From Nitrososphaeria archaeon (GTDB lineage: Archaea; Thermoproteota; Nitrososphaeria; JACIWG01): a DNA stretch of 64,000 nt. The notes beneath the pieces were generated by a model, which worked only from the letters and a program-made list of their open reading frames with translations, was not told the origin of the DNA and made no database searches. Shown here one piece after another: positions 1 through 64,000 of the stretch. Each line of letters begins with the position of its first letter. Within the stretch, counting starts at the first letter, position 1. Location: assembly GCA_050011875.1 (NCBI GenBank), contig JBEKIG010000001.1, positions 70,167 through 134,166 on the forward strand, written 5' to 3'. The position numbers were made by a program, and so were the translations under genes.

Positions 1-189
1 AATTCCAACCCCCGCACTATTCATTTTATATTGGCAAGACTCTTACTGTAAGAGAAAAATATTTGCCCAGAGTCATTGTAGCTTGTAGGGAGAATAGAAG
101 TTTTTCTAAGATTATAATTTCAAAAAAAATCAGCATACAACGCAAAGTCGTTCCGTTCATTCGAATGTCAGTTCTAGAGGTTTCCCTCC

Positions 190-1212
190 TCAAACCTTTT
201 CGTCAGAGATGCCATCTTTACTTGGTAGGAGCTTTCTGATTTGAAGATGGTATGGGCATCTTAATTCGCATTCGCCGCATTTAAGACAGGTTGGAACTAG
301 CTCTTTGGCCTTTTGAAACTGACTTTTAAGGCTAGGTGTCCACCCCATCCGTCTTAGAAATTGTTTTTCAGTGCGTAATACGTAGGATATAGGTATACCC
401 CGCTGACAAGGTTGGCAGTAGTCGCAGCCGCGGCAGTATTCGGTTCCGAGTTCTTTCTTGTCTTTTTCTATGAGTTTCAGCTCTTCGGAGCTGAGTTTAT
501 AAGAAGCGGATGCAGTAGCGATGTTCTCTTCTACTTCCTGTAAATTCATCATTCCTGGAATTACTACATCGACATTCTTATCGTTTAGTAGGAATTTAAG
601 TGCTGTCTTTGTATTGCTGAAGGCTCCTCCGCCAAAGGGCTTCATTATTACCGTGCCCACCTGGTTTTTACTACAAAAAGGTAGCAAGTCCTCTCCTGGC
701 AGAGTCGTGAGGTAGTTATAAGGTACTAAGATAGTTTCAAAGATGTTTTCTTGTACGATCTCTTTCAGAAGCAACGGATTATGGCTTGTGATTCCCAGGT
801 GCTTTATTTTCCCATCTTCATGTGCCTTAATTAAGGCTTCCAGTGCTCCACCCGGGGCTTTAACCTGCTTCCAAGCCTCTTTTGTTGTCACATTATGCAG
901 TTGGTAGATATCTACCCATTCTGTTCTAAGATTTTTTAGGCTTGTCTCAAGTTCTTGTAGAACCTCACCTTTGGTTAGTCGCTGTGTTTTTGTTGCTATG
1001 ATTACATCGTCTCTCACATCTTCAAGAGCTTTCCCTATCCTCTCTTCACTGACCGTGTACGCTCTTGCCGTATCAAAATAATTAATACCCCTATCATAGC
1101 AGTGGCGGACGACCTTAACAGCTTCGTCTTCAGAGATTCTCTGGATTGGGATACCACCAAACCCCAGGGTCTTTACCTTTAGACCTGTTCGACCCAGAAT
1201 TCTTTCTTTCAA
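190..1212 (-). CDS. Aldo/keto reductase fused to a C-terminal 4Fe-4S ferredoxin-type cysteine cluster
   Basis: N-terminus GFGGIP...DTARAY and an AKR-like TIM-barrel core. The C-terminus carries CRGCDYCQPC and CLKCGECELRCP cysteine motifs. It is a complete ORF starting MKERILGRTG. Confidence 0.8.
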   Translation of the reverse strand: MKERILGRTGLKVKTLGFGGIPIQRISEDEAVKVVRHCYDRGINYFDTARAYTVSEERIGKALEDVRDDVIIATKTQRLTKGEVLQELETSLKNLRTEWVDIYQLHNVTTKEAWKQVKAPGGALEALIKAHEDGKIKHLGITSHNPLLLKEIVQENIFETILVPYNYLTTLPGEDLLPFCSKNQVGTVIMKPFGGGAFSNTKTALKFLLNDKNVDVVIPGMMNLQEVEENIATASASYKLSSEELKLIEKDKKELGTEYCRGCDYCQPCQRGIPISYVLRTEKQFLRRMGWTPSLKSQFQKAKELVPTCLKCGECELRCPYHLQIRKLLPSKDGISDEKV

Positions 1213-1882
1213 AGTATTTATCCTTACCTCTTGCGTTACATTGAATATATAACTCTTCTAACCACGAGAATAGCTAATCCTTTTTACGCTTATACCTTTA
1301 ACAAATTAATCTTTCTTAGCGCGATAAGTCCTGTTAAGCAGGCTGTTCCCAGACCTTTGCAATTTTTTCTCAAGATATACTTGATCTTACTATTGTATCC
1401 AATTGTTCTAGCAGTGATCTCACTTTCAATCTCCATTCATCTTCAAAATACTATTACAGAAATGAAAAGCTAAAATAAACCGTATTTCCTGATTGTTATC
1501 ATCATTTCTAGATACCCCATTTTTTTAGTATATTCATTATTTTTATATCAAACAATCTTAATAAGACAAACGTGGTTAAAGTTAAAGAGCAGTTTTTTGT
1601 TGAGTACCGCACACAGTTTCCTTTTTGCATTAATATTTAGAGCAGAGTCAAAACTTAGACTATTCTACTAATTTACAATTCGATCAAGTAGACATCCTCA
1701 CTATATTGGGAGATTATTCTGGAATTGCTGAAAAAAATTAATGACAGATAAATAGTTAATTAGACAATAATAAATTAAGGAGTTCAGAGATCTACCCATT
1801 TCTAGAAACTGTCGCACAAATAATATATCCAAAAATACAAAGAATATATAATTAAAACGTAAGATTATGGAAAGTTTAATAA

Positions 1883-3586
1883 TTGATTGAAGCCTGCCTT
1901 ATAACTAGTGATATTTTGGGTCCTCAAGAGGGAATAATTAAAATCCTCAAACAGGAAGGAATTGAATTTTTGAGTGTCATGCCCGTCGGCAACTTAACCC
2001 CTCAAGCTAGCAAAGAAAAACTCCGTATCATCATGATGAGAACTGAACGCTTCGCGGTCGGTCTTGCAGACGGCTACTCCAGAGCTTCAAACGGGAAGAA
2101 GATAGGTGTATTTAACATTCAAGGAGGAGCCTTCCCTGTAGGAGCTGAGATAGCTCAAGGGGCTGTAGCCCAAGCCTTTGAAGACAGCTCACCAATCCTA
2201 GGTATAATGGCTGGTCCGACGCTCAGTCAACTCGGGCAGAACCGCTTCGATATAACAAGACAATATTCAGGGATTACAAAATGGACAGCTTACATCCCTG
2301 AAAGTTATCGAATTCCAGAGTTTATGAGGAGAGCATTCACCTACCTCAGAACTGGGAGGCGAGGACCTATCGTCCTGCACTGTTCAAGTGTGAACAGGGG
2401 ACCTGAAGAACTGAACTGGGGTGACTATGATAACACGAAGTACCCCTACGAACCGGTTAAGGGGTGGCGATATCCTGGAGACCCTCGAGATGTGGAGGTG
2501 ACGGTTAAGGCCCTTCTGGCAGCGAAGAAACCTGTGATATACGCAGGTCAGGGAATCTTCTATGCTGACGCCTGCCAAGAGCTTGTCGAATTCGCTGAGC
2601 TCGTTCAAGTACCAGTAGTGACAACGCTACTGGCTAAGAGCGCCTTCCCGGAGGATCATCCTCTTTCAGTAGGTGTCTCAGGGATTCCAGCGGAGCATTA
2701 TATTGGTGGCGCCGACTTGGTCTTTGGCATAGGGGAGAGCCTTTCTCCAGGAGATTTCAAGCACTACTTTGACGGCTCAGGTAAAATTATAATTCAAGCT
2801 GATATTGATGAAAGAGACATTAACATCCGCTATAAGATCGATCACGCCATAATCGGCGACGCAAAACTTATTCTACAACAGCTAATATCAGAAGTCAAAA
2901 GACAAGGAAGACAAGGAATCCGAAAGAATGAGAAACTGCAAGATGATATAAGAGGGCTCAAAGCTAAGAAGATGGAAAAATACAAGCAAGCGATCGAATC
3001 AAACGAAAAGCCGATCAATCCATATAGGGTCTACTGGGATTTAATGAACACCATAGATAGGAGGAATTCAGTTATCTCCCACGAGGCTGGGAGCACTAGA
3101 GATCAGCTGAGAACCATCTATGAAGCCATCATTCCAAGAGGCTTCATTGGCTGGGGAAACGCTAGCAGCCTCGGCTTCGGATTAAGTGCCGCAGCAGGAG
3201 CAAAACTCGCTTATCCAAAGAGGGATTGTATCCATGTGACAGGCGACGGAGGTATCATGTATCAGATAGGCAACTTCGAAGCCCTCGTCAGAGAAAATAT
3301 AGCAATAACCACAATCCACATCAATAACAGCGGCTTTGCAGGATATGGATCTGGCTTCTGGGGTTCAGGACATAATCCGGAGACGAGCGCTGTTACATCA
3401 TCCACTATACTGAGTACAAGTCGGATAGCTGAGGGATTTGGCGAACATGCTGAGCGGGTTGAAGAACCCGACGAGATAATGCCTGCCATCAAAAGGGCAA
3501 TTAAAGTCAATCGTTCAGGAAAGCCTGCGTTGCTTGAGTTCATCTGCTCCCAATACCCAGTCTACGACGATTGGATGCACAAATAA
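1883..3586 (+). CDS. Thiamine-pyrophosphate-dependent enzyme (acetolactate synthase / pyruvate oxidase family)
   Basis: The C-terminal TPP-binding motif GDGGIMYQIGNFEALVRENIAITTIHINNSGFAGYG (GDG..NN) is present. The 567-aa three-domain length fits the family. The TTG start given by the track is uncertain, and the real start may be a downstream ATG. Confidence 0.7.
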   Translation: MIEACLITSDILGPQEGIIKILKQEGIEFLSVMPVGNLTPQASKEKLRIIMMRTERFAVGLADGYSRASNGKKIGVFNIQGGAFPVGAEIAQGAVAQAFEDSSPILGIMAGPTLSQLGQNRFDITRQYSGITKWTAYIPESYRIPEFMRRAFTYLRTGRRGPIVLHCSSVNRGPEELNWGDYDNTKYPYEPVKGWRYPGDPRDVEVTVKALLAAKKPVIYAGQGIFYADACQELVEFAELVQVPVVTTLLAKSAFPEDHPLSVGVSGIPAEHYIGGADLVFGIGESLSPGDFKHYFDGSGKIIIQADIDERDINIRYKIDHAIIGDAKLILQQLISEVKRQGRQGIRKNEKLQDDIRGLKAKKMEKYKQAIESNEKPINPYRVYWDLMNTIDRRNSVISHEAGSTRDQLRTIYEAIIPRGFIGWGNASSLGFGLSAAAGAKLAYPKRDCIHVTGDGGIMYQIGNFEALVRENIAITTIHINNSGFAGYGSGFWGSGHNPETSAVTSSTILSTSRIAEGFGEHAERVEEPDEIMPAIKRAIKVNRSGKPALLEFICSQYPVYDDWMHK

Positions 3587-3950
3587 AGAAGTAACCTTTC
3601 TTCTCTCTCTTATTTTCCTCTTTCCATTGATCTTCTAATGAGAAATTATAGATGAGGAGGTCATCTTGGTGAACTCAGTAACTCTATCCATGGAGCCGGA
3701 TGCTGGGGTGAGCGCAACACCAAATACTATGTCTTGGTCCTGCAAACTGGTTCAAATCCCATTGGTTCCACTTAAGAAAGGAAGGGAGCTTAAACACATA
3801 TAGTACTAGCTCTATCTATCATATTATTTAAAGAAAAAAATAGATGCCTGCTAAACTTAAAAAACCCAGCGTTTGCCTCTACACTAAATTGTCTTCTCTC
3901 TTCTAGTCTCTTAAAGGAAACAAAAATGTTAATCTAACAGCTAAAACATA

Positions 3951-5030
3951 ATGTCGGTATCGACCATGCAGGAAGCAAGACTTTACGAAAAGATCAATGA
4001 CATAAAGATCAAGTGTACAGCCTGTCCGAGGTACTGTAGGTTATCGGAAGGGCAAATAGGATTCTGTGGCGTCAGAAGGAACGTTGGAGGAAAACTCTTC
4101 CTCTTAGTCTACGGTAGACCCATTTCACTTAACATGGATCCCATAGAAAAGAAGCCCTTTTCACATTACATGCCGGGATCGAAGGTCTTAAGCCTTGGGA
4201 CAGTTGGCTGCGATTGGGCCTGCCAGTACTGCCAAAACTCCGATATAAGCCAGAGGAGGTCCATCGGAGGGTTAGAAGCTACGCCGGAAAAGCTTATCGA
4301 GTTAGCCCTAAGATATGGTTCAGACGGCATCGCCTACACCTACAATGAACCCACGATATTTGTGGAATACGCTCACGATACAGGCGTTTTGGCTAGAAAA
4401 AAGGGGCTTTTCAACGTCTTCGTAAGCAACGGGTACGCTACCCCAGAAAGCGTCAAGATGATGCTCAATTTCCTGGACGCGATTACAGTTGACTTCAAAG
4501 GAAATGGTGAAAAGCGTTTTTTGCAGAAGTACGCTATGGTAGTCGATCCAGAGCCGATATATCAGACTCTGATCGATCTAAAAAAAGGCGGGGTTCATAT
4601 AGAGATCACAGATCTTGTTGTCCCAAAGATAGGAGACGACCTTGGAGAAGCGAGGAAATTGAGCAAATGGATCTTAGAAAACCTAGGCGAAAATGTTCCA
4701 ATTCACTTTTTGAGATTTCATCCCGACTACAATATGCAAAACCTTCCCCCTACACCTGATAATACCTTAGTAAAGCACTATTCTATCGCTAAGGAAGTCG
4801 GGTTGAAGTATGTTTATCTAGGAAATGTCCCGGGGCATTCCTATGAAAATACGTATTGCCCTTCATGCGGAAAGATGGTTGTTGAAAGATATGGATTCGA
4901 TATTATAAATTGGCATCTCGATGGAGACAACAAATGCCAATACTGTTCTCATCCGGTGGCTATCGTGGGAAGGCTTAAACAATATAGGTCTCAGGAAAGA
5001 TTTTTTCCAATAAATTTAAACAAGCCATAG
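3951..5030 (+). CDS. Radical SAM enzyme, AmmeMemoRadiSam-system type (AmrS / PFL-activase-like)
   Basis: N-terminal Cys cluster KCTACPRYCRL..GFCGVR. DPIEKKPFSHYMPGS followed by GCDWACQYCQN matches the unusual CX3CX2C...CQN signature I recall for this subfamily. Confidence 0.6.
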   Translation: MSVSTMQEARLYEKINDIKIKCTACPRYCRLSEGQIGFCGVRRNVGGKLFLLVYGRPISLNMDPIEKKPFSHYMPGSKVLSLGTVGCDWACQYCQNSDISQRRSIGGLEATPEKLIELALRYGSDGIAYTYNEPTIFVEYAHDTGVLARKKGLFNVFVSNGYATPESVKMMLNFLDAITVDFKGNGEKRFLQKYAMVVDPEPIYQTLIDLKKGGVHIEITDLVVPKIGDDLGEARKLSKWILENLGENVPIHFLRFHPDYNMQNLPPTPDNTLVKHYSIAKEVGLKYVYLGNVPGHSYENTYCPSCGKMVVERYGFDIINWHLDGDNKCQYCSHPVAIVGRLKQYRSQERFFPINLNKP

Positions 5031-5093
5031 TGAATTCCACTGGAGAATAAATAGAAACGCGAACAACTTCCAATTTCTGAAAACCTTTAATAA

Positions 5094-5933
5094 ATGCAAT
5101 GTTCCGGAATCTTCGGAAAGCAGATGACGGTTGAGCAGGTAGCTCCAGAGAAAGGTTTAGGTTTTTGGAAGTACGCTCTCGGACTGGTGCTGATAGTTTT
5201 TTTTGTGTATTCCCAATACTTATTTAATATTACTGGACTCCTCTACGGCGTTATTCTTGTCTACCTTCTGCCTTCAATAGTCGTGTTACTAATTACTGGG
5301 AGGAGAATACTCGTTAAGGCAGGTGCTAACTTCAAAAAGGCAATCAGATACGGTTTCGGATATTTTGGTATATTCAGCGCAGCTGGAATCGGCTTGGCTG
5401 TTTTTCTTTTAGCATTGCTCTTCGCTTTCGATCCACAAATCGTGAATATATTGAACCGACCGAACCCCCTGCTTGAAGTCTCACCTAATGTAGCGTGGTT
5501 GATGATACTTTTTTCCTTTGTTATCGTAGGGCCGTTTGAAGAATTTCTTTTTAGAGGCTTTGTCTTCGGTGAGCTATCGGACATCTTGAAAAACAGGCAC
5601 TGGATCATTTCAGCTCTTATTGCATCAATAATCTTTGCAATGCTTCATCTCTACTATTTGATAATATATGGGATAGCTTCTATAATACAGTTATCTCAGA
5701 TCATAATGTTTGGTCTTGGTATGAGTGGAGCCTATTATAAGTCTAAGGGAAACTTGGTCGTACTAGCCTTGATCCACGGTGCTTTTGATGCAACAAGCTA
5801 CCTGATCATTGCGATCCCCAACAACATATTCATAGGGATAGGGCTTAAGTTTGCGCTGATACTTATCAGCGTGTTTGTGGGTATTTTTTATGTTTTTGGA
5901 AATAAGCAGTCTGACAGCTCGATAGCGCCTTAG
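5094..5933 (+). CDS. CPBP family intramembrane metalloprotease (CAAX protease / Abi-like)
   Basis: Polytopic membrane protein with EEFLFRGF, FAMLHLYY and HGAFD motifs (EExxxR, FxxxH, HxxxD). Confidence 0.75.
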   Translation: MQCSGIFGKQMTVEQVAPEKGLGFWKYALGLVLIVFFVYSQYLFNITGLLYGVILVYLLPSIVVLLITGRRILVKAGANFKKAIRYGFGYFGIFSAAGIGLAVFLLALLFAFDPQIVNILNRPNPLLEVSPNVAWLMILFSFVIVGPFEEFLFRGFVFGELSDILKNRHWIISALIASIIFAMLHLYYLIIYGIASIIQLSQIIMFGLGMSGAYYKSKGNLVVLALIHGAFDATSYLIIAIPNNIFIGIGLKFALILISVFVGIFYVFGNKQSDSSIAP

Positions 5934-5940
5934 TCTTTTT

Positions 5941-7908
5941 TTAGTTCATTATTTTACCTGTATCCTCTGTTGCACTGTAACCTTTGAACATCCGCGGGAG
6001 CAGTGTCTGAAACTCCTTTGACCTCAAGCATTTGATGAAGTCTTCTATTCCAGGTTTTTTGAGGCGCTCCCTTAGTACTACGAAGTCGTACTCCTCTTCA
6101 GTAAGGAAGGTGAACCCTAGACCATATTTTTCAGCGTAGAACCTCAGCCCTACTCCAGCATCAGCCCTTCCTTGGACAACAGCTAAGGCGACCGCCGAAT
6201 GCGTTTTAGCTTCATAGTTATATCCGTTTATCTTCTTCACCATCCTGTTAAAGTCTTCTCCACTTTTTGAGGCTATCTTCTTAAGCGCATAGTCGAAGAA
6301 TGTTCTTGTGCCTGAGCCTTTGTTTCTGTTGATAATAGTAACCTTAGGTTTTAACATGTCTTCGATAGAAGAGATCCTTTTTTGATTTTCCTTTAAGGTT
6401 ATGATACCCTGTTCACGCTTGTACCCCTTTACTAATACAGCAATATCTTTTAGATTGAACTTGTTTAGGAAAGGAATGTTGTATTGAAGACTATCTTCAT
6501 CGAGCAGGTGTGTACCGGCGATGTCCGCCTCTTTCTTCTTTATTGCATTCCAACCCGAAAGGGAACCTAAGTTTATGATCTTAGCCGTGCGTTTTATAGG
6601 AAATAGGCTTAGAATTAGTTCGACAGCAGGGCAATGGCTTCCTATAATGTTTAGGTCAGGTATCCTTAGCTGATCAGAAAAGAGACTGACGCAGACGTCC
6701 TCGTTCTCTTCAATAAATTCGATATTCTCAGGAATATCGATGAAGCCGTCACTATAGTTCAGAGTGGATACAGAGCCCGAGCTTCCAGGCGTCGGATACG
6801 CGATGTTTTCGCCACCATTATCTATGACACTCACGGGAATAAGGGATCTTTTACCCTTTGCATTAAATATCCTGAACGGCACTTTTGCAGTTAACGTCCT
6901 CCCAGATACGCCTTCGTAACCGCCTATCTTTTTAAGAACAGGCACCACCAAAGCTGTAAAGACCATCATAGCTGACACAGGGAAACCTGGGAGGCCAAAA
7001 AGCAGCTTTCCCCCCGCGACTGCGACGATTGTTGGTTTACCCGGTTTTATCTTCAAGCCATGGACAACGACGCCTGGCCTCCCAATCGAATCAAACACCC
7101 TGTACATGATGTCACCAAGCCCCGCAGAAGTGCTTCCTGAAGTTAATACCATATCATTTTTATTTAACGCATCACTTACTGCCTTCAACATCGTGTCGTA
7201 GGTGTCTGGCAGAATCCCTAAGAAATATGGCTCTCCGCCACATTCACTTATCATCGAACATATTGCTGGGCCATTTGCGTCGTAGATCTTACCTGGGATA
7301 AGGCTTTTTCCTTGCTTCATAACTTCGTTGCCTGATGAGAAGAGCCCGATCTTTGGCCTTCTGTATACAATAACTTTTTCGAATCCTAGGGCTGAAAGCG
7401 AAGCTATTTCTCTTGATGTTAGCGTAACCCCCTTTCTGAGGAACAGGTCGCCGAGGACATAGTCTGAACCTGCCTGAGCGATGTTTTCGCCATGAACTAT
7501 TGATCTGTATATGTAAACGTTTGAACCCACTTCCTTTGTGTACTCCACCATGACAACAGAATCCGCTCCCTTAGGCAAAGGGGCTCCTGTCGAAATACTC
7601 ATACATTCGTTATTGTGAATTTCCTTGGTGGGCATCTTTCCTACTTCTGAGAAACCTATGATTTTCAATTCTGCAGGACTGCCTTCTTCAGCATCTGAGA
7701 CGTCATCAGCGGAAACAGCGAAGCCATCCACTTCTGACCTATCGAAAGGTGGAGAATCGATTGGGGCAAAGACGTCCTCGGCCAAGACGCGTCCAAGAGA
7801 ATTTATCAGATCAACCTTCTCTTTTCCCTTAGGTTTAAGATCAACAGCTTGCCCTATGATTTTTTGAGCTTCTTCGATAGATAAAAGGTTATGGAAGATC
7901 TTAGCCAA
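5941..7908 (-). CDS. moeA: Molybdopterin molybdotransferase MoeA fused to a C-terminal PBP-like (periplasmic-binding-protein-fold) domain
   Basis: The MoeA N-terminal and MogA-like domains are visible (SPPFDRSEVDGFAV, GGVSTG-like region). The 655-aa length with a C-terminal ~200-aa PBP-like segment (GSGTRTFFDYA...GVGL) matches the archaeal long MoeA form. Confidence 0.8.
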   Translation of the reverse strand: MAKIFHNLLSIEEAQKIIGQAVDLKPKGKEKVDLINSLGRVLAEDVFAPIDSPPFDRSEVDGFAVSADDVSDAEEGSPAELKIIGFSEVGKMPTKEIHNNECMSISTGAPLPKGADSVVMVEYTKEVGSNVYIYRSIVHGENIAQAGSDYVLGDLFLRKGVTLTSREIASLSALGFEKVIVYRRPKIGLFSSGNEVMKQGKSLIPGKIYDANGPAICSMISECGGEPYFLGILPDTYDTMLKAVSDALNKNDMVLTSGSTSAGLGDIMYRVFDSIGRPGVVVHGLKIKPGKPTIVAVAGGKLLFGLPGFPVSAMMVFTALVVPVLKKIGGYEGVSGRTLTAKVPFRIFNAKGKRSLIPVSVIDNGGENIAYPTPGSSGSVSTLNYSDGFIDIPENIEFIEENEDVCVSLFSDQLRIPDLNIIGSHCPAVELILSLFPIKRTAKIINLGSLSGWNAIKKKEADIAGTHLLDEDSLQYNIPFLNKFNLKDIAVLVKGYKREQGIITLKENQKRISSIEDMLKPKVTIINRNKGSGTRTFFDYALKKIASKSGEDFNRMVKKINGYNYEAKTHSAVALAVVQGRADAGVGLRFYAEKYGLGFTFLTEEEYDFVVLRERLKKPGIEDFIKCLRSKEFQTLLPRMFKGYSATEDTGKIMN

Positions 7909-7910
7909 AA

Positions 7911-9194
7911 TTATCCCTCTAAAGGCTGGAAAAGGAGTACATCGACGGATTCACCTTCATCATAGCCTTCCAATCCCTCTTCCATAATAAGTAACCCGTT
8001 TCCTCTAGTTAGCGAAGAAAGAAGGCCGGAGCCTGTAAGCCTCATAGGTTCAACGGAAAATCCACCTTTATAGTATTTCTCAACTTTAACCCTTACGAAA
8101 GCTTTGACGCCCACTGGTTTTACCAGCCGCCTGGTCAGGCAAGCTTTGATGACAGGATAGCTGAGAGGTTTAGAGCCTCTTAGAAAGTTAATAGCAGGTT
8201 TTACAAAGACTTCAAAGCCAGTGAAGGCAGCTACGGGATAACCTGATAGCATGAACACCGGCTTTCCCTGAACAAGAGCTAAACCTGTGGGACGACCGGG
8301 TCGCATCCTAACACCATAAAATAAAACTGATGAATAACCTATCTTTGTGACAGCTTCCTCGACCAAATCTGTGGCTCCAACACTTGTGCCCCCCGTTGTA
8401 ACAATAGCGTCAACGCCTGATGACGCTTCCAAAATCTTTGAACTGATAATTTCAACGTCATCCTCCACAACTCCGAGGTCGACTGGTTCACAAAATTCTT
8501 CACAGGACATTGATAGTATAAGGGGTTTTGTCGAATCAATCACGCTTTTGTTCTGAGACGTGGAATATTTCAGTTCACTTCCCGTTGATAGAACGCCGAC
8601 CCTTAATCTTCTAAATACCTTTATCTTCCCACTTCCTGTTGACAAAAGTGCTGCAAGATGCCATGGTCTGATAAGCACACCTTTTTCAACAACGACTGAT
8701 CCCTTTACAAAGTCTTCACCCCTTCTAGACACATTCAGCCATTGGGGAACACTCCTGTACACAAGAACCGAGGAGCCTTCTAACTTGGTGTCTTCAACCA
8801 TGACGACAGCATTTGAATTGGCAGGAAGAGGTGAACCCGTATAGACTATGGCAGTTTCACCATTACATAAAGGCCTAATTTTTTCTTTCAGAGCGTCAAT
8901 GCGTATTTCCTGTATTACTCTTAATACAGTGGGGTTGGTGGTTGAACTGCTTAATACATCCTCTGAGATAACGGCGTATCCGTCCACTGCACTTTTATCG
9001 TACTTTGGAGAATCGAATCTTGAAAGCACATGTACCGCACAGAAATGATGAAGTGAATCAGAGACTGCAATCTCTGAAACACCTAGGTCAGGTTTCTTAA
9101 GAGACTTAAACATCAGATCAATAGATTCTTCAACGCCTCTAAGAGACTTAAAGGATCTAACCTTATCGTACATTTTTCCTGTCATATCTCCCAA
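7911..9194 (-). CDS. moeA: Molybdopterin molybdotransferase MoeA, short paralog
   Basis: The DSPKYDKSAVDGYAV motif and a 427-aa typical MoeA architecture. It sits 2 nt downstream of the long MoeA gene on the same strand. Confidence 0.8.
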   Translation of the reverse strand: MGDMTGKMYDKVRSFKSLRGVEESIDLMFKSLKKPDLGVSEIAVSDSLHHFCAVHVLSRFDSPKYDKSAVDGYAVISEDVLSSSTTNPTVLRVIQEIRIDALKEKIRPLCNGETAIVYTGSPLPANSNAVVMVEDTKLEGSSVLVYRSVPQWLNVSRRGEDFVKGSVVVEKGVLIRPWHLAALLSTGSGKIKVFRRLRVGVLSTGSELKYSTSQNKSVIDSTKPLILSMSCEEFCEPVDLGVVEDDVEIISSKILEASSGVDAIVTTGGTSVGATDLVEEAVTKIGYSSVLFYGVRMRPGRPTGLALVQGKPVFMLSGYPVAAFTGFEVFVKPAINFLRGSKPLSYPVIKACLTRRLVKPVGVKAFVRVKVEKYYKGGFSVEPMRLTGSGLLSSLTRGNGLLIMEEGLEGYDEGESVDVLLFQPLEG

Positions 9195-9250
9195 AGTTCT
9201 AACGCCATCCCATGTATCTTTCTTACGCTCGAATATCTAATTAATTTAAT

Positions 9251-10321
9251 TTACGACCTACCTTTTATTTTTTGAGAGGTTTCCGTAATTATTCCCAACG
9301 CCTTGTAGATGTCTTCTCTTTCTATTCCCCTATGGGTAACCATCCTAATGTCCTTGTCGCTAACCGACAGCGACAAAACACCTTGAGCCTTTAAAGCTGA
9401 GGTGAATTTGCTTGAAGATACACCCAAACTGCTTACATCAAATTTAACCATGTTGGTCTGCACAGCTTTCATGTTAACTGATAAGCCTTCGATCTTTGCT
9501 AACCCTTCAGCTAACAATCGGGCGTTTCTATGGTCGTCTTCAAGTCTGCTGATCATCTTTTCTAACGCAATTATACCGGGGGCGGCAACGATTCCAGCTT
9601 GGCGCATGCCTCCTCCAAGAACCTTCCTGACCTTCCTTGCCCTATCAATAAAGTCTTGGCTTCCAACAACAATTGAGCCGATAGGACAGCTTAAACCTTT
9701 CGAAAGACAGAACATCATGTTATCGACGTACTTCGTAAAGTTCTTCACGTCGACTTTTAGCGCCACTGAGGCATTGAATATTCGGGCGCCGTCCATGTAA
9801 AGTTTTAGACTGTGAGACCTTACGACTTCACTTATAGATTTTATCTGTTCGGGTGTTGCAATTGTTCCACCTGCCCTGTTGTGAGTGTTTTCGATTTCGA
9901 CCAAGGTCGTTTCCGGAAAGTGAATATCCTTAGGCCTTATCGCTGCTTCAACGTCTTTTGGATCGAGAACCCCCAAATTACCTTTGATCGTGTAGGGCAC
10001 AAGGCCACCGATTGCGCATAGACCTCCTACTTCATAATAAAAAACATGTGCTTCAGCCTCCAATATTACCCCGTCACCTCTTTTGGTGTTACTTATCATC
10101 GAGACCAGGTTGGCTTGAGTTCCACTTGTCACCAGCAAAGAGGCTTCCTTACCCATTTTCTCAGCAGCCATTTCCTCAAGTTTTTTTACAGTGGGATCTT
10201 CCCTAAAGACGTCGTCGCCGAGCTTAGCGTGCCTAATGGCTTCAAGCATTTCATCAGTTGGTAGGGTTACCGTATCACTTCTTAGATCAATGATTTCTTT
10301 CACCATCTTAGCACCACCCAT
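9251..10321 (-). CDS. Low-specificity L-threonine aldolase (PLP-dependent)
   Basis: N-terminus IDLRSDTVTLPTDEMLEAI...GDDVFREDPT is characteristic of threonine aldolase (fold-type I PLP). Length is 356 aa. Confidence 0.8.
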   Translation of the reverse strand: MGGAKMVKEIIDLRSDTVTLPTDEMLEAIRHAKLGDDVFREDPTVKKLEEMAAEKMGKEASLLVTSGTQANLVSMISNTKRGDGVILEAEAHVFYYEVGGLCAIGGLVPYTIKGNLGVLDPKDVEAAIRPKDIHFPETTLVEIENTHNRAGGTIATPEQIKSISEVVRSHSLKLYMDGARIFNASVALKVDVKNFTKYVDNMMFCLSKGLSCPIGSIVVGSQDFIDRARKVRKVLGGGMRQAGIVAAPGIIALEKMISRLEDDHRNARLLAEGLAKIEGLSVNMKAVQTNMVKFDVSSLGVSSSKFTSALKAQGVLSLSVSDKDIRMVTHRGIEREDIYKALGIITETSQKIKGRS

Positions 10322-10374
10322 TAACTAAAAAAGGCCTCACATAAATCATTATTGCTGAATTAAACCGTTATTGG

Positions 10375-10884
10375 TTAAACTTTGATAGGAAGCTCTTTGC
10401 AAGAGTCTAAGATTATCTTACTCGCTGTAAGCATCCATAAAACCTCCTCTTTGGAAACAGGTAGATCTGCAATGGATCTTAACCTAATGGAGTTCATATG
10501 CTCTACAGATTCATAAAAGGATAAACGGATACCTTTTGAAATTATCACAAAGGACATGTCCACTATATTAAAATCTTGAGGGAATTGGATATTCAAATAG
10601 TTCAAAATCTTTGCTAGAACATCTTTTACAGATGAATAGCTGTGTGAAATAGAACTCTTGTAGTCCATAATTTCGTATTCACTCTTGGCCTGATTGTAGG
10701 ACATCGTAGCTTCATTTATATCGATCGTAACAAAATATTCCATCCCTGAAGACACAGTTGGTGGGGCTGGAGGAGCAGATTTTGACATCTTCTTAACGGC
10801 TCCATATGTTAAAGCTACAGCCAACATTACGCCAAACGTTACGGTACTCCATTGAAAGATCACCATATAGTCTATCTGAGACAC
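10375..10884 (-). CDS. Hypothetical membrane-anchored protein
   Basis: An N-terminal hydrophobic anchor and Pro-rich linker (SAPPAPPTV) are followed by a ~110-aa domain. I recognise no motifs. Confidence 0.4.
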   Translation of the reverse strand: MSQIDYMVIFQWSTVTFGVMLAVALTYGAVKKMSKSAPPAPPTVSSGMEYFVTIDINEATMSYNQAKSEYEIMDYKSSISHSYSSVKDVLAKILNYLNIQFPQDFNIVDMSFVIISKGIRLSFYESVEHMNSIRLRSIADLPVSKEEVLWMLTASKIILDSCKELPIKV

Positions 10885-11106
10885 TTATCAGTCAACGTAC
10901 AACTTAACATGTTGCTAAAAAACTTTTATACCCTGTATATGTAAAACATAAATGGCGTCGATGAAGAATCAGAGTTATTGAAAACATTAATGATCTTAAG
11001 GCATTTGTCCGAGACGCCGCCTTCAATAGTAACTGTCGAAAAATGATGAGTTACTTTTATTAGCGTATCCAAAGCATGGAAGAAGGCTTTAAACCAAACA
11101 ATATTT

Positions 11107-11982
11107 TTAGATTTTCGCAGATACTATATCCCAGAGCGTTTTGATGTCATTTAAACATTGTTCCAAAGAATCTTGCGGTGTCTCTATTATTATAGGGAGG
11201 TCCCTGATCTCCTTGACTGATAAGAATGATTTGAATCCTTCTAACCCAATTTTACCCGCCCCTATATGCTCATGCCTATCAAGGTGATCATTAAGATCGC
11301 CTTTAGAATCGTTTGAGTGGATCATCTTCAGTCTATCTAATCCTATAACGTCTTCAAAATCTTTAATGAAAGAATCGACCTTTTGTGCAGAACGAATGTC
11401 ATATCCTGCCGCGAAACCGTGGCATGTATCGTAACATATGCCAATTCGCTTTTGATCTTCCACGAGGCTTAGACAGCGTTCCAACTGTTCAAACGTGTAC
11501 CCAACGCTGTTTTTCTGGCCTGCTGTGTTTTCAAGTAATAACATTGAGTTGCCTTCTGATTCTTTAATAGCTCTGTTGCACGCGCTAGTTACACGCTCTA
11601 TTCCCTCCTCTTCTGATGTTCCCATATGGCTGCCTAAATGAGTGACAAGGTAGGGGATTCTGAGACAGTGACATTTTTGAAGCTCTTCAGCTAAGATGCT
11701 AACCGATCTTTCATAGTTGTTTGCATCTGGTGAAGCTATATTTGGAAGATAGGGCATGTGTGCGATGGGAAAAAGTTCCGTCCGCTTAAGTTCTGAGATA
11801 AAATCGTTAAAGTCTTTTTTCTCCAACTTTTTAGCCTTCCATCCTCTTGGGTTCCTTGTAAACATCTGGAAGGCGGTACAGTTGATTGACCTAGCCCTTT
11901 CGAATGCATTGCACAACGCACCTTGAATGGAGACGTGAGCACCTATCAGAGGCATTTTATCAAACGACTGAGATATATTCAA
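11107..11982 (-). CDS. nfo: Endonuclease IV (AP endonuclease, xylose-isomerase-like TIM barrel)
   Basis: The HLGSHMG, LLENTAGQ and CYDTCHGFAAGYD motifs are present. The true start is likely the internal MPLIGAHVS. Confidence 0.85.
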   Translation of the reverse strand: MNISQSFDKMPLIGAHVSIQGALCNAFERARSINCTAFQMFTRNPRGWKAKKLEKKDFNDFISELKRTELFPIAHMPYLPNIASPDANNYERSVSILAEELQKCHCLRIPYLVTHLGSHMGTSEEEGIERVTSACNRAIKESEGNSMLLLENTAGQKNSVGYTFEQLERCLSLVEDQKRIGICYDTCHGFAAGYDIRSAQKVDSFIKDFEDVIGLDRLKMIHSNDSKGDLNDHLDRHEHIGAGKIGLEGFKSFLSVKEIRDLPIIIETPQDSLEQCLNDIKTLWDIVSAKI

Positions 11983-12010
11983 AAATATATAGGTTTCGCA
12001 ATAGAAAAAA

Positions 12011-13258
12011 TTATGGAAAGTTGCCTGAAAGTTTCATCGCTTCAACAACTCTGTTAATGCTCAGGATGAGCGCGGCTGTTCTCATATCGACGTCTTTTGA
12101 TGATGCAATGTTGTGGACATCAAGGAAGGCTTCGTGCATCTTCTTTTCTAGACGTTTGTTAACCTCGTCCTCTGTCCAATAAAAGCGAGAAATGTTTTGC
12201 ACCCATTCAAAGTAGCTCACTAGTACGCCTCCACCGTTTGCCAAGATGTCGGGTACAACGAGAACATCCCTGTCAAATAGGATCCTGTCCGCTTCCGGTG
12301 TAGTCGGACCATTCGCACCTTCCACGATTATCTTTGCCTGAACCTTGCCTGCGTTTCCCTTATGTATTTGACCCTCAAGCGCTGATGGAATTAAGATATC
12401 ACATGAGATTTCTAAGAGTTCTTCATTTGAGATACTTTTAGAGCCCGGATAGCCTACTACTGAACCCGTCTTTTCCTTATACTTTAAAACGTCCGACGGA
12501 TCCAAGCCTTTTTCACAATATATACCACCCCTCGAATCGCTTACAGCTACGATCTTAGAACCGTACTCTTTAGCTATGATCGCAGCATTTGCACCGACGT
12601 TACCAAATCCTTGGACAGCAATTCCTCTTCCAGCCAAACTTTTTCTAGTCATCTTAGCAGCTTCTTTAGCGATGACCACTGCGCCTCGTGAGGTGGAAGT
12701 TGAACGCCCCAACGAACCCCCTAAGGAGATTGGTTTACCTGTTACAACTGCTGGAACTTGATAGCCTACCATATGACTGTAGGTGTCCATTATCCAAGCC
12801 ATAGTCTGAGAGTCCGTGTAGACATCTGGTGCAGGGATATCTACATAAGGACCAATAACAGGAGATATCATCATGGTGTACTTCCTAGTCAGTCTCTCAA
12901 GTTCGTCTTTTGACATTTCTTTAGGGTTGCAGGTTACACCCCCCTTTGCACCACCGTACGGAATGTTCAATACAGAGGTCTTCCACGTCATCCACATGGA
13001 TAGGGCGCGAACTTCGTTAACGTCTACGGCAGGATGATATCTAATACCGCCTTTGAACGGCCCACGCGCGTCGTTATGTTGGATGCGATAGCCTGTAAAA
13101 ACCTTTACCTGCCCATTATCCATTTTGACTGGGAAACTCACTTGTAATTCTCTCTTGGGTTTACTTAGCACATCTATGGTAGCTTGGTCAAGGTCGATGT
13201 ACTTCGCGGCATTCCTCAGCTGTTCTTTTGCAATATCGTACGCGTTCAAAAACTTCAC
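12011..13258 (-). CDS. gdhA: Glutamate dehydrogenase (Glu/Leu/Phe/Val dehydrogenase family)
   Basis: Catalytic lysine motif KGGIRYHP...PYGGAKGGV is present. A C-terminal Rossmann GFGNVG motif is present. Length is 415 aa. Confidence 0.9.
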   Translation of the reverse strand: MKFLNAYDIAKEQLRNAAKYIDLDQATIDVLSKPKRELQVSFPVKMDNGQVKVFTGYRIQHNDARGPFKGGIRYHPAVDVNEVRALSMWMTWKTSVLNIPYGGAKGGVTCNPKEMSKDELERLTRKYTMMISPVIGPYVDIPAPDVYTDSQTMAWIMDTYSHMVGYQVPAVVTGKPISLGGSLGRSTSTSRGAVVIAKEAAKMTRKSLAGRGIAVQGFGNVGANAAIIAKEYGSKIVAVSDSRGGIYCEKGLDPSDVLKYKEKTGSVVGYPGSKSISNEELLEISCDILIPSALEGQIHKGNAGKVQAKIIVEGANGPTTPEADRILFDRDVLVVPDILANGGGVLVSYFEWVQNISRFYWTEDEVNKRLEKKMHEAFLDVHNIASSKDVDMRTAALILSINRVVEAMKLSGNFP

Positions 13259-13324
13259 TACGATGAATTTGAAAATGAGCGGTTATAAGTGTTTCTCGCA
13301 GGAAGTTTTCTCCTTGTTTATACG

Positions 13325-13984
13325 CTATAGTTTACCTATTAGGGGAATGATGTCGGTTAAGCTGGATACAATGTGGTCAGGTCCTTCATTTCTAAGCTTT
13401 TCTATTGATGTGAATCCGCCTAATACGACAATAGTCTTTACCCCAACAATCTTAGATGGCGTAATATCTATGATCCCATCACCTACTGTTACGCATTCCC
13501 AAGGTTTCAGCTTAAAAGAATCTAATAGGTAGCGCACACCAACTGGAGAAGGTTTCATGAATTCTACATCATCACGAGTTAAGATGATGTCGAAAAAGTC
13601 GGTGATCTGAAATCTTTTTAAAACAAAATTCGCAGCCCTTCTACCGCTGTTAGTTAAAAGTGCCAACTTTTTACCGGAATTTCGAAGCTCGCTTAATATG
13701 TCAATGGCATCAAGTCTTAGTTCAGTTTTACGCGCTGCCTCTTCTTCAAAAGAATTAAGAACACTATAAACGCGCTCTCGAACCTTTTCGTAAACAACCT
13801 TCTCAGCGGATTCTCTTACCCTATCTAACATCATATGGTAGCTTCCCGAGCCGTCTAAGCCCCCCAGGTCAGGTAGAACTGATTTGATCACCTTTAGCAC
13901 TTCGATTTTCGAGCCATGGACATCTAAATTAAATTCGACTAGTGTCCCATCTAAATCAAAAAAGACGGCTTTAATCATCATCAC
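13325..13984 (-). CDS. HAD-superfamily hydrolase
   Basis: N-terminal FFDLDGTL motif I and a C-terminal GDGxxD-like VGDGIIDI motif. Length is 219 aa. Confidence 0.75.
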   Translation of the reverse strand: MMMIKAVFFDLDGTLVEFNLDVHGSKIEVLKVIKSVLPDLGGLDGSGSYHMMLDRVRESAEKVVYEKVRERVYSVLNSFEEEAARKTELRLDAIDILSELRNSGKKLALLTNSGRRAANFVLKRFQITDFFDIILTRDDVEFMKPSPVGVRYLLDSFKLKPWECVTVGDGIIDITPSKIVGVKTIVVLGGFTSIEKLRNEGPDHIVSSLTDIIPLIGKL

Positions 13985-14131
13985 ACATCAGAAGGAAAGA
14001 CTTAAGAATTTTTAAAAAAAATAATGGTAGCCTATTTCTATTCTATATCTATTTAAACACAAGGGTGATTAAAACACTTAACTTAAGAAGATTTATATAA
14101 AGAAATTTGGTTAAAGGCATAAGATGAAAAC

Positions 14132-15568
14132 ATGAGCGGAAAGGTGGATAGCTTAAAATACAAACCCGTTACGCCAAACATTTTATCTAAACTGGAGGAA
14201 ATAGTCGGCTCAGAGAATCTCTCTATAAGACCTGAAGAGCTGATCTGTTATGCGCGGGATTCGTCAATATTTGTTTACAAACCTGATGTCGTATTGAGAC
14301 CTAGGACTACAGAGGAGGTGGCCGCTATCTTGATGGTCGCCAATGAAAACCACATACCGGTGACACCTAGAAGTGGTGGGACGAGCGCCGCCGGATCGCC
14401 TCTAGCTGTTGGTAAGGGAATCCTTCTCGACATGTCAGGTATGACCAAGATTATTTCGATCAATATCGATAACCAGATGGTTGTAGTTGAACCCGGAGTC
14501 TTATGTGACAACCTGAACGAAGAACTTGCAAAGTCCGGTTTCTTCTTTCCTCCTGACCCGGCTAGCAGCCAAGCCTGCTCAATAGGAGGAATGGTCAACA
14601 CAAATGCTTCAGGAAATAGGACAATAAAATATGGCCCGACTAGAGACTATGTCCTCTGGCTCGAAGTTGTTCTTCCTAATGGTAAAATAATTGAGACAGG
14701 TTCAAAAACACTCAAATCCGTATCGTCTTATGATTTAACCAGACTATTTGTTGCCTCCGAAGGCTCCTTAGGCGTCGTCACTAAGGTTGCCTTGAAAGTT
14801 GTTCCTCTACCGGAAAGCTACTCTACAGCATTCTTCATTTACGAATCAGTTGACGCCTTAGCGCGCGCAGCCCTGAGAATTAGGAGAGCGGGCATGGTTC
14901 CGGAAATGCTTGAATTTATGAGCAGGGCGACGACAAAAGTCACCTTCAACTACGTAGGCATAAAGAGCGTGCCAGACGGAAACTTTATGCTGCTGGACTT
15001 TGGAGGTGTTCGGGAAGCTGTAGGAGTGCTGTTAGAGAAGGGGGTGACGCTCTGCAGACAAGAGTCTCCTACCTATTTTGAAACAACAGTAGATCCAGTC
15101 TACAGACAGAGTCTTGTGAACGCTAGGAAGGCGGCCTTCCCTGCACTCGCTAGACTTAAGCCCACTACGGTTATGGAGGACTGTACCGTCCCCCCTACGA
15201 GGCTTCCGGAGGTGGCTTCAAGCATCGAAAAGATACCGGAAAAGATAGGTGTCGCTGGATTTGATTTAGGCAATTTCGGTCATATAGGAGACGGTAACAT
15301 GCATCCAACATTTCTATTTGACTCAAGAATAGAGGAGCACCGAAAAGCTTTTCTTCGCGCCTTAGACATACTCTACGAGGAAATAGTTTTACCTGTAGGT
15401 GGAAGTGTAACAGGGGAGCATGGGATAGGCCTTATAAGGGCCAAATATGTTGGCATCGAACATCCATCAACCGTGTCCCTAATGAGAGAATTGAAACGGT
15501 TCTTTGACCCAAATCTTATACTTAATCCGGGAAAGGGGAAGGGAGGCCCCTACCCTATAGATGCATGA
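14132..15568 (+). CDS. FAD-linked oxidase (GlcD / D-lactate dehydrogenase-like)
   Basis: FAD-binding PCMH-type N-terminal domain and 478-aa length. The layout matches glycolate oxidase GlcD / D-LDH proteins. Confidence 0.8.
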   Translation: MSGKVDSLKYKPVTPNILSKLEEIVGSENLSIRPEELICYARDSSIFVYKPDVVLRPRTTEEVAAILMVANENHIPVTPRSGGTSAAGSPLAVGKGILLDMSGMTKIISINIDNQMVVVEPGVLCDNLNEELAKSGFFFPPDPASSQACSIGGMVNTNASGNRTIKYGPTRDYVLWLEVVLPNGKIIETGSKTLKSVSSYDLTRLFVASEGSLGVVTKVALKVVPLPESYSTAFFIYESVDALARAALRIRRAGMVPEMLEFMSRATTKVTFNYVGIKSVPDGNFMLLDFGGVREAVGVLLEKGVTLCRQESPTYFETTVDPVYRQSLVNARKAAFPALARLKPTTVMEDCTVPPTRLPEVASSIEKIPEKIGVAGFDLGNFGHIGDGNMHPTFLFDSRIEEHRKAFLRALDILYEEIVLPVGGSVTGEHGIGLIRAKYVGIEHPSTVSLMRELKRFFDPNLILNPGKGKGGPYPIDA

Positions 15569-15580
15569 GATGATGACTAA

Positions 15581-16741
15581 ATGAACGAAAAACCGTATGT
15601 TCTGGAGGACTATCGCGAAGACGTCCAAATGTGCATGTGCTGCGGCTTGTGCCGGAACCTGTGTTCAACTTCTGACCCGAATGACTGGGAAAGCAACAGT
15701 CCTAGAGGAAGAATCCAGATTATAAAAGCCCTATTAGACGGGGAAATCCAGGCAAATTCATATATCGCCGACCGAATCTATGGCTGTGCGCTTTGTGGAT
15801 ACTGTCTTTGGCGATGCCCTTCAGGTGTGAGAACAGCAGATGCTATAAAGGCGGCCAGGGCGGCTCTTATTGAAAACGGAAGTTACCCGAAAGGTTTGGA
15901 TAAGTTAGAAGCTGACCTAGTTAAAGACCATAACCCCTTTGGCCTATCAGATCTTTCAAGAACGGAATGGGTCAAGCTTATAGGCGCCCGGAATTCGGTC
16001 CCACTGAAAGACCAGGCGGAATATGTCTACTTTCCAGGCTGTAGTACAGCAATGACAAAAGCAGGGATGAAGGTAGCGGCAGCGACAACGTCAATATTGA
16101 ATTCAGCGCATCTTGACTGGACGATCCTTGGAAATGAAGAATGGTGCTGTGGAAGCCCCTTGATTCTTTCTGGTAAAGTTTCTTTTGCCAGAGAATTTGC
16201 AGATCATAATGTGAAAGCAGTTAAAAATGCGAAGGCAACAACGCTGGTTACAAACTGCGCGAAATGCTATCGTACGCTAAGCCAAGAATATCCAAGACTT
16301 TTAGGGGACTTAGGGTTCAAGGTCGTCCACATCTCACAACTCTTGGACAACCTCATCGCTGATGGAAGTCTAAAGCTCAAGGGAAAACTCCAATTAAAGG
16401 TAGCTTACCATGATCCCTGTGAACTGGGAAGATACATGAAAATTTATGACCAACCGAGGCGCGTATTGAAGGCGATAGATGGTATAGAACTAAAAGAATT
16501 TCCAAGAAATAGAAATACATCCGCATGCTGTGGAGGCGGAGGCGTTCTAAGATATACTAACACCGAAATTGCCCTGAAATTGGGGATCAAAAGATTAAGC
16601 GAAATTATGAATTCGGGAGTTGAAGCAATTGTTTCAGCCTGTCCCACATGCGAAATCAACCTCTCCGATGCAGCAGCTAAAGCACGACCTGGACTTAGGG
16701 TACTTGACATAACAGAAGTTGTAGCAGATGTTCTAGATTAA
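15581..16741 (+). CDS. Fe-S oxidoreductase with two CCG domains (GlcF / HdrD-like partner of the FAD oxidase)
   Basis: Two CxxCxxCxxxCP ferredoxin motifs (CCGLCRNLCS, CALCGYCLWRCP). Cys-rich CCG-type repeats (CCGSP, CCGGGG). It lies 12 nt downstream of the GlcD-like gene. Confidence 0.75.
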   Translation: MNEKPYVLEDYREDVQMCMCCGLCRNLCSTSDPNDWESNSPRGRIQIIKALLDGEIQANSYIADRIYGCALCGYCLWRCPSGVRTADAIKAARAALIENGSYPKGLDKLEADLVKDHNPFGLSDLSRTEWVKLIGARNSVPLKDQAEYVYFPGCSTAMTKAGMKVAAATTSILNSAHLDWTILGNEEWCCGSPLILSGKVSFAREFADHNVKAVKNAKATTLVTNCAKCYRTLSQEYPRLLGDLGFKVVHISQLLDNLIADGSLKLKGKLQLKVAYHDPCELGRYMKIYDQPRRVLKAIDGIELKEFPRNRNTSACCGGGGVLRYTNTEIALKLGIKRLSEIMNSGVEAIVSACPTCEINLSDAAAKARPGLRVLDITEVVADVLD

Positions 16742-16877
16742 AGTGAATATGGAACTAACATAACGCAAATCTCTTACACCTTACGTCATTTTACACGCCA
16801 ATTGCCAACACAAAGTCTTTGGTACTTTTGAGTCTAGATGGTCCGTTTAGTGATCAACTTTAAAAAGTAGATGGCCG

Positions 16878-17555
16878 TCAATTCTTTTCTAAGGTATCCC
16901 CATCTTCAACTGATACTTTAAGAAATTCGTCCAGTCTCCCATCTGCTTCGCTGATAAAGGACTTTAGCATGTCGCATGAGACAATAGGAACACCGTTAAA
17001 GTACTTCTGGTTGGAGGGAAATAGTGTTACGATAACCGGAACTAGCACTGTTCCCTTCTTCAAATTTTTATCGCAAGACAGAATAATCTTTGCCCTTGCT
17101 ATTTGCTTAATCACAGCAGAATTCAGATTAGATGCGCTGAGAATTTTGTGCCACTGTTTGCAGTCAATAAGTAGCCCATATGAATTTCTTAATGCAAGAA
17201 TATCGACCTCAATTCTTGGTCTCTTAAGCCTATAGTTCTTAAAAGTCTTATACCCAAACTCGGAAAAAATCATTTCGACGAAGTTCTCAAAATCCTGCCA
17301 TCTAATAATGTTGAATACCTCATTGAAAGACGCGCCTCCCTTTATCGCCTGAATAGCCAAGGAGATAATCGCTCCCTCCTTAGCCACAAAATTCTCCTTA
17401 CGATCTTCTAAGAAGCCTTGTTCAATAAGTATACCCATTACTTCAGACACTGTCTGGTATGGCACACCAGTCTCCTTCGAAATATCGTCTATTGAAAAAG
17501 ATTCTTTTCTCAAATAAGGTAGTATCTTCAGAAGAGTCTTGGAATTCATGCACAA
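16878..17555 (-). CDS. Winged-HTH fused to Mrr_cat-type (PD-(D/E)xK) restriction-endonuclease-like domain
   Basis: N-terminal wHTH (ISKETGVPYQTVSEVMGILIEQGFL). The C-terminus WQDFENFVEMIFSEFGYKT...RIEVDILALRN..GLLIDCKQW matches the Mrr catalytic core pattern (FE..v....GY...D.D...QCK). Confidence 0.6.
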   Translation of the reverse strand: MCMNSKTLLKILPYLRKESFSIDDISKETGVPYQTVSEVMGILIEQGFLEDRKENFVAKEGAIISLAIQAIKGGASFNEVFNIIRWQDFENFVEMIFSEFGYKTFKNYRLKRPRIEVDILALRNSYGLLIDCKQWHKILSASNLNSAVIKQIARAKIILSCDKNLKKGTVLVPVIVTLFPSNQKYFNGVPIVSCDMLKSFISEADGRLDEFLKVSVEDGDTLEKN

Positions 17556-17663
17556 GCAAGTAACTTCCGTTCTGTTTTAATATATTCCTTTAGTTTTTGA
17601 AACTTGCACCCACTTCCTTACTATTATAGTGTTAGCCTTCACATCATCACCATCAAAGAATAT

Positions 17664-18029
17664 TCATAATTCTAAATACTTTGAAAGAAAATAATTAAAA
17701 AAACCGTCCATTTTATGAGGCTTCAGGTTAAATTTTCTCCTCATCATAGAATTGGAGGCATATCTAGCTCCACAGCTTATAGCTATTATTTGATTTTTAG
17801 TTAGCTCGTCAAACAATTTCCTTTTTAGGACTCCCTTTTCCCTGTCAAGTTCAAATCGCTTGTTATTTAGTGTATTTAATTCATCTTCCAGGGATACCTC
17901 ATCATTCCTTTCCTTATCTAAGATGTTTTTGAGATATCCAACTGTTAATTTTTCATATGTAATACCTAGTTTTCGCGATTTTTCTAATATATAAGGAGGA
18001 ATAGCCAAATCTTTAGACTCGCTTTCCAA
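17664..18029 (-). CDS. Hypothetical small protein (121 aa)
   Basis: Compact ORF 5 nt downstream of the 95-aa ORF on the same strand. It is charged and helical, with no recognisable motif. Confidence 0.35.
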   Translation of the reverse strand: MESESKDLAIPPYILEKSRKLGITYEKLTVGYLKNILDKERNDEVSLEDELNTLNNKRFELDREKGVLKRKLFDELTKNQIIAISCGARYASNSMMRRKFNLKPHKMDGFFNYFLSKYLEL

Positions 18030-18034
18030 TTACC

Positions 18035-18322
18035 TTATCTTCCTCCCTGATCAGACTCTATCATCTCTTCTTCAGTAGCCAGTTCATTTAGGATGTCTAT
18101 GACCTTTTGGCGATCTTCAAGCGTCATCGTTATTTTATGCCTGAGCTCATCTATCTCCTTTAATTCAGATGTTATATCCCTTTTATTAAATGAGTTTATT
18201 CGCTTAACTAGGCTCTCTTTAAGCGTCCTTATATCCTCGAGTTGATTAAGTAACTGATTTATTTCATACCATTTACTACCAGAAGTCAAGGCTTCTGATC
18301 GCCCGCGGCATATAGTAAGCAC
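18035..18322 (-). CDS. Hypothetical coiled-coil protein (95 aa)
   Basis: Heptad-like charged sequence. Its 5' end overlaps the OppF-like gene by 37 nt, which suggests co-transcription with the transporter operon. Confidence 0.35.
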   Translation of the reverse strand: MLTICRGRSEALTSGSKWYEINQLLNQLEDIRTLKESLVKRINSFNKRDITSELKEIDELRHKITMTLEDRQKVIDILNELATEEEMIESDQGGR

Positions 18323-19569
18323 GAAACCAGCCTTCCATCATGCTTATACATTTTAGGTACCTGATATTGCTTGATCTTTAGCTCCGCACCGTTTTCGTAT
18401 TTCTCCACCCTGTCGATCGCCATCAAGCTCTTCATTCTTCCCTTTTCAAGATTTATAATCTCTACTAATTTTTTTTCATCCGCTTTACTTACTATCAAGC
18501 TGTTGTTTGTGCTGATGGATACGACGGTCTCATCGCTGAATTTATCTGCGTATTTATCATAAACTAAAAATATCATATCGACCATTATCTCATCAGTTGT
18601 CCATCCGCATATATCAAAGGCCATCGGACACCGAGGATGAAAGACACAACCAGATGGGGGGTCAACTAGGTTAGGTGTATCTCCCTTTAATATTATTCTG
18701 TTTGATTTTATCATCTTGCCAGGAACAGCCGATATTAGCGCTATAGTATATGGATGAACTGGGTTCAATATGATGTCCCTCTTGGGGCCACTTTCTACTA
18801 TCTTTCCCGCATACATGACATTTACCTGATCTGACATATATGATATTACAGCTATATTATGGGTTATAATGAGCATCCCTATGTTGTACTTTTCCCTGAT
18901 CCCGCGCAGAAGGGTTAAAATCTGAGCTTGCACTGATACATCTAGGGCACTGCTGGGCTCATCCAGCACAATGAACTTCGGTAGAGTCGCTATCCCTCTC
19001 GCGATCGCTACCCTCTGCTTTTGACCACCTGAAAGTTCATGAGGATATCTATATGCAAAATCTTTAGGTAATCCCACTTCATCTAGCAACTGCATGCATC
19101 TATCAAACGCTGCGTCGGAATCCATATAGCCGGTGGCTTGAATTGGCTCCTTTATAACATCCAAGACGTTTAATCGTGGATCTAATGATGAATACGGGTC
19201 CTGAAATATGATATTCATATCCTTTCTCATCTCCCTTAGTTTCTTTCCCTTTTTCAGGAAAATTGAATAATCTTTTTCTATTGCTGCAGCTCGATCGAGT
19301 TCTCCATTTTCGATGTAAAAATCGTACTTGGCGAGGACGTCATCGGATATATTAAATAAGACCACACCATCAGTTGGTTCGAGCAATCTGAGGAGCAATC
19401 GTCCCAGCGTACTTTTACCTGAACCGCTTTCGCCCACCACTCCAACGATCTCGCCCTCCTTGACCTGTATATCGACACCATCTACCGCCTTAAGCCTGAG
19501 AGGTTTTCCGAAAACACTATTTCCCTTGATCTCAAAGTGCTTTACCAGCTTCCTAGCGGCTATTATCAT
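18286..19569 (-). CDS. ABC transporter ATP-binding protein (OppF/DppF-like) with C-terminal extension
   Basis: Walker A GESGSGKST, signature LSGGQKQRVAIA, and Walker B LDEPSSALD. Confidence 0.85.
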   Translation of the reverse strand: MIIAARKLVKHFEIKGNSVFGKPLRLKAVDGVDIQVKEGEIVGVVGESGSGKSTLGRLLLRLLEPTDGVVLFNISDDVLAKYDFYIENGELDRAAAIEKDYSIFLKKGKKLREMRKDMNIIFQDPYSSLDPRLNVLDVIKEPIQATGYMDSDAAFDRCMQLLDEVGLPKDFAYRYPHELSGGQKQRVAIARGIATLPKFIVLDEPSSALDVSVQAQILTLLRGIREKYNIGMLIITHNIAVISYMSDQVNVMYAGKIVESGPKRDIILNPVHPYTIALISAVPGKMIKSNRIILKGDTPNLVDPPSGCVFHPRCPMAFDICGWTTDEIMVDMIFLVYDKYADKFSDETVVSISTNNSLIVSKADEKKLVEIINLEKGRMKSLMAIDRVEKYENGAELKIKQYQVPKMYKHDGRLVSCLLYAAGDQKP

Positions 19570-19571
19570 TT

Positions 19572-20924
19572 TTAATCGCCATAAAGATAACAGGCTACTG
19601 AATGATCCTGTTCGACTTCCCCCAGATGTGGGTTTACTATTTTACACTTTTCCATTACGTAAGGACACCGGGGGTTAAACATACACCCATCCGGCGGATC
19701 TCTCATATCTGGAACTGCGCCGCTTATGCCCTTTATTTCGGTCGTTTGAAAAGTTGGCACGGCAGATATTAGCATAGTGGTATATGGATGAAGCGGTTTC
19801 TTGAATATCATGTCAGTTTCCGCCACCTCAACTATCCTACCTCCATACATTATGGCTATCCTATCGCACACCTCAGAGAGTACAGAGAGATCGTGTGATA
19901 TTAGGATGAAGGATGTGTTGAACCGCTGCTTCAAGTGTCTCATTAATTCTAAAATCTGAGCCTGTACGGTGACATCTAGGGCACTGGTTGGCTCGTCCAT
20001 TATGACCAGCTCCGGGTTGTTTGCAAGCGCGATAGCTATTATTATCCTCTGTCTCATCCCACCCGATAGCTCATGGGGGTACATTTTCACAACTTCCTCA
20101 GGGTTGGGAACCTCCAACGTTGAAATGAGTTCCACCGCTTTCCTGTATCCCTCTTTGAACAGGATTGACTTTGGCAGCCTGCTCAAACCTGGTATCTTCA
20201 TCCAACCACCCATGCCCCTTCGATCCTTTACTCCGTTTAGGATAGCCCTTTCAAAACTACCAAGCTTAGTGGATCGAAGTGAAACGATCATTTTTTCCTT
20301 CTTAGCTTCACCAAGGTCGCTTCTACTCCAAATATTCAGAACCTGTTCTTCTATCCCTTGTAACCCCTTGGACTCAGTGAAAACTCTGATCGCTTTCTCA
20401 TCTGCCCCATTCTTCAGTAGTTCAAGCATGTCCCTCAAATCGATATCCGTTACCCTTGATCTAGCGAGCTTCCGTTTAGCGAGCATCTCTGGCTGATGGG
20501 TTACAAGTGTCTCAGATATTTGAAAACCTATCCGTAGGACAGGGTTGAGGCTTGTCATTGGATCTTGGAAGACCATGGAAATCATGCTACCGCGTATGCT
20601 GGCCAGTTGTTGGTTCAACTTTTTTATAATGTTTTCACTTTTTCTGAAATTGAATTTTTTAGAATTTCTTGAAGCGTATTCCCTCAATGGGGCTATTAAA
20701 TCGCGGCCATTAATCAAGACCTCTCCTTCAATGATGGCCGCGTTTCTGGGCACGAGCCCTATGATGGCCAAGCCCAAAGTTGTTTTACCACACCCGCTCT
20801 CTCCAGCTAGACCTAATATCTCCCCTTTCTTTAGTTGGAGGTCTACGCCGTTAAGGGCTTTATATATCCCTCTTCTAGTATAGAATTGCTCTTTAATATT
20901 TAGAACGTTTAATGTATATTCCAA
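19572..20924 (-). CDS. ABC transporter ATP-binding protein (OppD/DppD-like) with large internal insertion
   Basis: Walker A GESGCGKTT, signature LSGGMRQR, and Walker B MDEPTSALD. The two motifs are separated by ~250 aa, unusually far. Confidence 0.85.
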   Translation of the reverse strand: MEYTLNVLNIKEQFYTRRGIYKALNGVDLQLKKGEILGLAGESGCGKTTLGLAIIGLVPRNAAIIEGEVLINGRDLIAPLREYASRNSKKFNFRKSENIIKKLNQQLASIRGSMISMVFQDPMTSLNPVLRIGFQISETLVTHQPEMLAKRKLARSRVTDIDLRDMLELLKNGADEKAIRVFTESKGLQGIEEQVLNIWSRSDLGEAKKEKMIVSLRSTKLGSFERAILNGVKDRRGMGGWMKIPGLSRLPKSILFKEGYRKAVELISTLEVPNPEEVVKMYPHELSGGMRQRIIIAIALANNPELVIMDEPTSALDVTVQAQILELMRHLKQRFNTSFILISHDLSVLSEVCDRIAIMYGGRIVEVAETDMIFKKPLHPYTTMLISAVPTFQTTEIKGISGAVPDMRDPPDGCMFNPRCPYVMEKCKIVNPHLGEVEQDHSVACYLYGD

Positions 20925-20925
20925 A

Positions 20926-21828
20926 TCAGCTCCTCCTCCTCGGGTCTATTACGTCCCTCAACCCATCGCCTAATAGGTTAACGGCCAACGCAAAAATAGT
21001 AATAACGACCCCTGGAAAGATGACGGCCCAAGGAGCAATCTGAACGTAGTTGAGACCCAGACTAGTCAGGTAACCCAGTTCAGGCACACTTGCATTTGTT
21101 ATAAATCCTATGAATGCGAGTGTGGAGAAGATCACCATTATGGCTCCCAAGTCCAATGAGATTTGTATAAAAACTGGCGGCAACGAGTTCGGCAATATAT
21201 GTCTGAATATTATCTTGATCCTGCTAACTCCAGATGCCCTTGCAGCTTCAACAAATGTGAATTCCTTGGTAGACAGAGTTGTGCTCCTCGTGTATCTCGC
21301 ATATATAGGCCACCAGACCAGGGCAAGCGTTAGTGACATATTCATTAAGGTTCTTCCCAAAATAAACCCTATAGCGAGGGCTAGTATGAGATATGGAATA
21401 CTGAAGAATATATCGGTTATCCTCATTACTATTTCATCCATCATACCGCCTATCGCAGCTGAAATAACTCCAATTACTGAACCCACTACAGCGCCCACGC
21501 CCACTACTAAGAAGGAATAGAAAAGATCTATCCTTATAGCCTTTAACGTGCTCGTATATAAATCCACGCCAGGGTACGTGGTGCCAAATGGATGCTGCCA
21601 TGAAGGTGCAGTAGGAACCGGGTTCAAGAAGTTGGGGACTAGAGTGTTGGCGTAAGTTATACCTAGCAGCCCTGGATCAATCTGCATAATAAAAGCATCA
21701 GCCAGATATACAAGCACTATGATAAGGCCCACCACCGCTGCCGTGTTGGCAAAAAATACGCTGAACGACAGTTTGATATTATCCCACCTCCGCGTGTTAA
21801 CCGTTCCCCCAGACGTTTTCTTTGACAT
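20926..21828 (-). CDS. ABC transporter permease (OppC/DppC-like)
   Basis: Polytopic membrane protein carrying the BPD-transporter EAA-like loop. It is in operon position between the permease and ATPase genes. Confidence 0.8.
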   Translation of the reverse strand: MSKKTSGGTVNTRRWDNIKLSFSVFFANTAAVVGLIIVLVYLADAFIMQIDPGLLGITYANTLVPNFLNPVPTAPSWQHPFGTTYPGVDLYTSTLKAIRIDLFYSFLVVGVGAVVGSVIGVISAAIGGMMDEIVMRITDIFFSIPYLILALAIGFILGRTLMNMSLTLALVWWPIYARYTRSTTLSTKEFTFVEAARASGVSRIKIIFRHILPNSLPPVFIQISLDLGAIMVIFSTLAFIGFITNASVPELGYLTSLGLNYVQIAPWAVIFPGVVITIFALAVNLLGDGLRDVIDPRRRS

Positions 21829-21831
21829 TTT

Positions 21832-22887
21832 TTAATATCTAATCCTCGGATCTATAAAAGCGTATATAACGTCGACAACCAAGTTAGCTGCCACTAATAT
21901 TAAACCGAAAAGTAAAGTAGATGCCATTATCCCGCCCACATCGCTGTTTAGAAACGCCTGAGTAGTCCAATATCCAATTCCAGGATAACTGAATATTGTT
22001 TCCACTACAACAGCACCTCCAAGGAGCCCAGCCACTGTTAGCCCAAAGAGAGTTATCATCGGTAGAAGGGCGTTCTTTTGAGCATGAATGTTATTTACAG
22101 TTCTCTCTGGTAGACCCTTTGACCTCGCCAGTCTTATATAGTCTTGATCAAGCACCTCCAGCATAGAGGACCTAAGTATCCTGATTATACTGGCTACTAT
22201 AGCCAGCGCAAGTGTAAGTGCGGGAAGGATAAAGTGAAGGAACGCATCAAAAGCGACTCCCCACGCGCCATGAATTAAGGCGTCTATTAAAATTACGTGA
22301 GTAGGATAAGAAATTCCGTTTATATACCATGAAAAAGAAGAAACCAGTGTGGGGGATACAACGCCTGAGAATGGCAGTACCTTAAAATAAACTCCCAACA
22401 CAATTATGAGGGCAATACCTATCAAATAGATGGGCATTGCGTAAAGAGTAAATGAACCAACCCGCAGTATGTGATCAGCGGCTGAATCCCTGCTAACTGC
22501 TGAATAAATCCCTAAAGGGACGCCTATTATCCATATTAATATCGCTGCAGCTACGGTTAGCACCACCGTATTAGGAAGAAAGAGCTCTATCGCAGCAGTT
22601 ACTTGGCCGCTGAAGACTGGGGTGTTTGTAAACCCCCAATTACCCTCCAATACTTGCAAAAGCCAGTAAAAATACTGAACGTATATAGGCTGATTAAGAT
22701 GGAACTCCGCTGTAAGCTTCTGGACAAGCAGCTGCCTTGCTGTTCCCGTCAACCTAGGATTGAGATATGTAGCTAGTAATATATTATTCCCACTAAAATG
22801 CGAAAGGATAAAAACCAAAAGGGTTAAGCCTAAAAGCGTCGGTATAAGGAGCAACAATCTCCTGATGATGTAGGCCCATATGTTCAT
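21832..22887 (-). CDS. ABC transporter permease (OppB/DppB-like)
   Basis: Polytopic membrane protein of 351 aa, tightly stacked with flanking opp genes. Confidence 0.8.
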   Translation of the reverse strand: MNIWAYIIRRLLLLIPTLLGLTLLVFILSHFSGNNILLATYLNPRLTGTARQLLVQKLTAEFHLNQPIYVQYFYWLLQVLEGNWGFTNTPVFSGQVTAAIELFLPNTVVLTVAAAILIWIIGVPLGIYSAVSRDSAADHILRVGSFTLYAMPIYLIGIALIIVLGVYFKVLPFSGVVSPTLVSSFSWYINGISYPTHVILIDALIHGAWGVAFDAFLHFILPALTLALAIVASIIRILRSSMLEVLDQDYIRLARSKGLPERTVNNIHAQKNALLPMITLFGLTVAGLLGGAVVVETIFSYPGIGYWTTQAFLNSDVGGIMASTLLFGLILVAANLVVDVIYAFIDPRIRY

Positions 22888-22927
22888 AATTAATCATCCC
22901 TAAAAAAATGGAAGTGTTGGTGGTGTA

Positions 22928-25534
22928 TTAACCTTTTACCCACCAATAGTAAAGCGAATCAGCTCCTCCGCCGATCATAACATTCTCTTGATATTGTATG
23001 TTTTTGTTATAGCCCGTCATGTATGGTTTTAACATCCAGAATGTGTTGGTCTGTTCTGTATATACATACAAGTAGAGGTTTATTGCTATCTGCTCACACT
23101 GTTTATAATCCTGCGCAGCCAAGGTACTATTTGTAGTCGAATCAGCCTGTATAATTAGGTTGTTCATTTCATGGTACTGAGCGGCCTCCGCTGGATAGCC
23201 TGAAGAGTTGATAAAACTTGTAGTCCACCCAAGGCCTGAAGGATAGGCACCTCCCTGTTCGTACATTGCATTGACGTAGTCGCTTGGATAAGGATAGTCA
23301 GGCAACCAACCCAAGTTGTAAATTGGCATTGGATTCGCACCTGGCGCCAGTTCTCCTATGATGGTAGTGAAGGCTTGGTACTCAGGCACAGCGTTTATGT
23401 TGGGGTCCATTTGGTGAAGTGCTGCAGCCCACATTTGGAAAGCGGCGTAATCCACTATATCGCCCGAAGCTACTATAATGGGTAGTGTTACAGATGTATT
23501 ATACTCACCTGACTCCTGCATCAATTGAGTGGCATAGGTAAGGTTGTAGGTAGGAATTCCTGTGAGCTGGCTCGGTGGCACATAGTCAGCCATTCCATTG
23601 GGTATAACCCCTGCATAGGAACTTCCAAAGTTAGCTCCATATACCGAATTCCCCAGAATCTCGTCTAGAAAATTGGTTTCATTCCAGGAATAGCAGAATG
23701 CTTCCCTGACTAAAGTATTAGCGAAGTAACCGGATGGAATGTTGAAGTTGGAACCGAACACCGATTTCATTAGTGTGGTAGAAGTATTGAAGTTGAATGG
23801 ATTGAAGAATATATCTAGTGTTGGAAACGAATACAGCGAAGTCTGCCCCTTTGCTACCTGTTGTTTGACTAATGGCATATAACTGCTAGGTAGACCAGTC
23901 ACTATGTCAGCCTGTCCACTTGTGAATAGATCGTAGGCAGTTGTAGGATCCTTGACCCATTGAATCGATACAGTATCGTTAGGTGTTGGTATACTTGGTA
24001 CGCTTTGGAATCCTTTGTTAGGTGTCAACACAACTGATTGGCCGGGTACGTAGCTCTCTATTTGGTAAGGACCGGAGGCCACTGTGCTGAATTGAACCTT
24101 TAGGTTATAATCCCCTTCATTACCTTGACTTTGATAAGCGTAGAAGCCTGCGGGTGTAAATGTTATCCCAGCTCCAACGTTCTGTAACCAAGCGGAATCC
24201 AGTACTCCTGCTCCCATCGGAAATGCCAAAGCCGTAAAGAATAAACCTGGCGCTGTTGACACAGCAAGGTGGAATGTAACCGTATCCGTCACATTGTTAT
24301 ACGACACTCCATTCATTATAGCATTAAAGTCCGCAGTATCATTAGCAGCATTCATTATAGGTACAAAGGGAACCAAGTTCGGTATGAGATATTGTGATAG
24401 TATCCAGTCGGCAGTGCCTGGTGCCCCTCCTTGGAATAACATGCACCTAATAGCTGTATACCATACATCGTAAGCGGTTATAGGATCTCCATTAGAGAAT
24501 TTCATGCCGCTCCTTATGGTGAACGTATATGAAGTATAGTTGGCGTTTATTCCTCCATTCTGAACCGTTGGGACTGACGCTGCCAGCATGGGCAGGAACT
24601 GGGATGGAGATGATCCATTATAAACTATAAGCGTCCCCGCTATATTATATATAACCTCAGCCCCCACCGACTCATAATCCACCTGTGGATCGAACGAATA
24701 TGGGCCTCCGGGAATGTTTTCAACTGTGTTTATAATTGAAGGATTGGGGACATTTCCGCTGTATTTATAGAGAATATACGGTTGAGTTGAGGAACTCACA
24801 GCTACCGTTTGCTCAACGGTCAGGCTATACTTCTGGAGGCTGCTTGCGTTTTCCGTGATCAAGGTCAAACTGACTGGATATAGACCTGGATTAGCGTAAG
24901 ACACGCTCACTGGGTTTGTAACTGGAAGAAATGTTGAACTATCAGCTAAGACGTCTTGAGTTTTTCCGTTGCCAAAGTTCCATACATATTCATATATGCT
25001 CATGTTGTTGCCCGTCGGTGGTAAATGGTAACCTCCTGTTAGAACTACAGGTGTGTTAACATTGACTACGGGTTCCGTAGGATTAACGGTCGAATTAAGT
25101 ACGATAACTGGAATTGATACTAACGGTGCTAAAGTAGAGTTAACTACAGGAGTAACCTGTATTAACGTTGTCACGTTATCTGTAGAAGCTACTACTTTAC
25201 CGTTGTAAGTTTCTTGTGCTGCGACCAGATATGCACCTGAATTAGCATAAGCATGGGTAATACTAGCGGCTTTAGCCGATTGGCCATCTCCGAAGGATAT
25301 GTTAAGAGAACCACCAGATACTGCTCCGTACACTGAAAATGTTATACCTACCCCTTGTTCACCTGTTAAACTAGTAGTCGCAAGAGAAATTGCGGTTATA
25401 GTAGGTCCATGTGATGTAGACAGATAGAAACCTGCTACAATAGCTATTATCAATATCACTATAATTATTGCTACGATTGCTGATTTCGCGATTGCTTTCC
25501 TCGCACGTTTGTCGAAGAACATGTTCATCATCAT
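22928..25534 (-). CDS. Extracellular solute-binding protein, family 5 (OppA-like), with N-terminal membrane anchor and PKD-like domain
   Basis: N-terminal TM segment, then a PKD-like segment (FGDGQSA...HAYANSGAY). The long SBP_bac_5-like body is rich in N-x-S/T sequons. It is the first gene of the opp operon. Confidence 0.75.
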   Translation of the reverse strand: MMMNMFFDKRARKAIAKSAIVAIIIVILIIAIVAGFYLSTSHGPTITAISLATTSLTGEQGVGITFSVYGAVSGGSLNISFGDGQSAKAASITHAYANSGAYLVAAQETYNGKVVASTDNVTTLIQVTPVVNSTLAPLVSIPVIVLNSTVNPTEPVVNVNTPVVLTGGYHLPPTGNNMSIYEYVWNFGNGKTQDVLADSSTFLPVTNPVSVSYANPGLYPVSLTLITENASSLQKYSLTVEQTVAVSSSTQPYILYKYSGNVPNPSIINTVENIPGGPYSFDPQVDYESVGAEVIYNIAGTLIVYNGSSPSQFLPMLAASVPTVQNGGINANYTSYTFTIRSGMKFSNGDPITAYDVWYTAIRCMLFQGGAPGTADWILSQYLIPNLVPFVPIMNAANDTADFNAIMNGVSYNNVTDTVTFHLAVSTAPGLFFTALAFPMGAGVLDSAWLQNVGAGITFTPAGFYAYQSQGNEGDYNLKVQFSTVASGPYQIESYVPGQSVVLTPNKGFQSVPSIPTPNDTVSIQWVKDPTTAYDLFTSGQADIVTGLPSSYMPLVKQQVAKGQTSLYSFPTLDIFFNPFNFNTSTTLMKSVFGSNFNIPSGYFANTLVREAFCYSWNETNFLDEILGNSVYGANFGSSYAGVIPNGMADYVPPSQLTGIPTYNLTYATQLMQESGEYNTSVTLPIIVASGDIVDYAAFQMWAAALHQMDPNINAVPEYQAFTTIIGELAPGANPMPIYNLGWLPDYPYPSDYVNAMYEQGGAYPSGLGWTTSFINSSGYPAEAAQYHEMNNLIIQADSTTNSTLAAQDYKQCEQIAINLYLYVYTEQTNTFWMLKPYMTGYNKNIQYQENVMIGGGADSLYYWWVKG

Positions 25535-25757
25535 ATCTAATTATTACTATAAAACTCTTTCGCTGCATCATGTCGCTGAGACCAATTTTTATCTTTATGG
25601 AAATAATATTAAACATGCCACAGTTCTAAATAACATTTATTAGATTGACATTAAGAGGGACAAAGTATGTCTCAATCTTTTAAAAAGAGAGAGAATTTCT
25701 TTCCTTTTAGACTAATTTATCATTTTTGTTTTATGATTAAAGGCGCTAGATAAAATA

Positions 25758-26780
25758 GTGAATACCATTATGGTTAACCTTTTAAAATCACATTCTAATA
25801 AACTCATTATTTTGATCATAGTTATTTGTATAATATTCATTTTAGTTATAGTGCCATTTATTCCCGGCTCTGTAGAGAAGGTCTCTATAAGTACGGTTCA
25901 AGAAAAACTCTACCCTGTCTACACAAATAGTGGTTTCGAAGATGCGGTTGGAGAAAAAGTGAACGGCTGGAACCTTTTAAACGGTTCAAAGCTCAGCAGG
26001 ACAATTGTTTACGATGGGAACAATGCTATCAACATGACTCCTTCGAATCCCTCGATTATCCCTCAGATAATTTACGTAGGAAATAACGCGACGACAAGAT
26101 ACATTATTGGAGGCAACGTGATAGCATCCTTGGCTGTCAAGGCCTTAAACGCACTCAATGGCTCAAAACCATCTTACTTGAATGTTGAATCGGTAATCTT
26201 ATACATTGGACCAACAAACGTGACTACTTTCCTATTCAACCTCGTATTATACAGGAATATGCCGAACGTAAGCGAGGGTGTGGCGTACAAAAATTACGGT
26301 ATTATCGCATACAAAAATTTAGAGAATTCTGATGATTGGTTTGAATACTCCCTCCAGATGTCGCAGATGACCGGTGCCTTCTCTAACTACCTTAGCAGTT
26401 GGAAAGGTATAGACGCTAAACCAACCGATAGATACGAAATGCTGGGCCTAAGCGTTTGGTGCGATAATCTTGTAGCCTATGTCGACGACGCATCAATTTA
26501 CTTGATCGAACCGGAATGGATAATTGCCACAATGAAATCTAACTCCATTATACCGATGAACGTGTTCTTGTCTGACGTCGAAATAAACGGGAGCACACCT
26601 ACACAATTTTACACAAAGCCTAATCTTGTGACACCCTTTTCAACGTTCGACCTCTACACTTTTGTTCCATATACGCCTTCGAATGGTTCCGTAAACATTG
26701 TAACAGTTCGATTTGGAACAGGGCAAACAATTCAATTCCAGTTCAAAGAGGAGACTAGAAGAGTATGGGTAATTCTGTAA
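25758..26780 (+). CDS. Secreted/surface glycoprotein of unknown function (possible TasA/camelysin-like or pilin-like substrate)
   Basis: N-terminal signal/anchor (KLIILIIVICIIFILVIVPFIPG), a beta-rich body and more than 15 N-x-S/T sequons. Its stop overlaps the start of the signal peptidase gene by 16 nt. Confidence 0.45.
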   Translation: MNTIMVNLLKSHSNKLIILIIVICIIFILVIVPFIPGSVEKVSISTVQEKLYPVYTNSGFEDAVGEKVNGWNLLNGSKLSRTIVYDGNNAINMTPSNPSIIPQIIYVGNNATTRYIIGGNVIASLAVKALNALNGSKPSYLNVESVILYIGPTNVTTFLFNLVLYRNMPNVSEGVAYKNYGIIAYKNLENSDDWFEYSLQMSQMTGAFSNYLSSWKGIDAKPTDRYEMLGLSVWCDNLVAYVDDASIYLIEPEWIIATMKSNSIIPMNVFLSDVEINGSTPTQFYTKPNLVTPFSTFDLYTFVPYTPSNGSVNIVTVRFGTGQTIQFQFKEETRRVWVIL

Positions 26781-27295
26781 AAAAGCATTGGAAAAAGATT
26801 GAAATCGCTGAAGATATCGTTATTGTAGTCCTCTTTATAACCCTTGCAATACTTCTAATAAATGTTGCATTTGGGAACTCTCCATTCTGGTATGTTGAAG
26901 GAATCAGCATGCATCCTACCCTACAAAGTGGAGACCTTATCATAATAGTTCGAACACCTTTCGACAACTTAAAGGTAGGAGACATTATTGTCTATTACAG
27001 CCACGTCTACAACTTCAGGATCGTGCATCGAATAATAGAGATAGAGAATATAAGCGGCCAAGAGGCTTTAATAACCAAAGGCGACAACAATCTCGGACCA
27101 GACCCTTTATATGTAACAAAGGCCGATTACATTGGAAAATATACTGGGATAAGAATCCCATATGTTGGTTTCCTTTATCAAGCTCTAGCGCCTCCTGTAA
27201 ACTATTTCATAATAGCCGTTCTTGTAATATACTTGATATACATTGATTTATACACACCCCTAAAAAATAAGCAAAACGCTTCTAAGGCATTGTGA
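26765..27295 (+). CDS. Signal peptidase I, archaeal/ER type (Sec11/SipW-like, S26B)
   Basis: N-terminal TM, then GISMHPTL (the SM(E/H)PT catalytic Ser box) and GDNN-like KGDNN motif. Length is 176 aa. Confidence 0.75.
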   Translation: MGNSVKKHWKKIEIAEDIVIVVLFITLAILLINVAFGNSPFWYVEGISMHPTLQSGDLIIIVRTPFDNLKVGDIIVYYSHVYNFRIVHRIIEIENISGQEALITKGDNNLGPDPLYVTKADYIGKYTGIRIPYVGFLYQALAPPVNYFIIAVLVIYLIYIDLYTPLKNKQNASKAL

Positions 27296-27535
27296 ATTTA
27301 ATTAAAAATATCAATGATGTAAGACGAAAACGTAAGATGGCGTTTACAAACTCTTTACTGTACAAAACTTTCGTTTTTTTATAACCTGTGTAGAAAAGTT
27401 TATCGAAGTAGATATAAAACTGATCTTCTATTAACTCTAGAATGATTAAAAAATTATTATTAGATTAGGTTAAGCTCGAACTCATTCAAAAGTTTTATAT
27501 CATCAAATATAGAAATTGATATGGGCGAATTCTAA

Positions 27536-28720
27536 TTGGTTTCAGTTAAAATCCTTGATAATTTGTTCTGGGTAGGAATTAATGATAATAGAAACATCTT
27601 ATTTGAAGGATTGTGGCCTATACCTCAGGGCATAACTTACAATTCGTACATTATCAAAGGCTTAGAGAAAACGGTGCTGATAGATACTGTGGACAAGTTC
27701 TATTCAAAAGAGTTCTTAGCAAATGTTAAGGAAGTCGTCGAACCTTCAAAGATCGACCATATAATTCTAAATCACTTGGAACCAGATCACAGCGGATCTC
27801 TTGAGGAAATTCTAAAGTATGCACCTAAAGCAAAAGTTATTGGATCACAGATGGCAATTAATATAGCAAAGGCATACTACCATCAAGACTTCAATAATCT
27901 AGCGGTCAAAGATGGTGAGATAATATCACTTGGTGACCGCACATTAAAAATTATTACTGCCCCTTGGATTCATTGGCCTGAGACAATCTTTACTTATGAT
28001 GTAGAGGATCAAGTTTTATTTTCAGGCGATGCCTTTGGAACCTTTGGCGCCGTGAACGGAAATTTATTTGACGATCAAAAAAATGTTCCATCTTATGAGA
28101 TTGAAATGAAGAGATATTTTGCAGATATAATTTCCCATTATTCACAGTTCGTCATCAAAGCAGGTGAAAAGATTCAAAATCTTCCGATAAAAATTCTCTG
28201 CACAACACACGGCACAATTTACAGGAATAATCCGAACTATCCTATATCTAAATATCTTCTATGGAGTTCAGGTAAAGATGAAAATAAAGTTCTGATCATT
28301 TATGGGAGCATGTATGGACATACAAAAGAATGTGCAGAGTACTTTGGAGCAAAATTAAGAGAAAAAGGGATAAATGTTATCCTACGTGATTTGGGTATAG
28401 TTCATCCAAGTTATGTTTTAACAGATATATTAGATTCAAAGGTGGTTATGATAGGATCACCAACCTATGATGGTCAAATATTCCCGCTTGTATCGAATAT
28501 TATTGAATACATGACGATAAAGCATGTTCGACCTAAGATTTTTGCGATTTTCACAAACTATAGCTGGGGTAGTAATATTATCGATACTCTAAAAGGCAGG
28601 CTTTCAGAAATAGGCATGAGGGTTTTAGAACCACAACTGCTGGTGAAAGGTAAAATATCTGAAGAAGATAAAAAGAAAGCCGACATACTTGTCGAGAATA
28701 TAGTTAATGTCCTTCAATAG
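27536..28720 (+). CDS. fprA: Flavodiiron protein (FprA; metallo-beta-lactamase + flavodoxin domains)
   Basis: Di-iron HxExDH motif ILNHLEPDHSG. A C-terminal flavodoxin-like domain. Length is 394 aa. Confidence 0.85.
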   Translation: MVSVKILDNLFWVGINDNRNILFEGLWPIPQGITYNSYIIKGLEKTVLIDTVDKFYSKEFLANVKEVVEPSKIDHIILNHLEPDHSGSLEEILKYAPKAKVIGSQMAINIAKAYYHQDFNNLAVKDGEIISLGDRTLKIITAPWIHWPETIFTYDVEDQVLFSGDAFGTFGAVNGNLFDDQKNVPSYEIEMKRYFADIISHYSQFVIKAGEKIQNLPIKILCTTHGTIYRNNPNYPISKYLLWSSGKDENKVLIIYGSMYGHTKECAEYFGAKLREKGINVILRDLGIVHPSYVLTDILDSKVVMIGSPTYDGQIFPLVSNIIEYMTIKHVRPKIFAIFTNYSWGSNIIDTLKGRLSEIGMRVLEPQLLVKGKISEEDKKKADILVENIVNVLQ

Positions 28721-29075
28721 AAGAGGTAATTCCCCCTATTTTTATGTGAAGATTATTACGCAGGATTTATAATCCCGGATGTCGCATTTTCTCTTGGAAA
28801 TTTAACTAATTGAAAAGAGAACTTTCCCAAATTGGTTCAAACTCCACTTACTTTAGCTCTTCTTTTAGATCTATATGTGATCACATAAGCATAGTAAACT
28901 TGACTGATTTTGGAATTAACGACAGATCTGGCATTTGCTATTGTCATAGGATTCCTATTTTTTGGTCGGGTTGATATAGCTCTTATGGTTGGATTGGGGG
29001 CATTCTTGCCTAACCATTCTATTGATTGATTAATTGTCCTATTCTGTTCCTTTGAGCAATTGTTAACAAGCAACA

Positions 29076-29546
29076 TTACGCCTCAAGTTCCAATCGTTTC
29101 TTATCTTTCTCTAGTAGCCAGAAACCAAATAAAGCACCAAAAAAAATAACGCTTACACTTTTTGTATAAAAGGTATTAGGAAATTCAGAAAAATGCTGGT
29201 TAAGAATAGTCTGTGTACTCCAATTCATCATCCCATCAATCAGTTCATAGCTGGATGCAGCCATTGTCAAAAAAAGCCATCCCTGAAAATAACTATAAAG
29301 TCTTATCATAGGATTCTTCTCACGAAAAAAGAATAAAGAAGTGAAAATCACAAAGGCTAAAGCACTATACGCAAGCAAACTAACATAAAGAAGCCTAAAA
29401 TTCATTACCCCTGGAATCGAGAACAGATTAAAGAAGTAGTCGTAGAGATTACCGTGAATTAGAGTGAGAATTATACCTGACAAGGCGGCCAAGACCGTTA
29501 TTAATTCCAAAACTTTTACTTTTTTTAGTTCAGGAATTCTTTTCAT
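29076..29546 (-). CDS. Hypothetical integral membrane protein (about 4 TM)
   Basis: Hydrophobic helices only. It lies on the same strand 178 nt downstream of the Cys-rich 210-aa gene. Confidence 0.4.
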   Translation of the reverse strand: MKRIPELKKVKVLELITVLAALSGIILTLIHGNLYDYFFNLFSIPGVMNFRLLYVSLLAYSALAFVIFTSLFFFREKNPMIRLYSYFQGWLFLTMAASSYELIDGMMNWSTQTILNQHFSEFPNTFYTKSVSVIFFGALFGFWLLEKDKKRLELEA

Positions 29547-29724
29547 CTTGATACACCATTATTAAGTATGGAGCGATATCCAATATGTTAACCTATATAT
29601 AACAATTGGTGGTGCGCACAATTTAAAGTTCTTCTTAGCGAGCTGACTAGAACTAGTCACACGCCACAACATCGGAGTGAAAGATGGAGAGGAGAAATAC
29701 AAAAAAACATGCGCCGGTGATTGA

Positions 29725-30357
29725 CTACCTTCCTGCCAGACTATCGATAAGCACCTTCGCTCTCTCTACGTTGAAAATTCCACATGTGCAACACTTCGCT
29801 ATAGTTCTCGCAGCTTCATCAGAAGAGATTCTGCCCAACTTCACATCGTTAGCTAGTTTTGTAACAAGATTTCTTGAAATCATTCCATGGCCACACATCG
29901 TCATTATATCGAGTACCTCAGATTGCTTGGGCAATAGCTCTGTTTTACCCCAGATTCCTAGCGATGTCATTACTGTATGTGGTCTCAATCCGACTTCTTG
30001 AACCGCACTTGAGACCTCATCGTATAATCCGCTAACTACTACGGACATTCCGAGATCGGCTTCTTTCAATGCTTTTACAACTTTTTTTACGGTTTCAATT
30101 TCTCTGTATACTCCGTGAAAGATGCTTGTGTCAGTTGCTTTTTTAACAATGCTTTCAAAGTTATAGTCTCTCGTCCATATGCTTCCTGTCTTCATGTCAC
30201 CCATGTTGATAGGATTAAATCCTGCCATTATCTTGAGTGCTTCAACAAGTTTTGGCGTAGCACCAGCATCATTAAATCCTCGACATGACATCACTAGCAC
30301 AACGTAATCTTTTTTTAGCGAGCTTGTATCTCCAGTTCTATGTAATGTATGAGTCAT
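29725..30357 (-). CDS. Hypothetical Cys-containing protein (210 aa), partner of ferredoxin-domain protein
   Basis: Alpha/beta-like N-terminal half (YVVLVMSCRGFNDAG). C-terminal CGHGMIS and CCTCGIF cysteine motifs. It starts 3 nt after the upstream ferredoxin-domain gene. Confidence 0.45.
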   Translation of the reverse strand: MTHTLHRTGDTSSLKKDYVVLVMSCRGFNDAGATPKLVEALKIMAGFNPINMGDMKTGSIWTRDYNFESIVKKATDTSIFHGVYREIETVKKVVKALKEADLGMSVVVSGLYDEVSSAVQEVGLRPHTVMTSLGIWGKTELLPKQSEVLDIMTMCGHGMISRNLVTKLANDVKLGRISSDEAARTIAKCCTCGIFNVERAKVLIDSLAGR

Positions 30358-30360
30358 ATT

Positions 30361-31104
30361 TTACAACCTCATTTTTTCGTGCACCCTTTCAGGGGCTTTA
30401 GGTCTACCTAAACCTAGATTGATTTTCATGTTCGGTTTATAGGGTATACCCATTCTATCAAGAATATTAAATATTGGTATTGTGCCATCTACTCGCACTC
30501 TACTCGCTAGACCTACTGAAATAACGGTGTTTATCTTCCCAGACACATCTTTTAAAGTATTCAGAGTATTCTCCAATTGATTAATTTTAAACTTGCACTC
30601 TATGATAGGTTGAAGTACACGAACTTCCCTTAATCTTTCATCCTTCAGCCTTCCTGTTGATTCATCGAAGAGGCCTGTAAGAGGGTTCTCTTTTTCAAAC
30701 ATGACTCCCAGCATGACCAAAGCCATAAAGACCTTCTCAACATCTTCGAATAATGTGGAGATTCCTGGTCTTCCAAAGTCCAGTGCGAGGGCCACTTCTC
30801 CATACCCAAGCCTACCTGTAACTTCATTAGTCTTTACTTCTTCGGTTCCTCTACCAGCCATCCTTGTAGTCGCCCAGTCCTTGGTCGGTACAGCAAAATT
30901 CCACATGAGATCTCTTGGAAATACAAGTTCTGCGGGGCGCATAGCGTCAACTGGGCATTGGAAGATTTTATAGCAAACCCAGCACTCTACACATTTTTTT
31001 TGGTCTATGTTTGCCTTCTTTTCCTTCATCATACTGATGGCACTTACAGGACACCAAGGAATACACATAGCACAACCTACACATTTATCAGCATTTATTT
31101 CCAA
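30361..31104 (-). CDS. 2x[4Fe-4S] ferredoxin-domain protein with C-terminal domain of unknown function
   Basis: CVGCAMCIPWCP and CVECWVCYKIFQCP motifs in the first 55 aa, followed by ~190 aa with no recognisable motif. It uses a TTG start immediately after the stop of a 65-aa upstream ORF. Confidence 0.6.
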   Translation of the reverse strand: MEINADKCVGCAMCIPWCPVSAISMMKEKKANIDQKKCVECWVCYKIFQCPVDAMRPAELVFPRDLMWNFAVPTKDWATTRMAGRGTEEVKTNEVTGRLGYGEVALALDFGRPGISTLFEDVEKVFMALVMLGVMFEKENPLTGLFDESTGRLKDERLREVRVLQPIIECKFKINQLENTLNTLKDVSGKINTVISVGLASRVRVDGTIPIFNILDRMGIPYKPNMKINLGLGRPKAPERVHEKMRL

Positions 31105-31302
31105 TTAAATAAACCTCAACGCAAGAGCGATAGTTACCCTTAATAAATATTTTAAAAACCATAAAAACGGAATTTGTTGACCAAGATTGCGTTTAAGGAT
31201 TTTGGACATCATTAACCGCCCCATCTTTAATAACGGATGCATAAGATAAGTCCAAGCAGTCCGTTGCGAAACCAACAAATTTTTCCCTAGGATATTTCTC
31301 AA
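31105..31302 (-). CDS. Possible small basic/hydrophobic protein (65 aa) in stop-start arrangement with ferredoxin-domain gene
   Basis: Its stop codon abuts the TTG start of the downstream gene. No motif support, so it may be spurious. Confidence 0.25.
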   Translation of the reverse strand: MRNILGKNLLVSQRTAWTYLMHPLLKMGRLMMSKILKRNLGQQIPFLWFLKYLLRVTIALALRFI

Positions 31303-31510
31303 ATAAGGCTTGAAAGTGCTTTCTTAGTCCTCGTTCCGCATCATCCTCCTTCGTTAAATTTACCTTTATTTCGAAAATATTGAATCCGCACTACCTCTTA
31401 CGCCCAGAACTTTACTACCTAATTTATTCTCTAAATGCCATAATTAATTTACATTATTCAATACTATATCCTAAAAAATATAATAGGATTTTTAGAGTAA
31501 ACTTTATAGA

Positions 31511-31531
31511 CTATATAAACTCTTTTATATA
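31511..31531 (+). promoter_or_regulatory. Candidate TATA box(es) for TBP gene (ctatataaa / ttttatata)
   Basis: AT-rich TATA-like octamers 30..49 nt upstream of the TBP ATG in a 455-bp divergent intergenic region. Confidence 0.35.
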
Positions 31532-31560
31532 CCTAATTTATACATATTTAACGAGAAGTA

Positions 31561-32121
31561 ATGTCTAAGGGAAAACGAATTGTCAGCATCGAAAATGTTG
31601 TTGCTTCAGCTTCCGTTAATCAAAACATAAATCTAATAGAAATCACAAGAAGGTTTACAAATGTTGAATACAGACCGGACCAGTTCCCAGGATTAGTCTT
31701 CAGACTTAAAACACCTAAAACAGCTACGTTAATTTTTAGTTCCGGAAAGATGGTTTGCACAGGTGGAAAGTCTGAGGAGCAAGCTTTCAAAGCTGTTCAC
31801 ATGGTCGCTAAAATGCTCAAGGAGGGGGGAATAGAAATTACAAATGAGCCTGTAATAGAGATACAGAATATTGTGGCATCTGCCAGTTTAGGTGGGAGAG
31901 TAGATTTAGAAGAGGCAGCAAGGAAGCTTCCTAGATCTATGTATGAGCCTGAACAATTCCCTGGTCTAATCCACAGAATGCTTAAACCTAAGACGGTTAT
32001 ACTACTTTTTGCAAGCGGAAAGCTCGTTTGCACTGGAGCGAAGAAGGAGCAAGAGGTTTATGAAGCCGTCTCTAACCTGCACCAGACCCTTGAGGAGCTT
32101 GCCTTAATGGTTTATCAATAG
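31561..32121 (+). CDS. tbp: TATA-box binding protein
   Basis: Two direct repeats: IENVVASASVNQNINL...QFPGLVFRL and IQNIVASASLGGRVDL...QFPGLIHRM. Length is 186 aa. Confidence 0.9.
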   Translation: MSKGKRIVSIENVVASASVNQNINLIEITRRFTNVEYRPDQFPGLVFRLKTPKTATLIFSSGKMVCTGGKSEEQAFKAVHMVAKMLKEGGIEITNEPVIEIQNIVASASLGGRVDLEEAARKLPRSMYEPEQFPGLIHRMLKPKTVILLFASGKLVCTGAKKEQEVYEAVSNLHQTLEELALMVYQ

Positions 32122-32221
32122 TGAAATTCCAAATAGTTATCCCTTTTTCTTTACAAATCGTTAAATAAGATATGAGATGACCCATAATAAATTTTAAGAA
32201 TTGCTCGTTTTACCGCATAAG

Positions 32222-32851
32222 CTATTTTGGACCTATCTGTTTTAGAACCGCAGTATACTCCTCTTCATTTATGATGTCGTTGGCATATAGCTCTTTTGTG
32301 AGTTCCGTTACTTTGGCGACATAGTGAATATTGACACCTAATTTCTTAAGATTCTCGATTCCACCTTCCTCTCTGTCTACTAGAACAATTGAATCTTCTA
32401 TTTCACATCCTTCAGCAGAGATCTTTTCCTTTGAATTAATAAGAGAAGAACCGGTCGTTATTAGGTCGTCTACAAGGAGCACTCGATCACCTGGTTTTAT
32501 CAGACCTTCAATGTTTCTTTGTGTGCCGTGTTGCCTATCTTCTTTCCTTATATATATAAGAGGCTTCTCCAAAGATAAGGCTATTACAGAAGCAAAGACA
32601 AGACCCGAAGTTGGTATACCGCATATGATATCAAACTTTGATAAACCTATTTCTTTAACTATGCTCTTGCAATACATATCTATGATCTTTTTGAAGATTG
32701 GAGGATAACTTGGTACCAGTCTGAGATCGATGTAATAGCTGCTCATCTTTCCACTAGTTAACGTGAAAACACCAAATTTTAGAGCCTGAGTCTTGACAAG
32801 AGATTTAGCAAGTTCCCTAACAAATGAAGACTTTTCTATTTCCCAGCTCAT
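32222..32851 (-). CDS. pyrE: Phosphoribosyltransferase (orotate PRTase PyrE-like)
   Basis: PRPP-binding motif VLLVDDLITTGSS and an OPRTase-like N-terminus (FGVFTLTSGKMSSYYIDLR). Confidence 0.65.
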   Translation of the reverse strand: MSWEIEKSSFVRELAKSLVKTQALKFGVFTLTSGKMSSYYIDLRLVPSYPPIFKKIIDMYCKSIVKEIGLSKFDIICGIPTSGLVFASVIALSLEKPLIYIRKEDRQHGTQRNIEGLIKPGDRVLLVDDLITTGSSLINSKEKISAEGCEIEDSIVLVDREEGGIENLKKLGVNIHYVAKVTELTKELYANDIINEEEYTAVLKQIGPK

Positions 32852-33498
32852 ACTTCCACCACCGTTTCTATATCCTTAGGTATTATTTGAACCCTGACCC
32901 TAGGATCTTTTGCTTCCACAAGAGATTTAAAATCATTAAATCTCGTACCATGGATGGGTATTGCGATCTTTGGCTGGATGATATGAACCATTTCACTAGC
33001 ACTTTTTGGAGAAGCACCGGGAGCGATTCCTATAGGAACAAAGATTAGGTCAACATTTAGCTTTGCTATCTGCGAATGTTCTCCGGCGACGAGAGAATCA
33101 CTAGCGTAAAAAATCCTTGTACCATCATAGTATTCAATCAGGTAAGTAACAGGATTGACAGCTGGGTGCACGCTCTTATATGCGGTCACAATAATTTTGG
33201 AGTCTTTGAATACATCCCAAGGCTTCATGGTCCTTAACCTTTCCCTTGGGATATATTTTTTTAGTCTACTACCTGATTCGATGTCTGCTAAAACCATCGG
33301 GGAGTACGTTGAGAGATCGTTGACAAGTCTAATATCGAGGTGATCTGCGTGCTCATGAGAAATCAGTATATAACCTACTTCACCAATTGTTGATGAAGGT
33401 ACAAGGTAGGGGTCTATAACCAAATTGACGTTGTTATAGGTTATTTTCAATCCAGAGTATTCATTAAACCAAAGCACTTTAATGATCTTTTTGACCAT
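32848..33498 (-). CDS. Metallo-beta-lactamase-fold hydrolase
   Basis: ILISHEHADH motif (HxHxDH). Length is 216 aa. It overlaps the PRTase gene by 4 nt. Confidence 0.7.
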   Translation of the reverse strand: MVKKIIKVLWFNEYSGLKITYNNVNLVIDPYLVPSSTIGEVGYILISHEHADHLDIRLVNDLSTYSPMVLADIESGSRLKKYIPRERLRTMKPWDVFKDSKIIVTAYKSVHPAVNPVTYLIEYYDGTRIFYASDSLVAGEHSQIAKLNVDLIFVPIGIAPGASPKSASEMVHIIQPKIAIPIHGTRFNDFKSLVEAKDPRVRVQIIPKDIETVVEV

Positions 33499-33549
33499 AC
33501 GACACTGGATACACTAAACCTAAGATAAAGACTTTTAAAAAAAGGAATT

Positions 33550-34749
33550 TTGAGAAAGAACAAGAATATATTTACAAGCTCATCATGGTTGATGGAGAAG
33601 AGGATGCCTGAAGTTTGGTTAAAATATGGTAAAGTCGAAGTGGCACTGGAGATTCAAAGGGAGAGGCTTGGGCAAATTATAGAAGATCCACTTCCTGATA
33701 TAGAAATAGAACAAATAGAAAAAGAACTTCAACCCTTAAAGGAGAATAAGGAAATCAACTTGCTCGTTGGAGACTTTGAAACGACAACAATAAAGTTTCT
33801 GCAATATCTCGCAAACTATCTTGTAGCAGCCAAGGTTAACATTTATTCAAGTGATCAAATTCTAAAGCAGCTTAAGAAAAGCCTTAGGGATTTATTTTAC
33901 TCATTCCTGAAAATCGAAGAAGAAAGGTTTCCTGTAGGCATCGTTGATGGCGTCCCATTAAAGCTTCCAGCCATCCTCTCAAAGACCGACCTCTATTTGA
34001 TTTCTTCAGTTGGATATAACCCTCTATTTGGGTTTTCAGGTGGCCCAACCTGTCTGCTGGCATTTTGTGGAGACGATTTAAAATATGAAGCGATAAAAAG
34101 AGAAACTGAGCTACAGCCTAATTCGGGTAAAGAAACATCGGCTGGATGGTTTGCTAATCGAGTTTCTGAAGAAGTGAGCGGATTAAAGGGTGTTGAGATT
34201 CTTCCCGGAAGCAGCGGGTTTAGTAAAATTTTCTTAGGAAACGTCCAAGAAGTACACAAGATAGCTAGCCAAGAACTCTTAAAGTACTCAATGAAAAAGG
34301 TCAGTTCTAAGGTTTCACTCGCCATTGTAGCACCTGGTGAAGAAGAAAAATATCGAACTCTAGATCTTTCACTTAATTCGTTATGGAACGTTCTTCAAGC
34401 GATGGAAGAAGGATCCACCGTTATTTTATTGTCAGAAGCGATTGAAAGTCTCGGATCGGAAGCACTTTCAAGATATGTTTACACAGGATTAGACATAAAA
34501 GATTTGTTAAAGAGAGGACCATATTTGGAAGGACTTGAAAATCTTTATTATTTATCAGATATTAAAACCAAGTACGACCTAGGATTTCTGACAACCCTTC
34601 CTAAAGCACTGATTGAAAAAAGACTTGGTTTCAAAAGCTTTCTTACCGGCAACTCCACGGTAGACTATCTTATAGAAAAAAGTGGGGATAAAAAGAAGAA
34701 GATCACGATAGTTACAAGAGGGGATAAAAGTCTTCTAACAGCGGTTTAG
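33550..34749 (+). CDS. Hypothetical protein (399 aa), possibly distant LarA/DUF2088-like
   Basis: The N-terminal pattern loosely resembles the lactate-racemase N-terminal domain, but the catalytic His of the DHTRP motif is absent (GDFETT). Low-confidence family guess. Confidence 0.35.
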   Translation: MRKNKNIFTSSSWLMEKRMPEVWLKYGKVEVALEIQRERLGQIIEDPLPDIEIEQIEKELQPLKENKEINLLVGDFETTTIKFLQYLANYLVAAKVNIYSSDQILKQLKKSLRDLFYSFLKIEEERFPVGIVDGVPLKLPAILSKTDLYLISSVGYNPLFGFSGGPTCLLAFCGDDLKYEAIKRETELQPNSGKETSAGWFANRVSEEVSGLKGVEILPGSSGFSKIFLGNVQEVHKIASQELLKYSMKKVSSKVSLAIVAPGEEEKYRTLDLSLNSLWNVLQAMEEGSTVILLSEAIESLGSEALSRYVYTGLDIKDLLKRGPYLEGLENLYYLSDIKTKYDLGFLTTLPKALIEKRLGFKSFLTGNSTVDYLIEKSGDKKKKITIVTRGDKSLLTAV

Positions 34750-34991
34750 ATCGGTATCGGCGCGCAAAGAATAACAATGGCTATCATAAGGACGAAAACA
34801 ATCTTTCTTGATCTTGATAACGGTGAAATTTCATCTAAAGGTCTTATACTGCTTTGACGAGAAGATAAGAATAGAACCAGAAATGCCATAAGTAAAAACC
34901 CAAAGATCGCCATTATAATTGCTGATATAAAAGTGGCGATCGTTTGTTGCCTTCCTGAGAGAACACTGCAGGCCATGTGACTGCCATCAAG

Positions 34992-35843
34992 TTACCAAGC
35001 GGGTAGCGTATTCAGAAATGTTATAAGAAAACCGAACCATGCAGCATAAGCTATAGGGGATATGACTACAACTTCTTGTGAAATAGAGACTTTACCTAGC
35101 ATGGTCATCATCAAATTCATCAACAGTGGAATATTAGTAAGTGTGGCTTGATTGGAACCGGATAAACTATTAAACGTACTTAGAGGAATAGTAACAGAAG
35201 ACAACACACCAAAAACACCAACCACTATAGTAGTAATGAAACCGGTAAGAGGACCGAAAAGACCGACATCAAATTGAATGTCCCGATTAGGCATCGGATC
35301 CGTGGCAAATATGACTGCACCGAAAGTTGGAATCCCCGTACCTGGTATACCTGGGATGAAATAAGGAAGTGTAGATGCCATTCGATGCCGCCTTGCCATT
35401 AGAAGGTGACCTAGCTCGTGGAGACCAAGGATTCCGACGAATGCAAGTACATAGGATAGTGTTACAACGATAGGGTTCGATTCTGGAAAGATCTTCAGAT
35501 CTATCGGCGAAGAAGCTCTTAACCAACCGTCAACCAATAAGGATACTATTGTAGCAGCAAAAAGAGCTAAAGGTATCTTGACGCTGTACTTTTTTTTCTT
35601 CACGTAAGATGCAACGTACAACGTGAGGAAGTCGCCTTCTTTTCTTAGTATTGGAACGTACATTTTCTCGTATAAGAAACTGCATAGTCCAAGAAACTTA
35701 TCCTTTGTATCTTTCTCCAATAAAAGTTTATATTCAATAGCACCATCGGAACGAACATATGATTCGAGAACAGTGAAGTTTTTTTTGACTTCATTTGTTA
35801 TCTCTTCGAAAGCCGCCACGTTCGACGGCCCAATATTCTCCAT
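34992..35843 (-). CDS. M50 family (site-2 protease-like) intramembrane metalloprotease
   Basis: HELGHLLMARRH (HExxH) lies within a TM region of a polytopic membrane protein of 283 aa. Confidence 0.65.
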   Translation of the reverse strand: MENIGPSNVAAFEEITNEVKKNFTVLESYVRSDGAIEYKLLLEKDTKDKFLGLCSFLYEKMYVPILRKEGDFLTLYVASYVKKKKYSVKIPLALFAATIVSLLVDGWLRASSPIDLKIFPESNPIVVTLSYVLAFVGILGLHELGHLLMARRHRMASTLPYFIPGIPGTGIPTFGAVIFATDPMPNRDIQFDVGLFGPLTGFITTIVVGVFGVLSSVTIPLSTFNSLSGSNQATLTNIPLLMNLMMTMLGKVSISQEVVVISPIAYAAWFGFLITFLNTLPAW

Positions 35844-35903
35844 CTGAGGGGCATAAAGTATCGAACTTTAAAACTTATTTATAATATTGTTTATGGTGTA
35901 TAT

Positions 35904-36401
35904 GTGCAAATATCCATCCCCCAAGAATACAGTATGAGGAAGGCCAGAGAAGAGGATATCGACGGCGTCATTAACATTAACAGCGAAGCACTCCCAGAAC
36001 ATTACACACTTTCATTTTATAGTTCTATCTTGACAACTAATCCAGACACCTTCTTGGTTGTAGATTACAACGGTAAAATAGTAGCATATCACATGGGTAG
36101 AATTGAATACGCTTTTTCATTAAAAGGAAAGAAATTGTTCATAAAAAAAGGGCATGTCATTTCTATCGCTGTACTCGAAGAGCACAGAAAAAAGGGCTTA
36201 GCGAGCGCCTTAATGCAGATGGCACTAGACCAGTTTAGGAAAAACGGCTGTGAAATATCATTTCTGGAAGTAAGAGCGTCAAACGAAAACGCAATAAACA
36301 TCTATAAAAAAAATGACTATAACATAGCAGAACGAATTAAGGGATACTATAACGACGGAGAAGATGCCTACGTCATGGAAAAAAAGCTTCTAAAACAATA
36401 A
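35904..36401 (+). CDS. GNAT N-acetyltransferase (RimI-like)
   Basis: Acetyl-CoA binding motif HRKKGLASALM...; about 150 aa from the likely start MRKAREEDIDGVININ. Confidence 0.75.
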   Translation: MQISIPQEYSMRKAREEDIDGVININSEALPEHYTLSFYSSILTTNPDTFLVVDYNGKIVAYHMGRIEYAFSLKGKKLFIKKGHVISIAVLEEHRKKGLASALMQMALDQFRKNGCEISFLEVRASNENAINIYKKNDYNIAERIKGYYNDGEDAYVMEKKLLKQ

Positions 36402-36508
36402 TTAAAAAAGATTATAACATTTATTGATGATCTAACTTTGGATTAATAATAATAATTAAAATCAAGTTAAGTGTTAAAGAAAAAGTCGATTATAAACAAT
36501 TTTTATAT

Positions 36509-36826
36509 TTGCCTTGTTTTACTTATAGCATGGAAGATGCTTTAAAGAACAGGATAGAAAAAGCGCTTGAACAGGTCTATGACCCAGAAATCGGTGTTCC
36601 TATCACAGAGATGAAACTTGTCGATAAAATCGTTATAGAAGGGGAAAATGTAACCATAGAATATCACCTTTCAATGCCCTATTGTCCACCTATGTTTGCA
36701 ATAAAAATAGGTCAAGATATAAAGAAGACAATTTCAAAATTAGAAGGTGTGAAGTCTGTAAAAGCAATTTTGAAGAACCACTACCTTGCTAATCAAATAA
36801 CAGAGATGTTGAATAAAGAAGAGTAA
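36509..36826 (+). CDS. DUF59/MIP18-family Fe-S assembly protein (SufT-like)
   Basis: Conserved VYDPEIGVPITEMKLV...MPYCPP motif of the DUF59 family. The true start is likely MEDALKN. Confidence 0.6.
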   Translation: MPCFTYSMEDALKNRIEKALEQVYDPEIGVPITEMKLVDKIVIEGENVTIEYHLSMPYCPPMFAIKIGQDIKKTISKLEGVKSVKAILKNHYLANQITEMLNKEE

Positions 36827-36963
36827 TTTTCCATTATTATTTTCAGTTATAGCACTAAATTCATCCGATAGAACATTATATAAGATTAATAATTTTAACG
36901 TTGATCATTACGCATTCAAAAATAGACAAGTTAATGAAATAGAAAATGTTTATAATAATAAAA

Positions 36964-37245
36964 TCAGATCGTTAGACCAAAGTTCTTTGCAAATTCAGAA
37001 AAGTCTTTGTATACATCAAGATATTCTAGACCAGCCGGTGTAATCTTAAACTTTGTAAACTTCTCCATTTTGATCTCCTCAATCAGACCGACACCGACGA
37101 GTTCGGCGATGATCTTGGTTGCGCGAATATATGAGAGGTTGGCTTTCCTCATTAACTGAGCTATACCAATACCGTCTTGATGCCCATCTTTAACTGCAAA
37201 AAGGACATCAGAAACGATATGCACTTGGTTGCGATAGCTCATCAT
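36964..37245 (-). CDS. Small winged-helix DNA-binding protein
   Basis: 93-aa wHTH-like protein (GIAQLMRKANLSYIRATKIIAELVGVGLI). It abuts the upstream membrane protein gene. Confidence 0.5.
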   Translation of the reverse strand: MMSYRNQVHIVSDVLFAVKDGHQDGIGIAQLMRKANLSYIRATKIIAELVGVGLIEEIKMEKFTKFKITPAGLEYLDVYKDFSEFAKNFGLTI

Positions 37246-37854
37246 CTACGATTTAGCACCTCTATAATATATCCATATCGGAAGAGAAAATGCGATAATA
37301 CCTATTATTTGGAAAATTAAAGAGAAAATCTGATAAAACATAGGGTTGGAAACAAATTCAGCAATCCAACTTAAAACTGATTGAACCCCAAAGCTCATCA
37401 GACCTAATGCAGTTGTTAAAACAATCTTAGACCTATTCATGTGATATGAAATCATAGTTTCTAGGGTAGCGTAGGATATAAAGAAAATGGAAAGAGCTTC
37501 AAATGCAGCAGCGGGATTGAATATAAATAAAGATAAACCCGCAAACTTTTTTTCTTGTGAGGCTTTAACCATATGAGAAAATGCTAAAAAGAAAAAGCCC
37601 ATCATTTCGAAGAAAGAGGCACCTATTTGAAGGTAGCCATAAAAAACAGTAAACCCGAAGATTACAAGAACATCCGCAAAAAATAGTAGGATGAAGTTGA
37701 CGGAGAGGCTTATAAAAGCAAGGGAAAGCCTCGCGAAAACTGGTCTCTTGGTTTCAGAATAACCTTTGTAGGAAACAAACAGCACTGATATAGCCATCAC
37801 TAAAGCAATTACTTCCAGGACTATCTTTAACTCATCAAACATCAATACGGCCAA
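37246..37854 (-). CDS. Hypothetical integral membrane protein (about 6 TM)
   Basis: Hydrophobic helices. It forms a two-gene unit with the wHTH gene. Confidence 0.45.
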   Translation of the reverse strand: MAVLMFDELKIVLEVIALVMAISVLFVSYKGYSETKRPVFARLSLAFISLSVNFILLFFADVLVIFGFTVFYGYLQIGASFFEMMGFFFLAFSHMVKASQEKKFAGLSLFIFNPAAAFEALSIFFISYATLETMISYHMNRSKIVLTTALGLMSFGVQSVLSWIAEFVSNPMFYQIFSLIFQIIGIIAFSLPIWIYYRGAKS

Positions 37855-38091
37855 TCAACCTTTCCTATGACGAATTGTAGTTATTAACTTAATTAATAAA
37901 GTGTGAATAAAAGTTAAGCCACAATACAAAAGTTTTTATTCAAAGAATGTGTTTTAAAGAGTATTATCTTTGAGTTGGAGAATAAGTTGAAAACTATGAA
38001 AATTGGTTTTTACACTTATCTTTTATAATAGTAGGGTATTATTTCAAAAATTTAAATACGCCTTATAAGATATTCTGCCCAGAGGCAAATT

Positions 38092-38400
38092 TTGGTGGAG
38101 ATTTGTTCCGTTTGTGGGTTACCTAAGGACCTTTGTGTCTGCGAACAAATAAGCAAAGAAAGTGCTAAGATTACTGTACGTTTGGAGGTTAGAAGGTTTG
38201 GTAAACAGACGACTGTTATTGAAGGCATAGATCCAAAGTATAACGATCTGCAGAAAGTCGCCCAGCAGCTCAAGACAGCTTTAGCTTGTGGTGGTACAGC
38301 TAAGAACGGCACAATCCTTTTGCAGGGCGATCACAGGGATGTTATCAAAGGAAGGCTCGTGCAGCTAGGATTTAACGATAATGCTGTAGAAGTTCAATAG
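38092..38400 (+). CDS. Translation initiation factor aSUI1 / eIF1
   Basis: N-terminal zinc-knuckle CSVCGLPKDLCVC followed by the SUI1 fold (RRFGKQTTVIEGI...LACGGT). Length is 102 aa. Confidence 0.85.
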   Translation: MVEICSVCGLPKDLCVCEQISKESAKITVRLEVRRFGKQTTVIEGIDPKYNDLQKVAQQLKTALACGGTAKNGTILLQGDHRDVIKGRLVQLGFNDNAVEVQ

Positions 38401-38407
38401 GGGAAAA

Positions 38408-38590
38408 ATGTTGAGTGAAGAACCAAAGATACGTAGAGTATCCGTCAGCAAAAGAAGAATCAAATATTGTCCAACGTGTTTGAGTAAGCTAAAACCGGTG
38501 CTTGGTCTACACGGTTGGTTATTACCGCAGGAGTACGAATGCCCAGTTTGTGGCTACAGGGGGCCCATAGGTTTAGAAAAAGAAGAATAG
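38408..38590 (+). CDS. Small zinc-ribbon protein
   Basis: CPTC...CPVC four-Cys ribbon. 60 aa, lying 8 nt after aSUI1. Confidence 0.45.
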   Translation: MLSEEPKIRRVSVSKRRIKYCPTCLSKLKPVLGLHGWLLPQEYECPVCGYRGPIGLEKEE

Positions 38591-38646
38591 GACAATCCGT
38601 TCAGAGCTCTGTAAAGGAACCTGCTTAGGAGATTGTCTAATAAATT

Positions 38647-39702
38647 ATGGAAGTATTTCCTATTTACTTCTCAAATTGCAAAATGTTATTTAAGCATTTA
38701 CCTGTGGTAGATTTGTTGGGTAATCCTGTAAACCAGAAAAACACAGTGGAAAAACTCTTTAGCATAGTGGTTATCATCTTGTTACTCTTGGTTATAGCAA
38801 CCATGATGTTATCGTTTATCCTAGGCCCATATGTCATATTCAATACAGACGTTGGTCAACAGGTGCAAGGTGAAGTACAAGAATATTATATATTTATCTT
38901 AGGTGGGCTGTTGGCCTTACCCTTCACAGTTGGCATTCAGCAACAGTTTGTTTTCGAGTGGGTCATATGTCTCTCAATATTTACAATTCTTGTATTCTCA
39001 GGTAAGGAGAATTTATTGGAGTCTTTAAAGGAAGCTTACGCAAATGGAACTAAGAAGCTCTTCGGCAATGATCTATCAGCAGCAACTTTAATCTTCGCTG
39101 TCTCAATCGCCATCGTACTTGTAATTGACACGTTACAAAATCAGATAGGAATATCCAGCGGGTTGCCACCCACAACACCAACAAATCCCGCAGAATTCCT
39201 AACCCTAGTCTCATGGGCTCCGATATCAGAGGAGATAGGTTTTCGGCTGTCAATAATAGGATTGTTCTCTCTACTGTCAATCCAAGGGTGGCGAGTCAAA
39301 ATTCCCATCATAGAATATCTAATTGCTCCTGTGCCAACACTAAGAAAAATAATTAATACGGAAGATGGTAAAAGGAGAGTGAGAAATCTGTTCATAACCT
39401 TAATCATATCTTCAGCCCTGCTATTTGGCTTTTTACACGTCACCTCCGGATGGGGAATAGGAAAATTTAGTGAAGCGACTGCTGCGGGTGTTATGCTCGG
39501 CATAGCTTACTCTTACTACGGTATTGGAGCTGCAATATTGGTCCACTGGGGTTTTAACTATTATCTAACTGCAATTCCTTTTTTTGAGGAGCAAGTTTCT
39601 AACCTTGGTCTTTCATCTTTCGTCGAAATCGTTGTTTTAGCGTTGGGTATAGTCATAATAATTTATTACGCTTCAAATTTCCTGATTCATAGAATTAGGT
39701 AA
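38647..39702 (+). CDS. CPBP family intramembrane metalloprotease (second paralog)
   Basis: EEIGFRLSIIGLF, FGFLHV and HWGFN motifs in a polytopic membrane protein. Confidence 0.7.
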   Translation: MEVFPIYFSNCKMLFKHLPVVDLLGNPVNQKNTVEKLFSIVVIILLLLVIATMMLSFILGPYVIFNTDVGQQVQGEVQEYYIFILGGLLALPFTVGIQQQFVFEWVICLSIFTILVFSGKENLLESLKEAYANGTKKLFGNDLSAATLIFAVSIAIVLVIDTLQNQIGISSGLPPTTPTNPAEFLTLVSWAPISEEIGFRLSIIGLFSLLSIQGWRVKIPIIEYLIAPVPTLRKIINTEDGKRRVRNLFITLIISSALLFGFLHVTSGWGIGKFSEATAAGVMLGIAYSYYGIGAAILVHWGFNYYLTAIPFFEEQVSNLGLSSFVEIVVLALGIVIIIYYASNFLIHRIR

Positions 39703-39742
39703 TAGTTTATATCAGCTACACCTTGTATTCTTAGGGACACAA

Positions 39743-40237
39743 ATGAGCATATTAGGAAAAAGTGAAATCGTTAAGTTACAGGAGAAGTATAGAATATTAT
39801 ATCCCTTCAACGATCAGCTTTTGGACGGAGACGGATATATATTGACGGTTAGAAATAGTGTTGTTTTAAATTATCTTGAACACAAGAACTTGATCTCGAG
39901 AGAAATAATCATGCTTCCAACAGACATCGTCGCGCACCTTACAGCGAAAAGTAGATTTGGCAGGCTAGGCCTTTCTTTCCTTAACGCAGCAAAAGTTCAC
40001 AGCGGGTTCGTGGGAAGATTGGCGTTGGAGATGGTAAACCTATCAAATGAGAGGGCGCCCATAACTATAAGACGGAACGACCCCTTTATGCATATTGAAT
40101 TCCTTCAGCGCCTAGGAGAGCCCGATCCTTACAACGGAGAATATCAATTTCAATTCATGACATCGAAAGAAGTAGATGAGACGGTTCCCTTTCTAAAAAA
40201 GATTTTCCCAGATTTTAAGAGCCATCCTAAAAAATAA
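39743..40237 (+). CDS. dCTP deaminase / dUTPase-fold protein (short Dcd-like paralog)
   Basis: Pattern match to dCTP deaminase: LYPFNDQLLDGDGYIL, AKSRFGRLGL, HSGFVGRLALE, PYNGEYQFQ. Confidence 0.55.
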   Translation: MSILGKSEIVKLQEKYRILYPFNDQLLDGDGYILTVRNSVVLNYLEHKNLISREIIMLPTDIVAHLTAKSRFGRLGLSFLNAAKVHSGFVGRLALEMVNLSNERAPITIRRNDPFMHIEFLQRLGEPDPYNGEYQFQFMTSKEVDETVPFLKKIFPDFKSHPKK

Positions 40238-40430
40238 AATGGGATAATATAGTAGAAACTGTTTTATCGACTGTCCTAGAATATTTCTAACAGTTAATAT
40301 ATGCCCTACGATTTTCTACAACGCTTAATGCACTAAAGGTCTCTTCTTCTATCTATTTTTCTTTCTTCTAAGAAGGATGTGTCGTTAGTCGGCTTTTTTT
40401 CCATCTACTTTAGCAACCGGTACGATCTGT

Positions 40431-41384
40431 CTATTCGACAATTTTCAATTCTTCAGGCGTTAGAATGTTCCTTAATCCCTTGTACCTGTTTCTTATAGTG
40501 ACTTCAGTGACTCCTGCTGCTTCTGCGACATCTTTTTGGGTTTTATTTTCTCCTTCAAGAACGCATGACACATAAAGTGCCGCTGCAGCCAAACCCATCG
40601 GATCTTTTCCGGCAGAAGATAGGCTTTCCTTGGTTCTTGTAATAATATCAATCGCTCTCCTCTTTGTCTTTTCAGATAATCCAGCTGCGCTTGCGATCCT
40701 TGATACGGTCTTTAGTGGATCGGCTACCGGCATCTTTTTTTCCAACTCTCTAACAAGTAAGCGATAGCAACGTGCGATATCCTTCTTTTTGATGTTACTC
40801 GCTGCGCTGACATCTTTCAATGTACGCGGAGTCTCTGTTTCACGACATGCAGCGTAAAGGGAGGCTGCAATAAGAGCAGAAATTGAACGACCCCTAACAA
40901 GACCTTTATCAAGTGCCTGCCTATAAATGTAAGCTGCTCTTTCAACGACCGCATCGCCGACACTAAGTTTATCCGCTAACCTATCGAGCTCACTGAATGC
41001 CTGTCTTAGGTTGCGATCGACAGGTTCATGAACTTGGCTTCTACCGTCCCATGTTCGCAACCTATCGAATGTTGTCTTCATCGCTGATGAAATGCTCTTG
41101 CCAGAAGCGTCCTTGTCTATCTGACTGATTATCGTAGATAAGCCCATGTCGTGCATGGCTAATGAAGATGGCACACCTGTCCTACTACGGCTTTCTTTCT
41201 CTTCTTTAGAGAAAGCTCTCCATTCAGGACCAGCTTCTTCAATTTTCTCCTTTATTACGAAACCGCAGTGACTGCAGAATATTTCACCTCTCGCATTGTC
41301 CAGAATCAATTTAGTACGATTACATCGTGGGCATTTTTCTGTAAGATAAGTAAGGCTTCCCCCAGTAGATTTATCTTCGCTCAT
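40431..41384 (-). CDS. tfb: Transcription initiation factor TFB (TFIIB)
   Basis: N-terminal Zn ribbon CPRCNRT...CSHCG, B-reader and two cyclin repeats. Length is 317 aa. Confidence 0.9.
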   Translation of the reverse strand: MSEDKSTGGSLTYLTEKCPRCNRTKLILDNARGEIFCSHCGFVIKEKIEEAGPEWRAFSKEEKESRSRTGVPSSLAMHDMGLSTIISQIDKDASGKSISSAMKTTFDRLRTWDGRSQVHEPVDRNLRQAFSELDRLADKLSVGDAVVERAAYIYRQALDKGLVRGRSISALIAASLYAACRETETPRTLKDVSAASNIKKKDIARCYRLLVRELEKKMPVADPLKTVSRIASAAGLSEKTKRRAIDIITRTKESLSSAGKDPMGLAAAALYVSCVLEGENKTQKDVAEAAGVTEVTIRNRYKGLRNILTPEELKIVE

Positions 41385-41496
41385 AACTTTTCACCAAACT
41401 TTATATCTATCAATACGCTAAAATAGGTAATATATAAATTTTTTTATAATTATGATTAAATAAAACTTTTTTTGTCACACAATTCTTACTTAAAAT

Positions 41497-42519
41497 GTGG
41501 GAGGCATGTCAGAGGACATAAGGGATTATGTCATTACCAATTTTGCAGAGAACCCTTCCATTCTAGTGGGATGTAGGATTGAAAAATGGAGTTGGCCAGT
41601 CTGTGGATATGATGTCATAGTCTTCACGAATAACGTAAAAAACTATCATTTAGTGACTGTGTCAGAGGATATTTTAAACATATACTGCCACTCACTAGAG
41701 GAAATTGATAGCAAGAAGAACCAAGAACTTGATATAATATTATCAAATGCCGTAATAATAAACGACCCGAACCTATCACTGGCCGCATGCAAAGAAAAGC
41801 TCTTGAAAAGAAAGAACGAATTATATTTGGAAGCTTTTGAAGAACACTTGCTGAAGCTTTTAAAAAATTTGACATATTCCGAGGAGGCATATAACTTTGG
41901 CGCTTATGCTTCATCTGCTTTTTGGATTCTGACAGTCGGTTACGATACAGCAGCAGCAATCAATCTTCTTAACAGGACCCTAACTTCACCATCTCACCTA
42001 ATGCAACAAGTTCGTGAAAACCCCCTTTTTAAGGGGACAAATTTCTTCGTCGATATAGCTGGATTTCTTGCGTTAGAACACGCTACAACCGCTTCATCAA
42101 AAAGAGTGTTCTCGCTTCTTGAAACTTTTAAGAAGCTTGCCGATTTTTATAAGTTCGAAGATCTTCCGCCAACAGAATTTCCTAGAACAAAAATACTCTT
42201 ATCGAATATTAGAATGGAAGAAGTAGCACGCAAGTGTGATTTTGCAAATTCACAGAACATGCCACTTAATGCTTATGTAGCTTCTATAAAATGGTTCATC
42301 GACTCTACTGTCGAATTATACCTGATGATCTGTTCGATGGAGAACACTTCACAGTTTAAACCAAGGATCATTGAAGAACTTGAAAAAAGGAGAAACATAA
42401 TGGGTGGAGGTGTGAGCATTTCTAATCCAATATTATTAGAAATGAACCCGTCCATATTGAGAAAAAAAATTGATGAAGCTAAGAGGATACTTTATTGGCT
42501 AAGGAGAAACAAAATTTAG
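41497..42519 (+). CDS. Hypothetical protein, possible minimal nucleotidyltransferase-fold N-terminus plus helical domain
   Basis: N-terminus VGCRIEKWS...GYDVIVF weakly resembles a Pol-beta-type NTase core. The remaining 250 aa are helical. Speculative. Confidence 0.35.
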
Positions 42520-42998
42520 AGCTTGTAACCTATTTTTCTTAGAAATTCTTTTCTCTCTTTTCTATTCTCCTCAGATTCGATCCCAAGCGGAGTGGAGCCG
42601 TCAATAACACCTAAAATGCCCCGACCCTGGTCTGTTTCAGCGACTATTACCTGCAGCTGGTTTGCTGTGGCAGCAAAAATACTGCATACTTCATACACGT
42701 TCTTTATTTTTTCTAGTACGTTGATAGGATAAGCGTTCTTAAGATAAATTATAAATGTATGTCCGCAAGATAGTTCTAAAGCATTTTTACTGGCTAAAGC
42801 TAAAAGATTTTCATCGTTTCCTTCACACCTGATTAATCTCTTACCTGAAGCCTCGCAAAAGGCTAGCGCAAACCTAATATCAGGAACACTGTTGATCAGA
42901 GCTTCGTAAATATCCTCGACCGATTTTATAAAATGCGTGGCGCCCAAAATTACGTTTAAACCTTCAGGAACATCTATTCTCACAACTTTTAATTCCAT
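42516..42998 (-). CDS. Conserved archaeal small protein, possibly adenosine-specific-kinase-like (PF04008) family
   Basis: 160-aa size and overall pattern ([17 protein letters not shown]). The family assignment is from memory and uncertain. It overlaps the upstream convergent ORF by 4 nt. Confidence 0.35.
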
Positions 42999-43165
42999 CG
43001 TTCCAATTTATGGAGAAATTAAAGAAATAAGTCTTTTGCTTCAGTGACTTATTAATCGTAAATTAATATGAAGGGTATGTTGGAAATATTTGTTAATCTT
43101 GGATTAAACCACTTACCTGATAAAATAAAGATTTATGCGGCGTTAAAGCCTGAGCCTTAAAATTC

Positions 43166-44119
43166 TCATTTAAGAAAGGAATTTATGACGTTGATCCATG
43201 CTTGTGAGGTTGTTATATTATTATATCCTCCACCTCCTACAGCGAGGGGGCCGTAACACTTTTTTTCTATAGATAGCTTTTTTAGAAAATCTGCAACATC
43301 AGCGTGAACTTTCGGTGTGAGGTTTAAATGGGTTAGAGGGTCGCCTTTTAAGGAGTCGCCACCGCACTGAAAAATGATGAATTCTGGGTTGATATTTGAT
43401 ATGAAATCTATTGCTTTTTCAAATTTAGAGTAGAAAACTTTGTCATCAGATCCTGCAGGTAAAACTATGTTTAACTTTGTCCCAACGGCGGCTCCTTCAC
43501 CTCTCTCCTCTTCTTTACCAGTACCTGGATAGAGAGTGCGCCAATCTTCGTGAACATCAACTATCCAGACATTTTTATCCTCCAAGAATTCATAAAATAC
43601 ACCGTCCCCATGATGTGCATCAATATCGACATAGAGAAAAGATTCTATGGAGTACTTTTTGCGCAAATATTCAATAACAACGCCGACGTCGTTGAAGACA
43701 CAAAAACCAGCAGCTGAATCCCTCTTTGCATGATGCAGTCCCCCCATGGGGTTAAATGCTGTTCTAACTTCTTTTCTCATAATCAGTTCTGCACATTCGA
43801 TTGACGTTCCAACAACGTATTCTGATGCATCAAAAACACCTTTGTAGGCAGGTGTATCACCATAGTCTAGATAACCGTAGCCATTGATAGATGCTTTTCT
43901 GACATATTCGATATAATCTTTAGTATGGAAAAGCCCTATAATATTCTCGTCAGCCATTACAGGTGCTACAAGCATGAGATCGTCCATTTTAGGACTATCT
44001 TTGAACTCGCTATCGAACGTTCGATAAAAGACTCTTATCCTATTGAAGTTCATGGGATGGTCTAAACCAAAAGAATATTGAAGTAGGGCATCACCATACG
44101 CGACTCCAACTTTTCTCAT
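43166..44119 (-). CDS. Histone deacetylase-family amidohydrolase (AcuC/HDAC-like)
   Basis: VDIDAHHGDGV zinc-site motif, preceded by the GFCVFNDV HDAC signature and the catalytic HH dyad. Confidence 0.8.
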   Translation of the reverse strand: MRKVGVAYGDALLQYSFGLDHPMNFNRIRVFYRTFDSEFKDSPKMDDLMLVAPVMADENIIGLFHTKDYIEYVRKASINGYGYLDYGDTPAYKGVFDASEYVVGTSIECAELIMRKEVRTAFNPMGGLHHAKRDSAAGFCVFNDVGVVIEYLRKKYSIESFLYVDIDAHHGDGVFYEFLEDKNVWIVDVHEDWRTLYPGTGKEEERGEGAAVGTKLNIVLPAGSDDKVFYSKFEKAIDFISNINPEFIIFQCGGDSLKGDPLTHLNLTPKVHADVADFLKKLSIEKKCYGPLAVGGGGYNNITTSQAWINVINSFLK

Positions 44120-44196
44120 ACATGAGTATATTGTTTAAAGGAATTTAACGATTTTCATAATCTTGAAAAAAAGAAGTGTATTAGCGTTAGGTTAAT

Positions 44197-44829
44197 CTAA
44201 CTGGATCCTTTATAGTTAAGTATTTTGACAATTTTTTCCCTGTCCCCGAAGTTCTTTAACCGCATGAATGAATACAGTTCTGGATCAGAAATTTTGAGTT
44301 CATTTTCCACAGAAAGATAAAGGATATCATTAAACAAGTCTATAAAACCGGATGAATAATCTTTAAACATTTTAATTTTTAAAACCTTCTTCAAAGCCAA
44401 GGTCTTAAATGATGCCAGGAATTGATCAACACTTTTATCATTCCATCTAGGGATTGCGCATTCAAAATTGCCTATGTTGTAGCCAATTGTGTAGAGAACG
44501 CTCGGTTTAAGCAGAGGTCTGTCCCCACTGACGATGAAGATTATAGGGGTATCGACATATTCCAAAGATGTACCAAGCATTTCTAAGAAAGGTTTGTCCT
44601 TATTCATTATTATACGTGCGCCAAAAGGATTTATCCTCTCTAAAATCTCAAACGGGGGATCAATAGATGAAATAACAAGTGTGCTGTCGAATACCGTCCA
44701 GAGAGCGTCTAACATGTATTCAAGCACCGATGAATCCGAGGTTGTACTGTAGAAACGATTGGGCAAAGGCAAATATGTTAATTCGTTAGCTATGATTATA
44801 CTTGTTACTCTAGATACATTTGTACTCAA
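44197..44829 (-). CDS. Hypothetical protein, possible MobA-like nucleotidyltransferase fold
   Basis: The IIIANELTYLP ... IFIVSGDRPLLKP spacing is reminiscent of the NTP_transf_3 family, but the glycine-rich loop is not evident. Weak. Confidence 0.3.
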   Translation of the reverse strand: MSTNVSRVTSIIIANELTYLPLPNRFYSTTSDSSVLEYMLDALWTVFDSTLVISSIDPPFEILERINPFGARIIMNKDKPFLEMLGTSLEYVDTPIIFIVSGDRPLLKPSVLYTIGYNIGNFECAIPRWNDKSVDQFLASFKTLALKKVLKIKMFKDYSSGFIDLFNDILYLSVENELKISDPELYSFMRLKNFGDREKIVKILNYKGSS

Positions 44830-44881
44830 GAAATCACTTAGTAGACGACAATAACATTTCTAATATTATTAAGCTTTACTT

Positions 44882-45682
44882 CTAATTGTTAAACCCGAAC
44901 TTTAGTACATTGCCATCTCTAATATGAAAATATTTTGACGCATTACCTGCACTTACAGATATTTCTAAGCATTCAAAACTATCAAATAATGCAAGTGGAG
45001 AGCCTTCATTGACCATTGAATATGATTCTACAAGTGGTAGTCTGTATGATCTAGAACCAAAAAACAGTCTGACATAATTTGCGCTATCTAAACGAGATTC
45101 ACAAAGGAAGTTGTGAGTAACATTAGTAACGATATTACCGAAGGCATCGACAAATGCCACTTCAGCTACGACAAGATCTCCTTCAAAATATGGTTCGCAA
45201 AGGACCATAGGCTCTATGGAATTGATTTTTGGACCCAACCTGGTGATTGGAAGACCCTTTGAAACATATCCTGCAACAGGAGCAAAGACCTCCCTCCCAT
45301 GAAAAGTCTTGGATAAATTATTCAGTATATATCTCGAATTTTCTATAACAACGGCGGCATCGATTACATCTTCACGTATAGCGGGGGACATAAGACCATT
45401 ATCAGGGCCAATGAAAAAATAGTTACTTGTCTTTACCGCGATAGCCCTTCTATCAGAACCTACTCCGGGATCAACAACACAAATGAATATAGAATTTTTT
45501 GGGAAAAACTTGTATGCTGATTTTAAGAGGAAAGCACCCTGTTTTACGTTCTGAGGAAATACGACATTTGAAAGGTCAACGATGGTTGCATTAGGATTTT
45601 TTCCTAAGATAACACCCTTCACTTCTCCGATATAAATGCTGTTGCCTCCAAAATCCGTGAGAAGAGCTATGATCCTTTTCAT
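44882..45682 (-). CDS. S-adenosyl-L-methionine hydroxide adenosyltransferase (SAM hydrolase, DUF62 / fluorinase-like fold)
   Basis: N-terminus LLTDFG and the VVDPGVGSDRRAI motif characteristic of the family. Length is 266 aa. Confidence 0.75.
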   Translation of the reverse strand: MKRIIALLTDFGGNSIYIGEVKGVILGKNPNATIVDLSNVVFPQNVKQGAFLLKSAYKFFPKNSIFICVVDPGVGSDRRAIAVKTSNYFFIGPDNGLMSPAIREDVIDAAVVIENSRYILNNLSKTFHGREVFAPVAGYVSKGLPITRLGPKINSIEPMVLCEPYFEGDLVVAEVAFVDAFGNIVTNVTHNFLCESRLDSANYVRLFFGSRSYRLPLVESYSMVNEGSPLALFDSFECLEISVSAGNASKYFHIRDGNVLKFGFNN

Positions 45683-45728
45683 TTAAATTAATTCTTTTAC
45701 CTTCCTTATTAAAGGATTACTTAGCTTC

Positions 45729-46445
45729 TCAAGATAGCTTGTAATATACCCTTTTTCTTCCCTTACCTTTGTTTTCGACTTTTTCTATAGTTATACCTAC
45801 AATCTCTTTGATGTTTGCCACGTGTGGACCACCATCTGCTTGAACGTCAACGTCAGGAATTTCCACGATCCTTAACATATTAATGTTTGGTGGTGCACGC
45901 TGTGCAAGTTTTACTATCCCAGGAATCTCCAATGCTTTTTCTCGCGATAGAAAATATATTTTTACTTCCGCACCCCTACTAATAATTACGTTCGTTTCCC
46001 TTACTGCTTCATCAAAAACCGATTTATCTGACGATTCTAGGTTAAAGTCATCTTTTGCATGCTCAGCGTCTATGTGCCCACCTGTAACGTATACACCATA
46101 TTTTTTGAAAAGAATAGATGAAAGAATGTGAGCTGCAGTATGCAACTTCATAAGTTTATACCTTCTTTCCCAGTCAATGGATCCTGTCAAATTTTCGCCT
46201 ATTTTGATCTTTGGAACCCCTTCAATATTGTGTAAAACGTTTCCCGTCACTTTGTCTTCTGTGACTTGTACGATTCTATAGGTTTCAGATGTTGTGCTAA
46301 TAGAACCTAGGTCACAGTCTACACCACCCGTTAGAGGATGGAATGCTGTTCTATCTAAAACAACTTTATTTTCTTGAACATCCAATACATTGGCGTTAAA
46401 CTCCTTAAGATAGCTGTCCTTCTGAAACAATAATTCTGTTAACAC
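45729..46445 (-). CDS. alaX: Alanyl-tRNA editing protein AlaX (AlaX-M type)
   Basis: Zn-binding HTAAHIL (HxxxH) and GGPHV (CxxxH-equivalent) motifs. Length is 238 aa. Confidence 0.75.
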   Translation of the reverse strand: MLTELLFQKDSYLKEFNANVLDVQENKVVLDRTAFHPLTGGVDCDLGSISTTSETYRIVQVTEDKVTGNVLHNIEGVPKIKIGENLTGSIDWERRYKLMKLHTAAHILSSILFKKYGVYVTGGHIDAEHAKDDFNLESSDKSVFDEAVRETNVIISRGAEVKIYFLSREKALEIPGIVKLAQRAPPNINMLRIVEIPDVDVQADGGPHVANIKEIVGITIEKVENKGKGRKRVYYKLS

Positions 46446-46555
46446 TTCTCACTCCAAAAAGAAAAACAAGAACAAGATATAAACTTAGTTTGCTCTATAT
46501 CGAAGTAACAACTTTAATTTTAATTTTTTTACATTTTAGAAATATATTCGTCTGC

Positions 46556-47470
46556 TTAAATAGCAGCCTTAGCGCCCTCGCCTATGCTGATAGAAATCTG
46601 TCCCCAAGGTCTGTCTCTATTATGAACTGCACAGTCACCAGCGGCAAAAATCCCCTTGATGGATGTCATCATTTCTCCATCGACTTTAATAAAACCTTGT
46701 TTGTCTTTTTCCACCTCAAACACTTCAGTACAAGGTGTCACCCCTATGTAAACAAAAACACCGTTCACGTTTAGCGTTAACTGCTGCTCTTCTGTATTTT
46801 TTCTGTTTAAGGTGAGGCTTTCGACTTTTTTTGAACCGTTCACTGAAATAACATCTGTAGACCAAAGAAATTTGATATTTTTCATCTGAAAAGCTTTCTT
46901 CTGTAACGTCTTCTCGGCTCTTAAACTGTCTCGTCTATGTATGACATAAACCTTCTTAACTAGACGCGAGAGATAAATAGCTTCTTTTACGGCCCTGTCG
47001 CCACCGCCTACAACCGCAACGGTACCACCTTTAAAAAATTGAGCGTCGCAAAGGGCGCAGTAAGATATTCCTTTGCCAATGAACTCTTGCCCACCTGTGA
47101 TCATCAATTTTTTAGGTTTTGTTCCAGTAGCTATTATAACAGTTTTACCACTGTATTCAATGCCATCGGTAACGATTATTTTGCGCTTCCCTTTATTTAC
47201 TATACGCTGAACCTCCTTTATTTCAATGGGAACATCGTATGCCATAACATGGTCTACAAGTTTTTGGGCAAGATCTTGGCCAGAAATTTTTTTGAACCCT
47301 GGATAATTTTCTATTATATCTGTAACAACAACCTGCCCCCCAAGTCCAAGCTTATCGATTATTATACAGCTCCGCACACTTCGTGCCGCGTAAAGAGCGG
47401 CGACGAGTCCTGCAGGCCCTGCGCCGATAATTATAATATCAAATTCCCTTATCATCTTTTCTTCTAACAT
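46556..47470 (-). CDS. trxB: Thioredoxin-disulfide reductase
   Basis: FAD motif IIIIGAGPAG, redox-active CALCDA, and the NAD(P) motif GGGDRA (VAVVGGGDRAVKEA). Length is 304 aa. Confidence 0.85.
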   Translation of the reverse strand: MLEEKMIREFDIIIIGAGPAGLVAALYAARSVRSCIIIDKLGLGGQVVVTDIIENYPGFKKISGQDLAQKLVDHVMAYDVPIEIKEVQRIVNKGKRKIIVTDGIEYSGKTVIIATGTKPKKLMITGGQEFIGKGISYCALCDAQFFKGGTVAVVGGGDRAVKEAIYLSRLVKKVYVIHRRDSLRAEKTLQKKAFQMKNIKFLWSTDVISVNGSKKVESLTLNRKNTEEQQLTLNVNGVFVYIGVTPCTEVFEVEKDKQGFIKVDGEMMTSIKGIFAAGDCAVHNRDRPWGQISISIGEGAKAAI

Positions 47471-47589
47471 ACAACATTATTTGTTTGAATTATCATTTAA
47501 CTCTTTCCACTACAAAGAAAATTATAATAGAAATCAATATTCCGCCTACGATAAAAGTTGGTTGCGATAACATAAATCATCTAACAATA

Positions 47590-48107
47590 GCAGTCTCCAT
47601 TAGATTACGCCATCTTTTTCGAATGATTCTACAAGTTTTACTTCTTTAAGTTCGCTGAATATCCTGTAAAGGTTAGATAAATGTTCATCAAAAGTCTTAT
47701 CTACATGAGAAGGACTTTGCGATCCACCCCCCTAATGCAATCATAAAATGTGATCGCAATTTTCCACCTACAGCTTCAAAAATGTTTGATAGAGCATCTT
47801 TCAAGTTTTCCAACGAGTGCCCTACCCAGAATTTATTAAGTACACAAATTTAAGCTTAGTGTAAACCTTAAGTTTATGCACCAAACTTGGAAAACTAAAG
47901 AGACAGAGACAGTTAACTCTGTATACCTCTAATAATGAGGCAATCTTTCTCTGAAATCTTTACAGAATCTGATGACACATTATCACAGATTCTTACTTGT
48001 GCGTTCAGAATAAGCGCAAAAGGCGTTCTTTCAGTTGTTCCACCAATCGCTAAATTAGCCATAAAAGTTAAATCATCAATAACGTTTATGAAAGTTATTT
48101 TTAACAA
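47590..48107 (-). pseudogene. Decayed gene remnants (fragmented reading frames without start codon, at least one frameshift)
   Basis: The minus strand encodes the protein-like runs FWVGHSLENLKDALSNIFEAVGGKLRSHFMIALGGWIAKS and, one frame over, PSHVDKTFDEHLSNLYRIFSELKEVKLVESFEKDGVI, plus an upstream 64-aa piece. There is no intact ORF in this 860-bp gap. Confidence 0.3.
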
Positions 48108-48330
48108 CTTACCAAAATAGGTGATTACAAGGGCATTTAACGAATCTTGTGATAACTAATTCTTCATAAAGGCGAACGAAATTTTAAACTTGCTCAAACT
48201 CATTAAATAAGAGAAAAACAGATTTTCTGGACAGTAACCATTAAAAGTATTAAACATACATTTCGCATCGTCTTACAACTCTAGCAAAATTTTTTAATGA
48301 GAACAAGCATGCTCAGTTGAGAAAGGCAGC

Positions 48331-50739
48331 TTGGTAGATTTGTGTTCGCTAACGAATAAAGAAGCTACGATAATAATCCTAGTCCTTATGCTCACGAATA
48401 TTATCATTTCAATAAGGCCTTTTGACGGAGATGTTGAAGTAATTGTTTCCTTTAAGGGAGAACCGACTACGTCTCTCGCTATAAAGTATGGGATTAGCTT
48501 GAATGATTCAATTATAAATGAAGCTTCAGAGTATAAGTTGCTTGAACTTGAAGGGAATATAAAGAAACTACAGAGCAGCGGAATACCTCTTAGAGTCGTT
48601 TCATATATGTATACCGTGATCTTCGGAGCAGTTATAGAAATGCCTCAAAGATTTATTCAAACCTTAAATCAGACTGGAACGATTGCTTCATTAGAAGAAA
48701 GCGCGGAATACAAGTTGGATTTAGAGAACAATGTTAAAATGGTAGATGCTAATAGAGTATGGGAACTAAAGGATGCCCTAAATTCAAATATTACAGGTAA
48801 AGGAATCAAAGTGGCAGTGATCGATACAGGAGTAAATTACTCACAGCCAATTTTAGGAGGAGGAATAGGATCAAATTATAAAGTGGTTGGTGGATACGAT
48901 TTTGTGGACAAAGATAATGATCCAATGGATATGGATGGACATGGAACAGCGGTTGCGGCCATCATAGCCGGCAATGACGATGGATTTACTGGAATAGCGC
49001 CGGACGCAAGCATTCTTGCATATAAAGTAATAACAGAATCTGGAGAGACGTCAACGGCAGATATCGTACAGGCTATCGATAGAGCAGTATTAGACGGTGC
49101 AACTGTGATCAATATAAGCCTTGGATCAGCGATATCAGACGCTTCATTGGGCATTGCTATAAATAACGCTGTGGATGCAGGGATAGTCGTCGTCGCAGCC
49201 GCAGGTAACTCAGGACCTAGCGGAGGCACCATAGACTATCCGAGCGCGCTGAACGATGTCATTTCTGTAGGAGCTTCATCGAATATAGGGTCCTCACTTC
49301 TAAAAGCTGAGTTTACGATCCCTGAGATAGGAAGATCCTTTGATGCAATTCCCATGAATAATACGATTTCAACAAATAAACCGCTGATATCAAAATTAGT
49401 TTACGTCGGCCTTGCAGGAAATGACGATGTTGCTAACCTTAACCTTACAGACGCGATCGCTGTCGCAAAAAGGGGAACCTATTTATTTAGCGAAAAGGCA
49501 AAGAATGTTCAGGAAAAGGGAGCCATCGCCCTGATAGTGTTCAACAACGTCACACAAAATTTTATTGGAGCTCTAAAAGATCCTGTATCGATTCCCGTTG
49601 CTTCAATTTCGGGTGCAGATGGAGAATACATACTTAACTCTCTATCAACAAAAGAACTTACTGGGAATTTCACTATAAACTCAAACCCTTATCAGGTCGT
49701 ATGGTTTAGTTCGAGAGGGCCGGTTTCACCATTCTACTTAAAACCTAATTTAATCGCTCCAGGATATAATGTAGAAACAGCGGACTATCAGGGAGGCTAT
49801 CAAAATGTTTCGGGTACAAGTTTCGCTGCCCCTTGTGTAACAGGCACAGTTGCTCTAATAAAACAGGAAAGGCCAAAACTAAACCCCTATGAAATTATGT
49901 CTCTCCTTATGGATAACGCAGAACCTCTCACAACAGGAGTTGAAAAGTATCCTGTTGACGTTCAAGGTGCAGGACTTATGGAGGTCTATAACACGATAAT
50001 CAGCGATTTCACAGTCTTACCTGGAAGCCTCGTCTTCAATCTATCTCCTTTTAACCAAACAACAACCAATAGGACGTTACAGATTGTTCCACTATCAGGA
50101 GAGAACCTCAGCATTAAAGTTGCTCCAGATTGGTCTGGTCCAGACAGTGTACAGATAAGACCGAAGGACAATAACATTATTAATGGAAGCACATTCATTA
50201 CGATCGAAGCTCAGCTCAATACAAACGATTATGGAACTTACTACGGTTGGTTAAACATATCGAGTGAGAAGATCACTCAAATGATACCAATAGAGGTGCA
50301 AGTAAATCCCGTTGGAATCTCTGTCATAAAAGATAATGCAAGTCAGATAGCTTTCAGGATAAATCTGCCTAAAGGTTTTATATCAGCCAAAGCACTTATA
50401 CAGTTGCCTGACGGAAATAGCCAGATTATATCTTATAGGAGTGACTCCAATAATATTACCTTCCAGTCAACTTTAACTGGAGAATACTGGATATCTGTTC
50501 TGGTTGTCACAACAAACAACACCCAAAGTGGATTCGACATTGTAACAGTTGGAAGGTCTACAACACCTCCTAAAATAACTATAGTAACAACGTTGCCTCA
50601 GAGCCTGCCTATCAGTGGAATTCCATATCAGGCACTTGAGACGATAGTGTACACGCTTGCTTTGGTAGTTATTTTTATAACGATCTACAGTCTAAGGAAG
50701 AAAACAAGAGAAAAAATTTCCTTATTAAATAAAGTGTAG
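48331..50739 (+). CDS. Subtilisin-like serine protease (S8, pyrolysin-type) with C-terminal membrane anchor
   Basis: Catalytic triad motifs VAVIDTGV, HGTAVAAI and GTSFAAP, separated by an inserted (PA-like) domain. Many N-glycosylation sequons. A C-terminal TM precedes a basic tail. Confidence 0.85.
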   Translation: MVDLCSLTNKEATIIILVLMLTNIIISIRPFDGDVEVIVSFKGEPTTSLAIKYGISLNDSIINEASEYKLLELEGNIKKLQSSGIPLRVVSYMYTVIFGAVIEMPQRFIQTLNQTGTIASLEESAEYKLDLENNVKMVDANRVWELKDALNSNITGKGIKVAVIDTGVNYSQPILGGGIGSNYKVVGGYDFVDKDNDPMDMDGHGTAVAAIIAGNDDGFTGIAPDASILAYKVITESGETSTADIVQAIDRAVLDGATVINISLGSAISDASLGIAINNAVDAGIVVVAAAGNSGPSGGTIDYPSALNDVISVGASSNIGSSLLKAEFTIPEIGRSFDAIPMNNTISTNKPLISKLVYVGLAGNDDVANLNLTDAIAVAKRGTYLFSEKAKNVQEKGAIALIVFNNVTQNFIGALKDPVSIPVASISGADGEYILNSLSTKELTGNFTINSNPYQVVWFSSRGPVSPFYLKPNLIAPGYNVETADYQGGYQNVSGTSFAAPCVTGTVALIKQERPKLNPYEIMSLLMDNAEPLTTGVEKYPVDVQGAGLMEVYNTIISDFTVLPGSLVFNLSPFNQTTTNRTLQIVPLSGENLSIKVAPDWSGPDSVQIRPKDNNIINGSTFITIEAQLNTNDYGTYYGWLNISSEKITQMIPIEVQVNPVGISVIKDNASQIAFRINLPKGFISAKALIQLPDGNSQIISYRSDSNNITFQSTLTGEYWISVLVVTTNNTQSGFDIVTVGRSTTPPKITIVTTLPQSLPISGIPYQALETIVYTLALVVIFITIYSLRKKTREKISLLNKV

Positions 50740-50832
50740 GCCATTTGTAAAAAACAAGTTGATATATTATTTAAATTAGTGGTGGGCAAGTAATTAATAA
50801 GGGTGGGTTTGACAGGTCTTATGTTTTGAGAT

Positions 50833-51633
50833 ATGGAGGAGTTTAGATTAACCCATCTAATCGAACGCACTCTTAAAAGTGCTCAAAGAGCTTTACTTAA
50901 AATTCAAGACAACCCCATAAGAGTTGGAGTGAACAGGTTTGGGGACGTCACATATAATATTGATTTAGAATCCGAGCATGTGATTTTTGAGGAATTTGAA
51001 AAAACAGGAGAAGGTTTTACGATAATATCAGAGGAGTCTGGGATAAAGGAAATAAACGGAGGAGGAATGACTGTAGTTGTAGACCCATTAGACGGCAGCA
51101 ATAACGCGGTTAAAGAAATACCTTTTTACAGCATATCAATAGCCATTTCTAAAGGGGACTTGATATCGGATATATTGGCTTCTGGCATAATTAACGTTAT
51201 TAATGGTGATATCATATGTTCAGATAGCCATAGCGTCTTCTTCAATGGTGAAGCCAGACATCCATCAAACGTGACCGAGCTTAGCTCTGCTATTTCTACG
51301 ATTATTCCAAGACTCTTTTACCTAAACAACAAAGAATACGAAGAGAGACTTGTAAAGATGTTTAAGCAGACTAAACACCCAAGATTTCTTGGTAGTGCGG
51401 CAATGGAATCGGCATATGTATCGGTAGGATTAATAGATGCTTTCATAGAACTTTATCCAAGACTACGTGTTGTCGATATTGCCGCTTCACTTCATATGGC
51501 TAGGACCTCAGGTGCATACGTAAATCTTCTAAACATAGAAGGGGAACTTAACCTAAAGTATGATGGTAGAATAAGTTGTTTAATAGCAGCAAACAATATA
51601 CTTGGTCACTCTTACACCGAACTTCTGAAATAG
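50833..51633 (+). CDS. Inositol monophosphatase / fructose-1,6-bisphosphatase family (archaeal IMPase/FBPase)
   Basis: VVVDPLDGSNN metal-binding motif and a 266-aa length. Confidence 0.8.
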   Translation: MEEFRLTHLIERTLKSAQRALLKIQDNPIRVGVNRFGDVTYNIDLESEHVIFEEFEKTGEGFTIISEESGIKEINGGGMTVVVDPLDGSNNAVKEIPFYSISIAISKGDLISDILASGIINVINGDIICSDSHSVFFNGEARHPSNVTELSSAISTIIPRLFYLNNKEYEERLVKMFKQTKHPRFLGSAAMESAYVSVGLIDAFIELYPRLRVVDIAASLHMARTSGAYVNLLNIEGELNLKYDGRISCLIAANNILGHSYTELLK

Positions 51634-51716
51634 CTTATTTATTTTAACTTATAACGTTCCTGTTTTAATATAATAATAATTATATACTTTATTTCCTGAA
51701 CTTATAGTGACTCCTT

Positions 51717-52493
51717 ATGCAAGAGTTTGTTACAGGAAGATTAAAGAAGATTCTGAGAGAAAACAAGATTTCAGTTGGGATGTGGATTACGCTTCCGTGT
51801 ATAGATGTGCCAGAGGCCCTGTCCGGACTTGGCTTCGACTGGTTCGTCTTCGACACTGAGCACGCTCCAACAAGCATAGAGACTGTGCAGAGGCTGCTGC
51901 CAGCGCTAAACGGAAGCAACACTTCAGCAATCATCAGAGTCGCATGGAACGACATAGTCATGATAAAGCGTGCACTAGACGTGGGGCCAGAAGGCATCGT
52001 AGTCCCGTGGGTAAACAACATAGACGACGCAATAAAAGCTGTCAAAGCTAGCAGGTATCCACCCATTGGCATCAGGGGAGTTGGCCCAAGAAGAGCCGCG
52101 GCCTACGGCCTAGACCCATCATATTATAAAAGAGCAAATAACGACGTCGCCCTGATTGTCCAGATAGAAACACAGGAAGCAGTAGACAATGTTGACGAGA
52201 TACTCTCAGTGGATGGTATAGATTCATTCTTCATAGGGCCACAGGACCTTTCATTCTCTTTGCAGGTGCCGCACGACTACGAAAGTCCCAGATTCAGGGC
52301 AGCCATCGATAAGGTTCTTGAGGCGGGAAGGAAAGCAGGGAAACCTGCCGGCATATACACGTCAGACGCGCAAGAATCCATCAACTACATGAAGAAAGGT
52401 TTCAGGTTCCTTACTCTTTCTTCAGACATAAAAAATTTGGTTAGTCAGTGCAAAAAAGAGTTAGAAACTGTTAGAATAGAAGCCTCAAAGTGA
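51717..52493 (+). CDS. HpcH/HpaI-family aldolase (2-keto-3-deoxy-acid aldolase / citrate-lyase-beta-like)
   Basis: TIM-barrel pattern with FVFDTEHAP and a conserved Arg/Glu layout. Length is 258 aa. Confidence 0.7.
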   Translation: MQEFVTGRLKKILRENKISVGMWITLPCIDVPEALSGLGFDWFVFDTEHAPTSIETVQRLLPALNGSNTSAIIRVAWNDIVMIKRALDVGPEGIVVPWVNNIDDAIKAVKASRYPPIGIRGVGPRRAAAYGLDPSYYKRANNDVALIVQIETQEAVDNVDEILSVDGIDSFFIGPQDLSFSLQVPHDYESPRFRAAIDKVLEAGRKAGKPAGIYTSDAQESINYMKKGFRFLTLSSDIKNLVSQCKKELETVRIEASK

Positions 52494-52655
52494 ACTCTTT
52501 AGTCTATAGGGGAATATTGCAAATACGGAAATCTTTTAATTAAAAGACTGTAGTAATAAAAAATCTACTTTTCTAATAAATTGTCACAAATTCGTACAGT
52601 ATTGTTTATTATTTAACGCGATATTCTGCCTGCCATAGTAGTAGTTCTTCAAGTC

Positions 52656-53048
52656 ATGGAAATAAATGAGATTCAGCTAGAAGAACTAGATGTCGGACAA
52701 TTTGTTGAGGATAAAGTAAAGGGGGTCCGTTACAGTGTGGGTAATGATTTGGCTGTCAACGTTTTATCCAGTGGCGTCGATTCTTATCGATGTAAAAAAG
52801 AGTTCTTAAACGCTATGGAAGATATAGCTGACCCAGGAAAAAAAAATGGAAGTTATTACTCAGAATACCTTGTCAGCGGTTTCCCTTCCTCAATTAATGT
52901 GATTGTCCTTATGCCTATTCTTCAGTTACCGACAATTACTGTTAAACTAATATTTTTTTCTTCATACACCTCTGAAATTGTTTTCGGAGGCTATCTTTGC
53001 AGGCAGGTATTTAAAGCACTTCAACAGAATTTAAAGAGTATTTCCTAA
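52656..53048 (+). CDS. Hypothetical protein (130 aa)
   Basis: ORF only, with no motifs. It sits upstream of the hydrogenase cluster. Confidence 0.3.
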   Translation: MEINEIQLEELDVGQFVEDKVKGVRYSVGNDLAVNVLSSGVDSYRCKKEFLNAMEDIADPGKKNGSYYSEYLVSGFPSSINVIVLMPILQLPTITVKLIFFSSYTSEIVFGGYLCRQVFKALQQNLKSIS

Positions 53049-53111
53049 ATTTTACGCAATATATAACATAAGCCTCCGATGCAACTTTGATTCTTTTGTT
53101 ACTAGGCAAAT

Positions 53112-53119
53112 TTTAAATA
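53112..53119 (+). promoter_or_regulatory. Candidate TATA box for hydrogenase operon (tttaaata)
   Basis: An AT-rich octamer about 32 nt upstream of the hoxE-like ATG. Confidence 0.3.
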
Positions 53120-53150
53120 GTAAGGTCTCTGTCTCTTTGAAAGAGAATTA

Positions 53151-53651
53151 ATGGCTACAAAAGGCGATTCTCAGTCTACTATGAAGTTTGACAAGCGTCT
53201 CCTATCACTTGACAACGCTCTTAAAACACACAGATATCAGAAGGATTCCCTTCTGGAGGTCCTGCATACAGCACAGGAGTCCTACGGATTTTTAGACAAG
53301 GATATTATGGCTTATGTCGCTAAAGCGCTGAAATTGCCTGCAAGCCATGTTTTTGGGGTTGCAACATTCTATAACTTCTTCAAGCTTAAGAAACCAGGGG
53401 CACATGTCGTTACCTTCTGTTTAGGTACCGCCTGTTATGTTAAGGGTTCAGAAGATATTTTAAAGAAAGTTGAGACTGAATTTAAAGTAAAGCGTGGAGA
53501 ATCTACTGTTGACGGAAAACTTTCTGTTTTTACTACGCGCTGCATTGGCGCATGTGCGATGGCACCTAATGCCATCATAGACGAAAACGTCGAAGGTAGA
53601 GCAACTAGTGAATCTATAATAAAAAAGATAAAAGAGGTTAAAGGAGATTGA
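53151..53651 (+). CDS. hoxE: NuoE/HoxE-like [2Fe-2S] thioredoxin-fold subunit of bidirectional hydrogenase diaphorase
   Basis: CLGTACYVKG ... TRCIGACAMAP, the four-Cys pattern of NuoE/HoxE. Confidence 0.75.
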   Translation: MATKGDSQSTMKFDKRLLSLDNALKTHRYQKDSLLEVLHTAQESYGFLDKDIMAYVAKALKLPASHVFGVATFYNFFKLKKPGAHVVTFCLGTACYVKGSEDILKKVETEFKVKRGESTVDGKLSVFTTRCIGACAMAPNAIIDENVEGRATSESIIKKIKEVKGD

Positions 53652-53656
53652 AATAA

Positions 53657-55318
53657 TTGAGACCTGAAGAACTTCATAAATCGGCAGAAATGGAGCAAGA
53701 ACTCCGTACTTCATATAAATTCAGGATCAATGTTTGCTGTTCAAGTGGATGTGCTCATTTTGGTGCTCTTAAAGTGCTTAAAGCATTTGAAGACGCCGTC
53801 AAAGAGTTCGGTGTCGAAAAGATATGTAAGGTGGCTAGGACAGGCTGCATTGGAACCTGCTCCGTAGGACCAGCCGTTATGATCGAACCAGGTGACTACC
53901 TATATGAGAGCGTGACACCAGAAATGGCGAAAAAAATAGTTAGCGAACATATAGTTAATGGTAGACCAATCAAAGGCAATTTATACAGCAATTCCGACTT
54001 CTTCCAAAAACAGCTTAGGATAGTGTTGAGAGATGCTGGAAAAATCGATCCCCTCAGAATGGAAGACTACATAGCTGTGGGAGGCTATTCCGCGCTTGCC
54101 AAGGCTTTAACAACCATGGAACCGGCACAGGTGATAGCGGCAATATCTGCCAGTGGCTTGAGGGGCCGTGGCGGTGCAGGTTTTCTTACAGGTCAAAAGT
54201 GGAACTTTGTCGCTAAGTCTTCAACGACCCCAAAATATATTGTAGCAAACTTAGATGAAGGAGACCCGGGTGTATTTGCTAACCGCACACTTGCCGAAGC
54301 GGATCCACATTCAATTCTTGAAGGAATGGCTATCGCCGCATACGCCATTGGATCTGAACAAGGTTACATCTACATCCGTAGTGAATACCCTCTAGGGGTC
54401 CAGACATTGAAAAAGGCTGTTGAGCAAGCTAAGACGCAAAGCTTTTTGGGAGAGAAGGTTCTCGGCACAGATTTCAGATTCGATGTTGAACTTAGATTAG
54501 GTGCCGGTGCATTCGTTGCAGGCGAAGAAACCGCTATTCTTGCTTCCATCGAAGGGCGTAGAGCTATGCCACGCCCACGACCACCTTACCCGGCTGTTTC
54601 AGGCCTTTGGGGAAAGCCGACATTAATTAACAACGTAGAAACATTAGCCAATGTCCCATTAATTATATTGAATGGTAGTGCGTGGTTCTCTAAGATAGGT
54701 TCACCAGGCTGCAGTGGAACCAAATGTTTCTCTTTAACGGGCAAGACCAATAATCCCGGATTAATAGAAGTTCCGATGGGTACAACATTGGGAGAAGTGG
54801 TCTACGACATAGGTGGAGGTGTTCCGGAAGGTAGGAAGTTTAAGGCTGTGTTGGTTGGAGGCCCTTCAGGGGGATGTCTTCCCGAAGATAAACTTAATCT
54901 GCCGATAGATTATGATAGTCTCACCAAGGCTGGAGCAATTATGGGATCTGGTGGAATTGTTGTGCTAGATGACAAATCCTGCATGGTGGATACGGCACAT
55001 TTCTTCACAGACTTCTGTGTTGATGAATCATGTGGAAAATGTGTGCCTTGTAGAGTAGGACTCACGAAAGCTAGAGGAATTCTGGCGGGGATCATGGGAG
55101 GTGAAGGAAGAGTTGAGGACTTAGAAAAGCTTGAAAAACTGATGTTTCTGGCCAAGGATGTAAGCCTATGCGGTTTGGGACAGACCGCTGCAAACCCGAT
55201 TTTGACGACTCTCAACTATTTCAAAGACGAATACCTGAAACACATAGTTGAGAAGAAATGCCCTGCAGGAAGCTCGAATTGTTTTAATAAACAAGGTAAG
55301 GGGATGAATACTAAATGA
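53657..55318 (+). CDS. hoxF: NuoF/HoxF-like NAD(P)H-binding FMN Fe-S subunit
   Basis: N-terminal extra [2Fe-2S] thioredoxin-like domain (CCSSGCAHFG...CIGTCSVGP). GRGGAGFLTGQKW FMN/NADH site. ESCGKCVPCRVG 4Fe-4S site. Confidence 0.85.
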   Translation: MRPEELHKSAEMEQELRTSYKFRINVCCSSGCAHFGALKVLKAFEDAVKEFGVEKICKVARTGCIGTCSVGPAVMIEPGDYLYESVTPEMAKKIVSEHIVNGRPIKGNLYSNSDFFQKQLRIVLRDAGKIDPLRMEDYIAVGGYSALAKALTTMEPAQVIAAISASGLRGRGGAGFLTGQKWNFVAKSSTTPKYIVANLDEGDPGVFANRTLAEADPHSILEGMAIAAYAIGSEQGYIYIRSEYPLGVQTLKKAVEQAKTQSFLGEKVLGTDFRFDVELRLGAGAFVAGEETAILASIEGRRAMPRPRPPYPAVSGLWGKPTLINNVETLANVPLIILNGSAWFSKIGSPGCSGTKCFSLTGKTNNPGLIEVPMGTTLGEVVYDIGGGVPEGRKFKAVLVGGPSGGCLPEDKLNLPIDYDSLTKAGAIMGSGGIVVLDDKSCMVDTAHFFTDFCVDESCGKCVPCRVGLTKARGILAGIMGGEGRVEDLEKLEKLMFLAKDVSLCGLGQTAANPILTTLNYFKDEYLKHIVEKKCPAGSSNCFNKQGKGMNTK

Positions 55319-56019
55319 GCTTTCCCAGTATTAAGCTAATGATCGATGAAAGGGAATTAGTTGCCCAACCAAGCACCACGATACTTACAGCTGCGACCGA
55401 TAACGGCATCTATATTCCAACTTTGTGCTACCTGGAGGGTTTAACTAGCCTTGGGGGCTGCCGTCTATGTGTCGTTGAAGTGAAGGGTTCACCCAAGCTT
55501 TTCCCATCTTGCTCTACTCCGGTCAGTAACGGCATGGAGGTTGCGACGGTCTCAGAAAAACTTACTAGATATCGCAAACAACTGGTAGAGCTTTTACTGT
55601 CTGAACGAACTCACATCTGTTCAGTATGCGTTGCAAACGGCGCCTGCGAACTCCAGGCTATGGCGACCAAACTTGGAGTCGACTATGTTAATGTGGAGCG
55701 TGAATGGACTAGATTTGAGGTGGACTCTACTCACAAACGTTTTGTACTTGACAGAAACAGGTGCATTCTATGCACTCGCTGTGTAAGAGTATGTGATGAA
55801 ATAGAAGGCGTTCACACTATAGACCTGAAGCATAGGGGTATTTATTCCCAGATAATCATGGACCTAGACGAGCCCTGGGGATCTTCTTACTCCTGTACCT
55901 CTTGCAGCAAGTGCTCTGCAGTCTGTCCCGTCGGATCAATCTATGTCAAAAACGAACCATTTTCTGAAACAAAGAATCCTGAACTTCCTAAATTCATTAT
56001 TGACAGGAGGCGCAGGTGA
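55315..56019 (+). CDS. hoxU: HoxU-like diaphorase subunit (2Fe-2S plus three 4Fe-4S; NuoG N-terminal homolog)
   Basis: The 2Fe-2S motif CYLEG..GGCRLCVV..PSCSTP. A His-ligated cluster HICSVCVANGAC. The 4Fe-4S motifs CILCTRCVRVCD and CTSCSKCSAVCP. Confidence 0.8.
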   Translation: MSFPSIKLMIDERELVAQPSTTILTAATDNGIYIPTLCYLEGLTSLGGCRLCVVEVKGSPKLFPSCSTPVSNGMEVATVSEKLTRYRKQLVELLLSERTHICSVCVANGACELQAMATKLGVDYVNVEREWTRFEVDSTHKRFVLDRNRCILCTRCVRVCDEIEGVHTIDLKHRGIYSQIIMDLDEPWGSSYSCTSCSKCSAVCPVGSIYVKNEPFSETKNPELPKFIIDRRRR

Positions 56020-56025
56020 TAGTAA

Positions 56026-56559
56026 ATGGTGAAAGTGAAAGTTGCTACGGTCTGGCTAAGCGGGTGCTCAGGATGCCACATGTCGTTCCTAGACCAAGAC
56101 GAGAAGCTCATAGACTTGGCAGAAAAGATGGAACTGGTCTACAGCCCGCTTGTTGACAAAAAGGAATTCCCTGATGGCACCGACATTACACTAATAGAGG
56201 GTGCTGTGGCGAACGTGGAACAGCTAGAGTTGCTAAAGCTTGTCAGAAATCGCACCAAAATCCTTGTATCCCTAGGCGATTGTGCAGTAACAGGAAACGT
56301 TACAGCTCTAAGGAACTGTTTCAGTGACAGTGCGAATTCTGTCCTCAAAAGGGAATTCATCGAAAACACCGATGTTCAACCTCAGATACCGACGGAAGTT
56401 CCTGCACTTCTTGAACACGTTCTTTCACTGCATGAAGCTGTTAAGGTTGACTTCTTTATTCCAGGATGCCCCCCACATGCTGACCTCATAAATTATGTCC
56501 TGTCAGAGCTTTTAGCAGGTAAAATGCCCACAATGGCAGACAAATTCAAGTATGGTTAG
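56026..56559 (+). CDS. hoxY: [NiFe] hydrogenase small subunit (HoxY-type, NuoB-like)
   Basis: GCSGCHMSFLD proximal-cluster motif and a 177-aa short small subunit. Confidence 0.8.
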   Translation: MVKVKVATVWLSGCSGCHMSFLDQDEKLIDLAEKMELVYSPLVDKKEFPDGTDITLIEGAVANVEQLELLKLVRNRTKILVSLGDCAVTGNVTALRNCFSDSANSVLKREFIENTDVQPQIPTEVPALLEHVLSLHEAVKVDFFIPGCPPHADLINYVLSELLAGKMPTMADKFKYG

Positions 56560-56573
56560 GAAGATGAAAAAAT

Positions 56574-58001
56574 ATGGCTGAGAAAATTGTCATAAATCCT
56601 GTAACAAGGATAGAAGGCCACGCAAAGGTGTCCATATTCCTTAAAGAAGACGGAAAAGTACAGGAAGCTAGGTTCGAAATAGTTGACTTCAGAGGCTTCG
56701 AAAAGTTTACTGAAGGCCGTCCTTTTTACGAAATGCCGAGCATAACTTCTAGGTCGTGCGGAATATGTCCTGTGAGCCACCTTTTAGCTTCAGCCAAGGC
56801 ATGCGACCAGATAGCTTCTGTAAAGATAACCAAAACTGCGGAGAATCTGCGTCGTTTAATGCACAACGGACAAATGATTCAATCACATGCTTTAAACTTC
56901 TTCCATCTTTCATCACCAGATTTAATGCTGGGCTTAGATTCTGACCCAGCTAAAAGAAACATCTTTGGTCTAATAGAAAAATATCCAGAAATTGCGAAGC
57001 AAGGGATTAAACTTAGGAAGTTTGGTCAACAGATCATCGAATTTTTGAGCGGCAAAAGAATACATTCCAGTGACTGGATCGTACCGGGAGGTGTAAAATA
57101 TCCGTTTACAAAAGAGAAGCAAAATAGGCTGCTGGCTGATCTTCCAGAAGCCTTAGACATAGCGACTAAAACGCTAGAAACATTCAAGAAAAGCCTTCCA
57201 GAATATGAAGATGAAATAGCAGACTTCGGCAACTTCCCAACCTACTATCTGAGCCTTATAACCCAAGACGGTGGACTCGAGCATTACGATGGGGAAATAA
57301 GGATTAAGGGCCCCAATGGTAATATTATAGAAGACAGACTAGATCCGACCAAGTACCTCGAATACATCGGAGAAGCCTGCGAACCGTGGTCTTATATGAA
57401 GTTTCCATATTATAAGCCTCTGGGATATCCGGACGGAATATATAGGGTTGGCCCACTCGCCAGATTAAATGTTTCTGCAAAATGCGGAACCCCTATCGCA
57501 GATGATGAACTTAATGAGTTCAAAAAACTCGGCAGGAATGGTGTAGTTGAAAGTACTTTCATGTATCACTACGCGCGTTTGATCGAAATAATTTTCTGTG
57601 TTGAGAGGACGAAACAAATGCTTGAAGACTCTGACATTCTCAAAGAGAACGTTTGGGTTAAATCTGATGCCAACCAGAATGAAGGCGTAGGTGTTGCTGA
57701 AGCTCCAAGAGGGACCTTGTTTCACCACTACAAGGTTGACGATTTGGGTCGGATAACTTGGGTGAATATGATCATTGCAACGGAGAACAACAACTTAGCA
57801 TACAACAAGGCAGTAACACAAGTAGCAAAGAAGTATGTAGTAAGTTCAAAGCTTGCAGAAGGAATGTTGAACAGGGTTGAAGCTGTTATACGAGCATTTG
57901 ACCCCTGTCTAAGCTGTGCAACACACGCTTGGGGTGAAATGCCTTTGTCCATCAGCCTTTACAGTTCAAAGGGAAAACTGTTAGATAATGTTACTCGATA
58001 A
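56574..58001 (+). CDS. hoxH: [NiFe] hydrogenase large subunit (HoxH-type)
   Basis: N-terminal RSCGICPVSH (RxCGxCxxxH) and C-terminal DPCLSCATHA (DPCxxCxxH) Ni-Fe ligand motifs. A ~23-aa C-terminal extension follows, consistent with endopeptidase processing. Confidence 0.9.
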   Translation: MAEKIVINPVTRIEGHAKVSIFLKEDGKVQEARFEIVDFRGFEKFTEGRPFYEMPSITSRSCGICPVSHLLASAKACDQIASVKITKTAENLRRLMHNGQMIQSHALNFFHLSSPDLMLGLDSDPAKRNIFGLIEKYPEIAKQGIKLRKFGQQIIEFLSGKRIHSSDWIVPGGVKYPFTKEKQNRLLADLPEALDIATKTLETFKKSLPEYEDEIADFGNFPTYYLSLITQDGGLEHYDGEIRIKGPNGNIIEDRLDPTKYLEYIGEACEPWSYMKFPYYKPLGYPDGIYRVGPLARLNVSAKCGTPIADDELNEFKKLGRNGVVESTFMYHYARLIEIIFCVERTKQMLEDSDILKENVWVKSDANQNEGVGVAEAPRGTLFHHYKVDDLGRITWVNMIIATENNNLAYNKAVTQVAKKYVVSSKLAEGMLNRVEAVIRAFDPCLSCATHAWGEMPLSISLYSSKGKLLDNVTR

Positions 58002-58121
58002 AAATGAACTATATTCTTCTAAATGTCTTGTTCATTAAAGAGAATGTTAACTTTTAGCATAGTAGAAATCATTTTTCCTTTTAAAGAAGTTGCAGATGTT
58101 CTAACGCTATTCAATGTTCAA

Positions 58122-58827
58122 TTAAGTGACCTCAGGGTACGGTGTGATAACTATCTCATCCCGCTTCATAATTGTGTATTGATAGAATTTCATATCATGT
58201 CTTGTCCCTCTCATTTTTACAACCATCATTCTTCTTTTCAGCTCTCCTTTAACTAGTAGAGTTCCAAGTAATATTATTCCTTCGGCTACGAATTCCTCAA
58301 CATCGGATCCGAGACCTTTCTCGCCCAAAGGTTTTTCTGATATTAAAAATGTTGTAAAATCGATCTTTCTGAGCAACTTCTGGATTACGGAAATTGTTGT
58401 CCTAACCTCTTGCTTTTCACTAAAAGCTAAAGTTAGAGCAGTTATAGAGTCTATCACCATTCTTTTCGCACCAAAAAATTCTGGCCTCTTCAAGTACGGT
58501 ATCTAATACTGATTGTAAGCCGATTTTGCTCGTTGCGACAAAATCGAGTATTTTAATCATTCCTTCTTTTTCTAGATGATCAAGATCCTAACCCAACGGA
58601 AACATGTATTGTTTTAACGCGCTATAACTCCCATTAAATGTTATAATCAACCCCTTGTCGGAGTATTTGGTAGCTCCATTGAGAAGGAACTGTATCGAAA
58701 GTATCGTCTTACCGCTTCCTGGTCCACCAGTAATAAACGTAACAAAATCCTTTGAAATTCCTCCTCCCAGTATATTATCTAACTCTGATAACCCCGTCTG
58801 TATTTTTTCTAAAGCCATTCCAGTCAC
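58122..58827 (-). pseudogene. KaiC/RadA-like RecA-superfamily ATPase, split by frameshift
   Basis: The N-terminal piece (58588..58827) carries Walker A GGPGSGKT and the KaiC-like SELDNILGGGI motif. The C-terminal piece (58122..58493) carries VVKMRGTRHD (the KaiC KMRG..H motif). The two pieces are in different frames and are separated by about 95 nt containing stops. Confidence 0.55.
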
Positions 58828-59021
58828 CTAAAAATTTCGAAAACAAACCTTTGAGAATTTTCTGTCGTCTTATCATCCTCCAACCTTTTTACTGAAACTC
58901 TCTTACCCGAAATCTCTTCTAATCCGCCACAAAATATCCCTCTTAATACGTTTTCAGTCATCTGATTCTTGAACAGAATCTTCGAAATCGTAAAGTTGCC
59001 AACACCTTTCTCGTAGTCGAT

Positions 59022-59546
59022 CTAATTAAATACTATTTCTCCCCATTCTCTTGACTGAAAGACCCTTCCAAAGTTAAGCATCAATTCGTTCAAAGATTTA
59101 ATGGAAACGACTAGATGCCTTACATAACATCTACCAATCGACTGGCCTATGTTAAAAAGGATCACAGAGCCGGATACACCAAATATATCTTTTATTGAAG
59201 ACGCTATACTATCCCATTCTGCCGTATTTGTTTCTATAATATCCTCCGCATCTATTTTTGGAGCGACTTTAACTAGACCTTTTTTAACTAGCTCTTTGTT
59301 AACGTCAACCCTGTAACCCTTTATTATACCAATTTCCTCCATCCTCTTTATTCGTCTAGCTATCGTCCTGTCCGAAAGGCCGACTTTGTCGGCTATAGCT
59401 TTACAAGATGCCCGGGTATTCTCTTGAAGTGCTTCAATGATCTTCACATCTAAGGTATCGACATTTAGGGCGCTCATTGATTCTCTGAAAAATAACTTTC
59501 CATAAACGATATAAAAGTCTTTCTTCGAATGCATATATGCCAACAT
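59022..59546 (-). CDS. Lrp/AsnC-family transcriptional regulator
   Basis: HTH LDVKIIEALQENTRASCKAIADKVGLSDRTIARRIKRMEEIGII plus a C-terminal RAM domain. The likely true start is the internal MSALNVD at about 59477. Confidence 0.8.
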   Translation of the reverse strand: MLAYMHSKKDFYIVYGKLFFRESMSALNVDTLDVKIIEALQENTRASCKAIADKVGLSDRTIARRIKRMEEIGIIKGYRVDVNKELVKKGLVKVAPKIDAEDIIETNTAEWDSIASSIKDIFGVSGSVILFNIGQSIGRCYVRHLVVSIKSLNELMLNFGRVFQSREWGEIVFN

Positions 59547-59679
59547 TTGACTTATATGAGTTCTGTTAATTTTCTTGCATAATTTGAAAAATATTTTTTT
59601 ATTCCATATTTCGCCAAAGAGAAAAATTAAAATATAAAGTAATAAATTATATTTAGTATATTATCGTAGGTGCATATAC

Positions 59680-60432
59680 TTGAATCTGGACAAAGTTGTA
59701 TTAGGCTGTGAAGTAAATGTTCCAAAATATTGGCAAGATTCGTATCTAAACAAAAATAAAACTAGGATTTTGAGGGTTATGTTCGAAGATAAGAAGAATG
59801 TTTATCTAATTACAGAGGAAACAATCTTTCATCCAAAGTACGGTGGCCAGCCTTCTGATAAAGGAAGAGTCTATAACGAGAAATTTGTTATAAATGTTAA
59901 CAAAACTATGAAGTATAAGGGTATCGTTATCTTATATGGCAAAGTTGAGGTAGGTGAACCAAAGGAAGGTGAAGTTACTGAGGAGATTGACTGGTCTACA
60001 CGTTATCTGATGATGAGACGCCATACGGCTTCCCATCTATTTGATCATGCCCTAGAAGTGGTGACGGGGTCAAAGGTAGAAACGATAGACTCTTGGCTTG
60101 GAGATTCATGGTACATCTCTTTCAAAGGCTCCTCGCCAGGTGAAGAATTGCTCAGGAATGCCGTTGAATTAGAAAACAAAATCATAGCGGAGGGCTATGC
60201 TGTTTCGACAAGACTTGTTGATAGAAGTAGAATGTTAGAGGAGGCAAAAGACTCACCTAACTTGGCTCGTCTTCCTGAACTCGATTTCTACCGAATTGTC
60301 AAGATTAATGGCTTTGAAGACATAGCGTGCAGTGGTACTCATTTAAAAAATATTGCAGAGATAGGCAACATCGAATATGTTAGGTCAGAAACTGTGTCAG
60401 AAGGTTTTAAAGTGTACCTTAATCTTTTGTGA
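59680..60432 (+). CDS. AlaX-like alanyl-tRNA editing domain protein (second paralog)
   Basis: HTASHLFDH (HxxxH) and CSGTHL (CxxxH) Zn motifs of the tRNA-synthetase second additional domain. TTG start. Confidence 0.65.
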   Translation: MNLDKVVLGCEVNVPKYWQDSYLNKNKTRILRVMFEDKKNVYLITEETIFHPKYGGQPSDKGRVYNEKFVINVNKTMKYKGIVILYGKVEVGEPKEGEVTEEIDWSTRYLMMRRHTASHLFDHALEVVTGSKVETIDSWLGDSWYISFKGSSPGEELLRNAVELENKIIAEGYAVSTRLVDRSRMLEEAKDSPNLARLPELDFYRIVKINGFEDIACSGTHLKNIAEIGNIEYVRSETVSEGFKVYLNLL

Positions 60433-60910
60433 TTTGCTCCCTTTGATATCTTCCCCAATAACCTACATTAGCCTTCTTTTCGCTTTTAATTAAGATAAAC
60501 TGGACTATTCTCGCACCCTTTTCTATGGATATGGGATTATCAACTTTCAGCAAGATTCTTGAAAAACCTGTGTATCCAGAGTCCCATAACGCGGCTTCTA
60601 TGTACGCACCCATTCTTACCAGAGAAGATCTTGGCAGACAGAAGCCGACTGCATCTAAGGGGACACATATTTTTTCTTTAACTTGGAATACGTATACACC
60701 TTTATCTAGTGAAAAGAAATTCTCTTCATCCGGGTTAACCTCAACATATTCAGGTAGGACAACGTAGTTTTTGAAGATTTTACCTGATCCAATGATCTTG
60801 AAGAGCTTATCTAGCGTTAAGTCAACGCCATTAGGTTGAATCTGGTCCGCCTCTACTCCTAAAATATATTTTGCTGTATCTTCTCCTATCATAGCACTCA
60901 TTGTGAGCAC
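60419..60910 (-). CDS. dcd: dCTP deaminase / dUTPase family protein
   Basis: QPNGVDLTL, PRSSLVRMG and DSGYTGF, the classic dCTP-deaminase/dUTPase motifs. Length is 163 aa. Confidence 0.75.
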   Translation of the reverse strand: MLTMSAMIGEDTAKYILGVEADQIQPNGVDLTLDKLFKIIGSGKIFKNYVVLPEYVEVNPDEENFFSLDKGVYVFQVKEKICVPLDAVGFCLPRSSLVRMGAYIEAALWDSGYTGFSRILLKVDNPISIEKGARIVQFILIKSEKKANVGYWGRYQREQITKD

Positions 60911-60979
60911 AAGATGGATTACACAACAGGATAATAAAAAGATAGTCTTTAGTAGGATGGTTTACAACCATAATGCGAT

Positions 60980-60989
60980 AAATATATAT
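60980..60989 (+). promoter_or_regulatory. Candidate TATA box for tRNA-Tyr (aaatatatat)
   Basis: An AT-rich element centred about 35 nt upstream of the tRNA 5' end. Confidence 0.35.
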
Positions 60990-61019
60990 TGAGCAAAGAA
61001 AACTCCTCCACCTATCGAA

Positions 61020-61138
61020 CCCGGGGTAGCTCAGCCTGGCAGAGCTTCCGGCTGTAGAAGCTTGCCCTGGCAAACCTCATTCAGCCTGTCAGGCGTACAG
61101 ATACCGGAGCGTCGGGTGCTCAAATCACCCCCCCGGGA
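61020..61138 (+). tRNA. tRNA-Tyr (anticodon GUA) with 45-nt intron at canonical 37/38 position; CCA not encoded
   Basis: Hand-folded cloverleaf. Acceptor CCCGGGG/CCCCGGG is 7 bp. D arm GCTC-AGCCTGGCA-GAGC. Anticodon stem TCCGG/CCGGA with loop CT-GTA-G. The intron runs 61058..61102. Short variable loop GCGTC. T arm GGGTG-CTCAAAT-CACCC. Discriminator A. Confidence 0.75.
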
Positions 61139-61215
61139 CCTTTATTATAGAATATTACAAACACTGTCTCAAACTTGATGTAGCTACAAACCCCTAACAT
61201 TCGGAAAGATCACGG

Positions 61216-61396
61216 ATGAAGATTTCCGTAGAAAAAAATCACCTTACAAATTGAAGGAAATACGTTAATAGGTCGACTTTAGAGACCTGTAAAGCTCGAT
61301 GTTAAAGCTCCATTTGTCATTATATGTCATGGCTTTCCTGGTGATGCAAAGAACTCAAGACACAGATATTCTCTAATCAATTACACACATATATGA
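61216..61396 (+). pseudogene. Truncated, frameshifted N-terminal remnant of an alpha/beta-hydrolase (dienelactone-hydrolase/esterase-like) gene
   Basis: Three frame segments read MKISVEKNHLTN / KKITLQIEGNTLIGRL / (in-frame TAG) RPVKLDVKAPFVIICHGFPGDAKNSRHRYSLINYTHI then stop. This is the typical start of an alpha/beta hydrolase up to the HGF oxyanion motif. The nucleophile elbow and the rest of the gene are absent. Confidence 0.45.
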
Positions 61397-61623
61397 CTGA
61401 AGAAGTACTTATAAAATTGATGTAAATAGCTTAAAATTATTACGAGAATCTTTTTTTAAAGACTTGCTGGATCGCATGATCTTTTAAGATTCAATAAAGG
61501 ATTATATTAAACGACTTCTTTGCTGGCTTAAATGTTTTCAACCCCATAAAAGATTTAAATGTGGAAATAGGGACAAACTGCATAGTTAGAGGGAAATATT
61601 TGGATCCTACAAACCAACCTCAG

Positions 61624-64000
61624 ATGAAACTTGTTGAATTTATGCGATTAACAGATAACGTTTCCAAAAAAATTCATGGTGTACTAAACGAACGGGAAAT
61701 TTTTAATATTTTGAAGGAGGAATTTTCTAAATCAAAGAAATATGATATTACAATACTGTTAACAAATAATGACAGAACCAAGCTTGACATGGAAGAAACA
61801 TCTCTGATTCTTAAGAACCTTAAGAAAATACAAAAGATTACTGGCTTAGGAATCAGTAAATACAATATTGAATTAAATAAATCTAAAATTTTCAATAGAG
61901 TCGTAAACGATTGTGAAACATTTGAGGTAAAGACTGGTGATATAATTAGTGAAATTCTTCCTACACCCTTCGCATACCTTGTAACCAGGATGATAGGTCT
62001 GGTAGGAAAAAATACTGTGGTAACACCTTTAAATCGAGAAGGAAAAATTGTAGGAGCTTTAGCTATCTCATCTTCTGAGCAAACAGAGCATTTAATGCTC
62101 CCTGTAAAAAACCTAGCTCAGAATATTTCGATTTCGCTTGAACTCATAGATAGGCACAACGATCTTTTGAAGACAGAAAAAGCACTAGAACAAGAACGTA
62201 ACAAAGCTCAGAAGTACCTAGACGCAGCTGGTTTGATCACACTTTTCATAGACGTTAACGGGTTTGTTCAAAGCATTAATCGGAAAGGAAGCGAATTTTT
62301 AGGATATACAATGCAGGAAATTGTTGGCAAAAATTGGATAGATAACTTCCTACCTGAGAAATCTAGGGAACATGTTAGAATGATATTCACAAATATTGTT
62401 CAAGATCCAACGGAATCGAATTCCCACTATGAAAATTCAGTACTAACGCGCAAGGATGGAGAGCGGTTTCTTACTTGGAATGGCATTCGATTGGAAGATT
62501 CCGATGGCAAGGTTATAGGGATATTAAATTCAGGGAACGATATCACAGAGCACAAGAAAACAGAAGACGAGTTGAGAGCAAGTCAAAGGACTCTTTCATC
62601 ACTAATGAGTAATTTGAGCGGTATGATGTATCGTCGATCCAACGATAATAATTGGACGATGTCGTTCGTCAGTGACGGATGTTTTGACCTTACGGGTTAC
62701 CTTCCATCTGATTTTGTAAAAAATAAGATATCGTACAGCCAGCTAGTACATTCCAGGGACAAAAAAAAGATTCTTGACGCAATTCAAAAATCCTTAACTG
62801 AATCAAAATCTTTTAAAATAGAATACAGGATTTTCACAGCAAATGGTGAAATGAAATGGGTATGGGAAGAGGGTCACGTTATTTCCTCCGGAACTGGTTC
62901 ATATGCTACTCTAGAAGGCTACGTAACCGAAACTACTGTGAGGAAGAAGATAGAAGAGGAGTTAAAGAAGTCAGAAGAAAGCTTCAGGAAGCTGGCAGAA
63001 AACGCGTCAGACATTATCTTTCTGTACGACCTAATAAGAGGTTACGATTATATGAGCCCAGCCTGCATTAAAATAACCGGCTACACTCCCGAGGAATTTT
63101 ATGCAGATAAAAATCTGACTTATAGAACAGTTCACCCTGACGACGTTCACGAATTAACTAAAATGATGGAGGAAGTTAATAAACAGAGAATCCCCGTTCA
63201 ATCAGAAATACGCTGGAGGCACAAGAAAGGTAAGATTGTGTGGACTGAACAGACTTATATTCCAATTCAGGATGAGAAAGGTGACCTTATTGCTTTTGAG
63301 GGCATAGTTAGAGATATTACAGAACGTAAACAAATAGAAGAGGATAGGAGACGCTTTGAAGATAGACTTTCCGCCCTAAATTTTTATGGTGTTACATTGA
63401 ACTCTGCTCAAAACCAGCAGCAAGTTTTCGATCTAACTCTTAACGCTGTAGAGAAAGCACTAGGTTTTGAGTATGCGGCATTCTTGATAATGGACCGAGG
63501 ATACCTCCGACTGGCAAGTCAGAGGGGCATCTCTAGAACTCTTATAAAGGAACTACCTATTGATGACTCAAAAAGAGGAATTGACATTAGAGCATACAAC
63601 ACTCGCAAAGCTATACTCGTAGATGACGTTTGGAAGGATAGAGATTACGTTGAAAATATTCCAGGCATAAGGTCAAAGCTTGTCGTCCCCGTTGAAATTG
63701 AAGACAGAGTAATAGGTGTTTTAAACATACAAAGCAAGAAGGTTGGCGCATTTGATGGAAGAGATATGAAGTTACTCCAGATTTTAGCTTCTCATGCTGC
63801 TGCGGCTATTAGTAGCAAAGAGAAACAAGCTGAAATAGAGAGAAGATCGAACCAACTCTCTTCTCTTATGAAAAGTTCTGCAGAGATTATTCATACAACT
63901 GATCTCTATCAAAGACTAAGTGTGACTGCAAATGCAATAAGAGATTTGGGTTGGAGAAGGGTCGTTATAACGTTAAGAGACGAAAATTTAGAAGTGAAAA
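61624..64000 (+). CDS. Multi-domain sensory protein (N-terminal domain, three PAS-like modules, GAF domain), 5' partial ORF continuing beyond window; likely sensor histidine kinase
   Basis: There is no stop in frame from 61498 to 64000 (792+ codons from the ATG at 61624). The PAS-type linkers NDITEHKKTEDELRAS and VRDITERKQIEEDRRRFEDRL are present. A GAF-like block VVPVEIEDRVIGVLNIQSKK follows. It is not in the supplied ORF track because it is open at the window edge. Confidence 0.7.
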   Translation, partial: MKLVEFMRLTDNVSKKIHGVLNEREIFNILKEEFSKSKKYDITILLTNNDRTKLDMEETSLILKNLKKIQKITGLGISKYNIELNKSKIFNRVVNDCETFEVKTGDIISEILPTPFAYLVTRMIGLVGKNTVVTPLNREGKIVGALAISSSEQTEHLMLPVKNLAQNISISLELIDRHNDLLKTEKALEQERNKAQKYLDAAGLITLFIDVNGFVQSINRKGSEFLGYTMQEIVGKNWIDNFLPEKSREHVRMIFTNIVQDPTESNSHYENSVLTRKDGERFLTWNGIRLEDSDGKVIGILNSGNDITEHKKTEDELRASQRTLSSLMSNLSGMMYRRSNDNNWTMSFVSDGCFDLTGYLPSDFVKNKISYSQLVHSRDKKKILDAIQKSLTESKSFKIEYRIFTANGEMKWVWEEGHVISSGTGSYATLEGYVTETTVRKKIEEELKKSEESFRKLAENASDIIFLYDLIRGYDYMSPACIKITGYTPEEFYADKNLTYRTVHPDDVHELTKMMEEVNKQRIPVQSEIRWRHKKGKIVWTEQTYIPIQDEKGDLIAFEGIVRDITERKQIEEDRRRFEDRLSALNFYGVTLNSAQNQQQVFDLTLNAVEKALGFEYAAFLIMDRGYLRLASQRGISRTLIKELPIDDSKRGIDIRAYNTRKAILVDDVWKDRDYVENIPGIRSKLVVPVEIEDRVIGVLNIQSKKVGAFDGRDMKLLQILASHAAAAISSKEKQAEIERRSNQLSSLMKSSAEIIHTTDLYQRLSVTANAIRDLGWRRVVITLRDENLEVK

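Follow-up and report, generated by a model that had tools for sequence, protein, structure and literature searches.

Two unrelated things appear to lie side by side at the locus described here, which is part of a window of 64,000 nucleotides (the whole stretch of DNA that was analysed) from a Nitrososphaeria archaeon. We put a probability of about 0.6 on the reading that a solitary nuclease gene of the chromosomal backbone adjoins two small ORFs, which form the 3' tail of a swapped opp cassette. A first-pass annotation of this DNA had joined the nuclease and the small ORFs in one unit. The three ORFs exist where it placed them, with the motifs that it quoted, and the host is archaeal as it presumed, but the unit dissolves on comparison with orthologous loci that lack the small ORFs. 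These include the locus L013 of a GTDB MAG, whose nuclease orthologue is 94% identical and sits in a 95%-identical backbone. The features to which the following paragraphs refer are these:

16878..17549, minus strand: gene for a protein with a winged helix-turn-helix (wHTH) and a PD-(D/E)xK domain (Mrr_cat/NERD-like), 223 aa from the ATG
17376..17549, minus strand: predicted wHTH at the nuclease N-terminus, about residues 1-58 (Pfam TrmB 25.2 bits, and AF2)
16926..17306, minus strand: predicted PD-(D/E)xK nuclease core, about residues 82-208
17286-17288, minus strand: codon of E88
17202-17204, minus strand: codon of D116
17163-17165, minus strand: codon of D129
17157-17159, minus strand: codon of K131
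17556..17608, minus strand: conserved upstream region of the nuclease gene, backbone (blastn homology to L013 up to 17608)
17575-17586, minus strand: TATA-like AATATATTAAAA, 26-37 nt before the nuclease ATG, common to L013
17609..25623, minus strand: replaced cassette of about 8.0 kb with OppA, OppB, OppC, OppD, OppF, ORF95 and ORF121 (blastn breakpoints against L013)
18286..19569, minus strand: OppF-type ABC ATPase, 427 aa, with a C-terminal extension of about 100 aa (Pfam ABC_tran 1.1e-27, oligo_HPY 3.2e-17)
18035..18322, minus strand: ORF95, hydrophilic helical orphan, GTG start (84 aa from the TTG at 18289), called by public pipelines
17664..18029, minus strand: ORF121, orphan, all-helical, TTG start, beginning 5 nt after the ORF95 stop

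The nuclease ORF reaches upstream to a TTG at 17555 and then encodes the 225 aa of the first-pass annotation (16878..17555, minus strand). The ATG is codon 3 of this longer form, and the 223-aa form, to which all residue numbers refer, agrees with the public call: P0001 (223 aa, 100% identical) is named 'winged helix-turn-helix domain-containing protein [Nitrososphaeria archaeon]' at NCBI. In Pfam, residues 15-55 match a TrmB-type wHTH at 25.2 bits, marginally under the cut-off of 25.6, and residues 84-155 match Mrr_cat at 19.3 bits (E 1.2e-3), under the gathering threshold of 21 bits, so that the window protein, taken strictly, falls outside PF04471. That it stays just below the cut-offs of both families is a point that we hold against our overall reading. 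The AlphaFold model (pLDDT 91.6) confidently predicts two domains, namely the wHTH, with the elements H3-14, H20-27, H31-43, E47-50 and E53-56, and an alpha-beta-beta-beta-alpha-beta core, which is the core fold of the superfamily; by structure matching, the model resembles PD-(D/E)xK nucleases. Since the window protein scores below the threshold, 110 of 123 relatives match Mrr_cat at E<=0.01 (best 1.6e-9) and precomputed PF04471 matches exist for several orthologues, the subfamily is, as far as sequence profiles can place it, at the edge of the Mrr_cat model. The PF04471 assignment thus fails for the window protein itself and succeeds among its relatives, and the earlier description of the 225-aa protein as a wHTH joined to an Mrr-type PD-(D/E)xK core stands on the near cut-off Pfam matches, on these relatives and on the AlphaFold model. 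NERD is matched by 87 of the 123 relatives at E<=0.01. Mrr_N (PF14338) has no Pfam match in the window protein and is not among the 25 listed of the 30 families matched by the 123 relatives; the wHTH matches of the protein and its relatives are of the TrmB, HTH_24, IclR, Rrf2 and ArsR types.

The gene is a real and ordinary member of a large, mostly uncharacterised wHTH-Mrr_cat nuclease family. A word-indexed search with the nuclease found 21 clusters at 46-100% identity, whose source names are Nitrososphaeria MAGs and one labelled Micrarchaeia, and an exhaustive profile search found 842 family representatives at E<=1e-3 and 651 at E<=1e-10 (50% clustering). Among 150 listed members, most are 200-245 aa long and cover nearly the whole profile. 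Family names and record titles are almost all archaeal, with the taxonomy checked for few members. In the alignment of the 123 relatives, E88, D116 and K131 are invariant at a mean column identity of 25%, while conservation reaches at least 90% at D129, C130, W133, W84 and F87; among the 21 close homologues, none of E88, D116, D129 and K131 varies. These residues make up the canonical E...D...(D/E)xK site. The wHTH, its recognition helix included, is the least conserved part of the nuclease, and its consensus there is mostly 'x'. In this family, then, a predicted N-terminal winged helix that evolves fast is joined to a PD-(D/E)xK domain of the Mrr_cat/NERD type that is highly conserved. The only PDB relative found by sequence is AF1548 (1y88), which has been placed in one group with Mrr_cat and COG1787 (Steczkiewicz et al., 2012; PMC3424549). 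Beyond this superfamily classification, no characterised member of the wHTH-Mrr_cat architecture was found in the literature.

The closest known likeness is to Mrr, the type IV modification-dependent restriction endonuclease of E. coli (Mrr_N + Mrr_cat). In both proteins an N-terminal winged helix is followed by an Mrr_cat-type PD-(D/E)xK domain with an E...D...(D/E/Q)xK site, and both are solitary, with no adjacent methyltransferase. However, the window nuclease is about 80 aa shorter and scores under Pfam's Mrr_cat cut-off, its wHTH resembles the TrmB, ArsR and MarR types in place of Mrr_N, and its gene behaves as a vertically inherited core gene and not as a patchy defence gene. The uncharacterised AF1548 of Archaeoglobus lacks the N-terminal wHTH. 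The nuclease domains of the Can2/Card1/VC1899 type and the Upx restriction endonuclease are fused to CARF or other sensors and act in CRISPR or defence signalling, whereas the window nuclease has no CARF domain and no defence context. With the archaeal regulators of the TrmB family it shares a TrmB-like wHTH (at 25.2 bits, below the cut-off of 25.6) and a gene position beside an ABC transporter operon, but it does not belong to them: the TrmB C-terminal sugar-binding domain is absent, and the C-terminal half is instead a nuclease domain with intact catalytic residues.

The complete tetrad (E88, D116, D129-x-K131) persists although mean identity is down to 25%, and for this reason the 223-aa protein most likely works as a DNA endonuclease that depends on divalent metal, an activity that we infer from residue conservation and fold. 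The first-pass annotation had left room for a nuclease-dead regulator; this reading is disfavoured because the catalytic tetrad is invariant, and the conservation of the E/D/D/K residues, on which it had proposed to decide, extends through the orthologues and far beyond.

An opp/dpp-type ABC operon immediately precedes the nuclease gene, on the same strand, in every locus of its own lineage. This adjacency spans 13 distinct genomes, in which the upstream operon is of four non-orthologous types in two gene orders. Genes for a HAD hydrolase, a glutamate dehydrogenase (GDH) and an AP endonuclease usually come after the nuclease gene in the lineage, and its neighbours overall are opp, GlcD/GlcF, HAD, GDH and AP endonuclease genes; in L005 and L015, the opp adjacency is kept despite changed downstream genes. 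Across nine loci, the nuclease's identity to its window counterpart rises and falls with that of the adjoining HAD (r=0.985; 0.94 without L013) and GDH (r=0.96; 0.88 without L013), which indicates that the gene is co-inherited vertically with its backbone neighbours in this Nitrososphaeria lineage. The persistent opp adjacency, here treated as synteny, could also mean a link to peptide transport, which would speak against the separation of gene and cassette. Further out, in the Nitrososphaerales homologue of L023 (31% identity), an opp operon is transcribed divergently from the nuclease gene, and among distant members, those of L019, L024 and L032 adjoin TBP and phosphoribosyltransferase (PRTase) genes and that of L031 an M50 peptidase gene.

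A defence role, which had also been suggested, finds no backing in these neighbourhoods. No related locus of the family shows defence-island context and the PADLOC models gave no system call at the locus; what they gave were weak matches of single domains, namely with the Mrr-like nuclease domain of ZorD (E 1.3e-4) and the wHTH domains of Csa3/CasR. The nuclease gene thus lacks the model match together with partners or island context by which anti-phage defence membership would be recognised. An Rfam scan of 16600-18500 found nothing. Upstream of the gene, the window and L013 are near-identical from about -60, and this shared stretch with its TATA-like element suggests that 17556..17608 is the nuclease gene's own archaeal promoter, from which a near-leaderless mRNA would be made.

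The DNA on the other side of this region has a different history. Blastn aligns window positions 9876-17608 with L013 at 95.3% and 25624-26282 at 93.3%, which places the breakpoints at 17608/17609 and 25623/25624; between them, 17609-25623 has no counterpart in L013 at the DNA level except for a short ATPase match of 69%. The breakpoint at 17608/17609 lies 55 nt downstream of the ORF121 stop, and all the DNA between it and the nuclease start codon belongs to the backbone. In the window, the cassette encodes an OppA of 868 aa, an OppD of 450 aa and an OppF of 427 aa, the last being the last canonical gene of the swapped operon. OppD and OppF of this type contain insertions of roughly 100-125 aa. 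In L013, the same slot holds a standard opp operon of 6.3 kb with ATPases of 326 and 319 aa, which ends with a hydrophobic membrane mini-ORF of 46 aa overlapping the ATPase stop. OppF is 42% identical between the two, against 94-98% for the flanking genes. Because L001, L005, L007, L009, L015 and L022 likewise carry an L013-type operon and mini-ORF, the window arrangement is, by this comparison, the derived state. Repeats and inverted repeats around the breakpoints are short and at chance level, with no mobile-element boundaries among them, and a metagenome scan for relatives of the 427-aa OppF yielded a single match at 24% identity.

ORF95 and ORF121 lie at the end of this cassette. From its GTG, ORF95 overlaps the OppF gene (18286..19569) by 37 nt, as had been reported earlier; the alternative TTG at 18289 overlaps the OppF TGA stop as TTGA, and of the public gene calls, one has the 84-aa form and the others the 95-aa form. 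ORF95 may be translationally coupled to the transporter genes. ORF121 is predicted by AF2 to consist of the helices H12-21, H25-100 and H104-120, one of them about 75 residues long (pLDDT 80.5, pTM 0.38). Its N-terminus had given the impression of a ribbon-helix-helix, for which no support was found, and the idea was dropped. As the first-pass annotation had stated, neither small ORF belongs to a recognisable family: in Pfam and NCBIfam all matches are far below curated cut-offs, in PADLOC and PHROGs they are too weak and scattered to assign one, and the best PDB match (E 0.027) is to a designed repeat protein. Neither resembles the other or the rest of the window. Among 5.8 billion proteins there are no homologues apart from identical copies, with the '99%' matches reflecting only how a non-ATG start codon is translated. 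An exact look-up of P0023 returned no record. The related loci, given as a set of 32, comprise L001-L026, L031-L032 and L027-L030. The last four are copies of the window sequence (100% DNA identity over 4.3-10.3 kb, same arrangement), which offer no polymorphism for a SNP-based selection test. Of the other loci, whose sequence is distinct from that of the window (L001-L026, L031-L032), none carries either small ORF, and tblastn found no match in the 25 loci L001-L025. The ORFs exist in one genome only and both lack an ATG start, which we note as a further point against our account.

Both small ORFs nevertheless score as coding in a hexamer (dicodon) model for which 32 long window genes served as the training set. 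In their own frames, ORF95 (84-aa form) reaches 0.29 and ORF121 0.20, against 0.256+/-0.092 for chunks of true genes, a 99th percentile of 0.124 for wrong-frame chunks and 0.041 for the top-scoring shadow ORF out of 14, although a K/E-rich, AT-rich stretch could inflate such scores; in the remaining five frames, either ORF scores clearly below zero. We therefore do not regard 'spurious ORFs' as the best reading. The first-pass annotation had held that orthologues of the nuclease without the small ORFs, together with non-conserved small ORFs, would leave a solitary gene plus spurious frames; the partnership has indeed fallen on this ground, and the second half has not been borne out.

The main alternative for the small ORFs alone is that they are not genes and that their frames are open by chance, in the AT-rich non-coding DNA with which an imported cassette ends. 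The lack of homologues and family matches, the non-ATG starts and a GC content of 0.36 and 0.32, below the 0.425 of the training genes, fit this view. Yet they score as true genes do, higher than every one of the 14 shadow ORFs and than at least 99.6% of the wrong-frame chunks; of the 677 nt that separate the OppF stop from the breakpoint, the two back-to-back frames take up 654; a helical structure is predicted at a pLDDT of 80; and public pipelines call both. We consider chance frames unlikely, though with some real prospect of being right, and probably the two ORFs are genuine, genome-specific orphan genes whose helical proteins are expressed from the opp transcript. In either case, no link between them and the nuclease can be demonstrated. 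That the nuclease and two small coiled-coil proteins constitute a three-gene defence or toxin-antitoxin-like module is suggested by their common strand and compact spacing and by the weak PADLOC matches to the ZorD nuclease and the Csa3/CasR wHTH. But this module is extremely improbable: the small ORFs are missing at every orthologous locus, the 94%-identical one included, so that the expected co-occurrence fails, as in L013, where the nuclease stands without them; between them and the nuclease gene, which seems to have its own conserved promoter region, lies a recombination breakpoint; they have no homologues anywhere among the 5.8 billion proteins; and PADLOC gives no match at the level of a system. 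The part of the earlier proposal that assigned the small ORFs to the opp operon is retained.

Other alternatives concern what the nuclease-fold protein does. It might be a transcription factor for the adjacent opp/dpp operon, with the PD-(D/E)xK domain serving dimerisation or the sensing of a ligand or metal, by analogy with TrmB regulators, which are encoded beside the sugar ABC transporters under their control. The gene's position directly downstream of opp in 13 distinct genomes, across four non-orthologous operon types and two orders, the survival of this adjacency where downstream genes have changed (L005, L015), the divergent operon at L023 and TrmB as the best N-terminal Pfam match all speak for a regulator of this kind. 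Against it, a tetrad invariant at 25% identity is unexpected for a purely regulatory fold, and a wHTH whose recognition helix is among the least conserved parts is unexpected if a conserved operator were read; moreover, a shared palindrome was looked for and none was found, distant members have no opp neighbours (L019, L024 and L032 with TBP/PRTase, L031 with the M50 peptidase), and within the lineage vertical synteny would explain the adjacency. We rate such a regulator as distinctly unlikely. A broader tie of the wHTH-PD-(D/E)xK protein to the opp locus, either as a nuclease-fold opp transcription factor or as a site-directed nuclease which makes the locus a recombination hot spot, seems to us quite improbable as well; if the hot-spot option were true, it would explain four non-orthologous opp cassettes with different small trailing ORFs in the same slot. 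Finally, the protein could be a nuclease-fold interactor of TBP that modulates transcription initiation, as TIP26 does, and the TBP genes within about 1 kb of family members in L019, L024 and L032 point in this direction. These three loci also share the PRTase neighbour, however, and may represent one inherited synteny and not three cases; there is no sequence similarity to 2czr, the match being limited to the generic PD-(D/E)xK domain and ranked under several true nucleases; no TBP gene was found near the nuclease gene in the scanned loci of the lineage, in a scan that was not a TBP-specific search; and the catalytic residues of the window protein are intact, while TIP26 is not known as a nuclease. 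A TIP26-like role is very unlikely.

In the preferred reading of a backbone nuclease gene beside a swapped cassette, the wHTH would dock the nuclease onto DNA in a 'mini-Mrr' architecture, and the gene, presumably transcribed from its own promoter, would need no partner beside it. Its role could be solitary modification-dependent (type IV-like) restriction or genome maintenance. The absence of a neighbouring methyltransferase fits either a type IV-like or a repair-type enzyme, and the core-gene behaviour favours a housekeeping role over that of a mobile defence gene. The opp cassette of about 8 kb would have replaced, in this genome only, the ancestral opp operon together with its small membrane mini-ORF, with ORF95 and ORF121 as its 3' tail, probably on one transcript with the transporter genes. 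The swap of the cassette and the recurrence of small ORFs coupled to the last opp ATPase gene constitute a modest case of operon-level replacement at a fixed chromosomal slot.

The corrected annotation of the locus is therefore a single gene for an Mrr-like nuclease, conserved and solitary, next to a transporter cassette that was replaced horizontally and carries two orphan genes. The nuclease belongs to a family of hundreds of 50%-identity clusters, with a strictly conserved active site and the behaviour of a core gene in Nitrososphaeria, and the assignment of its role would close an annotation gap which is common to many genomes, archaeal as far as identified.

In the window, the nuclease gene is separated from the HAD hydrolase gene by a pair of genes on the opposite strand, one for a GlcD-like FAD oxidase and one for a GlcF-like Fe-S/CCG protein. 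This pair is shared with the closest relative, L013, and missing in all other syntenic loci:

Window 14132-16741, + strand: GlcD-like FAD oxidase and GlcF-like Fe-S/CCG protein pair
L013:7809-10418: GlcD-like FAD oxidase and GlcF-like Fe-S/CCG protein pair

In tblastn, the HAD hydrolase orthologue of L013 (L013:10566-11223) falls into two segments that overlap but lie in different reading frames, which suggests that this copy is frameshifted, as a pseudogene or through an assembly error.

At L024:6460-7402 the nuclease family is apparently split into a 92-aa ArsR-like HTH ORF and a 147-aa nuclease-only ORF, approximately 220 nt apart, and upstream of this split pair lies an ORF (L024 4501-5615) which, judged by eye from its sequence, resembles an IS110-type transposase. 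In the L005/L006 lineage only, the HAD-GDH block is replaced by a HEPN and nucleotidyltransferase (MNT-type) toxin-antitoxin pair, located directly downstream of the nuclease orthologue (L005/L006:6826-7553).

The substrate-binding protein of the swapped opp cassette (window 22928-25534) comprises 868 aa, with a TM segment at its N-terminus and, according to the Pfam marks, a faint PKD-like region ahead of the SBP_bac_5 domain. Its identity to the binding proteins encoded in the ancestral-type operon is only ~25-28%. Both ATPases of the cassette (window 18286-20924) are unusually long, with 427 and 450 aa compared to ~320-327 aa in relatives; OppD contains a large internal insertion, and OppF carries a C-terminal extension of ~100 aa beyond the oligo_HPY region. 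No close relative came up when metagenomes were scanned with a pattern-based search.

The ancestral-type opp operon includes a conserved hydrophobic mini-ORF of ~44-46 aa (single TM-like, consensus 'MLAxxVKxDYKDFLA...PMIV..IL..L'), which shares ~19 nt with the 3' end of the operon's last ATPase gene:

L013:6783-6923: hydrophobic mini-ORF
L007:4475-4612: hydrophobic mini-ORF
L009:6787-6921: hydrophobic mini-ORF
L001, about 5778-5915: hydrophobic mini-ORF
L005, L015 and L022: hydrophobic mini-ORF also present

Its ATG and the GTG of ORF95, the orphan ORF overlapping the end of OppF in the window, occupy homologous positions, and the same slot in L011/L012 holds a different hydrophobic mini-ORF of 64 aa. 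These opp-trailing hydrophobic mini-ORFs may represent transporter accessory peptides or small membrane subunits.

Follow-up and report, generated by a model that had tools for sequence, protein, structure and literature searches.

A native group 3d HoxEFUYH [NiFe]-hydrogenase operon of a Bathyarchaeia-type archaeon and the hybrid features of its HoxF subunit

The window, being the whole 64,000-nucleotide stretch of DNA analysed here from an organism labelled "Nitrososphaeria archaeon" by NCBI, carries five open reading frames on the forward strand, hoxEFUYH, at exactly the coordinates given in the preliminary description. The operon is intact, and its product can be identified with high confidence as a Hox enzyme of group 3d from an archaeon, namely the soluble HoxEFUYH [NiFe]-hydrogenase of a Bathyarchaeia-type archaeon. 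The genes and their adjoining signals are as follows:

53111..53119, + strand: candidate promoter of the operon, a TATA-box-like element of archaeal type (TTTTAAATA) 5' of hoxE
53151..53651, + strand: hoxE, 166 aa, NuoE/HydC-like subunit with one [2Fe-2S] cluster (E1/C1)
53657..55318, + strand: hoxF, 553 aa, TTG start, NuoF/HydB-like, FMN- and NAD(H)-binding subunit
55315..56019, + strand: hoxU, 234 aa, NuoG-N-terminal-like, one [2Fe-2S] and three [4Fe-4S] clusters
56026..56559, + strand: hoxY, 177 aa, short [NiFe] small subunit with the proximal [4Fe-4S] cluster only
56574..58001, + strand: hoxH, 475 aa, group 3d [NiFe] large (catalytic) subunit
58072..58076, + strand: short T-run, seen in the AT-rich region 3' of hoxH, possibly a putative archaeal terminator signal, as a weak candidate

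The junctions between the five genes are operon-like, with one 4-nt ATGA overlap and remaining gaps of 5, 6 and 14 nt. The TATA-like element, which may serve as the promoter of the operon, ends 32 nt ahead of the ATG of hoxE, and across both strands of the window TTTAWATA is found at just 14 sites. A Shine-Dalgarno-like motif was looked for upstream of the hoxE start and none was found, such motifs being confined to the internal genes of the operon; together with the position of the TATA-like element, this fits a short or absent hoxE leader.

All five subunits are supported by Pfam or NCBIfam domains and by a motif check, which bears out the complete HoxEFUYH set that had been proposed. HoxE, which was found in 53 archaeal loci, matches PF01257 (NuoE-type 2Fe-2S_thioredx, 148 bits) and the NCBIfam HoxE model NF005747 (213.5 bits, below the cutoff of 224), and its C-x4-C...C-x3-C motif corresponds to Cys90/95/131/135. 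HoxU contains the Fer2_4, NADH-G_4Fe-4S_3 and Fer4 domains (PF13510, PF10588 and PF22117) and scores 317 bits against the NCBIfam HoxU model NF005745, below the cutoff of 333. The motif check and direct reading of HoxU located Cys38/49/52/66, H100-x-C102-x2-C105-x5-C111, and the two motifs C150-x2-C-x2-C-x3-C and C194-x2-C-x2-C-x3-C. HoxY belongs to PF01058 (Oxidored_q6) and displays GCSGC (13-17), GDC (84-86) and GCPP (147-150), its cysteines amounting to the four of the proximal cluster and one other.

The large subunit, HoxH, was recognised by NiFeSe_Hases (Pfam), and a direct motif check recovered the RxCGxCxxxH and DPCxxCxxH motifs and the C-terminal tail claimed for it: L1 is RSCGICPVSH at residue 60, and L2, DPCLSCATH at residue 443, is followed by a 24-residue tail (AWGEMPLSISLYSSKGKLLDNVTR). 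Groups 3c and 3b are the usual archaeal soluble hydrogenases. A large subunit of group 3c (Mvh/Vhu, heterodisulfide-reductase-linked) or 3b (sulfhydrogenase) would agree with the top NCBIfam models, VhuA for the large subunit (398 bits) and VhuG for the small (137 bits), there being no HoxH- or HoxY-specific model among the NCBIfam matches; however, both scores fall far short of the respective cutoffs of 800 and 450, and the precomputed Pfam assignment is PF27537 "HoxH". Among solved structures, HydL of Acetomicrobium mobile (562 bits, 54% identity) and HoxH of Hydrogenophilus (5XF9_D, 455 bits) outscore MvhA of group 3c (407 bits), and the sulfhydrogenase alpha subunit of group 3b is very distant (128 bits), giving a ranking of 3d > 3c >> 3b/3a. 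The small subunit likewise argues against group 3c, HoxY having 177 aa and a single cluster as opposed to about 290-310 aa in MvhG and VhuG and three clusters in MvhG (~300 aa), while the partner subunits are NuoE/F/G-like rather than MvhD/Hdr or sulfhydrogenase beta/gamma subunits.

In a neighbour-joining HoxH tree (200 bootstraps, limited sampling, 3c anchors), the archaeal clade and a bacterial Hox clade are sisters (98% bootstrap), the next neighbour is the clade containing the cyanobacterial reference (99%), and the 3c anchors are split from all 3d references (84.5%). HoxH is also 56% identical to the cyanobacterial HoxH of Acaryochloris and 41% to that of Cupriavidus. The large subunit is thus assigned to group 3d on the structural ranking, the cyanobacterial identity and the tree, as had been suggested; a 3c or 3b identity was rejected on scores, architecture, partners and tree placement and is extremely improbable.

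HoxF displays the domain order N-terminal 2Fe-2S_thioredx, Complex1_51K, SLBB and NADH_4Fe-4S, the first of these being the extra N-terminal [2Fe-2S] domain noted earlier, and its clusters are accordingly an N-terminal [2Fe-2S] (F2/B5) and an N3-type [4Fe-4S] (F1/B1). GRGGAGF, GGPSGG and C459-x2-C-x2-C...C505 are all present by motif check. HoxF shows 52-55% identity to HydB proteins of bifurcating enzymes; against HydB of A. mobile (7T2R_B) it reaches 648 bits and 55% identity, in an alignment that stops at residue 534 of the 597 in that chain. Its C-terminus carries a Cys3His site (C442, H529, C535 and C542), specific to the electron-bifurcating Bfu/HydB subunits, which is kept in 53/53 archaeal HoxF proteins and is missing from all nine Hox-type HoxF proteins of bacteria that were examined. 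The four residues correspond to the "B2" ligands C438, H525, C531 and C536 of A. mobile; the fifth B2 ligand there, Cys476, is Met in the HoxF of the window and Thr in most archaeal homologues, as in Zn-binding Bfu enzymes. At the end of the metal site the window HoxF is alone among the 53 in having C-x6-C (CPAGSSNC), the others having C-x4-C. The site most likely binds a structural metal ion (Zn2+) and is probably a leftover of a Bfu-type ancestor with a ferredoxin-like domain downstream.

That domain is absent after the Cys3His site in all 53 archaeal proteins, which end 4-13 residues past the last Cys; the CxxCxxCxxxCP motif was found in 0/53, and the Pfam scan of the window HoxF gave no Fer4 match. 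The flavin pocket is also distinct, with a clade-specific motif (NLDEGDPGVFANR) beginning at residue 198: VFAN replaces AFMD in 53/53 archaeal HoxF proteins, AFMD being common to all bifurcating references and the cyanobacterial enzyme, and the Cys of GAGAFVCGEE is replaced by Ala. A neighbour-joining HoxF tree of limited sampling gave supports of 50-64% and did not resolve whether the archaeal clade lies nearer to Bfu or to bacterial HoxF.

NiFe-HydABCSL of A. mobile (7T2R/7T30; PMC8880783) is the best solved-structure match for HoxH, HoxY (top match HydS, 179 aa), HoxU and HoxF, and its HydB likewise combines an N-terminal [2Fe-2S] domain with the Cys3His ligands, so that membership of the NiFe-Bfu family deserves consideration. 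The BfuB-defining domain IPR017896 (2x[4Fe-4S] ferredoxin type) is nonetheless missing: the B3/B4 ferredoxin-like domain is present in the A. mobile protein (597 aa) and not in the window HoxF (553 aa), in which the AFM motif is altered as well. The A subunit has 692 aa in A. mobile and 234 aa here, the alignment of HoxU being confined to HydA residues 4-211 and the C-terminal half of HydA being gone. As E/C subunit the window encodes a HoxE-type protein, which scores much lower against HydC of 7T2R (101 bits) than against the HoxE model (213 bits), and HydL lies outside the clade of archaeal and bacterial Hox proteins in the HoxH tree. Family membership was therefore ruled out by the missing defining domain, and such an assignment is very unlikely.

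The cyanobacterial HoxEFUYH enzymes (Synechocystis sp. PCC 6803; Acaryochloris) have the same five subunits and predicted cofactor set, namely E1; F1, F2 and FMN; one [2Fe-2S] and three [4Fe-4S] in HoxU; Y1; and Ni-Fe. Identities to the sequence reference of Acaryochloris marina pREB4 (L001) are 47% (E), 51% (F), 49% (U), 52% (Y) and 56% (H). Cyanobacterial HoxF similarly ends without a ferredoxin-like domain and shares GGPSG, the Phe motif and the Asp of N-x-D-EG with archaeal HoxF, but lacks the Cys3His site (C442, H529 and C535 align with N, L and S) and has AFMD and C in the flavin pocket where the archaeal proteins have VFAN and A. The Acaryochloris hox genes are split by unrelated genes, with hyp and hoxW adjoining. 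The SH enzymes HoxFUYH (Cupriavidus necator H16; Hydrogenophilus thermoluteolus, 5XF9) belong to the same group 3d and follow the same overall path from NiFe through the small-subunit cluster, the HoxU chain and the HoxF FMN to NAD(H). The window subunits are, however, only 26-41% identical to those of the Cupriavidus SH, a second figure being 33-41%, the SH flavin motifs differ (EGEPGTFKDR, GAGAYICGDE and SGPSGE), hoxW and hyp genes lie directly 3' of hoxH in the SH operon, and HoxE is fused to HoxF in SH with loss of its cluster (Feng et al., PMC8880783).

The surroundings of the operon were described initially as archaeal, and Pfam confirmed the following genes in the window:

26765-27295: Sec11-type signal peptidase
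27536-28720: FprA-like flavodiiron protein
31561-32121: TBP
40431-41384: TFB
46556-47470: TrxB-like reductase

TBP, TFB and Sec11 thus stand as archaeal context, while the intron tRNA listed with them does not: none was found by ARAGORN, nor by Rfam at the gathering score or E <= 0.01. FprA and TrxB are indeed nearby, although the capacity to cope with O2 read from these genes, 6-25 kb away, is speculation, FprA/TrxB-type genes being common in strict anaerobes. The reported lack of maturation genes in the window was upheld within the searches made: no HypA/B/C/F or HoxW was detected there by tblastn with bacterial queries, no maturation protease by a profile of archaeal maturation proteases (best E = 0.3), and no hyp or HoxW in Pfam scans of 30 other window ORFs.

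The hydrogenase locus is native to the archaeon, and its contig is no chimera. This architecture is familiar chiefly from bacteria, archaeal HoxH proteins form a clade nested within the bacterial diversity of group 3d, and the GC content of 53-58 kb (0.43-0.46) slightly exceeds the window mean of about 0.40, all of which might be expected of bacterial DNA brought in by mis-assembly, mis-binning or very recent horizontal transfer. Other blocks of the window nevertheless reach the same GC, and the comparison of codon usage and GC proposed in the preliminary description found the cluster to match the rest of the window in GC3 and RSCU (pooled distance 0.228; other gene blocks, 0.222 +/- 0.041). 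Three independent assemblies contain the same locus with identical junctions on both sides and the same flanks; these flanks are common to the three closest relatives (L003, L004 and L006, at 72-73%), in which the downstream flanking genes are syntenic, and the expression signals, including the promoter, look archaeal. The archaeal clade is moreover monophyletic, spanning about 60 species at 63-73% identity, with the nearest bacteria at 58-60%. Chimerism or recent transfer was discarded on the assemblies, synteny, codon usage and monophyly, and retains only a slight probability. The nesting of archaeal HoxH suggests an inter-domain transfer at some past point, which, given the same evidence and the expression signals, would be ancient and predate the diversification of the archaeal clade; such a transfer is compatible with the explanation preferred here.

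Genomes of about 60 archaeal species, most of them Bathyarchaeia and among them the cultivated Ca. Bathyarchaeum tardum, carry the hoxEFUYH operon, in the order E-F-U-Y-H at every archaeal locus with enough flank. The implied novelty was overstated: group 3d hoxEFUYH was described in Bathyarchaeia, with Hox from phototrophic bacteria as its sister group, by Loh et al. 2021 (PMC7886697), with which the HoxH tree above agrees, followed by a HydDB classification of this hydrogenase type in a Bathyarchaeota MAG in 2022 (PMC9534799) and by Ca. B. tardum in 2023 (PMC10477458). NCBI and JGI already contain the exact HoxH protein, which JGI names "NAD-reducing hydrogenase large subunit". Ca. B. tardum M17C (Khomyakova et al. 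2023; L045) has the same five genes, order and spacing, a HoxH 67% identical to that of the window within the one archaeal clade, and a HoxF of the same architecture (Cys3His site, VFAN, no ferredoxin-like domain); the sequence alignment covered B. tardum, and the likeness to the Bathy-6 termite-gut MAGs (PMC7886697) is by published description. A second [NiFe] hydrogenase lies within a few kb at about 25 archaeal loci and a maturation protease nearby at 13, the window having neither. The archaeal group 3d operon is thus already known, and no mention of the hybrid HoxF, with its retained Cys3His site, missing ferredoxin-like domain and VFAN, was found in searchable papers.

By analogy with homologues, the Ni-Fe site of HoxH would be where H2 is cleaved or produced, and electrons would pass from the single proximal [4Fe-4S] of HoxY through the [4Fe-4S]/[2Fe-2S] chain of HoxU and the N3-type [4Fe-4S] of HoxF to FMN, the presumed site of NAD(H) reduction or oxidation. 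From FMN a second branch, of low potential, may lead to the HoxE [2Fe-2S] and the HoxF N-terminal [2Fe-2S], most likely exchanging electrons with ferredoxin; H2 would then be coupled to NAD+ and ferredoxin together, by bifurcation on uptake and confurcation on production.

Such bifurcating coupling, for which the odds are about even or slightly better, is favoured by the HydB identity and the Cys3His site in all 53 proteins, and by the "flavobicluster" of FMN, B1 and C1, a proposed bifurcating core for Bfu enzymes (PMC12018979), which is fully encoded in the window with the N-terminal cluster also conserved. Synechocystis HoxEFU was further reported to react with ferredoxin (PMC7363133, PMC11647496), and a 2026 preprint describes intact Synechocystis HoxEFUYH, itself without a ferredoxin-like domain, as strictly requiring NAD(H) and ferredoxin in both directions. 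The case is weakened by the replacement of AFM, one of three characteristic flavin-pocket motifs, by VFA in 53/53, with Asp to Asn and Cys to Ala, and by the absence of the B3/B4 domain, through which electrons reach ferredoxin in Bfu enzymes. It is weakened too by the difference in ferredoxins, that of the cyanobacterial enzyme being plant-type and those of archaea of another type, and by the cyanobacterial result coming from a preprint without peer review.

A classical bidirectional NAD(P)(H)-linked hydrogenase, equilibrating H2 with the pyridine-nucleotide pool, is a less probable account that keeps an appreciable chance; the HoxE and HoxF [2Fe-2S] clusters would there be accessory or regulatory centres and ferredoxin no obligatory co-substrate. 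It is the textbook group 3d assignment, used by Loh et al. 2021 and in the JGI annotation, and would suit both the missing B3/B4 domain and a VFAN-containing pocket, which could mean a differently tuned flavin. It sits less well with the conserved core and N-terminal cluster, with the strictly bifurcating behaviour reported for the closest characterised homologue of the same cofactor set, and with the argument in the same preprint that NADH alone is a thermodynamically poor source for H2 production. The best explanation of the whole, at a probability of roughly 0.55, is hence a cytosolic, soluble, native archaeal group 3d enzyme with the proposed coupling, the function of which would most likely be H2 oxidation or production in the cytosol coupled to NAD(H), probably with ferredoxin.

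Open reading frames for all five hydrogenase genes were found at exactly the positions at which the preliminary description had placed five contiguous genes (53151-58001), and all of them lie on the forward strand:

hoxE, 53151-53651 (+): 166 aa, a NuoE-type [2Fe-2S] protein by Pfam and NCBIfam
hoxF, 53657-55318 (+): 553 aa, TTG start, a flavoprotein of the NuoF type that carries an additional thioredoxin-like [2Fe-2S] domain at its N-terminus
hoxU, 55315-56019 (+): 234 aa, NuoG-N-terminal type
hoxY, 56026-56559 (+): 177 aa, a small subunit of the NuoB fold
hoxH, 56574-58001 (+): 475 aa, the [NiFe] large subunit

The spacing of the genes is that of an operon: three junctions are gaps of 5, 6, and 14 nt, and at the remaining one the genes overlap by 4 nt (ATGA). 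Every expected set of cofactor ligands was recognised across the five subunits by inspection of the sequences. HoxE holds C-x4-C...C-x3-C; HoxF combines an N-terminal C-x4-C...C-x3-C with GRGGAGF, GGPSGG and the N3-type C-x2-C-x2-C...C; and in HoxU a [2Fe-2S] motif is accompanied by a His/Cys3 motif and a pair of C-x2-C-x2-C-x3-C motifs. In HoxY, Cys14, 17, 86, and 148, situated within GCSGC, GDC, and GCPP, provide for the proximal [4Fe-4S] cluster only. The RxCGxCxxxH and DPCxxCxxH motifs and the C-terminal tail earlier attributed to the large subunit are all present in HoxH, as RSCGICPVSH at residue 60, DPCLSCATH at residue 443, and an extension of 24 residues after the latter. The NCBIfam equivalog scores of HoxE (213.5 bits, cutoff 224) and HoxU (317 bits, cutoff 333) lie slightly below their cutoffs.

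Upstream of hoxE, a TATA-like TTTTAAATA ends 32 nt from the ATG, and a Shine-Dalgarno motif precedes each of hoxF, hoxU, hoxY, and hoxH, with none before hoxE. A first gene without such a motif followed by internal genes that have one is the usual pattern in archaeal operons. A frame of 130 aa directly upstream (52656-53048, +), annotated as a gene by both JGI and Logan, gave no match in Pfam and was rejected as an operon member; a homologue was found in 0 of the other archaeal loci.

No HoxH-specific model was returned by NCBIfam, so that the best match of the large subunit was VhuA of group 3c, at a score far below the cutoff. Its class was therefore tested independently. When compared with all chains in the PDB, HoxH scored 562 bits to HydL of the Acetomicrobium mobile NiFe-HydABCSL complex (7T2R), 455 bits to HoxH of the Hydrogenophilus soluble hydrogenase (SH; 5XF9), 407 and 361 bits to MvhA chains of group 3c, and at most 128 bits to chains of sulfhydrogenase (3b) and Frh (3a). 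Full-length identity, obtained by tblastn against annotated plasmids, was 56% to Acaryochloris marina HoxH and 41% to that of Cupriavidus necator; across the five subunits, identity to the Acaryochloris operon amounted to 47 (E), 51 (F), 49 (U), 52 (Y), and 56% (H), and to the Cupriavidus SH 26-41%. The precomputed Pfam assignments of HoxH include PF27537 (“HoxH”), and the best PDB match of HoxY is the 179-aa HydS of 7T2R.

A neighbour-joining tree of HoxH (Kimura distances, 200 bootstraps) was built with references from the PDB, plasmids, and genomes together with 3c anchors, and without any 3a or 3b sequence. Within this sampling, the archaeal proteins were monophyletic (65%) and sister (98%) to a clade of bacterial Hox proteins that includes Chromatiaceae, Phycisphaerae, and Acidobacteriota; the next-outer clade (99%) held the cyanobacterial reference, followed by A. 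mobile HydL and then the classical SH, and all 3d references were split from the 3c anchors at 84.5%. A HoxH phylogeny of the kind proposed in the preliminary description placed the archaeal HoxH inside the 3d references as against the 3c anchors. The co-encoded diaphorase partners, namely a NuoF-like FMN/NAD(H) subunit, the NuoG-N-terminal-like HoxU, and the NuoE-like HoxE, agree with the PDB ranking, the identities, the tree, and the short HoxY in bearing out a HoxEFUYH-like enzyme of the group 3d type. Group 3c (Mvh/Vhu) was rejected on VhuA and VhuG scores far below their cutoffs, on a small subunit of 177 aa with one cluster as against ~300 aa with three, and on neighbours that are NuoE/F/G-like and not MvhD/Hdr. 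Group 3b (sulfhydrogenase) was likewise rejected, given 128 bits to SHI alpha chains, a ShyA score of 214 bits against a cutoff of 700, and the absence of the beta/gamma (sulfite-reductase-like, FAD/NAD) partner genes. By its membership of group 3d, the enzyme would be assigned H2:NAD(P)+ oxidoreductase activity.

The distribution of the operon was scanned in one genome per prokaryotic species, yielding 426 relatives. The best ~60 of these are archaeal (63-73% identity), mostly labelled Bathyarchaeia, Bathyarchaeota, Thermoproteota, or Nitrososphaeria, and include the closed genome of the cultivated Ca. Bathyarchaeum tardum (CP122380.1; 67%), while bacterial relatives begin at 58-60%. Wherever the flanking sequence of an archaeal locus suffices, the genes stand in the order E-F-U-Y-H. 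The JGI record annotates HoxH as “NAD-reducing hydrogenase large subunit”, and NCBI lists the protein under a “Nitrososphaeria archaeon” MAG. Loh et al. 2021 (PMC7886697) had already described a group 3d hoxEFUYH cluster of the usual gene order in Bathy-6, whose HoxH grouped as sister to Hox from phototrophic bacteria; Khomyakova et al. 2023 (PMC10477458) listed a Hox hydrogenase for B. tardum; and Berben et al. 2022 (PMC9534799) reported a hydrogenase of a Bathyarchaeota MAG that HydDB assigned to group 3d. In view of these publications, the preliminary description interpreted the cluster rightly, yet the archaeal group 3d Hox operon is already known and the present genome is one more example of the published pattern. 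The Hox of Bathyarchaeia and their relatives is a long-ago acquisition that is now native.

Two observations were made on the surroundings of the related operons. In ~25 of the archaeal relatives (L003-L061), a second group-3-like [NiFe] hydrogenase stands beside hox, typically 2-3 kb upstream of hoxE, and consists of a small subunit of ~250 aa, a large subunit of ~450 aa, and an iron-sulfur/flavoprotein-like partner; neither this hydrogenase nor a GNELRGDDAAG-type protease is found in the present window. In eight Chromatiaceae loci (L069, L070, L072, L077-L079, L081, and L082), hoxU-Y-H-W was seen and hoxE and hoxF were not found in the flanks at E <= 1e-15, the diaphorase genes being either elsewhere or too divergent for that threshold.

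The archaeal character claimed for the flanking genes was upheld for TBP, TFB, and the Sec11-type signal peptidase, which lie within the window together with an FprA-like flavodiiron protein and a TrxB-like reductase. The intron-containing tRNA listed with them was not located: neither ARAGORN nor Rfam (gathering score, then E <= 0.01) returned a tRNA or any Rfam family in the window. Archaeal tRNAs with introns can be missed by both tools. The comparison of codon usage and GC that had been suggested found the hox genes typical of the window. The cluster has a GC content of 0.43-0.46, equalled by several other blocks; the GC3 of its five genes (0.365-0.472) lies between the extremes seen in the remaining 49 genes (0.287-0.506); and the pooled hox genes stand at an RSCU distance of 0.228 from the remainder of the window, where contiguous gene blocks of comparable size elsewhere give 0.222 +/- 0.041. 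Four contigs are on record with exactly this HoxH protein, and three of them were read, one from a JGI metagenome (570,544 nt; 3300039412, Ga0427922_0000013) and two from unrelated SRA assemblies; in all three, the cluster is flanked by the same genes on either side. Downstream, a flank of KaiC-like fragments, an Lrp/AsnC regulator, and a dCTP-deaminase-like gene is common to the window and the three closest relatives. The agreement of three independent assemblies, the codon usage, and the shared synteny, together with the archaeal genes and the archaeal-style signals, exclude the chimeric contig envisaged earlier as well as a recent horizontal transfer.

Several further features of this neighbourhood were recorded. 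A KaiC/RadA-like ATPase gene (58122-59021, -) is present as three consecutive ORF fragments of 123, 79, and ~45-65 aa, in which PF06745 covers part of its profile only and of which homologous fragments occur in the closest relatives L003, L004, and L006; as each of the three independent assemblies shows the split, a sequencing error is ruled out in favour of a real pseudogene or a programmed split. Two AlaX-like paralogues (tRNA_SAD plus AlaRS C-terminal editing domain; 45729-46445, -, and 59680-60432, +) and two dCTP-deaminase/dUTPase-like paralogues (39743-40237, +, and 60419-60910, -) all lie within 21 kb. A large PAS/PAS/GAF sensor begins 3.5 kb downstream of hoxH and runs off the end (61498-64000, +); in the full contig (locus L083, 14988-18629) it measures 1213 aa and is followed by a response-regulator gene. 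Situated 10 kb upstream of the hox operon is an adenosine-specific kinase (PF04008; 42516-42998, -), a member of a typically archaeal family. A 53%-identical kinase lies between hypF and hypB in the hyp cluster of Acaryochloris plasmid pREB4 (L001, 13276-13758), near a geranylgeranylglycerol-phosphate-transferase-like gene; the pair may have arisen by chance or may reflect exchange between archaea and bacteria around the hox/hyp genes.

The absence of hyp and HoxW genes from the window, as claimed, holds for HypA/B/C/F, HoxW, and the archaeal-type protease: bacterial queries for HypA/B/C/F, HoxW, and an AIR-synthase-like protein gave no tblastn match in the 64 kb, nor did a profile of archaeal maturation proteases from related loci. 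In group 3d, a dedicated endopeptidase (HoxW) cleaves off the C-terminal extension of HoxH, and HypA-F serve in maturation; the maturation genes for the present enzyme would have to lie elsewhere in its genome. In nearly all bacterial relatives with sequence downstream of hoxH (L062-L082), hoxW follows directly after it, but it does so in only 1 of ~55 archaeal loci (L048, 11377-11847). A protease of the archaeal (GNELRGDDAAG) type lies within a few kb in 13 further archaeal loci, often by the second [NiFe] hydrogenase, and 14 related archaeal loci have a protease or HypF fragment close to the operon. From the position of hoxW, it seems that in the archaeal lineage the protease gene became separated from the hox operon.

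As the electron-bifurcating NiFe-HydABCSL matches best among solved structures, the published defining features of the electron-bifurcating (Bfu) family were tested. Schut et al. 2022 defined BfuB by four InterPro domains, the FMN-binding IPR011538, the SLBB domain IPR019554, IPR019575 for the N3-type [4Fe-4S], and the C-terminal ferredoxin-type IPR017896 with two [4Fe-4S] clusters (B3/B4), and BfuC by IPR002023. Feng et al. 2022 (PMC8880783) located B3 and B4 in the C-terminal ferredoxin-type domain of HydB and identified the ligands of the B2 site as Cys438, Cys476 (semi-conserved), His525, Cys531, and Cys536. Equivalents of the remaining BfuB/BfuC domains are present here, as PF01512, PF10531, and PF10589 in HoxF and PF01257 in HoxE. 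The ferredoxin-like domain is absent, as HoxF ends at residue 553, 11 residues after C542; no Fer4 Pfam match was found in it, HydB chains align with it only as far as the hinge, and the CxxCxxCxxxCP motif occurs in 0 of 53 archaeal HoxF. HoxU, at 234 aa, aligns to residues 4-211 only of the 692-aa HydA, and a long HydA with the [FeFe]-hydrogenase-like C-terminal domain (cluster A5) is absent. With the IPR017896-type domain missing and HoxU short relative to HydA, membership of the Bfu family is excluded by definition. A separate adjacent ferredoxin supplying B3/B4 in trans was considered and rejected for want of a conserved neighbour family: no ferredoxin gene family recurs immediately beside the archaeal hox operons, and the Fer4-containing ORFs of 8-12 archaeal loci, at a median distance of ~2-3 kb, are not fixed neighbours.

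The B2 site itself is retained in part. In a residue-by-residue alignment, its ligands map to C442, M480, H529, C535, and C542 of the window HoxF, so that a Cys3His site is shared with A. mobile NiFe-HydABCSL, whereas, of the two, only the A. mobile enzyme has the ferredoxin-like domain, and the fifth ligand, Cys476, is replaced by M480. C442, H529, and C535 are invariant in 53/53 archaeal HoxF, and the last Cys follows as C-x4-C (e.g., CPAGKC) in 52 of them; the window HoxF is the only one with C-x6-C (CPAGSSNC, residues 535-542), a two-residue insertion. The fifth position is mostly Thr in archaeal HoxF, as in Zn-binding Bfu enzymes, and the archaeal proteins end 4-13 residues after the last Cys of the site. 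Among ten bacterial HoxF taken from the Hox clades closest to the archaeal one, nine have none of the Cys3His residues, the tenth being the Bfu-like L066. At that locus (5511-8729; uncultured bacterium MFD01231), HoxH is 59% identical to that of the window and the F subunit is long and Bfu-like, with an open frame of ~1070 residues; this NiFe-Bfu-like variant branches basally in the bacterial sister clade. In later structures, the B2 site was assigned as a Zn2+ hinge from the four-helix bundle to the ferredoxin-like domain, and its His is reported to occur in nearly every BfuB but in no non-bifurcating homologue. The archaeal Cys3His is read as a predicted structural metal site from a Bfu-like ancestor; a functional role, for example in the docking or gating of a free archaeal ferredoxin, is a possibility and the more novel alternative.

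The flavin pocket of archaeal HoxF is also distinctive. The sequence NLDEGDPGVFANR was found in 53/53 archaeal proteins, with VFA where Bfu has AFM, while all Bfu and bacterial HoxF references apart from the Bfu-like L066 have ...AFMDR. The 13 archaeal HoxF aligned at the second motif have GAGAF(V/I)AGEE (one with GAGSF), as against GAGAF(V/I)CGEE in all Bfu and bacterial references. Of the signature motifs of the Bfu flavin pocket, AFM, a single Phe, and GGPSG, the archaeal proteins keep GGPSG and the Phe of GAGAF, and AFM is altered; the Asp by the isoalloxazine ring (D of N-x-D-EG) is conserved, the archaeal D-to-N change falling at the FM(D)R position. In the literature searched, no mention of either the Cys3His site or the flavin-pocket variant of archaeal HoxF was found. 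In the HoxF neighbour-joining tree, the nodes that bear on whether the archaeal clade is nearer to Bfu or to bacterial HoxF have supports of only 50-64%. That the Bathyarchaeia-type HoxEFUYH constitutes an unrecognised third architecture between Bfu and bacterial/cyanobacterial Hox is a tentative suggestion, less likely than not. Archaeal HoxF also bears on the kinship of Hox and Bfu, in that it has the Bfu hinge site without the domain normally held there.

By analogy with the 5XF9 and 7T2R structures and with work on Synechocystis, electrons would pass from the Ni-Fe site to Y1 and through the HoxU chain to F1, FMN, and NAD(H), and on the low-potential side ferredoxin would be co-coupled with NAD(H). 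Such bifurcating coupling is given a probability of roughly 0.5-0.55. The proposed Bfu bifurcating core comprises only FMN, B1, and C1 (PMC12018979), equivalents of which are all encoded in the window operon; Synechocystis HoxEFU reacts with ferredoxins via low-potential [2Fe-2S] clusters (PMC7363133, PMC11647496); and according to a 2026 preprint, intact Synechocystis HoxEFUYH needs NAD(H) and ferredoxin in both directions, without a ferredoxin-like domain. On these three grounds, ferredoxin co-coupling is the more likely reading. A classical mechanism in which the same enzyme uses NAD(P)H only is judged less probable. Counting against co-coupling are the altered AFM motif in the flavin pocket of archaeal HoxF, the different type of ferredoxin in archaea, and the reliance on bacterial homologues, with a preprint as the key evidence.

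Bathyarchaeia are among the most abundant archaea of anoxic sediments, and their hydrogen and acetogenic metabolism has been deduced almost wholly from genomes. In the published energy model, Hox supplies only NADH, and the membrane-bound Hfo spends the ion gradient to reduce ferredoxin. What makes the present operon of interest is mainly that archaeal HoxF has Bfu-like features for which the literature searched gave no description and which bear on whether the enzyme bifurcates. Given these features and the cyanobacterial work, H2-driven reduction of ferredoxin by archaeal Hox is plausible. If the Cys3His site is functional and the enzyme bifurcates, H2 could drive the supply of reduced ferredoxin to the Wood-Ljungdahl pathway purely in the cytosol, and the NADH-only/Hfo energy balance of the published Bathyarchaeia models would change.
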